DNA of 64,000 bases from NCBI RefSeq assembly GCF_011386835.1, contig NC_088807.1, positions 25,854,001 through 25,918,000 of the forward strand, given 5' to 3'. Source of the stretch: Chrysemys picta bellii (Eukaryota). The position numbers and the translations under genes are program-made. This document shows, in pieces, positions 1 to 64,000 of the stretch. The number at the start of each line of letters is the position of its first letter. The first letter of the stretch is position 1. The notes under the pieces are model-generated. The model did not search any database and was not told the origin of the DNA. It saw nothing but the letters and a program-made list of their open reading frames with translations.

Positions 1-904
1 AAATTACTTGCCTGGCTGGGAAAGGAAGGACTTGCTAATAGCTGTTAGCAAAGAGGGCCCACCCCATCAGCCAGTGAATTCTGTTAAGCAAGAGAAATCA
101 GGGTTTAATCCTGCAGAACAAGGAGGAAAGAGAAAACTAAATTTTGCAAAGGGAAGCCGCAGGTTAACCCTAAAATGCCCAAACTCCAATGGTATTGAGC
201 CAAAGGGGTGGCATGACAAACATGACTGTAGATGGACACTTGCAATGAACTTGTTGTTATTGCTAGATTTTGTAATTAATGTGTTGCTATTGCCACAAAC
301 TGTAAAAATATACAATGTGCCTAATCTTTTGGAGAATTCCTTGAACATGTTAAAAGGAATACATGAAAACACACGTTATGTTAAAAGGCCTTGTTACACT
401 GGGGTTTCACAGGCAATGCATATAAACAATATGGGAACTTTTCACGGGGGAGAGGACATTCCAGACCTAATGTGCGGTATGAAAAGGAAGACTGAGGCAC
501 ACTACCATATTGCTTTCATGGCTGAATGCCAAGATTCCTGGACTATGAAGAACATTAATATCTGCATTTATTCAATGTTAATTGGGTTCCAAACATTGGC
601 CCGAGCTTGTATGGATAAAGTAGCAGTTTTCTTTAGCTCTTGGCAAGATCACATGGCACACACAGGAACCATGCTGCCAGAGCAGATCCAATCCACTATT
701 GTTCTAACTAAGTGTTACCTTGAGTTTGTAAAGAGGTTCAATCATGTGGTTAAACATGATTTTGATAAACCATTTCTGTTATACACTGGTATGGCTTCTA
801 ACCCAACACTAGCTGTAGTGAGACAGAACCCAGGATGGGGAGCTCTTGGGATGCAGTCAGTGATGCTTGTGTCATCCCTTCCTGCATCAATTTTGCGTTG
901 GGGG
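1..904 (+). mobile_element. Degenerate internal region of a Gypsy-type LTR retrotransposon (probably Gmr1-like, condensed pol remnant)
   Basis: ORF 8..1009 contains ARACMDKVAVFFSSWQDHMAH (resembles the RT motif YxDDxxxFSxSWxxHxxH with YxDD destroyed) and HDFDKPFLLYTGMASN (resembles RNase H-linker PDFxKPFxLxTDAS). It is AT-rich against the GC-rich surroundings and ends in a G-run just before an LTR. Recognised from motif memory, not from a search. Confidence 0.55.
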
Positions 905-1978
905 TGTGACGTTATTGACATAAACTGGGACCATATAGATCATTGTTGCAACCAAAGTCCTGTAGTGGCACCCAAATCTTGTATAAAGGGGGTCAAATGG
1001 GGTGTCTAGGACAAGGTTATGGTTTACTGGTTATGATTATGCTGTCTATATGTGTGTATCAGTTGTGTAGTCGAAGTTATGAATATTGGCTCTATACTGT
1101 CTGTATGGCAAACTTATGCTATGCTTCTGGGTGACATCCCAGACAAGCTGAGATTAGCTCTGCCTAGCCTGCTTGATGGCCCATTAAGGACCATCAACTA
1201 TACAATGGACCCATTGAGAGAAGGCAGATACGCCTTGTACCTCAGCAAAGTATGCAGGGACTGGCCCATGTGACTCCAGACTCCATGTTGCTGTAATTTA
1301 AGAACAAAGAGGTGTTCTTACACCGGGAAAAGACTATATAAGGCTGATACCTGATCTCCATCTTGTCTTCAATCCTGCTTCTTACCTCTGGAGGAACTTT
1401 GCTACAAGCTGAAGCTTTGAACAAAGGACTGAGGACCCATCCCAGCGGGGGATGTATTCCAGAGACTTGATTTGAACCTGCAGTTTATTCCATCGCTGCT
1501 GCAAGCCTGAACCAAGAACTTTGCCATTACTGTATGTAATTGATTCCATTTAACCAATTCTAACTCTCATCTCTATCTTTTTCCTTTTATGAATAAACCT
1601 TTAGATTTTAGATTCTAAAGGATTGGCAACAGCGTGATTTGTGGGTAAGATCTGATTTGTATATTGACCTGGGTCTGGGGCTTGGTCCTTTGGGATCAGG
1701 AGAACCTTTTTCTTTTACTGGGGTATTGGTTTTCATAACCATTTGTCCCCATAACGAGTGGTACTGGTGGTGATACTGGGAAACTGGAGTGTCTAAGGAG
1801 ATTGCTTGAGAGACTTGCAGTTAGCCAGTGGGGTGAGACTGAAGTCCTCTTAGTCTGGCTGGTTTGGTTTGCCTTAGAGGTGGAAAAAACCCCAGCCTTG
1901 GGCTGTAACTGCCCTATTTGAGCAATTTGTCCTGAGTTGGCACTCTCAGTTGGGTTCCGCCAGAACCGCATTGTCACA
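905..1978 (+). mobile_element. LTR (~1.07 kb) of the retroelement, in PFKFB1 intron 11, antisense to the host gene
   Basis: Terminal inverted repeats TGTGAC (905-910) and GTCACA (1973-1978); TATA-like TATATAA near 1335; AATAAA near 1592; preceded by a G-run (PPT-like). Confidence 0.7.
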
Positions 1979-2395
1979 GCTCTCCTCAGGTTAACAAAGG
2001 CAGGGGCGAGTTCGTTACCCGTTGATGGAACGACTGACGTTTGCACTGTTCAGGGGGGTCCTGATCAGCGTGAGCTGCACATTTCTGGGGTGCAAGGCTG
2101 GGACTGAGGGATGCACAAGTGTCGCCCTGTATCTGTTTGTGAGCGGCTGGGAAACACCAGCCCAGACGTGTCAGAGAAGAGCAATGCCCCAGCGTGATGC
2201 CCTCTGACAGCACTGTAAATCCCTTGCTCACAGCCCCCTTGCTGATGTAGGGTCGTTGAGCGCCCGCCTGGGTGTGGGTCACCGGACAACTGGCCGTGGC
2301 CGACCCCCAGACTTACAGCATATTTCAATAAGTCTCAACCTCTTCCACGTTACCGAGGTACATATTTGGACCGAACGATGGGGTTCAGCACATCA

Positions 2396-7484
<5,089 letters not shown>

Positions 7485-7659
7485 CCTGCCCCCCTGGGAG
7501 CTCAGCAGGCCTCTCAGCCCCACAGGCTGCCCCTTGCCCTGGGACCAGCCGGTCCCACCCTCTGGGCAGCTTGCCGGGGGCGGGGGGAGAGACAGGACAC
7601 CGAGATCACTGACCCCCCATGCTGTGTACACTGCAGATAACACTGATCCCCGCCCCCCC

Positions 7660-8090
7660 CCCGAACCAGCCAGTCCCTGCCCTGGGACCGGACGGGAGCC
7701 GGCGCCCCCTAGAGGGGACAGGCCCCAGACCCCGTTCCCCACCCCCCTGAGCCAGCCAGTCCCTGCCCTGGGGCTGATGGGAGCCGGCGCCCCCCAGAGG
7801 GGACAGGCCCCAGACCCCGTTCCCCACCCCCTGAGCCAGCCAGTCCCTGCCCTGGGACCGGACGGGAGCCGGCGCCCCCCAGAGGGGACAGGCCCCAGAC
7901 CCCATTCCCCACCCCCTGAGCCAGCCAGTCCCTGCCCTGGGGCTGGTGGGAGCCGGCGCCCCCCAGAGGGGACAGGCCCCAGACCCCATTCCCTGCCCCC
8001 CTGAGCCAGCCAGTCCCTGCCCTGGGACCGGGTGGGAGCCGGCGCCCTCCAGAGGGGACAGGCCCCAGACCCCGTTCCCCGCCCCCCCAT
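7660..8090. repeat. Array of a dispersed ~85-bp GC-rich repeat (also near 18530, 26560-27140, 44300-44500, 50920-51220)
   Basis: Unit CCCCCTGAGCCAGCCAGTCCCTGCCCTGGG...GGGAGCCGGCGCCCCCCAGAGGGGACAGGCCCC repeated in tandem and dispersed in both orientations. Confidence 0.85.
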
Positions 8091-9049
8091 AGCTCTGACT
8101 CTGTGCCTGTCCAGACAGTGGGTCCCCTGTCCCCTGCCTCCAATCCCCCCGCCCGCTCCCCGTGCTGATCAGCCACGTGCCCTGGAGCCCTGCCAGCGCG
8201 CCAGGCGCAGGACCGAAGGCTGATGCCCCCTCACAGAGGGAGGCCGGAGATCAGGGAGGACGTTCCCCTGCCGAGCGCAGAAGGGGGGAGGGGGCGCTTT
8301 CCCCAGGCTCTCCGAATCCCCTGCCAGTCTGGGGCCCAACTCCAGACCCACCCCAAGTGTCAATCTTCCAGCACGGTCACATCAAGAGCGGAGCAGACTG
8401 GGGGAGGTCGGGGAAGGGCCGGATCCCAGCAAAGGACCCCCCGGAGGAAATTGGGGGGGGGTCCCTATCTAGGGGACAGACAAGCACCTCACACCTAAGC
8501 AGGACTAATGCCAAGGATGTGGCTGGGTACATTAAAAAGGACCAGGCTTTACTCGCTCTAACCAGCAGATCCCGCTCCCCTCCCCGAGCCAAGGAGAGAA
8601 CCCAGGAGTCCTGGCCCCCAGCCCCCCGCTCTAACCACTAGCCCCCACTCCCCTCCCAGAGCGGGGAGAGAACCCAGGAGTCCTGGCGCCCATCCCCCCT
8701 GCTCTAACCACTAGACCCCACTCCCCTCCCAGAGCCGGGGAGAGAACCCAGGAGTCCTGGCTCCCAGCCCCCCTGCTCTAATCACTAGACCCCACTCCCC
8801 TCCCAGAGCCGGGGAGAGAACCCAGGAGTCCTGGCTCCCAGGCCCCCCTGCTCTAATCACTAGCCCCCACTCCCCCCAGGCTGGGAGAGAGCCCAGGAGT
8901 CCTGGCTCCCAGCCCACCCTGCTCTAACCACCAGCCCCCACTCCTCTCCCAGAGCCGGGGAGAGAACCCAGGAGTCCTGGCTCCCAGCCCCCCAACCACT
9001 AGACACGACTCAGGGCAAGGGTACTTTGTCAAGCTCTTTGCTTCCTTAC

Positions 9050-9077
9050 CTGGTATCTTAGTTGGCTTTTGCTCCAT
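9050..9077 (-). CDS. PFKFB1: PFKFB1 muscle-type alternative first coding exon (1M)
   Basis: GCC ATG GAG CAA AAG CCA ACT AAG ATA CCA G|GTAAGG gives MEQKPTKIP + phase 1, compatible with exon 2. It matches the size, upstream position and style of the mammalian muscle N-terminus (MEEK..., 9 residues). Confidence 0.8.
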
Positions 9078-9370
9078 GGCTCAGGGCTTGGGGGGTCAAG
9101 TGGGTTGGAGAAGGGGGGGCTGGGAGTCAGGCTCCTGGGGCATGGGGGGCACTGGGGAGGGTCGGTAGGAGGGCTCGCTCAGCCCCACATCGACTCAGCG
9201 GAAGCAAAACAAATCAGGGAGCTGTTCCAAAGAGACCCATGTGCCCCTCTAGAAAGGTCACAGCTAATATTACACCTGGCATGGGAGTAAGGGGGGGCTG
9301 GTGGTTAGAGCAGGGGCTGGGAACCAGGATGCCTGGGTTCTCTCCCCGGCTTGGAGCAGGGGGGGAGGGG

Positions 9371-9496
9371 TAGGGTGACCAGATGTCCCAATTTTATAGG
9401 GACAGTCCTGATATTTGGGGCTTTTTCTTATCTAGGCTCCTATTACCCCCCCACCCCCCTGTCCTGATTTTTCACACTTGCTGTCTGGTCACCCTG
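9371..9496. mobile_element. MITE / non-autonomous DNA transposon (~125 bp)
   Basis: Terminal inverted repeats AGGGTGACCAGA (9372-9383) and TCTGGTCACCCT (9484-9495). Confidence 0.75.
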
Positions 9497-10679
9497 GGGG
9501 GGGGGGTATTAGGAAGGTCATAGGATTGCCTGGGTCCTGCCCCCCCCCCCGCGAGTGTATCATTCTCCCCCTGCCCCCATCAGACACAAAACCCTCCCCC
9601 TCTTCAGCCCAGGTGCCCCTGAACCCCAGCACAGGTAACTGTATTGGCTCCTCCCCTTTTCCACACCTCTCACGGGTCTGTTGTGGAGGAGAGATACGAA
9701 TGACTGGGGGGGGGGGGGAGTTCCCGGCTGCTCCAGCCCCACCAGGGGCGCTTTGGGGAGGGGGGGGCAGCACAGGCATAGACTGCAGGAGACAATCCCC
9801 CTGCTCTAACCACCAGCCCCCACTCCCCTCCCAGAGCCAGGGAGAGAACCCAGGAGTCCTGGCTCCCAGCCCCCCCTGCTCTAACCACCAGCCCCCACTC
9901 CCCTCCCAGAGCTGGGGAGAGAACCCAGGAGTCCTGGCTCCCACCCCCCCCTGCTCTAACCACCAGCCCCCACTCCCCTCCCAGAGCTGGGGAGAGAACC
10001 CAGGAGTCCTGGCTCCCACCCCCCCCTGCTCTAACCACCAGCCCCCACTCCCCTCCCAGAGCCGGGGAGAGAACCCAGGAGTCCTGGCTCCCACCCCCCC
10101 TGCTCTAACCACCAGCCCCCACTCCCCTCCCAGAGCCGGGGAGAGAACCCAGGAGTCCTGGCTCCCAGGCCCCCCCTGCTCTAACCACCAGCCCCCACTC
10201 CCCTCCCAGAGCCAGGGAGAGAACCCAGGAGTCCTGGCTCCCAGCTCCCCCCCGCTCTAACCACCAGCCCCCACTCCCCTCCCAGAGCCGGGGAGAGAAC
10301 CCAGGAGTCCGGGCTCCCACCCCCCCTGCTCTAACCATCAGCCCCGACTCCCCTCCCAGAGCTGGGGAGAGAACCCAGGAGTCCTGGCTCCCAGCCCCCC
10401 CTGCTCTAACCACCAGACCCCACTCCCCTCCCAGAGCCAAGAGAGAACCCAGGAGTCCTGGCTCCCAGCCCCCCTGCTCTAACCCCAGCCCCCACTCCTC
10501 TCCCAGAGCCAGGAGAGACAACCCAGGAGTCCTGGCTCCAGGTCTCCATTGAGGGGGTGGGGGGGGGTGACTATTTCCTTTGACATGCGGGGGGGGGGGG
10601 GGCTGTTTGGCTATTTGCCAGTAGCCAAGATGGGTGCCAACGGGCGTTACTAAGGGCAACGCAGCTCCGTTGCCAGCGT

Positions 10680-10811
10680 CGAACATGGCCGCCAAGGCTT
10701 CCCCCATCATCCAGGGCGATCACGTGACGAACTGTCAGCGTCCCTTCCCCTGTGTGACCCGGCAGAACCAGATCAGCTGGTGTTTGCCTCCCGCCCCGCT
10801 TCCTGCGGGGT
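10680..10811 (+). promoter_or_regulatory. WDR45: Putative WDR45 promoter and non-coding exon 1
   Basis: CpG-rich; YY1-like AACATGGCCGCC (10682-10693); CLEAR/E-box ATCACGTGAC (10719-10728); candidate donor GG|GTAACC at 10810. Confidence 0.6.
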
Positions 10812-10829
10812 AACCAGGGCCTGGGGGCG

Positions 10830-11810
10830 GGGGGGCGGTCTGGGATTGGGGGGCAGGGGGGGCTGGGTTCGTGGGGGCAGGTGGGGGGGTCTGGGGTTGG
10901 GGGGCAGGGGGGGGCTGGGTTCGTGGGGGCAGGTGGGGGGTCTGGGATGGGGGGCAGGTGGGGCTGGGTTCGTGGGGGCAGGTGGGGGGGTCTGGGATTG
11001 GGGGGCAGGGGCGGCTGGGTTCGTGGGGGCAGGTGGGGGGGTCTGGGATTGGGGGGCAGGGGGGGCTGGGTTCGTGGGGGGCAGGTGGGGGGGGTCTGGG
11101 GTTGGGGGGCAGGGGGGGCTGGGTTCGTGGGGGCAGGTGGGGGGTCTGGGATGGGGGGGCAGGTGGGGCTGGGTTCGTGGGGGCAGGTGGGGGGGTCTGG
11201 GATTGGGGGGCAGGGGGGGCTGGGTTCGTGGGGGCAGGTGGGGGGGTCTGGGGTTGGGGGGCAGGGGGGGCTGGGTTCGTGGGGGCAGGTGGGGGGTCTG
11301 GGGTTGGGGGCAGGGGGGGCTGGGTTCGTGGGGGCAGGTGGGCAGGAGGGGGGTCTGGGGTTGGGGGGCAGGGGGGGCTGGGTTCGTGGGGGCAGGTGGG
11401 GCAGGAGGGGGGTCTGGGATTGGGGGGCAGGGGGGGCTGGGTTCGTGGGGGCAGGTGGGGGGTCTGGGATCGGGGGGGCAGGTGGGGAGGTGGGGTGGGG
11501 GATCTGGGATTGGGGGGCAGGGGGGGCTGGGTTCGTGGGGGCATGGGGGGGCTGGGTTCGTGGGGGCAGTGGGGAGGGGGGTCTGGGATTGGGGGCAGGT
11601 GGGGCTGGGTTCGTGGGGGCAGGTGGGGCAGGAGGGAGGGTCTGGGATTGGGGGGCAGGGGGGCTGGGTTCGTGTGGGGAGGTGGGGGGATCTGGGATTG
11701 GGGGGCAAGGTGGGGCTGGGTTCGTGGGGGCAGGTGGGGCAGGAGGGGGCATCTGGGATTGGGGGGCAGGTGGGGCTGGGTTCGTGGGGGCAGTGGGGAG
11801 GTAGGGCTGG
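10830..11810. repeat. G-rich ~48-bp minisatellite in WDR45 intron 1
   Basis: About 20 units of GGCTGGGTTCGTGGGGGCAGGTGGGGGG-TCTGGGATTGGGGGGCAGGGG. Confidence 0.9.
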
Positions 11811-12212
11811 GCTGTGAGGTTGGGATTGTGGGGTCAGCGGGTTTGGGGAGATGGATTTGGGGGATGGGGGGCAAGGAGAATGCTGTGGGGCAGGGGGCAC
11901 CCAGATAGAAACATAGTGGTGGGGGTGGGGGCTTGGGGAGGAGTGAGGGGACTGGGGCACAGTGGGAGGCGGGGGGATTTGGGGGGGCCGTGAGGCTGTG
12001 TATAGGGAGGACAGTGGGGGATTTTGGGGGGGCAGGGCGATCCTGGGGGGCAGTGGGGTTGAGGGAGCTGGGTGGGGGGCAGACAGCTGGGCATGGGGGG
12101 CTGGAGCATAGCCTCATGCTCCTCTCACCCCCCTGCCCCTCCCCCCACTCTTCAGCTGCCTTGCTTGCTCGGAGCCGGGAGGGGCCCCCCCAGAATCCAC
12201 CGCTCCTGCAGC

Positions 12213-16667
<4,455 letters not shown>

Positions 16668-17044
16668 GGCCCCTGGGGCGCCCCCCCCTCCGCCCGAGGC
16701 CAGAATTGCACGGGGGGGGGGGGGGGGGCGGGCGCTGTTCATGGACTTCTAGCTATGGGAACATTAAACTCCGGCTGTGAGATCCACCACCCCTCCCGCT
16801 CTCACCTGGCACCGAGATGCAGCCACCTCTGGGGTGGGGCAACAGCTGTACATAACGCTGCACTGGAAGGGCTCACCCAGCACGGAGCTGCAGCTCAGTT
16901 TGAAACAGCTGGGGCGAGTTGGGAATTGAATCCAGACCCCCTGCTTTCACACCCAACTGCCTGGAAGGGAAATAGCCTGGCTTTTACCCTCTACTGCTCC
17001 TCCCTTTGCCTAGTGGCACAGACTCACCCCACCCTCAGTCGCAT

Positions 17045-17587
17045 TGTAATACGCTGTAAATTCTCGCCCCCATTCACCGCTTGTGTATGGTTATGATATT
17101 TTGTACAAAGTATGCCGTGTTTGGTATCATTTGAAAAGCCATAATTCGCTGAACATCATTGTCCTGTTACAATGTGTGTATCAGCGTCAGAGAGGGAGTT
17201 AGGAGATTTCGCTCTATGACTGTTACTGAAACATATTGTGAGTCTGAAAACCTCCGCAGACTAACCCCTTAGACATAACTACAGGACCATGAACAGAAGG
17301 CCCAGATATCAGCCCTGGAGGACTCAGAGCTGCTAAATAGCTCCTATGCCCCAGAGCCGGTGACATCACCTGCCTCGCCCCCCCTTACACAATGGAACAA
17401 GAGCATGGGGAAGACAAAGCAATCCCCCTGGAGCCTATGGGAGGGGCTGGGCCTAACGAGACAGCGTTCTCATTAGCCAGAAGTACGACGAAGGGTGGGG
17501 GTGGGAACGCGTTCGCTGGGAGAGTTACTGCCCTGGTGAAGATTAGGAACGGGCTTGTGATTTTTCCCTTTGTCACCAACGCCGAGC
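17045..17587. mobile_element. Probable LTR fragment truncated by the gap
   Basis: Abrupt AT-rich segment (...TGTATGGTTATGATATTTTGTACAAAGTATGCC...) resembling turtle LTRs as I recall them; not confirmed by a search. Confidence 0.4.
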
Positions 17588-18087
17588 NNNNNNNNNNNNN
17601 NNNNNNNNNNNNNNNNNNNNNNNNNNNNNNNNNNNNNNNNNNNNNNNNNNNNNNNNNNNNNNNNNNNNNNNNNNNNNNNNNNNNNNNNNNNNNNNNNNNN
17701 NNNNNNNNNNNNNNNNNNNNNNNNNNNNNNNNNNNNNNNNNNNNNNNNNNNNNNNNNNNNNNNNNNNNNNNNNNNNNNNNNNNNNNNNNNNNNNNNNNNN
17801 NNNNNNNNNNNNNNNNNNNNNNNNNNNNNNNNNNNNNNNNNNNNNNNNNNNNNNNNNNNNNNNNNNNNNNNNNNNNNNNNNNNNNNNNNNNNNNNNNNNN
17901 NNNNNNNNNNNNNNNNNNNNNNNNNNNNNNNNNNNNNNNNNNNNNNNNNNNNNNNNNNNNNNNNNNNNNNNNNNNNNNNNNNNNNNNNNNNNNNNNNNNN
18001 NNNNNNNNNNNNNNNNNNNNNNNNNNNNNNNNNNNNNNNNNNNNNNNNNNNNNNNNNNNNNNNNNNNNNNNNNNNNNNNNNNNNNNN
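17588..18087. other. Scaffold gap (500 N)
   Basis: Exactly 500 N, a fixed placeholder size. Confidence 0.99.
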
Positions 18088-18153
18088 GACCCCGGTGCCA
18101 GCGTGAGATTCAGACCAATCTGTACAGGATTGAGAGGAAGAAAAATCTATTTA

Positions 18154-18159
18154 AATAAA
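18154..18159 (+). terminator. Orphan polyadenylation signal of an unseen plus-strand gene
   Basis: AATAAA with TGTA about 30 nt upstream and U-rich sequence downstream, immediately right of the gap. Confidence 0.35.
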
Positions 18160-19104
18160 AGAGGTTTTATCTTTATCCAGGAAATCCTTGTAGAGTCAGT
18201 GATTCCTCTCACTAGGGGGAGGTGGGAACCCAGGAGTCCTGGCTCCCAGCCCTGCCCCAGCTCTAACCCTTCAGACCCCAGTCCCCTCGCAGAGCCGGGG
18301 AGAGAACCCAGGCGTCCCAGCTCCCAGGCCCTCTCCCACACTAAAGGTGTAGCTCCAGCCAGCACTCCCGGATCCAGCAGTGACACACACATTTACCACG
18401 TGTCACTTACGTCAACCCTATATTTACCTACCTTCCCCTGTGCACACCAGCTGTGACAACAACCGCGCCCCCAACACCTGCCAGCGTTTCATGTCCCCAC
18501 TCCCCACTGGGGCTTCAAAGGGGACGGGGAATGGGGCAGGGGCCTGTCACCTCTAGGGGGTGCCGGTTCCCATCCAGCCTCAGGCTGGGGACTGGCTAGC
18601 TGGGGGGGCTGGGACATGGGGCCTGTCCCCTATAGCCTACCGGGCTGGCCACTTTTACACCCTGTGGTGCCCAGAAGCAAAATGGCCTCCCCTGAGAGGC
18701 ATCTTGGCCGGCGTAGCCCCCTGAGACGTGTCGTGTGAGAAGCCGAACCAAGGAGCTGGGTGGCTGGAGGGGAGCTTGGGGGACGGTTCACTGCCCCAGG
18801 GGTGTGAGCTCTGGGGCTGGAAACCAGCAGTTTGCGCTCCCACTGTAACCTACCAGCCCCCACTCCCCTCCCCGAGCCAGGGAGAGAACCCAGGAGTCCT
18901 GGCTCCCAGCCCCCCCCGCCCCCGCTCTAACCACCAGCCCCCACTCCCCTCCCCGAGCCAGGGAGAGAACCCAGGAGTCCTGGCTTCCAGCCCTCCCTAT
19001 TCTAACCTACCAGCCCCACTCCCCTCCCAGAGCGGGGAGAGAACCCAGGAGTCCTGGCTCCCAGCCCCCCCTGCTCAAGCCACCAGCCATCCCTGCACGC
19101 TATA

Positions 19105-19917
19105 GTGCCCCCACTCGGGATCTGCTCTAGCCAGCGCCCCCCCCCCCGCTCTCTATGGTCCCCCCACTCGGGCTCCGCTCTAGCCAGTCCCCCCCCGCTC
19201 TCTATGGTCCCCCCCCACTCGGGCTCCGCTCTAGCCAGTCCCCCCCCCACGCTCTCTATGGTTCCCCCCCACTCGGGCTCCGCTCTAGCCAGCCCCCTCC
19301 GCTCTCTATGGTCCCCCCCACTCGGGCTCCGCTCTAGCCAGTCCCCCCGCTCTCTATGGTCCCCCCCCACTCGGGCTCCGCTCTAGGCAGTCCCCCCGCT
19401 CTCTATGTTCCCCCCCCCACTCTCTATGGTCCCCCCACGCGGGCTCCGCTCTAGCCAGTCCCCCCCGCTCTCTATGGTCCCCCCCCACGCGGGCTCCGCT
19501 CTAGCCAGTCCCCCCCGCTCTCTATGGTCCACCCCCACTCTCTATGGTCCCCCCCCACTCGGGCTCCGCTCTAGCCAGTCCCCCCCCCCACGCTCTCTAT
19601 GGTTCCCCCCACTCGGGCTCCGCTCTAGCCAGCCCCCTCCGCTCTCTATGGTCCCCCCCACTCGGGCTCCGCTCTAGCCAGTCCCCCCGCTCTCTATGTT
19701 CCCCCCCCACTCTCTATGGTCCCCCCACGCGGGCTCCGCTCTAGCCAGTCCCCCCCGCTCTCTATGGTCCCCCCCCACGCGGGCTCCGCTCTAGCCAGTC
19801 CCCCCCCGCTCTCTATGGTCCCCCCCCCACTCTCTATGGTCCCCCCACGCGGGCTCCGCTCTAGCCAGTCCCCCCCCGCTCTCTATGGTTCCCCCCCACT
19901 CGGGCTCCGCTCTAGCC
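19105..19917. repeat. ~46-bp minisatellite abutting the SLC35A2 promoter
   Basis: Units CTCTATGGTCCCCCCCACTCGGGCTCCGCTCTAGCCAGTCCCCCCG; the array ends about 90 bp before the ATG. Confidence 0.9.
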
Positions 19918-20004
19918 CCGCCTCTCGCGGTGGGGCGGAAGCGGAAGCGGGGATGCGGAAGTGGCGGCGGGGCGGGGTCCGGGGGTTGCCGGGCAGTTGC
20001 CACC
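19918..20004 (+). promoter_or_regulatory. SLC35A2: SLC35A2 CpG-island core promoter / 5' UTR with tandem ETS (GGAAG) and GC boxes
   Basis: GCGGAAGCGGAAGCG...GCGGAAGTGG and GGGGCGG motifs; strong Kozak GCCACCATGG. Confidence 0.6.
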
Positions 20005-23000
20005 ATGGCAGCGGCTGGGGGGGCCGGAGGCGGCGGGGACCAGGCGGCCGCGGGGGGTGAGACGCGGGCCGGGGGGGCCCCGGGGGGCCGCCGCGGGGGG
20101 CCGGTGGCAGTGGCGGGGTTAAGGCGCAGCGGGGAAGTGGACATGGGCAGGCGGGGGGGGCACGTGGGGGGGGGCGCCGGGGGGGGCAGCGCAGAGGGGG
20201 CGGGTCCCTAGCTGTGATTGGCGGGCGCAGACCCTGGTGCGGGTGGGGGGAAGCCCACGCCACGGGAGGGGGGTAGATGCCGGGGGGGTCCCTGGGGGGG
20301 GGGGGGGTTGTGGCTCATGCTCAGTGGGGAGATGCCGGGGGCAGGGGGGTGATGGGGGAGCGGCTGCTGGGGGGGGGGGCAGTTTCCGGGGACACTGCAG
20401 GGAGGGGGACACTGAGGAACCGGGGGGGGAGGGGGGGACACAGGGGGAAGTGGGGAGGGGAGCCCGGGGGGGGGGGGCAGACCCTACAAACGGGGGGGTT
20501 GGTTTAGACCCTGGGACGGCGAGGGAGGGAGGCTGCAGTGGGTCTGGGTGTGGGGCGGGGTGGCGTAGGGAAGACCAGGGAATTGCTGCTGCTGAAGGGG
20601 GAGCGTGTGGGGTTGGACATACGCAAGGGGGGGTGTCTGGTGTACAAAGAGGAGCTCTGGCCCCCATGATGAGCAGGGCGGGTTGCACACGGGGGGGGAT
20701 GGAGAGAGATGGGGCGGGAGTGGGATTTCCTGCTTTTCTCCCCACTCGGAGGTGCCGTTACGTGTAGCTGTTCCGCAGCTGCTCCTCCCCAGAGGCAGCT
20801 GCGTCTGTGTCGTGTGAGCCATTCCCGGCGTAGTCTGCCGGATTTCCCCCTCACGATAGCACTGGGCCGGCCTGACCGTTCCTTGGATTGGAATGCGGTC
20901 AAGGGAGGGAAATTCCCCACCCTTTTATCGTATTTCCTGGTTTGACTCCGGACAGGTGTGTGTTTGCTTAGCCGGCTGCAGCAGGAAGCCAGTCACTTCA
21001 CTGCATCTGGTTCCCTTCAGTTGATGCCAAATCCCCCCCACCCCCCCCCCCCCCCCCCCCCCGGGCACCTGAAATGCTGCCAGTCTTTCTTCCGGGACTC
21101 AGGAGTTGAAATTAGCAGCAATCGATCACGCTGGGAAGCAACATCTAGATCGGATCATGGGCCCACCTACCCGGTGTCCTGCCTCCGACCAGAGAAATCC
21201 TTGTCTCCCAGCTCCTGAGAGCTGTTTGGCCCCTGCCCCGATGGGCACAAATCTTTGGTGGTGGGTTGACAGTTTCTATTATGGTAGGGTCTACAATCAA
21301 ACTTCCACTGTGCTCGGCGTGGATTCTTTCGATTCCGGTCGACGCCATGCAGATTTCTGTGGTGTTAGGGGCTGGCCAGACACAGGGCAGAAAGCCCCGT
21401 CTTTTGTTTCATTAGACCGTCTTTGGCTGCTGAGTGGGGAGCTCATCATCTGTGAACAGGAGGAGAAAGTCCTGAGCTGTGGGGAAAGGCCCCGGGGTGT
21501 CTCCAGACGAGCTTGGGACATATTAACGCCATGGGACGAGGGCCTCCTCCGGACGCCCGTGTTCTGTTCTGGCCAGCCTGCATCCGAGGAAAAAGAGGGG
21601 GGCAGAGGAGGGCTCATCAGGGGAGCAGCGAGCTGATCTCGCCATGGGCGGCTGCAGGAGCGGGTCTAGTTGAGCCGAAAACACAGGCTGATGAGGGGTG
21701 GGGATGAAGCACCAGGGGGAAGAGCTACTGACGCTAAGCGACAACCCCAGCACGAGAAGAAATGGGGATAAACTGGCCAAGCAGTGATTGAGGAAGTTTT
21801 GAACCACCTGAGGGAGAGGGCGAGCCATCCCTGTGCAGTGTTATGTGCAGCTGTTCCCCAGCTGCCCCGCCCCAGAAGTGGCTGCATCTCAGCACCGCAA
21901 GCCCCCTGAATGCATCCTGCGTGTGGTGGGGCCGGGGAGGGGGAAAGCCTGCCTTCTGCATGTGGATTAGATCAGTGTGCAAGGGGGCGTCGCAGGATTT
22001 TGGCATTGGGGGATTGGCTGGGTGCAGCGTTGCAGGGAAGGGGTGTGTGTGGAAGGCCATGGGGGGTCTGATCTGGGGAGGGGGACGCCAGGCGGGCTGG
22101 GCCCTGGGTCTGATGGGGGAAGGGGGGGGACGCCAGGCGGGCTGGGCCCTGGGTCTGATGCGGGGGGGGATGCCAGGCGGGCTGGGCCCTGGATCTGATG
22201 CGGGGGGGGGATGCCAGGCGGGCTGGGCCCTGGGTCTGATGCAGGGGGGGGGACGCCAGGCGGGCTGGGCCCTGGGTCTGACTGGGTGGGGACGGACACC
22301 AGGCGGGCTGGGCCCTGGGTCTGATGGGGGAAGGGGGGGGACGCCAGGCAGGCTGGGCCCTGGATCTGATGCAGGGGGGGGGGGACACCAGGCGGGCTGG
22401 GCCCTGGGTCTGACCGTCCCTGTCCCGCAGGGAACCGTCGGTTGAAGTACATCAGCCTGGCGGTGCTAGTGGTCCAGAACGCCTCCCTCATCCTGAGCAT
22501 CCGCTACGTGCGAACCCTGCCTGGGGAGCGCTTCTTCGCCACCACGGCCGTGGTGATGGCTGAACTGCTCAAGGGAGCCACCTGCCTACTGCTCATCTTC
22601 ATCCAGAAACGAGGTAGGGGGCCTGGGCAGGGCAGGGCAGGGGGCGCTTTCCCCTGGTAGTCTAGGCCAGGCGCTGTGGGGAGCTGGGCAGATAGGTAAG
22701 CCATCCGCTGGCAGTCCGGCCCGGGCGCTGCGGGGGGCTAGGCAGGCCGGGCTGGGCGGGTGCCGCGGGGGGCTGGGCGGGCTGGGCTGGGTGGGCACCG
22801 CGGGGGGCTGGGCAGTCCGAGCCGGGCGGGCGCTGCGGGGGGCTAGGTGGTCTGGGCTGGGTGGGCCGGGCTGGGCGGTCCGGGCGCCATGGGGGGCTAG
22901 GAGGGCCAGGCGGGCGCCATGGGGGGCTAGGCGGGCCGGGCTGGGTGGGCACCGTGGGGGGCTGGGTGGGCCGGGCGCCATGGGGGGGCTGGGCAGTCCG

Positions 23001-24112
23001 AGCCGGGCGGGCGCCGCGGGGGCTAGGCGGGCCGGGCTGGGTGGGCGCCAGGCAGACCGGTGAGCCGTCCCCGGCGCGCTCTCTCTGCCCGCAGGCAACG
23101 TGAAGCAGTTCGCCCTGTTCCTGTACGACGCCGTGGTGCTGCAGTACATGGACACGCTGAAGCTGGCGGTGCCCTCGCTGATCTACACGCTGCAGAACAA
23201 CCTCCAGTACGTCGCCATCTCCAACCTGCCGGCAGCCACCTTCCAGGTGGGACCCCAGCCCCGACGCCGGGCTTGATGGGCCCGTCGGTGTGCCCGGGGA
23301 TACTGGGGTGGGGGGTCCCATGCGAGGCTGGGGGCAGTCAGGAGGGGATGCCGGCCTGGCCCCCCGCGGTTCTGACCTGCCTGCCCGCCGCCCCGCAGGT
23401 CACCTACCAGCTGAAGATCTTGACCACGGCCGTCTTCTCCGTCCTGATGCTCCACAGGAGCCTGTCGCGCCGGCAGTGGCTGTCGCTGCTGCTGCTGTTC
23501 GCCGGCGTGGCCATCGTCCAGGTGGAGCAGGGCCAGGCGGGCGGGCAGAGCTCCCCGGGCTCGGCCCCCCAGAGCTACGCGGTCGGCCTGGTCGCCGTGG
23601 TGGTCTCCTGCCTCTCCTCGGGCTTCGCCGGCGTCTACTTTGAGAAGATCTTGAAGGGCAGCTCGGCCTCCGTCTGGCTCCGCAACGTGCAGCTCGGCAT
23701 CTTCGGGACCCTGCTGGGGCTGGTGGGCATGTGGTGGGCCGAGGGGGCGGCCGTGGCCGCCCAGGGCTTCTTCCACGCCTACAGCCCGCTGGTGTGGGGC
23801 GTGGTCCTCAACCAGGCCTTCGGCGGCCTCCTGGTGGCCGTGGTGGTGAAGTACGCGGACAACATCCTCAAGGGCTTCGCCACCTCGCTCTCCATCGTGG
23901 CCTCCACCGTGGCCTCCATGTACCTCTTCGGGTTCCGGCTGCACCCGCCCTTCGCCCTGGGGGCTGGGCTGGTCATCGGGGCCGTCTACATGTACAGTCT
24001 GCCCAAGGCTGGGCCGCCCCTGGGCCCCCGCCAGGAGCCCACCACCCCGCCGCCCCTCGGCAAGGAACCCAGCGAGCCGGGCTACCTGCCCAAGTCAGTG
24101 CTGGTTGAGTGA
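20005..24112 (+). CDS. SLC35A2: UDP-galactose transporter (UGT1-type C-terminus), 366 aa
   Basis: Exons 20005-20056, 22431-22613, 23095-23246, 23399-24112; [18 protein letters not shown]...[16 protein letters not shown]...LPKSVLVE*. Candidate AATAAA at 26443-26448. Confidence 0.95.
22070..22412. repeat. ~42-bp minisatellite directly upstream of the SLC35A2 exon 2 acceptor
   Basis: Units GGGGGACGCCAGGCGGGCTGGGCCCTGGGTCTGAT; the last unit ends in CTGAC 20 nt before the AG. Confidence 0.85.
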
Positions 24113-27100
24113 GGCCTGCTAGGGGGGTGGGGTGGGGGGTCTCTCCTGGGCTGTGAGCCCCTCCTGGTCTCCCCTGCCCCCTCCATCTGTCCTTGCCCCC
24201 CACATCTCTCTGCCCCTCCTACCTTGGCTCCTGCCCCAAGTCTCCCTCACTTGAGAGGTCTTTGGGGGGAAGCATGTCCCCCTTTTCCACCCCCTCCAAG
24301 CATTCTGCTGCTGCTCCCCTCTGGATCCCCTGCTCCACATCTGTCCCCCGCCCTGCTCCACTTCAGACCCTGTTCCCCTCTCCTGGGGCAGGATGACGGA
24401 CCCCCGACGCTCAGCCCAGGAGAGGCATTTAGGTGCACACTACAGGGGGGAGAGGTTATGTGGGGGTCACCTCCAGCCCCCCAAGAGACCATGATTCCCC
24501 CCCCCCCCCCCCCGAGCTGCAGGGGCCGGCAAATGGATTGAGCCAGAGGATTATTTTTGTACGATACCAAAGCAGCCCCGATGGCCGGTGCATCAAGACG
24601 GGGGGCGGGAGGGAGCCCCCAGCAATGGCTCGGCCGTACCAAGCTGGCACATGGAGGAAGGACTCACCACCCTTCCAAAGGGCGATGATTCGCCCGGGCA
24701 CTGTGGGAGTGCTGCCCCCTGGACTCCCCACAGCACCCCCTTTGTCGGAGTAGTCTCACGCACAGCCCCCCAACTTGTTAAGTTGAGGGAAGGAGCTGGG
24801 AACCAGGACTCCTGGGTTCTCTCCCTGGCTCGGGGGGGGGGGGGAATGGGGTCTAGTGGGTAGAGCAGGGGGGCTGGGAGTCAGGACTTGCTGTCTGTAA
24901 ATTTCAGCGGAGTTCCTCCCCCAACACTGTGACTCAGTTTCCCCCGGGTGTTCCAGGACGCGGACCTGGGGCTCGGCTGGGTGGGAGCCATTAATTACTA
25001 ACCCATATCTCCCCGGCGGGAGGCGGCGTCCCTGGGCGAGCAGATCCCGGGGGCAGTGGGGACAGAGGATGCTGTGGTACCATACAGTGGGGAGCAGATG
25101 GTGTGAACATGCAGCGCCCCCCGACTCCACTGCAAACCCCTTCCCAGCAGCTGGGGGGCTGGCCCCATTGCCGCTGCTGGGGGCTATCCCCAGGGACTCC
25201 ATGGAGCGACGGCTGATGGACGCCGGGGGGCTGGCCCCTACCTCAGACAAATGAGATGACTAGATATATTTTGTGTCACTCTACCCTGTGCTGCTATTGA
25301 GGGGTGGGGGCCTGGGAGCCAGGAATCCTGGGTTCTCTCCCTGGCCCTGGAATGGGAGTGGAGTCTACTGGTTAGAGCAGGGGGGAGGGGGACTGGGAGC
25401 CAGGACTCCTGGGTTCTTTCCCCGGCTTTGGGATGGGAGTGGAGTCTAGGTGGTTAGAGGAGAGGGGAAGGGGGACTGGGAGCCAGGACACCTGGGTTCT
25501 CTCCCGGGCTCTGGGATGGAAGTGGAGTCTAGTGGTTAGAGGAGGGGGGAAGGGGGACTGGGAGCCAGGACACCTGGGTTCTCTCCCTGGCTCTGGGATG
25601 GGAGGGGAGTCTAGGTGGTTAGAGGAGGGGGGAAGGGGGACTGGGAGCCAGGACACCTGGGTTCTCTCCTGGGCTCTGGGATGGGAGGGGAGTCTAGTGG
25701 TTAGAGCAGGGAGGGGATCCAGGGCTCCTGGGTTCTATTCCTGGCTTGGGGGGGTCTGGGGTCTCATGGCTCTGCCTCAGTTTCCCCCCACTGTACAGCA
25801 TCCCAGCTGTGGGGAGCTGGTCCCTGTGCTGTCCCGGCGGGAAAGCTGTTTGCCCCACGGCTCAGGGAGTGTGTGTGGGGGGGGACTGAGGGGGTGTTAG
25901 AACAGAAGAATGGCCGTACCGGGTCAGACCAAAGGTCCATCTAGCCCAGTGTCCTGTCTACCGCCAGTGGGCACTGCCAGGTGTTAGATGAAGGTCACAG
26001 CCCTGGTAACCAGGGTGGGGGCCGGGGGCGTTGTGATGGTACATGCGCCGTCATCTGATGCCCTGCTGACCTGGGGGAAGGGGCTAGCTTATCGCTTAGG
26101 GTCTGCGTCCCAGCCAGGACGCCTGGGTTGTCTCCCCGGCTCTGGGAGGCGAGTGGAGGCTGGTGGCTCAGAGCAGGGGGCTGGGAGCCAGGACTCCTGG
26201 GTTCAATTCTCAGCTCCAGCCCTCTCTGCCTCCGTTTCCCTCCCTGCCCCAAAGCCGGGGGGAGCGCTGCTTTGCCAAGGGGCCAGCGGGCTGGGTTTGG
26301 GGCGGGGCACACCCTCCCGCGGGGGCACTACCACTGCACATAGATGCCGGGTGACATATTTTGTACGGACCGGGGGTGGGTGGGTTTTTTAAACGCCTGT
26401 AACCCTGCCGGCCGCTGTCCTGTCTGCAGAGCCGCCGCGCGGAATAAAGAGAGTGTATTTATTTAGCTGGCGTGCTTGGTGATTGATGGGGGACGACAAC
26501 ACGTGTGTGGGGGGGTCCTAGGATTCGTGTTAGTGCATGACCTCTAACCCTACTAACAGCTGGGGAATGGGGCAGGGGCCTATCCCCTCTGCAGGGCACC
26601 GGCTCCCACCCGGCCCCAGGGCAGGGACTGGCTGGCTCAGGGGGGCTGGTAATGGGGCTGGGATCTGTCCCCTCTGGGGGGCGCCGGCTCCCACCCAGCC
26701 CCAGGGGAGGGACTGGCTGGCTCAGGGGGGCTGGTAATGGGGCTGGGATCTGTCCCCTCTGGGGGGCGCCAGCTCCCACCCGGCCCCAGGGCAGGGACTG
26801 GCTGGCTCAGGGGGGCTGGTAATGGGGCTGGGATCTGTCCCCTCTGGGGGGCACCGGCTCCCACCCGGCCCCAGGGCAGGGACTGGCTGGCTCAGGGGGG
26901 CAGGGAATGGGGCAGGGACTGGCTGGCTCAGGGGGGCGGGGAATGGGGCAGGGGCCTGTCCCCTCCAGGGGGTGCTGGCTCCCATCAGCCCCAGGGCAGG
27001 GACTGGCTGGCTCAGGGGGGTGGGGAGTGGGGCAGGGGCCTGTCCCCTCTGGGGGGCGCCGGCTCCCACCCAGCCCCAGGGCAGGGACTGGCTGGCTCAG

Positions 27101-27919
27101 GGGGGTGGGGCAGTGGCCTGTCCCCTCTGGGGGGTGCTGGCTCTGCTCCTGAGGTAAGTTTGCCAGGTCTCAGCCCCACCCTGGGGCTGCAGCTCCCCCA
27201 GGCAGGGCCCCCGGCCCCCACAAGCTGAGCCCTCCACTTCTCCCAGGGCTCAGTGCCAAAGGTGGAGAGGGGGTGACCCCAACGCTGTCCCCTGGCCCAT
27301 CAACCCCCCCCGCCCATGTTCAGTGGTGGTATTATCCCCCGTGTCTGCACTGCCGGGGTCTCCACGGAGATTGGGGAACCCCCATGGGCAGGGCCCAGAC
27401 CTCCCCAGCTGGTGATCAGAGTCACCCCCTGCCACTGGGGCAGGGGCTGCACCGATGCCCCCCGCAGGGGGAGAGAGATTCCCAACCGCCAGGTCGTGGT
27501 GGCAGCAGTGGGGAAACCAAGACAGGGAATGGACTTTCCCAGTGGCACCCAGAGGTGGGCCAGGAGCCCCAGGGCAGGGACTGGCTGGCTATGGGGGAGG
27601 GTGAGAATGGGGCATAGGGCCTGCCCCTTGGGGGGACTCGCTGGCTCCTGGGGGGCGGGGATGGGAAATGTCTCCTGTACTCTTGGCTATTAGCAATGAA
27701 AGTGGGGTGCTGGAGCTAGTTTCTTAATATCCCTGAGCCCCTATTGCTGGGGGAGGGGGCAGTGGGGCAGTCATAGGATGTGGGGGGAGCTGGGGAACTC
27801 CAGGGCTTGGGGGGTGGAGAATTCTGTGGACCCCCCCCCCTCAAGCAGACCCGCAGGACCAGCCCCCCCAAAATTAACCAGGTACATTGTAAGCTGCATG
27901 AACTACTGGGTTGTGGGAG

Positions 27920-29530
27920 GCTGGGAACCCGGACTCCTGGGTTCTCTCCCCGGCTCTGGGAGGGGAGTGGGAGCTGGTGGGTTAGTGTATGTGTGTGTGT
28001 GGGGGGGGCTGGCAGCCAGGACTCCTGGGTTCTCTCCCCAGCTCTGGGAGGGAAGTGGGAGCTGGTGGTTAGAGCAGGGGGGGCTGGGAGCCAGGACTCC
28101 TGGGTTCTCTCCCCGGCTCTGGGAGGGAAGTGGGGGCTGGTGGTTAGAGCAGGGGGGGCTGGGAGCCAGGACTCCTGGGTTCTCTCCCCAGCTCTGGGAG
28201 GGAAGTGGGGGGCTGGTGGGTTAGAGTGGGGGGGGGGGGGCTCGGAGCCAGGACTCCTGGGTTCTCTCCCCGGCTCTGGGAGGGGAGTGGGAGCTGGTGG
28301 GTTAGAGTGGGGGGGGCTGGGAGCCAGGACTCCTGGGTTCTCTTCCCAGTCTGAGCTCCAGCTGCCCCAGCCCAACCATCCCCGTTTCTCTTGCAGGCTG
28401 CCATGTAAAGAGAAGGGTTCCTGAGTTGGGCAGCGACTGGGGGGGGGGCGATGGTCGCCACGTCTCCAAGCATCCGGCTTCGGCAAGGGGCCCCTCCGCC
28501 CTGCCCCAGAGGTGGCTGCATCGTGGTGCCGGCTGAGGCAGCCTGGGATCCTGCCAGCAGCTTTCAGAAATAAGTAGGAGATGCAATGGAAGGGTAGGGC
28601 TGGGAGCCAGGACTCCTGGGTTCTCTCCCCAGCTCTGGGAGGGGAGTGGGGGCTGGTGGTTAGAGCAGTGGGGGGCTGGGAGCCCGGATGCCTGGGTTCT
28701 GTCCCCGGCTCTGGGAGGGGAGTGGGGGCTGGTGGTTAGAGCAGTGGGGGGCTGGGAGCCCGGATGCCTGGGTTCTGTCCCCGGCTCTGGGAGGGGAGTG
28801 GGGGCTGGTGGGGTAGAGCAGGGGGGGCTGGGAGCCAGGACTCCTGGGTTCTCTCCCCGGCTCTGGGAGGGGAGTGGGGGCTGGTGGATTAGAGCAGGGG
28901 GGCTGGGAGCCAGGACTCCTGGGTTCTCTCCCCGGCTCTGGGAGGGGAGTGGGGGCTGGTGGTTAGAGGTGGTGGGCTGGGCGCCAGGGCTCCTGGGTTC
29001 TCTCCCGGCTCTGGGAGAGGAGTGGGGGCTGGTGGTTAGAGCAGGGGGGGCTGGGAGCCAGGACTCCTGGGTTCTCTCCCCGGCTGTGGGAGGGGAGTGG
29101 GGGCTGGTGGTTAGAGGTGGTGGGCTGGGCGCCAGGGCTCCTGGGTTCTCTCCCGGCTCTGGGAGAGGAGTGGGGGCTGGTGGTTAGAGCAGGGGGGGCT
29201 GGGCGCCAGGGCTCCTGGGTTCTCTCCCGGCTCGTGGCGGGGAGTGGGGTCTGGTGGTTAGAGCAGGGGGGGCTGGGAGCCAGGACTCCTGGGTTCTCTC
29301 CCCGGCTCTGGGAGGGGAGTGGGGGCTGGTGGTTAGAGCAGGGGGGGCTGGGCGCCAGGACTCCTGGGTTCCCTCCCCGCTCTGGGAGGGAAGCGGGAGC
29401 TGGTGGGTAAGAGTGGGGAGGCTGGGAGCCAGGACTCCTGGGTTCTCTCCCGGCTCTGGGAGGGGAGTGGGCCTGGTGGGTTAGAGCATGGGGGGCTGGG
29501 AGCCAGGACTCCTGGGTTCTCTCCCGGCTC
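27920..29530. repeat. Long array of the ~63-bp repeat (G-rich strand on +); others at 25310-25730, 37890-38245, 39500-39790, 42900-43680, 44720-45050, 50350-50640
   Basis: Tandem GGCTGGGAGCCAGGACTCCTGGGTTCTCTCCCCGGCTCTGGGAGGGGAGTGGGGGCTGGTGGTTAGAGCAGGGG units. Confidence 0.9.
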
Positions 29531-30096
29531 TGGGAGGGATCTGGGAGCCCCACCTCACTGCCATTTCCTGATTCACCCTGCCTCAGTTTGCCCTTCCATA
29601 AAAGGCAGGCAGCCATTCCTACCTCCCAGAAGGGGATGCGCCCGCTTACAGCGTGGCCAGTCCCCCTCGCTCAAGCCCCCCAGTGCTTATGGGGAGGACA
29701 CAGGCCTGAGCGCTCAGTCTTAATGCCCCCTAACACAGTGGCTATGGGGCAGCCCTGTGGAACCCCCTGTTTTTATCACTCCCCGCTGTGGCCTTTTCTA
29801 TTTATTGTCCAACATGGAGTTTGACACAACGGCATATGTGTCCTGTCATCTGTGGAGCTGCAGGACGCCTGGGTTCTCTCTCCCGCTCTGGGAGGGGAGT
29901 GGGGGCTGGTGGGTCAGAGCGGGGGGGGCTGGGAGCCAGGACTCCTGGGTTCTCTCTCGCCTCTGGCTCCAGGACCCAGGGAACTACCTGAGAGCGCCCC
30001 CTGCCCAGCCCCCCTGCAGGCCGGGCACACACACAGGTTGGTCCCCATTGCATCGCTCCAGGTTTATTACAAAGGTGGGGGTTGGGGGGGCGGGGG

Positions 30097-32065
<1,969 letters not shown>

Positions 32066-32399
32066 CTGGAGCGGCGGAACCTTGGGGGGGGGGGGGGGGG
32101 AGCGTCAGCTGGGGGGGTGCGGGGCCCCCGCGTCCCACATCCCCCCTGGGGCTCCTCCTCCTCCGCCCCTCCCCCCTAGGGCCCCCTCCTCGGCCCCCCT
32201 CCGCCCCTCGGGCCCCTCCCTCCTGGGGCTCCTCCTCCTCCGCCCCTCCCCCCTAGGGCTCCTCCGCCGCCGCCCCTCCCCCCTGGGGCCCCCTCCTCGG
32301 CCCCCCTCCGCCCCTCCTCCTGGGGCTCCCCCCGCCCCGCCCCCCGGGCTCCCCCCCACCAGTCTCCGTCCGGCCCCCCCGCTCTCCAGGCTGCACCTA

Positions 32400-32976
32400 G
32401 AGCCCCCCCTGCAGCCACGCACGTGACGCACTCGGGCCAGTCAGCGCCCTCCCCTGCCCCTCTCGCTCACCTGATCCCGCGGGCAACTTGCCCCCGCCCC
32501 CAGGCCCATGTGACCGGCTCCGGCCAATGGGAGGGAGGAAGGCGGGGCTGTCCAGCTCTCCTTTTCCGGCTGACCAATCAGAAGAACAGAGCAGAGGGTC
32601 CCGCACCCCCCCAGCTGACGCTCCCCCCCAAACACAACCAATCAGAGCGAAGACCGCATAATCACGTGGTACCCAGGAGCCTGTGAGAAGGGGCAACATA
32701 CGTCACGTGCTCGCAGAAGAGCCAATAGGGAGGCGGAATCCCCTCCTCACGTGCTCGCAGGGCCGGACCAGAGGGGGTCTCCCCCGCCACGTGACTCCAA
32801 CTGACCAATGAGAGATTGGATACACCTCCTGGCGCCTTTATGTGACGTGTCGGGGGGCAAACACACGTGATCCCAGCTGCCCAATAAGAGGCCGCGGGAG
32901 TGAGCCGCTACGTCAGAGACGGGACAAGGGGGCAGAGCGTTTCACCCACGTGACCGCGCGGTCGCCGTTTGGAGCC
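32400..32976. promoter_or_regulatory. Bidirectional PQBP1/TIMM17B CpG-island promoter
   Basis: Head-to-head genes; about 6 CCAAT boxes interleaved with about 7 CACGTG E-boxes. Confidence 0.8.
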
Positions 32977-35632
32977 ATGGAGGAATATGCCCGGGAGCCC
33001 TGGTGAGCGGCCGGGGCCCGCCTCCCCCCGCGCGGGGCGCTTGGTACCGCCCGGCGGGCGAGTCCATTGGGAGGGGAATTGGTCTCTCTCCCCCCCCCCC
33101 ATGGCAGGGGCCTGTGGGCCGCTCCATTAGGTGGGGGAGGTGACCGGTGGGTTCAGAGCGGAGCCTCCCCCCCCCCCCCCCCCCCGTGTTTGGTCCCTTG
33201 GTAGCTGCCAGCCTATGGGTGGGCGAGTCCATTGGAGGAGTAGTGGAGGGGGAGGGACCCCTTGTCTATCGCCCCTTTCTCCTGGAATGGATTCACCCAA
33301 CTCCCCTCTCCCAGTAGCGCCCCCTTTCGGGAATGGATTTGCCCAGTCCTCCCCCCCGCCAATCTCCCTGCAATGGATCCACCCGTTCCCGTCCTTCGCC
33401 CCTTTCCCCGTCTCGGCGGCTCCGGGGGGGAGGAACCATTATAGGGGTGGGTGGGCTCTCGAGAACCTTTACACCCCTATTCATGGTCACTTGGTATGTC
33501 CCAGCTCTTTGGTGTCTATGGGCGGGCGAGTTCATAGGGGGGAGAAATGGGGGGGCAGAAGGAATAGACCTTCTCTTCTCCCCCCCCCCGTCCTCTCATA
33601 GGCTCCATGGGCTGGGAGATACCAAGTCACTAAAGCAGGGAGGGTTGGGAAATACCAAGAGCACAAGAATGGAAGGTGTGTTTGTACCACGTGGTATTCC
33701 CGGGGGTGGGGGGGGGTTATTATTGTAGGGTCTCTTCTCGCTGGTGGCATGGCGGGGGAGGGGACGGGATGTGTGAGACTAGGTTGGTGCTGGCTGGGAG
33801 GGGTTGTAGGGTTTGGCTCGCTGCCGGTCCGTGGGTGGGGGAGTTATTTCCTGTAGGGTGGGTCGTCCCGGGGCGGGGGGGGGCACTATCCTGGGATTGT
33901 GCTCGAGGGGTTGGCAGGGATCTGTTATGGTAGGGTTCCCACCCTCGGCTTGTTGTAGGGTTGCTCCTGGGTTTGTTTATTGTAGGGTCTCCTGACCTGG
34001 CTAACCACCTCCCTTCTCCTCCTCCAGCCCATGGCGCATCGTGGACGACTGCGGCGGTGCCTTCACCATGGGGATGATCGGTGGGGGGGTCTTCCAGGCC
34101 GTCAAGGGCTTCCGGAACGCCCCCATGGTGAGTCCAGCCCCTGACACCCCTCCGTCGCCAGCTGGACCCAGGCCCCAGATACTGTTGGTCTGATTCCCGT
34201 CTTGCTGATGGCGCTGGGCCCTTCTGGCTGGGGTGGCTCCCCGCTGACCCCGATCGCTACGGGGAGAAGGGGGCCCGGTGGGGGCCGGGTGGCATCTCAC
34301 CCCCACTGTTCCTCTGCTGCTCTTCCTCCTAGGGCATCCGACACCGGTTCAAAGGGAGCGTCAGTGCCATCCGCATCAGAGCGCCGCAGATCGGAGGTGA
34401 GGGGGGCTGTGTAGTGTGCGGGGGGAGGCGGGCAGTGTGGGGAGGGGGCCAAGGTGTATCTAATCGCTGCTCCCTCCTTTCCCCAGGTAGCTTTGCTGTC
34501 TGGGGGGGCCTTTTCTCCACCATCGACTGCGGCCTGGTGAAGATGAGGGGGAAGGAAGATCCCTGGAACTCGATCACCAGTGGGGCCCTCACAGGGGCCG
34601 TGCTCGCCTCCCGCAGTGAGTGTCCTGTGCAGCACCCCCTGCCGGCCCCCCGCCTCCTCACACCCCCTGCCAGGCGCTCCATCTCTTTAATTCATCTCTT
34701 CTTCTCCCCAGGTGGCCCGTTAGCCATGGTCGGCTCAGCCATGATGGGGGGCATTTTACTGGCCTTGATAGAAGGAGTCGGGATCTTACTCACCAGATAC
34801 ACGGCACAGCAATTCCAGAACTGTAAGCAGTGCCTGGGCCCAGGGCTGGCAGGGGCTGCGGGTCGGGAGTGAGGCGCGCTGGGGGGGAGGGGGGCAGGGC
34901 TGGGTTAGCAGGGGCTGCGGGTCGGGAGTGAGGAGCGCTGGGGGGGAGGGGGCCAGGGCTGGGCGAGCAGGGGGCTGTGGGTCGGGAGTGAGGCGTGCTG
35001 GGGGGGCGGGCCCAGGGCTAGCAGGGGGCTGCGGGGCGGGAGTGAGGAGCGCTGGGGGGGAGGGGGCCAGGGCTGGGCGAGCAGGGGGCTGTGGGTCGGG
35101 AGTGAGGCGTGCTGGGGGGGCGGGCCCAGGGCTAGCAGGGGGCTGCGGGGCGGGAGTGAGGAGCGCTGGGGGAGAGGGGGGCAGGGCTGGGCTAGCAGGG
35201 GGCTGCGGGTCGGGAGTGAGGCACGCTGTGGGGGCGGGCCCAGGGCTAGCAGGGGCTGCGGGTCGGGAGTGAGGCGTGCTGGGGGGGGCGGGCCCAGGGC
35301 TAGCAGGGGCTGCGGGTTGGGAGTGAGGCGCACTGTGGGGGCGGGCCCAGGGCTAGCAGGGGCTGCGGGTCGGGAGTGAGGCGTGCTGGGGGGGGCGGGC
35401 CCAGGGCTAGCAGGGGGCAGTGGATCATTTCTACGCTGGTCAGGCTGTCCCCGTGTGGTGTTGTGGGGCTGTTGCCCAGCCCCCCTGCCCAGAGGTGGCT
35501 GCATCTCTGCTTTCTGACTAGTTATTTTCTCCCCCCTCCTCAGCTAACCCGTTCGGTGAAGACCCCAGTCAGCTGTCCCTGAAGGACAGCCCCACGCCTC
35601 CAGGATACCCGGGCTACGGACAATATCAGTGA
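32977..35632 (+). CDS. TIMM17B: Mitochondrial import inner membrane translocase subunit Tim17-B, 172 aa
   Basis: Exons 32977-33002, 34028-34127, 34333-34396, 34487-34615, 34712-34822, 35544-35632; [21 protein letters not shown]...[13 protein letters not shown]...RYTAQQF; head-to-head with PQBP1 as in human. Confidence 0.95.
34830..35415. repeat. Minisatellite in TIMM17B intron 5 (core shared with the array at 49350-50125)
   Basis: Core GGGGCTGCGGGTCGGGAGTGAGG in both arrays. Confidence 0.85.
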
Positions 35633-38292
35633 AGCTGCTTTGTACGTGGGGGTCCCCTCTGTTTCTTTTGAGGGGGGGAGCAGCTGTAGCTGCTAATTCG
35701 CCCCCCCTTGCCGGCGCTCAGGATGTGATTCCAGCCACTGGTCCCCCCAGTTCTTGGATTCTCCCCCTGGAGGCGACGCTGAATAGGCCTGTTTCCCTCT
35801 CTGGAGGAGGGAGGGGTTTGCTGGGAGCCCCTCTAAATTTGCATATTTGGGGGGGGGCTGGGGACTATGGGTCAGGGGATTGCTCTGTATTTCCTAGTAC
35901 GTTGGGGGATGGGCTGTGGGGGATGTTGGACTACAGGATAAATTGGGGGGGGGTTTGGCATCTTCTCCTTTCTGGAGCTCACCCCCCCATTCTGTTTGAG
36001 GGTGCCTCCATTTCCAGCTTAGAAATGGAGTTCAATACACCCCTGAAAGGGCAAGTGGTGGCTGTATCACCTCTTTTAGCTTGGGTGAAATTCAGGGGGG
36101 CTGCAGGGTTATAGAGGAGGGGGTGCTCCTGGCCCTGTGGTGGGGGTGCCTGTCTTTTTGCAGCACCCCAAAACTACTTGTCACATGGTGCCTCGTTCTG
36201 AGTGGCTTCCCCTGCTCCTGAGACGGGGGGCTGGGAGGGAGGCATCTCTTGGAATGGAGTTAGGTGGGGCCTCTTGAAATCAGTATGACATACGACAGTA
36301 CATCCATGGACTATGCTTCCCATCTTGCCTGGTTGTGACCCCCCCAAGGGTGTGATCCCCATTTTCATAACCAGTGAATCCTGCTGTCCCCCCCAATCCA
36401 GCTGGGAAACCCCACCTTGGTGTGTATCCCCAACCTGTCCCAATTAAGGTTACATCCCCCTGCTCTCAGCCCCCTGAAACCCCAGTTCTGAGCCCAATTT
36501 CACCTCTTTTATTGTTTGTATTTAAAGATGTTTTTAAAGGTGTGTGACTTGCTCGTGTGTCCGAGTGTTTAATGATCTGCCTGCCAGTGGGGGTACTGTG
36601 TTGCACGGAGGGGAGTGGGGACTGGTGTGTGTAGTGGTGGGTCTGGGGGGCAGGGTCTAGTGATTGTGGGGGGGACGATCCTGTTTGTTTTCAGCAGCTT
36701 CAATGCTCTGGGGTTAAATGAACTGAGAATCGCCCTTGGTGTGAGCAGTATAGGGGATCTGCACCAGATGGCTGATGGAGGAGTGTCAGAGATTGGACCT
36801 CCCCTCTTCGAGGAGGGGGCTATACGGCCGGAGCGAGAGAGACCCACTGCCCGCTCTCTCAGACCTATGCAAGCTGGCCCTGCTTTTAAGTGTTTGTACT
36901 CTGCTCAGACAAAAGGTCCCTTTGCAGAGAGAGGGAAACTGAGGCAGGGCAAGAGGTGTGGCTGGTGCAGAACAGAGGGCTGAGCGCTGGTAGCCTGACT
37001 CGCCGGCCCAGGGGTTAACCTGTGCTCCTACCTCGGACTGTCACCGCCCACCTACGCTCACTCCTACAGACCCCCTTCAAATTCATCTCCACCCTTTCCT
37101 GGGCTTCATTCGCTTGAGACTCATTTCGCGGCGTGGCTCCTGCTTGCAGCGCCCCCAGGGCTGGTCCCTTTCAAATGCCTAAGCAGCTGTGGACAGCAGC
37201 CTGGGGGGGGTGAGGGTAAATGGAGGGTTACCGACACCCCCCCCCCCCCCCCAACCCTTGCAGCTGCAGTTTCAGCACCTCTGTCCCCACTTTTCTAAGA
37301 GAGAGGCTCAGAATACAGCAGTCCTCGCTCCCAGCCCCCCCTGCTTACCTCCCAGAGCCAGGGAGAGAACCCAGGAGTCCTGCCTCCCAGCCCCCCCTGC
37401 TCTAACCACCAGCCCCTCCCAGAGCCAGGGAGAGAACCCAGGAGAACCTGCTCTAACCACTAGCTTCTGGCAAGATGGCATGGATGCAAGAAGACCCCCC
37501 ACACACACACCACAGCCCTGTGCCCCCTGAGGGGAGGAATGGGACCCCCGAAGGGCCGATCTCCCAGACAGACTGATGACAGGGGTGGTGGTGGGGGGGG
37601 TAACACACAGTGGGGCGGGTGCACCCAGTCCCTGGCAGGGGGCAAACGGGGACAGTGGCAAGGAGTCTGCACACCAAAGGGTTGGGGCTGGGGCGCAGGG
37701 GAGGCGGCCTGGACCCTTTGGGGCCCATGATGTGGGGGCGGGGGGGTTTCTTTACATGGGGGCAGCTCCATTTGCCCCTGGGGACTGGGAGCTCCTGGGT
37801 GAGGGGTCTGGCCCTGCCCCTTGCAAGGGGGCTTCTGGGGGTGGAACCGGGCACTAGATTGATGGGGAGGTCAGAGAATCCCAGCCCCCCCCCATCCCAG
37901 AGCCAGGGAGAGAACCCAGGAGTCCTGGCTCCCAGCCCCGCCTGTTCTAATCACCAGCCCCCACTCCCCTCCCAGAGCGGGGAGAGAACCCAGGAGTCCT
38001 GGCTCCCAGCCCGCCCCCCCCTGCTCTAACCACCAGCCCCCACTCCCCTCCCAGAGTCAGGGAGAGAACCCAGGAGTCCTGGCTCCCAGCCCCCCCCTGC
38101 TCTAACCCACCAGCCCCCGCTCCCCTCCCAGAGCCGGGGAGAGAACCCAGGAGTCCTGGCTCCCAGCCCCCCCCCTGCTCTAACCACCAGCCCCCACTCC
38201 CCTCCCAGAGCGGGGAGAGAACCCAGGAGTCCGGGCTCCCAGCCCCTTGTCATGTGACCAGGCCCATGCCGGCTTCGGGCAGTTCCGGGTGC

Positions 38293-38343
38293 GTTGCTAG
38301 GCAACTGGGCCCCGGTTGCCAGGGCGCCTGCCCGGCCTGCCAG
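38293..38343 (+). promoter_or_regulatory. CDK20: RFX X-box and putative CDK20 non-coding exon 1
   Basis: GTTGCTAGGCAAC (38293-38305), half-site GTTGCCAGGG (38315), donor CAG|GTACTG at 38343/38344. Confidence 0.65.
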
Positions 38344-38369
38344 GTACTGGGGCTGTGGGGGGAGAGGGC

Positions 38370-38970
38370 GGCGCGGTGCATTGTGGGACGGGGCGCCTCC
38401 CCTCTACTGGGGTGCCTCAGGAATTGGGGGGGTAGCCTGCGAGGGAGCAGTGCATTGTGGGATGGGGCGCCCTAGAAGGGTGAGGGGGGGGGTCCCCTGT
38501 GGGGCAAGGAAGCAGTGCATTATGGGACAGGGCACCCCCCAGTATCCCACAATGCACTGCGGGTACCCCTCAAATGGGGGGCATAACTTGAGAGGGAGCA
38601 GTGCATTATGGGAAGGGAAAGGGGAGCCCCCCTCCAGTATCCCACAATGCATTGTGGGTGCCTTGGGATTGGGGGGGGGGGGCTGTAACTTGAGAGGGAG
38701 CAGTGCATTATGGGACAAGGCACCCACCAGTATCCCACAATGCACTGCAGGTGCCCCAGAAATTGGGGGGGGGGGGAGGTTGTCTGGAGCAGTGCATTGT
38801 GGGAAGGGAAAGGGGTGGTCCCCTCAGATATGGGGTGAGGAAGCAGTGGGTTATGAGATAGGATACCCCTGATATCCCACAATGCACTGTGGGTGCCTTA
38901 GGAATGGGGGGTCTGGCCTGGGAGAGGCAGCAGTGCATTGTGGGATGGGGCTCCCGCAATAACCCATAGT
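38370..38970. promoter_or_regulatory. Homotypic array of ZNF143/Staf-like sites in CDK20 intron 1
   Basis: About 11 copies of TCCCA(C/T)AATGCA(C/T)TG in both orientations. Confidence 0.5.
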
Positions 38971-39163
38971 GCATTGCAGGTGCCCCGCATTGGGGTTCCC
39001 TCAGTGTAAGGGGTGAGGAGCAGGGTATTATGGGCCAGGGCATCTCCCCCACCCCACCCCCGATATACCACAATGCCGAGTGCCCCTTTTGGGGGTGGGG
39101 GGCCGCTAACAGGATGTGAATTATTCTCTCCCACAGGTCCCAGTGCAAACCAGTCAGCCCAGC

Positions 39164-42100
39164 ATGGACCAGTACAGCATCCTGGGCAGGATCGGGGAAG
39201 GAGCCCACGGCATCGTCTTCAAAGCCAAGAACGTAGAGGTGAGAATGTCCCCGCTCGATCTGATCCCCACAGCCAGGGCTGGGGGGCAGGCCGCCTGGGT
39301 TCTCTCCACGGCTCTGGGAGGGGAGTGGGGGCAGCGGGAGCTAGGACTCCTGGGTTCTATTCTCAGTGCATCCCTGCCCCACAGACGGGGGAGACCGTGG
39401 CATTGAAGAAGGTCGCTCTGCGGAGACTGGAGGACGGGATCCCGAACCAGGCGCTGCGGGAGATCAAAGCGCTACAGGAGATTGAGGAGAATCAGCATGT
39501 GAGTGGGGGGCTGGGAGCCCGGACTCCTGGGTTCTCTCCCCGCTCTGGGAGGGGAGTGGGGGCTGGAGGTTAGAGCAGGGGGGGCTGGGAGCCAGGACCC
39601 CTGGGTTCTCTCCCTGGCTTTGGGAGGGGTGTGGGGTCTAGTGGTTAGAGCAGGGGGGGCTGGGAGCCAGGACTCCTGGGTTCTCTCTGTGGCTGTGGGA
39701 GGAGAGTGGGGGCTGGTGGTTAGAGCGGGGGGGCTGGGAACCAGGACTCCTGGGTTCTCTCCGTGGCTCTGGGAGGGGAGTGGGGTTTAGTGGGGTCTGG
39801 GCAAGGTGACCTCTTGGGGTTCCTGCCAGCCCTACAGCACTGGGGTTCTGTGATGGCAAAGCCACAGTGTTGGGGGTCAGAAATAGAGACCCCAGGTCTA
39901 TTTCTCCACATCCCTTTTCACTGCCGGGGCTGCAGCTACCCTATCCTCCTGCCTCAGGGTTGCTGCCTTCTTTCTTTCTTGTTCCCCTGTTTCTTTGTTC
40001 CTTTCTCTGTATTCTTTCTTTCTTTCTCTTTCTCTACTTTTTGTTTGTTTGTTTGTTTGCCTTTCTGTCTTTTCCTTCATTCACTTCTAGAGCTGGGCAA
40101 AACAAAATCAACAGAGTGAAACTGACAAAAAATGCAGTTTTCAGGCACCAAAAATTCAGTAAATTCCACCAACACCCCCCCCCCCAAAAACACAGGGGGA
40201 GGAACCATCAAAAGGTTTTGTTGTGACCCAAATGAAATTTTGTCTGGTTTTGTTTTGTTTTTTGTTTGTTTGTTTTGGCCAGAAAAACTGGAAAAATTCA
40301 GTTAGAAACTAACCACGTTTTCCCCCTGGATGGATGGATCTTTCTTTTTGTCTTTCTTTCTTGTTGCTGATAGATACTTGGTAAGTTAAGATGCCAAGGA
40401 AGCAGAAGCCGTGAGCTATGGGTGGGTCTGGGAGATTCGGCTACGCAGGCCTGCCGAACTGCTTAGGGGCAGCAGGCACTGGGATGGGCGGGCCCATGGC
40501 TCGGACCGAAGGCAGGATACTGGGCCGATGGGCTTGTGGCTGAGACCTGGCAGGGCCGGGACACCAGGCTGGCTAGGCTCACGGCTCTGCCCTGTCTCCC
40601 CCGTCACAGGTGGTGAAGCTGAAGGCCGTGTTCCCCCATGGCGCAGGCTTCGTGCTGGTGTTCGAGTACATGCTGTCGGACCTGGCCGAGGTGATCCGCA
40701 ACGCCCAGCAGCCCCTCACGCAGGCCCAGGCGAAAGGCTACATGCTCATGTTGCTGCAGGGGGTGGCCTTCTGCCACGCCAATAACATCATGCACCGGGT
40801 GAGGCCAGCCCCCCTGCTCTAAGCACTAGGCCCCACTCCCCTCCCAGAGCTGGGGAGAGAACCCAGGCGTCCGGACTCCCAGCCCCCCTGCTCTAACCAC
40901 CAGCCCCCACTCGCCTCCCAGAGCCGGGGAGAGAACCCAGGCGTCCGGACTCCCAGCCCCGCCTGCTCTAACCCACTCATTGTTCCCAGCAGGATCTGAA
41001 ACCAGCCAATTTACTCATCAGCTCTACGGGGCAGCTGAAGATTGCGGATTTCGGCCTCGCCAGGGTGTTCTCCAGTGACGCAGGCCGGCTCTACAGCCAC
41101 CAGGTGGCCACCAGGTGAATGGGAGTGGCCGGGGGTCTGGGCTGGAACCTTTGGCCACAGAACCGGGTCGGTCCACGGAGCCAGGGACCAGGAATTGGGC
41201 TCCTGGCTTCTCTCCCCGGCTCTGGGAGGGGAGTGGGGTCTAGTGGTTAGAGCAGGGGGGACTCATAGACTCATAGACTTTAAGGTCAGAAGGGACCATT
41301 ATGATCATCTGGTCTGACCCCCTGCACGCTGCAGGCCATAAAACCATCCCCGCCCCTTCCCTGGACTCTGCTGCTGAAGTCCCCAATCCTGTTATTAGTG
41401 ACCTCAATCGGCAGAGACCCTCCTGCTAGAGACCCCTGCCCCATGCTGCGGAGGAAGGCGAAAAACCTCCAGAGGCTCAGCCAATCTGCCCTGGAGGAAA
41501 ATTCCTTCCCGACCCCAAATATGGCGATCAGTAAGACCCCGAGCATATAGGCAAGAGTCTCCATCCTGACCCCTTTTAGCCATTATGCTATTTACCTACC
41601 ATTTCTTGGTTTTCCTTGACAACTATGTTTTACCATTAAACCATTCCCTCCATAAACTTATCTAACTTAATCTTAATCTTAAGCCTCTCCTGCCAGGACT
41701 GGGAGCCAGGACTCCTCGGTTCTCTCCTCAGCACTCGGAGGGGAGCGGGGGCTGGTGGTTAGAGCAGGGAGGGCGGGGTGCCAGGACTCCTGGGTTCTCT
41801 CCCGGCTCTGGGAGGGGAGTGGGGGCTGGTGGGATAGAGCAGGGAGATGCTAGTGGTGGGTATGGAGGTGTGTGACCGTCTCTCTGTCTCCGCATTAGGT
41901 GGTACCGTGCCCCGGAGCTCCTGTACGGTGCCCGGAAGTATGACGAAGGGGTGGATTTGTGGTGAGCTCCCCGGCCCCTCATCCCCCCATCTTTAGTCTC
42001 CCCTCCATGCTCGAGCCCCGCTATGGCTGGACAGCCGCTCGTTAGCGTGAATCCCCTCCCCCCGCTGATGTGGGGGTCCGGAACGCAGAGATCTCTCCTG

Positions 42101-44286
42101 GGGCCGGATTCGACTGCATACTTAATGAAGGGGTCTGGCCAAGGGAGCTTCCCTCCTTAATCCAGCCCTAGCCCTGCCCTTTTTGTCCTGCCCCATAGCC
42201 ATGCTCCCCCCACATAATCATGCTGCCCAAGCCCCTTTACAGGGAGCCAGACCACAGAGCGTGGCCCTAGAGGGGGTCTCAGCCCCCACACAGCCCCTTC
42301 CCACACCTCCCAGCAGAGACGTGATAGGGCAGTTCTCACTTCTACAAGCATCCGGCTCAGGCTCTCTGCAGACTCGGGCAGCGCCCCTGTGTCCGTTACA
42401 CTCAGGCAGTTCGCACTTCTGCGAGCCGTCGGCTCTTCGGGCAGGTGTCGCGCTTTGACGCTTCTCTCCCCAGGCGGGAGTCCCGGGAACTCCTGTTATA
42501 TTTTTATCCTGAAGGTCCAGCGTCTCTCGTGTGTACGTGTGTGTGTGTGGGGCCCACGACTGAGCCCTAAATGATCCCCCCCACCCCCCTTGCTGCCCGG
42601 AGGCACCTCAGGACGGTGAGGATGGCCCCGCGGACCCCGGGGACACAGTGGGATAGGGGTCAGTCATGGAGAGTCATGCCTGGGGTTCCATAGACCCCCC
42701 CACACACACCGGCCTGCTCCCCCTTTTCTGCATCCGCTTCAGGGCTGTGGGCTGCATTTTTGCTGAGCTGCTGAACAACTCGCCCCTCTTCCCCGGGGAG
42801 AATGACATCGAGCAGCTCTGCTGTGTACTCCGGGTGCTGGGGACCCCCAGCCCGCGTGTCTGGCCGGTGAGTGGGGCCGGGGTTCTCTTCCAGCTCTGGG
42901 GCTAGTGGGTAGAGCAGGGGGGCTGGGAGCCAGGACTCCTAGGTTCTCTCCCCTGCTCTGGGAGGGGGTGGGGGCTGGTGGTTAGAGCAGGGGGGGCTGG
43001 GAGCCAGGACTCCTGGGTTCTTTCCCCTGCTCTGGGAGGGGGTGGGGGCTGGTGGTTAGAGCAGGGGGGCTGGGAGCCAGGACTCCTGGGTTCTCTCCCC
43101 GGCTCTGGGCGGGGAGTGGGGGCTGGTGGTTAGAGCAGGGGGGGCTGGGAGCCAGGACACCTGGGTTCTCTCCCCTGCTCTGGGAGGGGAGTGGGGTCTG
43201 GTGATTAGAGCAGGGGGGACTGGGAGCCAGGACTCCTGGGTTCTCTCCCTGCTCTGGGAGGGGAGTGGGGGCTGGTGGTTAGAGCAGGGGGGCTGGGAGC
43301 CAGGACTCCTGGGTTCTCTCCCCTGCTCTGGGAGGGGAGTGGGGGCTGGTGGTTAGAGCAGGGGGGGCTGGGAGCCAGGACTCCTGGGTTCTCTCCCCGG
43401 CTCTGGGCGGGGAGTGGGGGCTGGTGGTTAGAGCAGGGGGGCTGGGAGCCAGGACTCCTGGGTTCTCTCCCCGGCTCTGGGAGGGGAGTGGGGGCTGGTG
43501 GGTTAGAGCAGGGGGGGCTGGGAGCCAGGACTCCTGGGTTCTCTCCCCGGCTCTGGGATGGGAGTGGGGGCTGGTGGTTAGAGCACGGGGGGCTGGGAGC
43601 CAGGACTCCTGGGTTCTCTCCCCTGCTCTGGGAGGGGAGTGGGGGCTGGTGGTTAGAGCAGCAGGCAGGGCTGAGACTCCAGGACTCCCATGGCAGGAGA
43701 TCACGGAGCTGCCTGACTACAACAAGATCTCGTTCAAAGACAACCCGCCCATCCCGCTGGAGGAGGTGCTGCCCGACGCCCCCCCACAGGCCCTGCAGCT
43801 GCTCGAGCGCTTCCTGGTCTACCCTTCCCGGGAGCGCGTGAGGGCGGCCCAGGTAAGGGAACCCCACTGCTCTCCCAGTGCCCGGAGAGAACCCAGGAGT
43901 CCTGGCTCCCAGCCCCCCCCCTTGCTCCAACCCACTGCACCCCACTTCCCTCCATCTCTAATCTCCCCTGGCAGTCGGGGCTGGGTGCCGAGGCTGCCGT
44001 GGGGCGGGGAGTGCAATACCTCAAGATGCCACCAGGGGGTGCCCCAGGCTCTCCCGTTGGTCAGCTGTGTCACCAGGTTAACCCTTTCTTTCCCCTTCCC
44101 CAGGCATTGCTGCATCCCTATTTCTTCACCCCCCCGCTGCCCGCCCACCACTCGGAGCTACCCATTCCCCAGCGGGGGGGCAGGACGGCCCGGCAGGGAC
44201 CCCCGCACCAGCGCAACTTCCACATCGAGCGGCCCGTGGAAGAGTCTGTGGTGGACCCCGAATGGGTGGCCCCTTATGTGGTGTGA
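39164..44286 (+). CDS. CDK20: Cyclin-dependent kinase 20 (CCRK), 341 aa
   Basis: Exons 39164-39238, 39385-39498, 40610-40798, 40993-41114, 41899-41961, 42743-42866, 43697-43852, 44104-44286; diagnostic PNQALRE helix, GEGAHG loop, HRDLKP, DFG, VATRWYRAPE; ATTAAA at 44647-44652. Confidence 0.96.
41263..41680 (-). mobile_element. CR1 3'-tail fragment in CDK20 intron 4
   Basis: (CATAGACT)2 tail followed by TTAAGGTCAGAAGGGACCATTATGATCATCT..., typical of a CR1 3' UTR. Confidence 0.7.
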
Positions 44287-46069
44287 GGGTGAAGATGGGA
44301 CACGGGGCCTGTCCCCTCTGGGGGGCGCCGGCTCCCACCCGGCCCCAGGGCAGGGACTGGCTGCCTCAGGGGGGCAGGGAATGGGGCAGGGGCCTGTCTT
44401 CTCTAGGGGGCGCCGGCTCCCACCCGGCCCCAGGGCGGGAACTGGCTGGCTCAGGGGGCGGGGAACGGGGCAGGGGCCTGTCCCCTCTGGGGGGCGCTGG
44501 CTCTGATCCAGCCCTGTGGAGGGTGAAGATTGGCCCCAGTCCCCTATATAGTCCCTGTAATAGGGACCCCCAGTCTGTCCGTCCCCCCAACATCTCCCCC
44601 TCTGGTTCCTGGTGCTCTCTGGACTCTGGTGTCACTGAGTTTTGTAATTAAACGGCTTTCGTTTACTGTGAACTGACTCCCGGCCCCTTTCCAGGAATTG
44701 CCCCACCCCCTGGTCTGGTTCTGTATGTGGGAGCCAGAACTCCTGGGTTCTCACCCACCTCTGTGAGGGAAGCGGGGGCCGGTGGGTTAGAGCTGGGTGG
44801 TCTGGGAGCCCGGACGCCTGGGTTCTCTCCCTGGCTCTGGGAGGGGAGTGGGGTGTAGTGGTTAGAGCAGTGGGGGCTGGGAGCCCGGACTCCTGGTTTC
44901 TATACCCGGCTCTGGCAGAGGACTGGGGGCTAGTGGGTTAGAGTTGGGGGGCTGGGAGCCAGGACTCCTGGGTTCTCTCCCGGCTCTGGGAGGGGAGTGG
45001 GGTCTAGTGGTTAGAGCAGGGGGGCTGGGAGCCAGGACTCCTGGGTCCAGTCTTTGGCTCTGCCTCACTTGCCCGTTCTCCCGGCAGTGACAGGCGGGTG
45101 ACAGCCGCCCAGCCTGAGCCGGGAGATAGCGCTATCTCTGTCGCCATGTGCCCGCCTCTGGGCTGTGCTGGCGTTGCTGGGGGGGTGGGGGGCACAAGAG
45201 CCCTCACTTTCCTGCCCTGCTCTGGCCTCGTCTCCCTCCGTTCCTGCTCCTTGGCCTGTCCTGCTCTCGCGCGCTTTCATTCTTCATGTCTCTTTCACGT
45301 CTTCCTTCCTCTCGCACGTGTCTCCCTTCCTTCAGTCACTGTCAGGCCCTGTCTTTCGCTGTCCCGCTCTCCGCCTGTCACCCTCGTTCTGTCTTTCATT
45401 AGCACCTTCTCCCGCCCGTCTGCAGTGTGATCTCTCTCCATCGTTCATTAGCACCCTCTGGGTGACGGCCCATTGCGCCAGGCGCTGTACAGTGTCTATT
45501 AGGTGTATTACGGTACCTCCTAGGCACCCCAGCCATGGCCCAGGACCCACCGCGCCGGGCGCTGTACAAACATGTAACAGAAAGACAATCCCTGCGCCCG
45601 CAGAGCTTCCCGTCTGAGACGAGACCCGGGGCGGGTCCAGACTGGGTACCGCAAGGGAACAACGAGTCCCTATTGCAGCCAGCTCCACGCCACGGTAGCC
45701 TTCCCCTCGCCTAGGTTTTTTCCCGAGGCATCACGGCAAAGGAGGCGGAGAACGGGGGGCTGTGCGCCCGAGCCCGAAGATGCTCAGTGGGGAGAGACAC
45801 CAGCGGACGATGGAGGCTGGAGGCGGGGGCAGGAGTGGAGATCCGGATAGCGACGGGGCTAGATCGGCTGCCGGAGACCTTATACAGTCCTAGATTCCTC
45901 GCCACGAAGAGTCGCTGCTTCGCAGGGCAGAGCCCCCAAGCTCAGCACGGCCAGCGTTCTTGTTCCTACCGGGATACGTGCACATTTAGCCATACTAAGC
46001 CCCACATGATTTGCTTATGCCCGGGTTCCCAGGCAGTCCAGGTGGCTCGGTACCTCTGACCTGCCCCCC

Positions 46070-46960
46070 TGCATTATTTACCCACCATTTTTAAGCCATC
46101 TGCAAACTTTATCAGGGATGATTTTATATTTTCTTCCAGGGCATTGATCAAAATGCCTGTCGGAGAACTGATTCCAGGGGACCCCACTGGAAACAGACCC
46201 ACTCGGGGATCATTCCCCGCTTACAGTTACATTCCGAGATCTATCAGTTAGCCAGTTTTTAAGGCATTTAATGTGGGTTGTGTTAATGTTACACTGTGTG
46301 AATTTTTAATCAGTGTCACGCGGGACCAGGTCAAACGCCTCAGCGAAGTCTGCCTGTTACATCAACGCTGCCATCTTTAGCAACCAAACGTGTAATCTCG
46401 TCAAAAAAAGATACTAAGTTAGTTTGACCGCATCTATTTTCCGTAAACCCCTGTTGATTGGCATTAATTATGTTACTCTCTTTTAATTCTTCATTAATTG
46501 AGTCCTGTATCAGCCGCTCCATTATCTTGCCCAGGATGGATGTCAGGCTGACAGGTCTATAATTACCCAGATCATCTCGTTCACCCTTTTTCAAAAATTG
46601 GCACCTTGGTTTATTGCAGATTTATTACACATTGACCTTCCCCCAGTGCTCCAAGTAACAGTACTGCCAGCTCCTCGGCCAGCTCTCTTCAAACTCTTGG
46701 ATTGAAGGTCTCTGGGCCTGATGATGTAAAAATGTCTGACTTTAGTAGCGTCCTCCAGAGGCACTATTGGAATGGAAAAAGTGTTGTCATCACTCGTCCG
46801 AGTGGGTTTTTTTACGCAGAACAGAAATATTTATTGACCGTGTCTGCCTGTTCTGTGCTAGTATTGGTAAGTCTACCATGTGCATCAAGGAATGGACTAA
46901 TACCATTCTTGGGATCCTTTGTGTTCCTCATGTGGTTAAAAAAACCTCCTTCTCATTGTC
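46070..46960 (-). mobile_element. Degenerate CR1 ORF2 (reverse transcriptase) fragment
   Basis: Minus ORF KKGERDDLGNYRPVSLTSILGKIMERLI...QGFTENRCGQTNLVSFFDEIT, with upstream SGP..FNPRV..ELAEEL remnants. Confidence 0.85.
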
Positions 46961-47964
46961 CAAACAGCTTATGTTTGATGTGCCAGAGAAGGGGGCGTCA
47001 GTGTGGGGCTGCAAGGGTTGGAAATGGCACTAGATCCGTTCATGGCGGATAGGTCCATCAGTGGCTATTGGCCAGGGCTGCTACCCCATGCTCTGGGGGT
47101 CCCTAAACCTCTGCCTGCCAGGAGCTGGGACTGGGCGATGGGATGGGTCACTCTTCGTTCCCTCCGAAGCACCTGGTGTTGGCTGCTGTCGGCAGACAGG
47201 ACCCCGGGCTAGCGATTGGACTGACCCAGCGTGGCTGTTCTTCTCTTCTTAGGGGCAACGTGGACAGAGAAACGGGCTCAGAGGAGGATCTCGGCGGGGG
47301 GGCCCCCATTCTGGACAAGATCGCACGGACAATGCGGTGGGGTGAGGAGAGCGGTCGGCTGGCTGAATGGAGAGGAAAAGCTAGAACTTGAGGACGTCGG
47401 GCGGCAACCACAAGATTTGCACGGAGTCCGCACGTGGGAGGGAGGCCCGCGTCGATGGCAACAGGCAAGCTGGGTTGGGTGGCGGGGGAGGCGAGGAGCT
47501 GCCTAGACAGCCAGGAGAGGGCCGGATTTTAGCTTGGCGAGGTCGATCCGGGAGTGGAGGCGGGAGTTGGACCCGGGTTTGTGGGGGGGAGAAGGTGCAA
47601 ATGGAGAAGAGAACGACCGAGCCCTGGGGAGCCAGAAAAGGGTGGAGTCAGGGAAGCCGAGATCCCCAGAAAAGGAGCCAGGAGGGTGGAAACTCCTCCC
47701 TTCGAGTGATCTTTCAGTCATTGTGTCGTCCTTCAGTGCACCCTCTGTTCCCCGAGCAGAATCTTTCCTTCTCTCTCACCCTTGCTAGCTCAGACCCGTG
47801 CAGAGCTCGGTAAGCTGCAGAATTGTTCCCCTGTCAATAAGGAAATAAAACAATCTAGGAAAGGCCAGGCAAAGAGCTTAGTTACATTTTAAAAAAGAAA
47901 TGAGGACATGCCAGATAGTTTAAGGTTTCCGCAGTAAACTTTGATTGTGAGATCGGGGTCTGGT

Positions 47965-48225
47965 CATTCCGGGCGCTGCCCACACCCCGCCCGCGATCAG
48001 GGCCCCCCCGTCGGGCCGGGCGCTGCCCACACCCCGCCCGCGATCAGGGCCCCCCCCGTCGGGCCGGGCGCTGCCCACACCCCGCCCGTGATCAGGGCCC
48101 CCCCGTCGGGCCGGGCGCTGCCCACACCCCGCCCGCGATCAGGGCCCCCCCGTCGGGCCGGGCGCTGCCCACACCCCGCCCGCGAACAGGGCCCCCCCGT
48201 CGGGCCGGGTGCTGCCCACACCCCA
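47965..48225. repeat. 47-bp CpG-rich minisatellite (~5.5 copies)
   Basis: CCCACACCCCGCCCGCGATCAGGGCCCCCCCGTCGGGCCGGGCGCTG units. Confidence 0.9.
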
Positions 48226-49349
48226 ACCGATCAAGGACTGGCTTGGTTCGGATGTATAAACCCCTTCCCAGGGAGAGAATCCCAGGTACTAACGAGGTTA
48301 TTAATCTCCCTGCGAAAGGCAGGAGCCCAGCTGAAACGCAGCCCCAACATTTCCCGGCGCGGGTAATGAGCCTTTGGAACAAACCGCCCAGGGACGTGGT
48401 GGATTCCCCAACTCCCGTGGGGTCAGATCCGGGCCGGATCCTTTCCGGAAGGGGCTTTAGCCAAGTCCGTGGGCTTGGTGCGGAGGACCCTCGGTGAAAT
48501 TCACTAGCCTGGGCTATTCGGGAAGTCGGTCTAGATGGACTAAGGGGCTTTTCTAGCCAGTCTCGTGGTTCGTGGCAAGTTCACTGCACCCCCAGGGGCT
48601 CTGTGCCCCCCTCCATCCCCCCACCCCCTCTAATTCACAGACTCCCTCTAATCCTCTAAGCTGAGTGCCCCCCCATCTCCCCAGAGCAGGGTCCCCCGTT
48701 CTCCCCCCCCATTTCCACCACCCTTCTCTGAGGGGTCAGTCGTTCCAGGGGTCCCCAGGTTATGCTTCCTTGGGGAGCTGGCCTAGAGACGGGGTCACTT
48801 TCTGCCTCATGCCCCGGGGGCTCTTTCATCTCCACTCAATGGCCAAGGTGCTAAAATTGGGGCTGTGCTGACCGGATGCCAGGTGGGGGCTCCCCGTGTA
48901 TCCCCCCATTTTCTAATGTCCTCCCCCTCCCCAAATCCACAGACTCCTGCCCGCCGGTGCCCGGAGCGTCCCCAGGAAATTTGGAAAGGATTGGCCGTGG
49001 CATCCGGAAGTTGTCGCCTGATGTGTGGGTGGAGATGCACCGGGACAACCAGGGGCGAGATTAGAATCATCCGGGAGCTGAGCTCCGTCTCGGGGAAAGA
49101 GGGTGAGTGCACGGAGACTCTCCGCTACTGGGTAGCAGTATAGGAAGCATGACACGCAGAGGAGTTTTCAGAGCCTCTCCTCTCCAGCAGGGGGCATTAG
49201 GGTCCCCCCAGCCTGGTCCATTACAATCTTATTACAACAAGCCTTATGTTATGAACCTGCTGCGCTTAATGTAGGTCCTACTGTATTTACTAACCTAATG
49301 ACACCGATCTCTGCTTGATGCTCAAGGATCTATAGTGCTGAGAGAGCTG

Positions 49350-50125
49350 TCCCAGGGCTGGAATTGCAGGGGCTGCTGGTGGGGTGTGAGGGGCACCGCG
49401 GGGCTGTTGGAGGGTGGGGAGGGCACCGCGGGGCTGGGTTGGAGGGTGGGGAGGGCAGGGGCTGCGGGTCGGGAGTGAGGGGCACCACGGGGATGGGTTG
49501 CAGGGTGGGGAGGGCAGGGGCTGCGGGTGGGGAGTGAGGGGCACCGCGGGGCTGTTGGAGGGTGGGGAGGGCAGGGCTGCGGGTGGGGAGTGAGGGGCAC
49601 CGCGGGGCTGGGTTGGAGGGTGGGGAGGGCAGGGGCTGCGGGTCGGGAGTGAGGGGCACCACGGGGATGGGTTGCAGGGTGGGGAGGGCAGGGGCTGCGG
49701 GTCAGGAGTGAGGGGCACCGCGGGGCTGTTGGAGGGTGGGGAGGGCAGGGGCTGTGGGTCGGGAGTGAGGGGCACCGCGGGGCTGTTGGAGGGTGGGGAG
49801 GGCAGGGGCTGCGCGTGGGAGTGAGGGGCACCGCGGGGCTGTTGGAGGGTGGGGAGGGCAGGGCTGCGGGTCGGGAGTGAGGGGCACCACGGGACTGTTG
49901 GAAGGTGGGGAGGGCAGGGGCTGCGGGTCGGGAGTGAGGGGCACCGCTGGGCTGGGTTGGAGGGTGGGGAGGGCAGGGGCTGCGGGTCGGGAGTGAGGGG
50001 CACCACGGGGCTGTTGGAGGGTGGGGAGGGCAGGGGCTGCGGGTGGGGAGTGAGGGGCACCGTGGGGCTGTTGGAGGGTGGGGAGGGCAGGGGCTGCGGG
50101 TGGGGAGTGAGGGGCACCGTGGGGC
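49350..50125. repeat. ~56-bp G-rich minisatellite upstream of the GATA1 regulatory region
   Basis: GAGGGTGGGGAGGGCAGGGGCTGCGGGTCGGGAGTGAGGGGCACC units. Confidence 0.9.
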
Positions 50126-50168
50126 TGGGTTTGGACTCATCTCTCTCTCTTGCTCAGCTCCTTCCCCT

Positions 50169-50189
50169 TTATCTGGCGCTGGGAGATAA
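50169..50189. promoter_or_regulatory. GATA1: Paired GATA sites, candidate GATA1 upstream enhancer
   Basis: TTATCT (50169-50174) and AGATAA (50184-50189); another CTATCA near 50306. Confidence 0.45.
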
Positions 50190-50839
50190 GCGGGTGTTTT
50201 TCAGAGAATCGGTCGCTGGCTTCCCCTGAAGTCTGGGTTAGACTCACCCCCCCGCCTGTGCGCAGGGCCAGGGGGTTCATCCTGACACAGAATCTGCATC
50301 AGTTTCTATCAGCCAGTGTCGCAGGGACGCCCCCAGCTACAGCCGCAGTGGGGTCTAGTGGTTAGAGCAGGGGGGCTGGGGGCCAGGACTCCTGGGTTCT
50401 GTCCCCGGCTCTGGGAGGGGAGTGGGGGCTGGTGGTTAGAGCAGGGGGCCAGGACTCCTGGGTTCTCTCCCGGCTCTGGGAGGGGAGTGGGATCTGGTGG
50501 GTTAGAGCGGGGAGGAGGGTTGGGAGCCAGGACTCCTGGGTTCTCTCCCCGGCTCTGGGAGGGGAGTGGGGTCTAGCGGTTAGAGGGGGGGGGCGGGCTG
50601 GGAGCCAGGACTCCTGGGTTCTTTCCCCGGCTCTGGAACACTAGCAGAGGGAGGGGAGTGAACAGGCCAGGAAGACTGTGGCCCTCGCACCCCAGACGCA
50701 GTGGGGGACCTGGGACGTCTCCCCCACCCAGGTCTGTTATTCCCCACCTTGCCCCCTGCGCTGCCCGCCCAGCACTATGGCGTGGGTTGTTCCAGGCCCC
50801 GTCACCAAGAATCCGCCAACCGCCAGCTCCTGACCCTGG

Positions 50840-50858
50840 CATCAGATAAGGGCTTATC
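50840..50858 (+). promoter_or_regulatory. GATA1: GATA1 promoter double-GATA (GATApal) element
   Basis: CATCAGATAAGGGCTTATC matches the ATC(A/T)GATAAG palindromic site plus a nearby TTATC, as known from mouse, human and chicken GATA1 promoters. Confidence 0.7.
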
Positions 50859-51799
50859 GGGGACTTCCAGGCCTGCTGCCATCACCTCCCCAGGCCCCAA
50901 ACTGGCCGGGCGGTTAGTGGGGCAGGGAATGGGGCTGGGGCCTGTCTCCTCTGGGGGGCACCGGGTCTCATCCGGCCCAGGGCAGGGCCTGGCTGGCTCG
51001 GGGAGGGCGGGGAATGGGGCAGGGGCCTGTCCCCTCTGGGGGGCACCGGGTCTCATCCGGCCCCAGGGCAGGGACTGGCTGGCTCAGGGGGTGGGGAGTG
51101 GGGCTGGGGCCTGTCCCCTCTGGGGGGGCACCGGGTCTCATCCGGCCTCAGGGCAGGGACTGGCTGGCTCGGGGAGGGCGGGGAATGGGGCACAGGGCCT
51201 GTCCCCTCTGGGGGGCGCCATCTGCGATCTGCCCCACGTGTGAAATCTCTAGGAATGCTGAGTGATGATAGACCAGTTGCCGTCCCCCCCATGTATCCAT
51301 CGCTGCCTCCCCTCCCCCTGGACGAGCGTGGGGGTACAGCACCAAGACCCCAAAACTCCCAACCCTCCCTCCAATGTTTACTTGCCTCCTCCCACTGAGC
51401 CAGGCAGAGAATAGGGCGTCCTGCCTCCCAGCGCCCCCCCCCCCCACCCCGCCCCCTAAGGCCCAGTCTCCTCCCAGAGAACCCAGGAGTCCTGGCTTCC
51501 AGCCCCTCCCCTCTACCCAATAGACCCCCACTTCCCTCCGAGACAACCCAGGAGTTCTGGCTCCCCCCTCCCGCCCCCCGAACCACTAGACCCATCTCCT
51601 TCTACACTAGAGAGAGTTTGGGGGGCTGGTTGTCTCTCCCTCTGCTGCACATTGGGGGGTAATTGAGTTCTCCAGGGTGGGGGGCAGGAGACCCCCAGCT
51701 GCTCTCTCCCTCCCCCTCTGTGCCCCACGAGAGCCCGTCCCGTCTCAGAAGGCGGGACCTCACCAGCCTGGGCTGCTGTGTCATTTTTAGCGTCTCTGC

Positions 51800-51970
51800 C
51801 CCCCCCCCCTCCTGTTCTCTGTCTCTCGGAGCCACCCAGCAAGTTGGGGCGGACCCACGGCCGGCTAGATCTGGGGAGCTCGCTGTGCTTCAAACCCCCC
51901 CTCGAAATTTGCCAAGGGTCCACCTGGCACCGCATGTGGGGGCCCCCCCAAATTTCTTGCCCAGCTCTAG
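51800..51970 (+). other. GATA1: Putative GATA1 non-coding exon 1 (5' boundary uncertain)
   Basis: Consensus donor CTAG|GTGAGT at 51970/51971, about 1.1 kb downstream of the double-GATA element. Confidence 0.5.
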
Positions 51971-52084
51971 GTGAGTGTCAAGCCGAGGCCGGCGGGGGAC
52001 GGGTGGCGTCCGGTTTGGGGGAGTTGTGGAGAGAGGCCAACGGGCAGAGCGAATCGGGACGGGATGGAAGGGTGCAGAGGAACT

Positions 52085-52750
52085 GCAAACGGAGGGCTGG
52101 CGCGGGCGCCAGGGGCAGTGGGAACGGAGGAGGGCTGGCGGGGGGGGCCAAGGGGCACTGGGAACAGAGGGGGGCTGGCGCGGGCGCCAGGGGGCACTGG
52201 GAACGGAGGGGGGCTGGCGGGGGGGGCAGAGGGCATTAGGAACAGAGGGCTGGCGGGGGTGCTGGGGACATTGGGAATGGGGGGCTGGTGTGGGGTGCCA
52301 GGGGGTACTGGGAATGGAGGAGGGCTGGTGCGGGGTGCCAGGGGGCACTGGGAACAGAGGGGGGCTGGCATGGGCGCCAGGGGGCACTGGGAATGGAGGG
52401 AGCTGGTGGGGGGGTGCCAGGGGGCACTGGGAACGGAGGAGGGCTGGCAGGGGTGCCAGGGGGCACTGGAATGGAGGGGGGCTGGCGGGGTTTCCAGGGG
52501 GCACTGGGAATGGAGGGCTGGCGGGGAGGGCCAGGGGGCACTGGGAACGGAGGAGGGCTGGTGCGGGGGGCCAGGGGGCACTGGGAACGGAGGAGGGCTG
52601 GCGGGGGTGCCAGGGGCACTGGGAACAGGGGGCACAGGGGGTGCCAGGGGGCACAGGAGGGTGGTGGTGGGGCAGATGGCGGGGTGGAGGTGCCAGGGGG
52701 CACAGGAGGGTGAGGGGGGCGGATGGCGGGGTGGGGGTGCCAGGGGGCAC
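52085..52750. repeat. ~38-bp G-rich minisatellite in GATA1 intron 1
   Basis: GGGGGCACTGGGAACGGAGGAGGGCTGGCGGGGGGGCCA units. Confidence 0.85.
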
Positions 52751-53280
52751 GGGGGGGAGATGGGTGGATAGGGCGTGGGGGATGGCAGGGTGTGGTGGGG
52801 GGACGGATGGCGGGGTGGGGGAGCAGGGCAGACGGACGGATCGCACTAGGAAAAGGGGTGAGAAGACTGGCAGGTCCCAGCGGGTCCGTTGCAGGTTAAT
52901 GTCGGGGTTCCCACCCCCCGTTTGAGTTCCCCCCGGCTGGTCGTGCGGGGATCGGGGGGGAACCCTTGTCTGGAAACGTCCAGTCCGGGGGGGGGGGGGG
53001 AGACCACCCCCATCTCGAGACATTTCTCTTCCCCCCCCCCCCCGACCCCACTCCTCTGCGCAATACCCAGAGGATCAGCAATTTACCTTCCGTTCTCTCC
53101 TCTCAGCCTCCCGGACGCCTGGGTTCTTTCGAAGCCTTCGCGAGGTAAATCGTGGGGGGGGGCAAGGGGATGTCGTCCCCGTTCTGGGGTGGGTGGGGGG
53201 TTACAATACACATTGTTCTACCCACTGAGCCGCATCGGGGCAAATCTGTGACTGCCGTGTGAGCTGCCCGTCAAGGCAAG

Positions 53281-53334
53281 GGAGATAAAAATTATCTCCT
53301 GGCTATTTCTTATCTGAGGCCCTAATCCCGATAA
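53281..53334. promoter_or_regulatory. GATA1: Intronic cluster of four GATA motifs including a perfect palindrome
   Basis: GGAGATAA-AAA-TTATCTCC (53281-53299), TTATCT (53310-53315), CGATAA (53329-53334); CACCC box near 53392. Confidence 0.65.
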
Positions 53335-54425
53335 GGGCTGTATAATCGTTGGGCCCCACACGTCCGATTTCCTCCCCTCCGGCCTGGTACACACCCACAC
53401 AACGCAGAGATCGGGGGCAGGGGCCATCCTGGAGCTGGATGTGAAAATGGCCCAAGGAGATGGAAGTGGGGGTGATGGGGGGGGTGCGCAGGGGGAGTTT
53501 GGAGTGTGTCTGTCATGGGGGGTGGGTTTTGGGTTGTGGTGGTGTGTCTGTCTTTGCGGCGGTGTCGAGGGGTTGTGTGTGTGTCTTTGGGTGGAGTTTT
53601 TGTCGCATTCAGGGTGCGTGCCTTTGGTTGCACATTCGGGTTGTGGTGCTGTGCGTCTGTCTTTGCGGTGGTGTTGAGGGTGTTTCCCCATGGGTTGTGT
53701 GTGTGTGTGGCTGTGTTTTTGTAGTGTTCAGGGGGTTTGGGTTGTGATGGTGGTTGGGTTGTTTGTCTTTGTAGTGGTGGGGAGAGGATGTCCCCTTGGG
53801 TTGTGTGTCTTTGTGTGTCTGTCTCCGGGATGTGGTGGGGTGTGTGTTTGGGTTGTGTGTCTTTGCAGTGGTGTTGAGGGGTGTCTCTCTCTGGGTTGTG
53901 TCTCTTTGTGTGGGACTGGGCTGTGTTTTTGTAGTACTGAAGGTGCATCTGTGTGTTTTTGTGTGTGTTGTTTATGCTGTGTGTGGTTTGGGCTGTGGTG
54001 GTGGGGCCGGGGAGGGTGCGCTGTTTGGGACTGCCTGTGCGGTGTGTTTCATGTGGCGGGCGATAGTTTCGGTGGCTGTGACTTGATGTGTTGTTTGTGT
54101 TGATTTGGCATGTCTGTGTGGGCTGTTGTGGTTGTTTGGTGGGTGTGTATGTCTTAGCTGTTTGTGTGGCAGGGATTTGTGTTGGCTTGTTAGCTTGTGT
54201 GTGTCGTATCCGTGGGTTAGCAGCGTGTTGTGGCTGGGTGGGGGGCTTTTTTGGGATGTATTTCTCTGCGTGTGTTGTCCGACATGTGAGTCTGTTGTTC
54301 TGGGGGTGCTGAGTGTTGGCTTTGTGGGGTGTTTGTGTGTTTTTCTAGGGTGTGGTATTTTGGAGAGTGCTTGTGTGTCGCGGAGGGAGTTGTGATTTGG
54401 TCTGGATTTCTTTGCCTGTCTTTGT

Positions 54426-54468
<43 letters not shown>

Positions 54469-54789
54469 ATCCCTGATGCCCCTGCTGGCGAGGCTGAGCT
54501 CTGCTGGGTGTGTGTCCTCGTGGTCTGGGATTGTGCGTTGTTTCGGGGCAGTGGTTTGTGTGTGTGTTGATCATGGTGGGGTGGCACCGTGGGGATGGTT
54601 AAGTAGCGGCAAAGGGGGTGCATTTGTGCGGTGAGGGGGGGCTGGGAGTGTGTGTTCGGTGGTGGTGGCAGGGCTGGTGTTGAATTGTGATTTACGAATG
54701 GACAGGAGATTAAAAGAGCAACAAAATTCACAACGTGAGAAGAACAGGGCACAGAGTGGGGTGGGGAAATACACCCCCTGACCGACCTT

Positions 54790-55540
54790 TATGTAGAGCC
54801 CGGGAGAGAACCCAGGCGACCTGGCTCCCAGCCCCCCGTTCTAACCCCAGTCGACCCCCTCCCCTCCCAGAGCTGGAGAGAACCCAGGCGACCTGGCTCC
54901 CAGCCCCCCGTTCTAACCCCAGTCGACCCCCTCCCCTCCCAGAGCCGGAGAGAACCCAGGCGACCTGGCTCCCAGCCCCCTGCTCTAACCCCAGTCGACC
55001 CCCTCCCAGAGCCGGAGAGAACCCAGGCGACCTGGCTCCCAGCCCCCCTGCTCTAACCCCAGTCGACCCCCCTCCCCTCCCAGAGCTGGAGAGAACCCAG
55101 GCGACCTGGCTCCCAGCCCCCCTGCTCTAACCCCAGTCGACCCCCTCCCCTCCCAGAGCCGGAGAGAACCCAGGCGACCTGGCTCCCAGCCCCCCTGCTC
55201 TAACCCCAGTCGACCCCCCTCCCCTCCCAGAGCCGGAGAGAACCCAGGCGACCTGGCTCCCAGCCCCCCCGCTCTAACCCCAGTCGACCCCCTCCCCTCC
55301 CAGAGCCGGAGAGAACCCAGGCGACCTGGCTCCCAGCCCCCCTGCTCTAACCCCAGTCGACCCCCCTCCCCTCCCAGAGCCGGAGAGAACCCAGGCGACT
55401 TGGCTCCCAGCCCCCCGTTCTAACCCCAGTCGACCCCCTCCCCTCCCAGAGCCGGAGAGAACCCAGGCGACCTGGCTCCCAGCCCCCCATTCTAACCCCA
55501 GTCGACCCCCTCCCCTCCCAGAGCCGGAGAGAACCCAGGC
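54790..55540. repeat. Locally homogenised GTCGAC-bearing variant of the ~63-bp repeat (mirror copy 62520-62990)
   Basis: 10 GTCGAC units on the left; 6 units (one GTTGAC) on the right. Confidence 0.9.
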
Positions 55541-56199
55541 TCCCTGCCCCCCTCCATTGTGGGGTGGTTAGTTCGCTGCCCCCGCCCCGTGTTATCTGCC
55601 CCATCTCTGCTGCGTTGGCAGGGATGAGGCAAGGGCAGCTTTTGAAATCAGTTTTGAGATGGTGCCGACTTCCTCTGCACTGCGCCACCCTCTTCCCCCG
55701 CCCCTGCAGCCAGGACTCCTGGGTTCAGTCCCTGGGGAGGGGAGGGGAGGGAAGGGGAGTGGGGGGGCAGGACTCCTGGGTTCAGTCCCTGCGGAGGGGA
55801 GTGGGTGGGGGCAGGACTCCTGGGTTCAGTCCCTGCGGAGGGGAGGGGAGTGGGGGGGCAGGACTCCTGGGTTCAGTCCCTGGGGAGAGGAGTGGGGGGG
55901 CAGGACTCCTGGGTTCACAGCGGGGCCAGGCCCTGGTGGCCGCTGGGGGTCTGCGTGCGAGATCGGGGGGCGGATAGAGCCGGGAGGAAAGGGGCCTCCC
56001 CGGCCGGGCTGGAGGCACCACTTCTGAGAAGGAGAGATGGGGGGAGATAGACAGAGAGATGCAGAGATTGGTCGGGGCAGGGGCAGCGCCTTCCGGGGTA
56101 ACCCTCCTTGGCCATATATAGGGGTGGGGTCCCCGGGCCTGGCTGGCTGGCTGGAGGCAGAGGTGGGGATGGGGAAACAAGGGGGGTGGAGGGGATGGA

Positions 56200-57720
56200 G
56201 GGCTAGGTAGGGAGGGGTGTGGATGGGGGATGGATGGGGCGTGTAGGAAAGGAGGGAGGGATGAGCATGGAGGGAGGGGCTGGAGGGATGAAGGGGAGGC
56301 GGATGGAGGGAGGGAGGGGGGGCGTTCAGGGAGGGATGGAGGGCCATGTAGGAAAGGAGGGAGGGAGGGAGGGGTGGGATGGATGGGGAGGATGGAGGGA
56401 GGCATGGATGGGGGGTGTGGGGGCTGGATGGAGGAATGCAGGGATGGAGGGGGGTGTGGGGGCTGGATGGAGGGGGGCTGGATGCAGGGAGGGAGGGATG
56501 GAGGGCCATGTAGGAAAGGAGGAGAGAGGGGTGGGATGGATGGGGAGGATGGAGGGGGGTGTGGGGGCTGGATGGAGGGATGCAAGGAGGGAGGGATGAA
56601 GGGGAGGTGGAGGGAGGAAGGGGGGGCGTTCAGGGAGGATGGAGGGCCATGTAGGAAAGGAGGGAGGGAGGGGTGGGATGGATGGGGAGGATGGAGGGAG
56701 GGATGGGGGGGGGGGGTGGGGGCTGGATGGAGGGATGCAGGAGGGATGGAGGGCCATGTAGGAAAGGAGGGAGGAAGGGGTGGGATGGATGGGGAGGATG
56801 GAGGGAGGGATGGAGGGGGGTGTGGGGGCTGGAGGGAGGGAGGGCCATGTAGGAAAGGAGGGAGGAAGGGGTGGGATGGATGGGGAGGATGGAGGGAGGG
56901 ATGGAGGGGGGTGTGGGGGCTGGAGGGAGGGAGGGCCATGTAGGAAAGGAGGGAGGAAGGGGTGGGATGGATGGGGAGGATGGAGGGAGGGATGGAGGGG
57001 GGTGTGGGGGCTGGATGGAGGGATGCAGGGAGGGAGGGATGAAGGGGAGGTGGAGGGAGGAAGGGGGGGCGTTCAGGGAGGGATGGAGGGCCATGTAGGA
57101 AAGGAGGGAGGAAGGGGTGGGATGGATGGGGAGGATGGAGGGAGGGATGGAGGGGGGTGTGGGGGCTGGATGGAGGGATGCAGGGAGGGATGGAGGGCCA
57201 TGTAGGAAAGGAGGGAGGAAGGGGTGGGATGGATGGGGAGGATGGAGGGAGGGATGGAGGGGGGTGTGGGGGCTGGAGGGAGGGAGGCCATGTAGGAAAG
57301 GAGGGAGGAAGGGGTGGGATGGATGGGGAGGATGGAGGGAGGGATGGAGGGGGGTGTGGGGGCTGGAGGGAGGGAGGGCCATGTAGGAAAGGAGGGAGGA
57401 AGGGGTGGGATGGATGGGGAGGATGGAGGGAGGGATGGAGGGGGGTGTGGGGGCTGGAGGGAGGGAGGGCCATGTAGGAAAGGAGGGAGGAAGGGGTGGG
57501 ATGGATGGGGAGGATGGAGGGAGGGATGGAGGGGGGTGTGGGGGCTGGATGGAGGGATGCAGGGAGGGAGGGATGAAGGGGAGGTGGAGGGAGGAAGGGG
57601 GGGCGTTCAGGGAGGGATGGAGGGCCATGTAGGAAAGGAGGGAGGGAGGGGTGGGATGGATGGGGAGGATGGAGGGAGGGATGGATGGGGGGTGTGGGGG
57701 CTGGATGGAGGGAGGGATGG
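56200..57720. repeat. Polypurine (GGA/GGGA-rich) ~90-bp minisatellite in GATA1 intron 1 (mirror copy 60650-61860)
   Basis: GGAGGGCCATGTAGGAAAGGAGGGAGGAAGGGGTGGGATGGATGGGGAGGATGG... units. Confidence 0.9.
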
Positions 57721-58466
57721 GGGTATGGAGGTGTGGGGGGTGAAGGGAGGGGGGCCATGCAGGGAGGGAAGGGTGAGCTCAGGCATCGGGGGAGGGACAG
57801 ACCCATTGTTTTCAGTCCCATAAGCCCCACGTTTCCCCTCGTGGCCCCAGGGCCTCTCGCTCCGCCCTGGCCCGGTCCTTGTGCTCGTGCCCTCGGTCCG
57901 GCCGGGGCTCCCCTGCGTCTCTCAGTGCCCCCCGAACCTGGGGCCGGGCGGGTGGGTTTCGTCCCCAGCCCCTGCCGTGGTGAGAATGGTGACCTGGCTG
58001 GTGCGTGCACGGCCCTGCCCTCGAGATGCCAACCGGTAACGCTGTATAAACCGTTCGCCTGGCAAAACACGGCAGCCAGCGGCCTCCCCCCGACCTGGCC
58101 CAATTCGCACGTGGAATCGGTGCGTTTGCACGCTAACGAACAGCCGTTTTCACACGTGGCCTCTCTCAAGAACGGGCTTCTCCCCCCCGGGAACGTGTCC
58201 TTGACGGTCCGGGGGGAGGGCCGGCCGCTCGCGGTCGCTGGGGGAGACCGACCGGCGTTGCCTCCTCTTTAAACTTTGCTTTGCTCTTGGCTGCGTCTCT
58301 AACTACCAGACCTCACTCCCCTCCCCAAGACAGGGGTGGAACCCAGGAGTCCTGGCTCCCCTCCACTCCCCTCCCGGAGCCAGGGAGAGAACCCAGGAGT
58401 CCTGACACCCTGTGTCTTGTCCCTCATGTAAATTCCCCATCTAGGTCAGGAGCTCTTGTGCCTGGG

Positions 58467-58639
58467 ATGGATTTTGCCACCTTGGGGGGGCAGGAGATGA
58501 CCCCCCATTTCCTGGAGCCCCCCCTCCTGCCGCCGGCCGATGAATCCGCGGTCTTCTTCCACGGAGCCGAGGGCGGGGACCCCCGGGGCCCTCGCTACCT
58601 ACTTCTCCCGGACACCGGAGTCCTACCGCAGCACGCCGG
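58467..58639 (+). CDS. GATA1: GATA1 first coding exon (exon 2), left copy, with a +1 insertion in a C-run
   Basis: Acceptor at 58444/58445, 22-nt UTR, MDFATLGGQEMTPHFLEPPLLPPADESAVFFHGAEGGD..., phase-1 donor CCG G|GTAGGT. It resembles human MEFPGLG...ESGVFFPSGPEG...LAYYRDAEAYRHSP; Xp11.23 synteny and upstream GATA elements support the call. One extra base at about 58580-58584. Confidence 0.8.
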
Positions 58640-58887
58640 GTAGGTTGCCAGAGCCCGCCCGCCCACCGCAGGGCTCCTCGGAGGGGCATCGCCTGGGGCT
58701 ACCCACAGAGGGCACCGTTACCGCGGGCTGTGTGGTTGCCACGGCTACTGGGGCCACGGTTGCGTGGCTGCCTGTGGTGTCCCCAGGGCTCCTGTGGGGA
58801 GGGAGTGGGCATGGCCTGCCGCCTGCCTGGTTGGCATGGCAACAGTGCCATTGCTATCCCATTGTGTGGGGTTGTCGTGGTCGCCGT

Positions 58888-59387
58888 NNNNNNNNNNNNN
58901 NNNNNNNNNNNNNNNNNNNNNNNNNNNNNNNNNNNNNNNNNNNNNNNNNNNNNNNNNNNNNNNNNNNNNNNNNNNNNNNNNNNNNNNNNNNNNNNNNNNN
59001 NNNNNNNNNNNNNNNNNNNNNNNNNNNNNNNNNNNNNNNNNNNNNNNNNNNNNNNNNNNNNNNNNNNNNNNNNNNNNNNNNNNNNNNNNNNNNNNNNNNN
59101 NNNNNNNNNNNNNNNNNNNNNNNNNNNNNNNNNNNNNNNNNNNNNNNNNNNNNNNNNNNNNNNNNNNNNNNNNNNNNNNNNNNNNNNNNNNNNNNNNNNN
59201 NNNNNNNNNNNNNNNNNNNNNNNNNNNNNNNNNNNNNNNNNNNNNNNNNNNNNNNNNNNNNNNNNNNNNNNNNNNNNNNNNNNNNNNNNNNNNNNNNNNN
59301 NNNNNNNNNNNNNNNNNNNNNNNNNNNNNNNNNNNNNNNNNNNNNNNNNNNNNNNNNNNNNNNNNNNNNNNNNNNNNNNNNNNNNNN
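58888..59387. other. Scaffold gap (500 N)
   Basis: Exactly 500 N. Confidence 0.99.
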
Positions 59388-59760
59388 GAAGGAACCCACA
59401 GCTGCCACGGGGACACAAAACCCGTCGCCATGGCGAGGCCGGGGCCACGGCAACCATGGGATGAGGCCATGGGGAACCACGGCAGGAGAAACCCCGACAA
59501 GGGGCGGGCACCACGACGACCACGACAACCCCACACAATGGGATAGCAATGGCACTGTTGCCATGCCAACCAGGCAGGCGGCAGGCCATGCCCACTCCCT
59601 CCCCACAGGAGCCCTGGGGACACCACAGGCAGCCACGCAACCGTGGCCCCAGTAGCCGTGGCAACCACACAACCCACGGTAACGGTGCCCTCTGTGGGTG
59701 GCCCCAGGCGATGCCCCTCCGAGGAGCCCTGCGGTGGGCGGGCGGGCTCTGGCCACCTAC

Positions 59761-59932
59761 CCGGCGTGCTGCGGTAGGACTCCGGTGTCCGGGAGAAGTA
59801 GGTAGCGAGGGCCCCAGGGTCCCCGCCCTCGGCTCCGTGGAAGAAGACTGCAGATTCATCGGCCGGCGGCAGGAGGGGGGGCTCCAGGAAATGGGGGGTC
59901 ATCTCCTGCCCCCCCAAGGTGGCAAAATCCAT
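59761..59932 (-). CDS. GATA1: GATA1 first coding exon (exon 2), right inverted copy, intact frame
   Basis: 172 nt = MDFATLGG...GDPGALATYFSRTPESYRSTP + G; acceptor at 59955/59954, donor GT at 59760-59759. Confidence 0.82.
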
Positions 59933-62900
59933 CCCAGGCACAAGAGCTCCTGACCTAGATGGGGAATTTACATGAGGGACAAGACACAGGGTGTCAGGAC
60001 TCCTGGGTTCTCTCCCTGGCTCCAGGAGGGGAGTGGAGGGGAGCCAGGACTCCTGGGTTCCACCCCTGTCTTGGGGAGGGGAGTGAGGTCTGGTGGTTAG
60101 AGACGCAGCCAAGAGCAAAGCAAAGTTTAAAGAGGAGGCAACGCCGGTCGGTCTCCCCCAGCGACCGCGAGCGGCCGGCCCTCCCCCCGGACCATCAAGG
60201 ACACGTTCCCGGGGGGGAGAAGCCCGTTCTTGAGAGAGGCCACGTGTGAAAACGGCTGTTCGTTAGCGTGCAAACGCACCGATTCCATGTGCGAATTGGG
60301 CCAGGTCGGGGGGAGGCCGCTGGCTGCCGTGTTTTGCCAGGCGAACGGTTTATACAGCGTTACCGGTTGGCATCTCGAGGGCAGGGCCGTGCACGCACCA
60401 GCCAGGTCACCATTCTCACCACGGCAGGGGCTGGGGGACGAAACCCACCCGCCCGGCCCCAGGTTCGGGGGGCACTGAGAGACGCAGGGGAGCCCCGGCC
60501 GGACCGAGGGCACGAGCACAAGGACCGGGCCAGGGCGGAGCGAGAGGCCCTGGGGCCACGAGGGGAAACGTGGGGCTTATGGGACTGAAAACAATGGGTC
60601 TGTCCCTCTCCCGATGCCTGAGCTCACCCTTCCCTCCCTGCATGGCCCCCCTCCCTTCACCCCCCACACCTCCATACCCCCATCCCTCCCTCCATCCAGC
60701 CCCCACACCCCCCATCCATGCCTCCCTCCATCCTCCCCATCCATCCCACCCCTTCCTCCCTCCTTTCCTACATGGCCCTCCATCCCTCCCTGCATCCCTC
60801 CATCCAGCCCCCACACCCCCCATCCATCCCTCCCTCCATCCTCCCCATCCATCCCACCCCTCCCTCCCTCCTTTCCTACATGGCCCTCCATCCCTCCCTG
60901 AACGCCCCCCCCCTTCCTCCCTCCACCTCCCCTTCATCCCTCCCTCCATCCAGCCCCCACACCCCCCTCCATCCCACCCCTCCCTCCCTCCTTTCCTACA
61001 TGGCCCTCCATCCCTCCCTGCATCCCTGCATCCCTCCATCCAGCCCCCACACCCCCCATCCCTCCCTCCCTCCATCCTCCCCACCCATCCCACCCCTCCC
61101 CCCCTCCTTTCCTACATGGCCCTCCATCCCTCCCTGCATCCCTCCATCCAGCCCCCACACCCCCCATCCATCCCTCCCTCCATCCTCCCCATCCATCCCT
61201 CCTTTCCTACATGGCCCTCCATCCCTCCCTGCATCCCTCCATCCAGCCCCCACACCCCCCTCCATCCCTCCCTCCATCCTCCCCATCCATCCCACCCCTT
61301 CCTCCCTCCTTTCCTACATGGCCCTCCCTCCCTCCAGCCCCCACACCCCCCTCCATCCCTCCCTCCATCCTCCCCATCCATCCCACCCCTCCCTCCCTCC
61401 TTTCCTACATGGCCCTCCATCCCTCCCTGAACGCCCCCCCTTCCTCCCTCCACCTCCCCTTCATCCCTCCCTCCTTGCATCCCTCCATCCAGCCCCCACA
61501 CCCCCCTCCATCCTCCCCATCCATCCCACCCCTCTCTCCCTCCTTTCCTACATGGCCCTCCATCCCTCCCTCCCTGCATCCAGCCCCCCTCCATCCAGCC
61601 CCCACACACCCCTCCATCCCTGCATTCCTCCATCCAGCCCCCACACCCCCCATCCATGCCTCCCTCCATCCTCCCCATCCATCCCACCCCTCCCTCCCTC
61701 CCTCCTTTCCTACATGGCCCTCCATCCCTCCCTGAACGCCCCCCCTCCCTCCCTCCCTCCGCCTCCCCTTCATCCCTCCAGCCCCTCCCTCCATGCTCAT
61801 CCCTCCCTCCTTTCCTACACGCCCCATCCATCCCCCATCCACACCCCTCCCTACCTAGCCCTCCATCCCCTCCACCCCCCTTGTTTCCCCATCCCCACCT
61901 CTGCCTCCAGCCAGCCAGCCAGGCCCGGGGACCCCACCCCTATATATGGCCAAGGGAGGGTTACCCCGGAAGGCGCTGCCCCTGCCCCGACCAATCTCTG
62001 CATCTCTCTGTCTATCTCCCCCCATCTCTCCTTCTCAGAAGTGGTGCCTCCAGCCCGGCCGGGGAGGCCCCTTTCCTCCCGGCCCTATCCGCCCCCCGAT
62101 CTCGCACGCAGCCCCCCAGCGGCCGCCAGGGCCTGGCCCCGCTGTGAACCCAGGAGTCCTGCCCCCCCACTCCCCTCCCCAGGGACTGAACCCAGGAGTC
62201 CTGCCCCCCCACTCCCCTCCCCTCCGCAGGGACTGAACCCAGGAGTCCTGCCCCCACCCACTCCCCTCCGCAGGGACTGAACCCAGGAGTCCTGCCCCCC
62301 CACTCCCCTTCCCTCCCCTCCCCTCCCCAGGGACTGAACCCAGGAGTCCTGGCTGCAGGGGCGGGGGGAAGAGGGTGGCGCAGTGCAGAGGAAGTCGGCA
62401 CCATCTCAAAACTGATTTCAAAAGCTGCCCTTGCCTCATCCCTGCCAACGCAGCAGAGATGGGGCAGATAACACGGGGCGGGGGCAGCGAACTAACCACC
62501 CCACAATGGAGGGGGGCAGGGAGCCTGGGTTCTCTCCAGCTCTGGGAGGGGAGGGGGTCGACTGGGGTTAGAACGGGGGGCTGGGAGCCAGGTCGCCTGG
62601 GTTCTCTCCGGCTCTGGGAGGGGAGGGGGTCGACTGGGGTTAGAACGGGGGGCTGGGAGCCAGGTCGCCTGGGTTCTCTCCGGCTCTGGGAGGGGAGGGG
62701 GGTCGACTGGGGTTAGAGCAGGGGGGCTGGGAGCCAGGTCGCCTGGGTTCTCTCCGGCTCTGGGAGGGGAGGGGGGTCGACTGGGGTTAGAGCAGGGGGG
62801 CTGGGAGCCAGGTCGCCTGGGTTCTCTCCGGCTCTGGGAGGGGAGGGGGTCGACTGGGGTTAGAGCAGGGGGGCTGGGAGCCAGGTCGCCTGGGTTCTCT

Positions 62901-64000
62901 CCGGCTCTGGGAGGGGAGGGGGTTGACTGGGGTTAGAGCAGGGGGCTGGGAGCCAGGTCGCCTGGGTTCTCTCCCGGGCTCTACATAAAGGTCGGTCAGG
63001 GGGTGTATTTCCCCACCCCACTCTGTGCCCTGTTCTTCTCACGTTGTGAATTTTGTTGCTCTTTTAATCTCCTGTCCATTCGTAAATCACAATTCAACCC
63101 AGCCCTGCCACCACCACCGAACACACACTCCCAGCCCCCCCTCACCGCACAAATGCACCCCCTTCGCCGCTACTTAACCATCCCCACGGTGCCACCCCAC
63201 CATGATCAACACACACACAAACCACTGCCCCGAAACAACGCACAATCCCAGACCACGAGGACACACACCCAGCAGAGCTCAGCCTCGCCAGCAGGGGCAT
63301 CAGGGACGGACACGGACACACACACACACACACACACTCTACAAAGACAGGCAAAGAAATCCAGACTAAATCACAACTCCCTCCGCGACACACAAGCACT
63401 CTCCAAAATACCACACCCTAGAAAAACACACAAACACCCCACAAAGCCAACACTCAGCACCCCCAGAACAACAGACTCACATGTCGGACAACACACGCAG
63501 AGAAATACATCCCAAAAAAGCCCCCCCACCCAGCCACAACACGCTGCTAACCCACGGATACGGCACACACAAGCTAACAAGCCAACACAAACCCCTGCCA
63601 CACAAACAGCTAAGACATACACACCCACCAAACAACCACAACAGCCCACACAGACATGCCAAATCAACACAAACAACACATCAAGTCACAGCCACCGAAA
63701 CTATCGCCCGCCACATGAAACACACCGCACAGGCAGTCCCAAACAGCGCACCCTCCCCCGGCCCCCCCACCACAGCCCAAACCACACACAGCATAAACAA
63801 CACACACAAAAACACACAGATGCACCTTCAGTACTACAAAAACACAGCCCAGTCCCACACAAAGAGACACAACCCAGAAAGAGACACCCCTCAACACCAC
63901 TGCAAAGACACACAACCCAAACACACACCCCACCACATCCCGGAGACAGACACACAAAGACACACAACCCAAGGGGACATCCTCTCCCCACCACTACAAA

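What the first reader, a model, noticed from the sequence alone, without database searches (positions are those of the whole stretch)
53768..64000. GATA1 5' region present twice as an inverted repeat converging on a scaffold gap; zinc-finger exons missing
Both arms carry intron 1 and exon 2 and stop within about 125 bp of each other in intron 2 (about 250 and 375 bp past the donor). They differ by substitutions and VNTR lengths (10 versus 6 GTCGAC units, different (GT)n and polypurine arrays). Symmetry about a placeholder gap best fits two haplotypes joined in opposite orientation, with both contigs failing at the same hard sequence. A true palindrome or a duplicated GATA1 in an X-homologous block is the more exciting alternative and cannot be excluded from sequence alone.
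Basis: partly seen in the sequence, partly recalled or inferred. Interest (0 to 1): 0.72.

Follow-up and report, generated by a model that had tools for sequence, protein, structure and literature searches.

The report
False GATA1 palindrome from retained haplotig
The mirror-image pair of GATA1 gene starts is almost certainly the two parental copies of one turtle locus that the assembler stitched head to head across a placeholder gap, so it is an assembly error and not a gene duplication.

Summary
53768-58887 and 59513-64000 are reverse complements around a 500-N gap, with 0.9% substitutions and different VNTR, (GT)n and purine-array lengths. Each arm ends in intron 2 of GATA1, and the window holds no zinc-finger exon.

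The finding's start is only window truncation. The left arm lies on a 40.8-kb contig (18088-58887) bounded by two 500-N gaps, and earlier notes place mirrored landmarks up to 15 kb beyond the window end.

The haplotype reading is supported.
- One probable source sample (X2) carries a mosaic of left- and right-arm letters.
- Two other individuals (X1, X6) carry only left-arm letters.
- A fourth (X4) carries a third haplotype.
So the arm differences are segregating alleles, not paralogue differences.

Two other turtles have the locus once, in one orientation. Window contig 1 plus the right contig reproduce the Chelonia order CDK20-GATA1-HDAC6-WDR45-PFKFB1, which leaves the left contig redundant.

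Every 1-nt indel between the arms, including an apparent frameshift in left exon 2, is a homopolymer error of the left contig.

Read depth could not be tested, because only contigs were served. The scan has noted similar gap-centred inverted duplicates elsewhere in this genome. Verdict: assembly artefact, low interest.

The parts
18088..58887 (+). Left contig, bounded by two 500-N gaps. It carries SLC35A2, PQBP1 (-), TIMM17B, CDK20 and the GATA1 5' part. This is the redundant haplotig, and its last 5.1 kb is the finding's left arm.
   Evidence: N runs. Gene fragments. Collinear with Platysternon L001 15433-68564 in one orientation.
53768..58887 (+). Left arm as visible inside the window.
58888..59387 (.). 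500-N scaffold gap. Both flanks are GATA1 intron 2 pointing into it, so they are not continuous.
59388..64000 (-). Right arm: the start of the contig that continues beyond the window with CDK20 and TIMM17B in the orientation expected from the window's first contig. It reaches 125 nt further into intron 2 (59388-59512) than the left arm.
58467..58639 (+). Left copy of the coding part of the GATA1 first coding exon (ATG to donor, 173 nt). It has one extra C in the run at about 58576-58580, which shifts the frame. The probable acceptor AG is at 58443-58444.
   Evidence: The extra base is absent from contigs of all four runs laid (table 8) and from both other turtles.
59761..59932 (-). Right copy of the same exon: 172 nt, which is 57 codons plus 1 base, with an intact frame. 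The donor GT is at 59760-59759.
   Evidence: The peptide matches GATA1 N-termini.
54803..55540 (.). 72-nt VNTR with GTCGAC, 10.2 copies. The right-arm partner at 62523-62974 has 6.2 copies. The unit derives from a very high-copy interspersed repeat.
   Evidence: Word depth of 800 to 55000 (table 2).
54429..54466 (.). (GT)19. The right-arm partner at about 63310-63337 is 10 nt shorter.
56251..57717 (.). GGAG-rich purine minisatellite in intron 1. The partner at 60683-61810 is about 340 nt shorter.
53283..53340 (+). Cluster of four GATA motifs, including an inverted pair. It lies just left of the finding's start and shows that the mirror symmetry continues there. All four GATA motifs are kept in Chelonia mydas.
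   Evidence: Mirror of note s1-329987. 92/101 identical to L002.
17588..18087 (.). Second 500-N gap. By turtle synteny HDAC6 should follow here, but the left contig follows instead.
1..17587 (.). First contig of the window: PFKFB1 (-) and WDR45 (+). It is collinear with Chelonia L002 50.5-60.5 kb in reverse.

Best explanation
This is a false heterotype duplication, meaning an allelic copy wrongly kept as a second locus. The sequenced turtle is heterozygous across the GC-rich, repeat-rich block SLC35A2-PQBP1-TIMM17B-CDK20-GATA1.

The assembler built each haplotype as its own contig. Both contigs broke in GATA1 intron 2, 125 nt apart, and the redundant one was not purged. The scaffolder then dropped that 40.8-kb contig (18088-58887) into the hole between the WDR45 contig and the GATA1-CDK20 contig, in reverse orientation, with 500-N placeholders on both sides. 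HDAC6 and the 3' exons of GATA1 are missing from that hole.

The result looks like a palindrome of the GATA1 5' region. The animal most likely has one GATA1 per haplotype, with zinc-finger exons that this part of the assembly does not contain.

Shown here: the repeat, its allelic nature in the population, the single-copy arrangement in two relatives, and the error profile of the left contig. Inferred: the order of events in assembly and scaffolding.
For: 1. The arm differences are alleles.
- Contigs of X2, the probable source sample, are a mosaic. They carry right-arm letters at 53889, 54002, 54175, 54204, 57791, 58111, 58584, 58646, 58700, 58724 and 58728, and left-arm letters at the other arm-differing sites they cover.
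- X1 (same organism label, another sample) and X6 (another label) carry left-arm letters at every covered arm-differing site. That is about 21 sites in X1 and about 15 in X6. The one exception is 58304, which lies inside a repeat with word depth above 30000.
- X4 has right-arm letters at 54175, 54611 and 58646, plus about 10 private differences.
- If both arms existed in every genome, a pure left pattern in two individuals would be very improbable.

2. The join is a 500-N placeholder, not sequence. The left arm lies on a 40.8-kb contig with gaps at both ends.

3. Relatives have one copy.
- Platysternon L001 is collinear with the whole left contig in one orientation, and the right arm maps to the same interval reversed.
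- Exon 2 occurs once in 79.5 kb of L001 and once in 60.9 kb of L002. L002 also has a 68-nt partial repeat of the exon's 3' end just downstream.
- In L001 the zinc-finger exons follow about 0.55 kb past the point where the right arm stops.

4. Synteny. Chelonia L002 reads CDK20, GATA1 exon 2, HDAC6, WDR45(-), PFKFB1(+). Window 1-17587 followed by the right contig gives that order reversed. The left contig is the piece that does not fit.

5. Consensus quality. At all 7 single-base indels between the arms, independent contigs have the right arm's length, including those of the pure left-type individuals (table 8). The left contig therefore has about one homopolymer error per 400 nt.

6. The signature matches published criteria for false duplications: a gap between the copies, elevated heterozygosity and more erroneous k-mers (PMC9516828).

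7. Unverified earlier notes list further gap-bounded inverted duplicates in this genome, and a second HDAC6-WDR45-PFKFB1 block in opposite orientation 78-92 kb upstream.
Against: - Read depth, the classical test, could not be measured. All 24 runs are served as contigs, and their word depths cannot be calibrated to copy number.
- Contigs drop minor variants, so 'pure left type' in X1 and X6 is inferred from the absence of right-type letters at low depth (about 5-14).
- A palindrome whose arms had been homogenised in those two individuals would look the same.
- I could not read the sequence beyond the window end. The extent of the mirror (at least 15 kb) rests on positions in unverified earlier notes that match my window.
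- The synteny argument assumes this species has the gene order of the two other turtles.
Confidence: 0.88

Rival explanations
1. This is a true inverted duplication (palindrome). A second, inverted copy of the TIMM17B-CDK20-GATA1 5' block lies downstream of an intact GATA1, and the rest of intron 2, exons 3 onward and perhaps HDAC6 form the spacer hidden in the gap.
For: The mirror symmetry is long and clean. The run X2 contains both variant sets. Depth was not testable, so four copies per diploid genome are not formally excluded.
Against: - Two individuals carry only left-type letters and one carries a third haplotype.
- The arms differ by 0.9% plus large VNTR differences, unlike arms homogenised by gene conversion.
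- No sequence joins the arms.
- Two other turtles have one copy.
- The left contig's outer end also meets a gap, and a neighbour (WDR45) that breaks turtle synteny.
Confidence: 0.06
2. This is a real but misplaced paralogue. The left contig belongs to a genuine second copy of the whole region, next to the HDAC6-WDR45-PFKFB1 block noted 78-92 kb upstream, as part of a large segmental duplication. The scaffolder merely put it in the wrong hole.
For: Earlier notes place a second HDAC6-WDR45-PFKFB1 block in the orientation that would continue the left contig. So every block of the region seems to be present exactly twice.
Against: 'Everything present twice' is also what two retained haplotypes give. 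The population evidence against fixed paralogue differences applies equally here. Similar gap-bounded duplicates are noted on other scaffolds of this genome, which points to a general assembly problem.
Confidence: 0.05

Closest known systems
False heterotype duplications in vertebrate assemblies (Ko et al. 2022, Genome Biol 23:205, PMC9516828; Rhie et al. 2021, VGP)
   Same: - Two divergent haplotypes of one locus are kept in one pseudo-haploid scaffold.
- The copies are separated by an assembly gap.
- The region is locally heterozygous, GC-rich and repeat-rich.
- One copy carries extra consensus errors.
- A gene is truncated and falsely doubled. The paper's NPNT / NPNT-like case is of the same kind.
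   Different: Here the copies are inverted rather than adjacent in tandem, which mimics a palindrome. Half depth and discordant linked reads, two of the paper's criteria, could not be checked.
Genuine large palindromes with gene pairs in their arms (for example ampliconic palindromes of mammalian sex chromosomes)
   Same: Long inverted arms carry genes head to head around a short centre, in a block homologous to mammalian Xp11.23.
   Different: By established knowledge, real palindromes have arms kept nearly identical by gene conversion, and they are found in every individual. Here the arms differ by 0.9% plus VNTRs, the centre is a placeholder, and other individuals carry only one arm's variants.
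GATA1 (erythroid transcription factor) locus of other turtles
   Same: The first coding exon is 91-95% identical in protein to the Chelonia and Platysternon models. Exon phase is the same. CDK20 and TIMM17B lie upstream, and the GATA-motif clusters are conserved.
   Different: In this assembly the zinc-finger exons and HDAC6 are absent from the locus. In Platysternon the finger exons follow within about 0.6 kb.

Membership tests
False heterotype (haplotig) duplication, criteria of PMC9516828 | Assembly gap or depth gap between the duplicated pair on one scaffold | tested here: met
   There is a 500-N gap at 58888-59387 between the arms, and a second 500-N gap at 17588-18087 at the other end of the left contig.
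False heterotype (haplotig) duplication, criteria of PMC9516828 | Copies differ by heterozygous, haplotype-specific variants: both are present in the source individual and they segregate in the population | tested here: met
   X2 contigs mix left and right letters. X1 and X6 are purely left type. X4 is a third haplotype.
False heterotype (haplotig) duplication, criteria of PMC9516828 | About half the diploid read depth on each copy | not testable with these tools
   All runs are served as Logan contigs, and the tool states that their depths are no copy number.
False heterotype (haplotig) duplication, criteria of PMC9516828 | Discordant linked or paired reads across the pair | not testable with these tools
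   No raw paired, linked or Hi-C reads were available.
False heterotype (haplotig) duplication, criteria of PMC9516828 | Excess of erroneous sequence in the duplicated copy | tested here: met
   At all 7 single-base indels between the arms, independent contigs have the right arm's length (against table 8). Both other turtles lack the left arm's extra C in exon 2.
True genomic palindrome | Arms joined by real sequence (a spacer or a direct junction) | tested here: not met
   Only a 500-N placeholder joins them. No contig laid on the left arm changed strand at its inner end. Contigs of all four runs run 259-981 letters straight past 58887.
True genomic palindrome | Both arms present in every individual | tested here: not met
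   X1 and X6 show no right-arm letters at about 21 and about 15 covered sites. The caveat is that contigs show presence better than absence.
GATA1 gene | First coding exon homologous to the GATA1 N-terminus, with the same exon phase | tested here: met
   A phmmer search of 1.84 billion proteins was run. Hits with a GATA zinc finger are named GATA binding protein 1 or erythroid transcription factor in tuatara, caecilian, platypus and echidna. The exon ends after codon position 1.
GATA1 gene | Two GATA-type zinc fingers | tested here: not met
   No C-x2-C...LWRR...C-N-A-C motif occurs in any frame of the window. These exons are missing from this part of the assembly, not shown to be missing from the animal.
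GATA1 gene | Conserved neighbourhood (Xp11.23-type block) | tested here: met
   SLC35A2, PQBP1, TIMM17B, WDR45 and PFKFB1 are in the window. The order CDK20-GATA1 is the same as in Chelonia and Platysternon.

The most novel reading that the evidence does not exclude
This turtle lineage really carries an inverted second copy of the TIMM17B-CDK20-GATA1 promoter/exon 1-2 block facing an intact GATA1. That would be a young palindrome in the block homologous to mammalian Xp11.23. It would be polymorphic or homogenised in some individuals, and the gap would hide the spacer.
Probability: 0.05. Interest if true: 0.5.

Novelty: not a real feature. Interest (0 to 1): 0.1.

Why it matters
It matters for use of this reference genome, not for biology. 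As it stands, annotation will report two truncated GATA1-like genes, one of them with a false frameshift. It will also report doubled CDK20, TIMM17B, PQBP1 and SLC35A2, and perhaps a 'lost' GATA1 DNA-binding domain and a lost HDAC6 at this locus. Gene-family counts, synteny maps and variant calls will be wrong here, because reads split between the copies.

The case also gives a practical recipe when raw reads are not available. Allele patterns in contigs of other individuals, plus gene order in relatives, can separate a haplotig from a paralogue.

Tried and rejected
- **Read depth and k-mer multiplicity.** All 24 runs found are served as contigs, so the depths could not be turned into copy number. 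Contig depths in X2 (20-56) were not consistently related to the number of allele-specific sites, so I did not use them.
- **Pfam on the exon 2 peptide.** No family matched. GATA1 N-termini have no Pfam model.
- **The word-index protein search.** I skipped it, because a 57-residue query can only retrieve proteins of 31-100 residues. I used the exhaustive search instead.
- **Non-GATA1 hits.** Two weak hits of that search (P0002, P0009) are unrelated low-complexity proteins, per Pfam.
- **Findings look-up beyond the window end.** I used the offsets given in the notes instead.
- **A real frameshift or pseudogene in the left exon 2.** Rejected, because all four runs and both relatives lack the extra C.
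- **Gap letters.** I did not look up or reconstruct the letters of either gap. The contigs that run past 58887 were counted but not read.
Full report
**Observation**

The window is GC-rich (58-72%) and holds two 500-N runs, at 17588-18087 and 58888-59387. A chain of inverted matches, 96-99% complementary, links 53768-58887 to 64000-59513. The outermost pair, 53768 and 64000, is cut by the window end, so the finding's start is not a biological boundary.

Outside tandem repeats, 2903 aligned bases carry 26 substitutions (0.90%): 22 transitions, 4 transversions and 11 in CpG context. They also carry 7 one-base indels in G/C or T runs. The tandem arrays differ between the arms:
- A 72-nt unit containing GTCGAC has 10.2 copies on the left and 6.2 on the right.
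- (GT)n is 10 nt longer on the left.
- A GGAG-rich minisatellite is about 340 nt longer on the left.

The right arm reaches 125 nt further toward the gap (59388-59512).

**What the arms carry**

Each arm ends with an exon that opens with ATG and closes with a GT donor after codon position 1. The left copy is 58467-58639 and the right copy is 59932-59761 on the minus strand.

I searched the 57-residue translation of the right copy by reference against 1.84 billion proteins. The hits were:

| Hit | Identity | Named as |
|---|---|---|
| Chelonia mydas chimeric model | 95% over residues 1-55 | Histone deacetylase 6 |
| Platysternon model with a GATA finger | 91% over residues 23-57 | anion exchange protein 2 |
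| Tuatara, aligned from residue 1 | 58% | GATA binding protein 1 |
| Caecilian, aligned from residue 1 | 57% | erythroid transcription factor |
| Lizard (Phrynocephalus) | 49% | hypothetical protein |
| Echidna representative (its cluster includes platypus) | 51% | erythroid transcription factor |

All of these except the Chelonia model carry Pfam GATA zinc fingers.

The window also holds PFKFB1, WDR45, SLC35A2, PQBP1, TIMM17B and CDK20, which is an Xp11.23-type neighbourhood. The exon is therefore the first coding exon of GATA1, and the genome is a turtle's. In non-coding DNA it is closer to Platysternon (about 86-91%) than to Chelonia (about 80-88%). No zinc-finger motif occurs in any frame of the window.

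**Continuity across the gap**

The two flanks are not continuous. Both are GATA1 intron 2 running into the gap from opposite sides, 248 and 373 nt past the donor. No frame crosses the gap.

**Extent of the mirror**

The left arm belongs to a 40.8-kb contig, 18088-58887, with a placeholder gap at each end. Earlier first-reader notes on the next window (unverified) give landmarks beyond my window's end. Their mirror positions in my window hold matching features:

| Note, offset beyond window end | Mirror feature in my window |
|---|---|
| Four-GATA cluster at +421 | 53283-53340 |
| Double-GATA/ETS palindrome at +2896 | 50843-50868 |
| CDK20 at +9544 to +15301 | 39161-44286 |
| ZNF143-like array at +14620 | Repeated units at about 38300-38900 |

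The symmetry therefore runs at least 15 kb beyond the finding's start.

**Alleles or paralogues**

All public runs that hold the stretch are kept as contigs. I laid four of them on 53000-58887.

- **X2.** Its sample has several runs, so it is probably the source of the assembly. It is a mosaic, with right-arm letters at 11 of the arm-differing sites and left-arm letters at the others it covers. That is what popped heterozygous bubbles give.
- **X1 and X6.** X1 has the same organism label as X2 but is another sample; X6 has a different label. Both show no right-arm letter at any covered arm-differing site, about 21 sites in X1 and about 15 in X6. The only exception is 58304, inside an interspersed repeat with word depth above 30000.
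- **X4.** It shares three right-arm letters and adds about ten private differences, so it is a third haplotype.

If both arms were present in every genome, X1 and X6 should be mosaics like X2. The arm differences therefore segregate as alleles, and their number (0.9%) is of the same order as the distance from the left arm to a third haplotype (about 0.4%).

**Consensus quality**

I compared spans with record lengths in table 8. Every contig that crosses one of the 7 one-base indels has the right arm's length, in three or four runs each, including the pure left-type individuals. Examples:
- 58383-58887 is 505 places for 504 letters in X1 and X2 (X6: 58381-58887, 507 places for 506 letters).
- 58425-58645 is 221 places for 220 letters in X4.
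- 57690-58360 is 671 places for 672 letters.
- 55854-56344 is 491 places for 492 letters.
- 54477-54832 is 356 places for 355 letters.

The exact positions of these gaps were not printed, but each stretch holds exactly one arm indel. The left contig therefore has roughly one homopolymer error per 400 nt.

One of those errors is the extra C at about 58576-58580, which makes left exon 2 look frameshifted. Both other turtles also lack that base. With it removed, the arm difference at 58584 is a synonymous CCC/CCT.

**Relatives**

The Platysternon locus L001 is collinear with the entire left contig in one orientation (18088-58887 to L001 15433-68564). The right arm maps to the same interval reversed. 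Exon 2 occurs once in L001. The two zinc-finger exons lie at L001 69253 and 70355, about 0.55 kb past the point that corresponds to the right arm's inner end. I did not carry any of those letters over to the gap.

The Chelonia locus L002 reads CDK20, GATA1 exon 2, HDAC6, a minus-strand gene at the WDR45 position, then PFKFB1. The window's first contig (1-17587) is collinear with L002 50.5-60.5 kb in reverse, and its end at 17587 abuts the HDAC6 3' end.

Contig 1 followed by the right contig therefore reproduces the turtle gene order, with HDAC6 and the GATA1 3' exons missing between them. The left contig is the extra piece and sits in the opposite orientation.

**Mechanism**

The individual is heterozygous in a GC-rich, minisatellite-rich region. 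Both haplotype contigs broke in GATA1 intron 2. The redundant contig escaped purging and was placed by the scaffolder into the hole next to its allelic partner, reversed. This step is inferred.

The signature fits the published description of false heterotype duplications: a gap between the copies, locally high heterozygosity and extra erroneous sequence (PMC9516828). Half depth and discordant linked reads, the remaining criteria, could not be tested here.

**Wider context (unverified notes)**

- HDAC6, WDR45 and the WDR45/PFKFB1 promoter array are also noted 92, 86 and 78 kb before the window start, in the opposite orientation to my contig 1.
- Several other inverted duplicates bounded by 500-N gaps are noted on this and other scaffolds of the genome, such as KDM5C, SKIV2L and ZBTB12-C2.

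This suggests that both haplotypes of the whole region were retained, and that the problem is general in this assembly.

**Rivals**

A true palindrome with GATA1's 3' part in the spacer, or a real segmental duplication with a misplaced contig, cannot be formally excluded without depth. Both conflict with the pure left-type individuals, the 0.9% arm divergence, the placeholder junction and the single copy in two relatives. Together I give them about 0.1.

**Verdict**

This is an assembly artefact of a known kind. It is of practical interest for curation and annotation of this reference: false GATA1 doubling and truncation, a false frameshift, and doubled neighbours. It is not of biological interest.

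Noticed in passing
window 58576-58580, and 54008, 54239, 54678, 55694, 56105, 57962: The left contig has single-base homopolymer length errors at every arm indel. One of them falsely frameshifts GATA1 exon 2. Independent contigs of four runs and two other turtles agree with the right arm.
   Followed up: yes
window 1-17587 and the gap at 17588-18087: The first contig (PFKFB1 minus, WDR45 plus) ends where HDAC6's 3' end follows in Chelonia mydas. In this scaffold the next piece is instead SLC35A2 in the wrong orientation, so HDAC6 and the GATA1 3' exons are missing from this part of the assembly.
   Followed up: partly
78-92 kb before the window start (earlier notes s1-318566, s1-318512, s1-318513): A second HDAC6-WDR45-PFKFB1 block lies in the opposite orientation to the copy in my window. 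It is probably the continuation of the left contig's haplotype. This would mean both haplotypes of a region of 150 kb or more are interleaved in the scaffold.
   Followed up: no
window 8555-10539, 27912-29539, 37881-38246, 42898-43688, 44728-45046, 50347-50636, 54795-55540, 62511-62982; also 58319-58405: There are many tandem arrays of a 72-75-nt unit built from one very high-copy interspersed repeat (core GAGAACCCAGGAGTCCTGGCTCCC). Word depths reach 5000-125000 in all four runs. These arrays differ in copy number between haplotypes and probably break contigs.
   Followed up: partly
proteins P0001 (EMP26342.1, Chelonia mydas 'HDAC6') and P0003 (TFJ98307.1, Platysternon 'anion exchange protein 2'): Both public gene models are chimeras. 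The Chelonia HDAC6 model starts with GATA1 exon 2 (residues 36-90). The Platysternon model is GATA1 with foreign upstream exons and a wrong name. GATA1 is poorly assembled or annotated in several turtle genomes.
   Followed up: partly
window 53283-53340, 50843-50868, 50169-50189: There are conserved GATA-motif clusters upstream of GATA1. The four-GATA cluster is 92/101 identical to Chelonia, and the double-GATA palindrome with an ETS-like site is 79/81 identical to Platysternon. These are likely autoregulatory elements.
   Followed up: partly
window 39161-44286, with L001 and L002: CDK20 lies between TIMM17B and GATA1 in three turtles, and GATA1 points away from TIMM17B. By my recollection, human has PCSK1N, ERAS and HDAC6 between TIMM17B and GATA1, with GATA1 in the opposite relative orientation.
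   Followed up: partly
window 58650-58887 and 59388-59512: GATA1 intron 2 near the contig ends is a degenerate repeat of GGTTGCCACGG / CCATGG-like motifs. This may be the start of the sequence at which both contigs failed. Short-read contigs of other individuals still run 259-981 letters past it.
   Followed up: no
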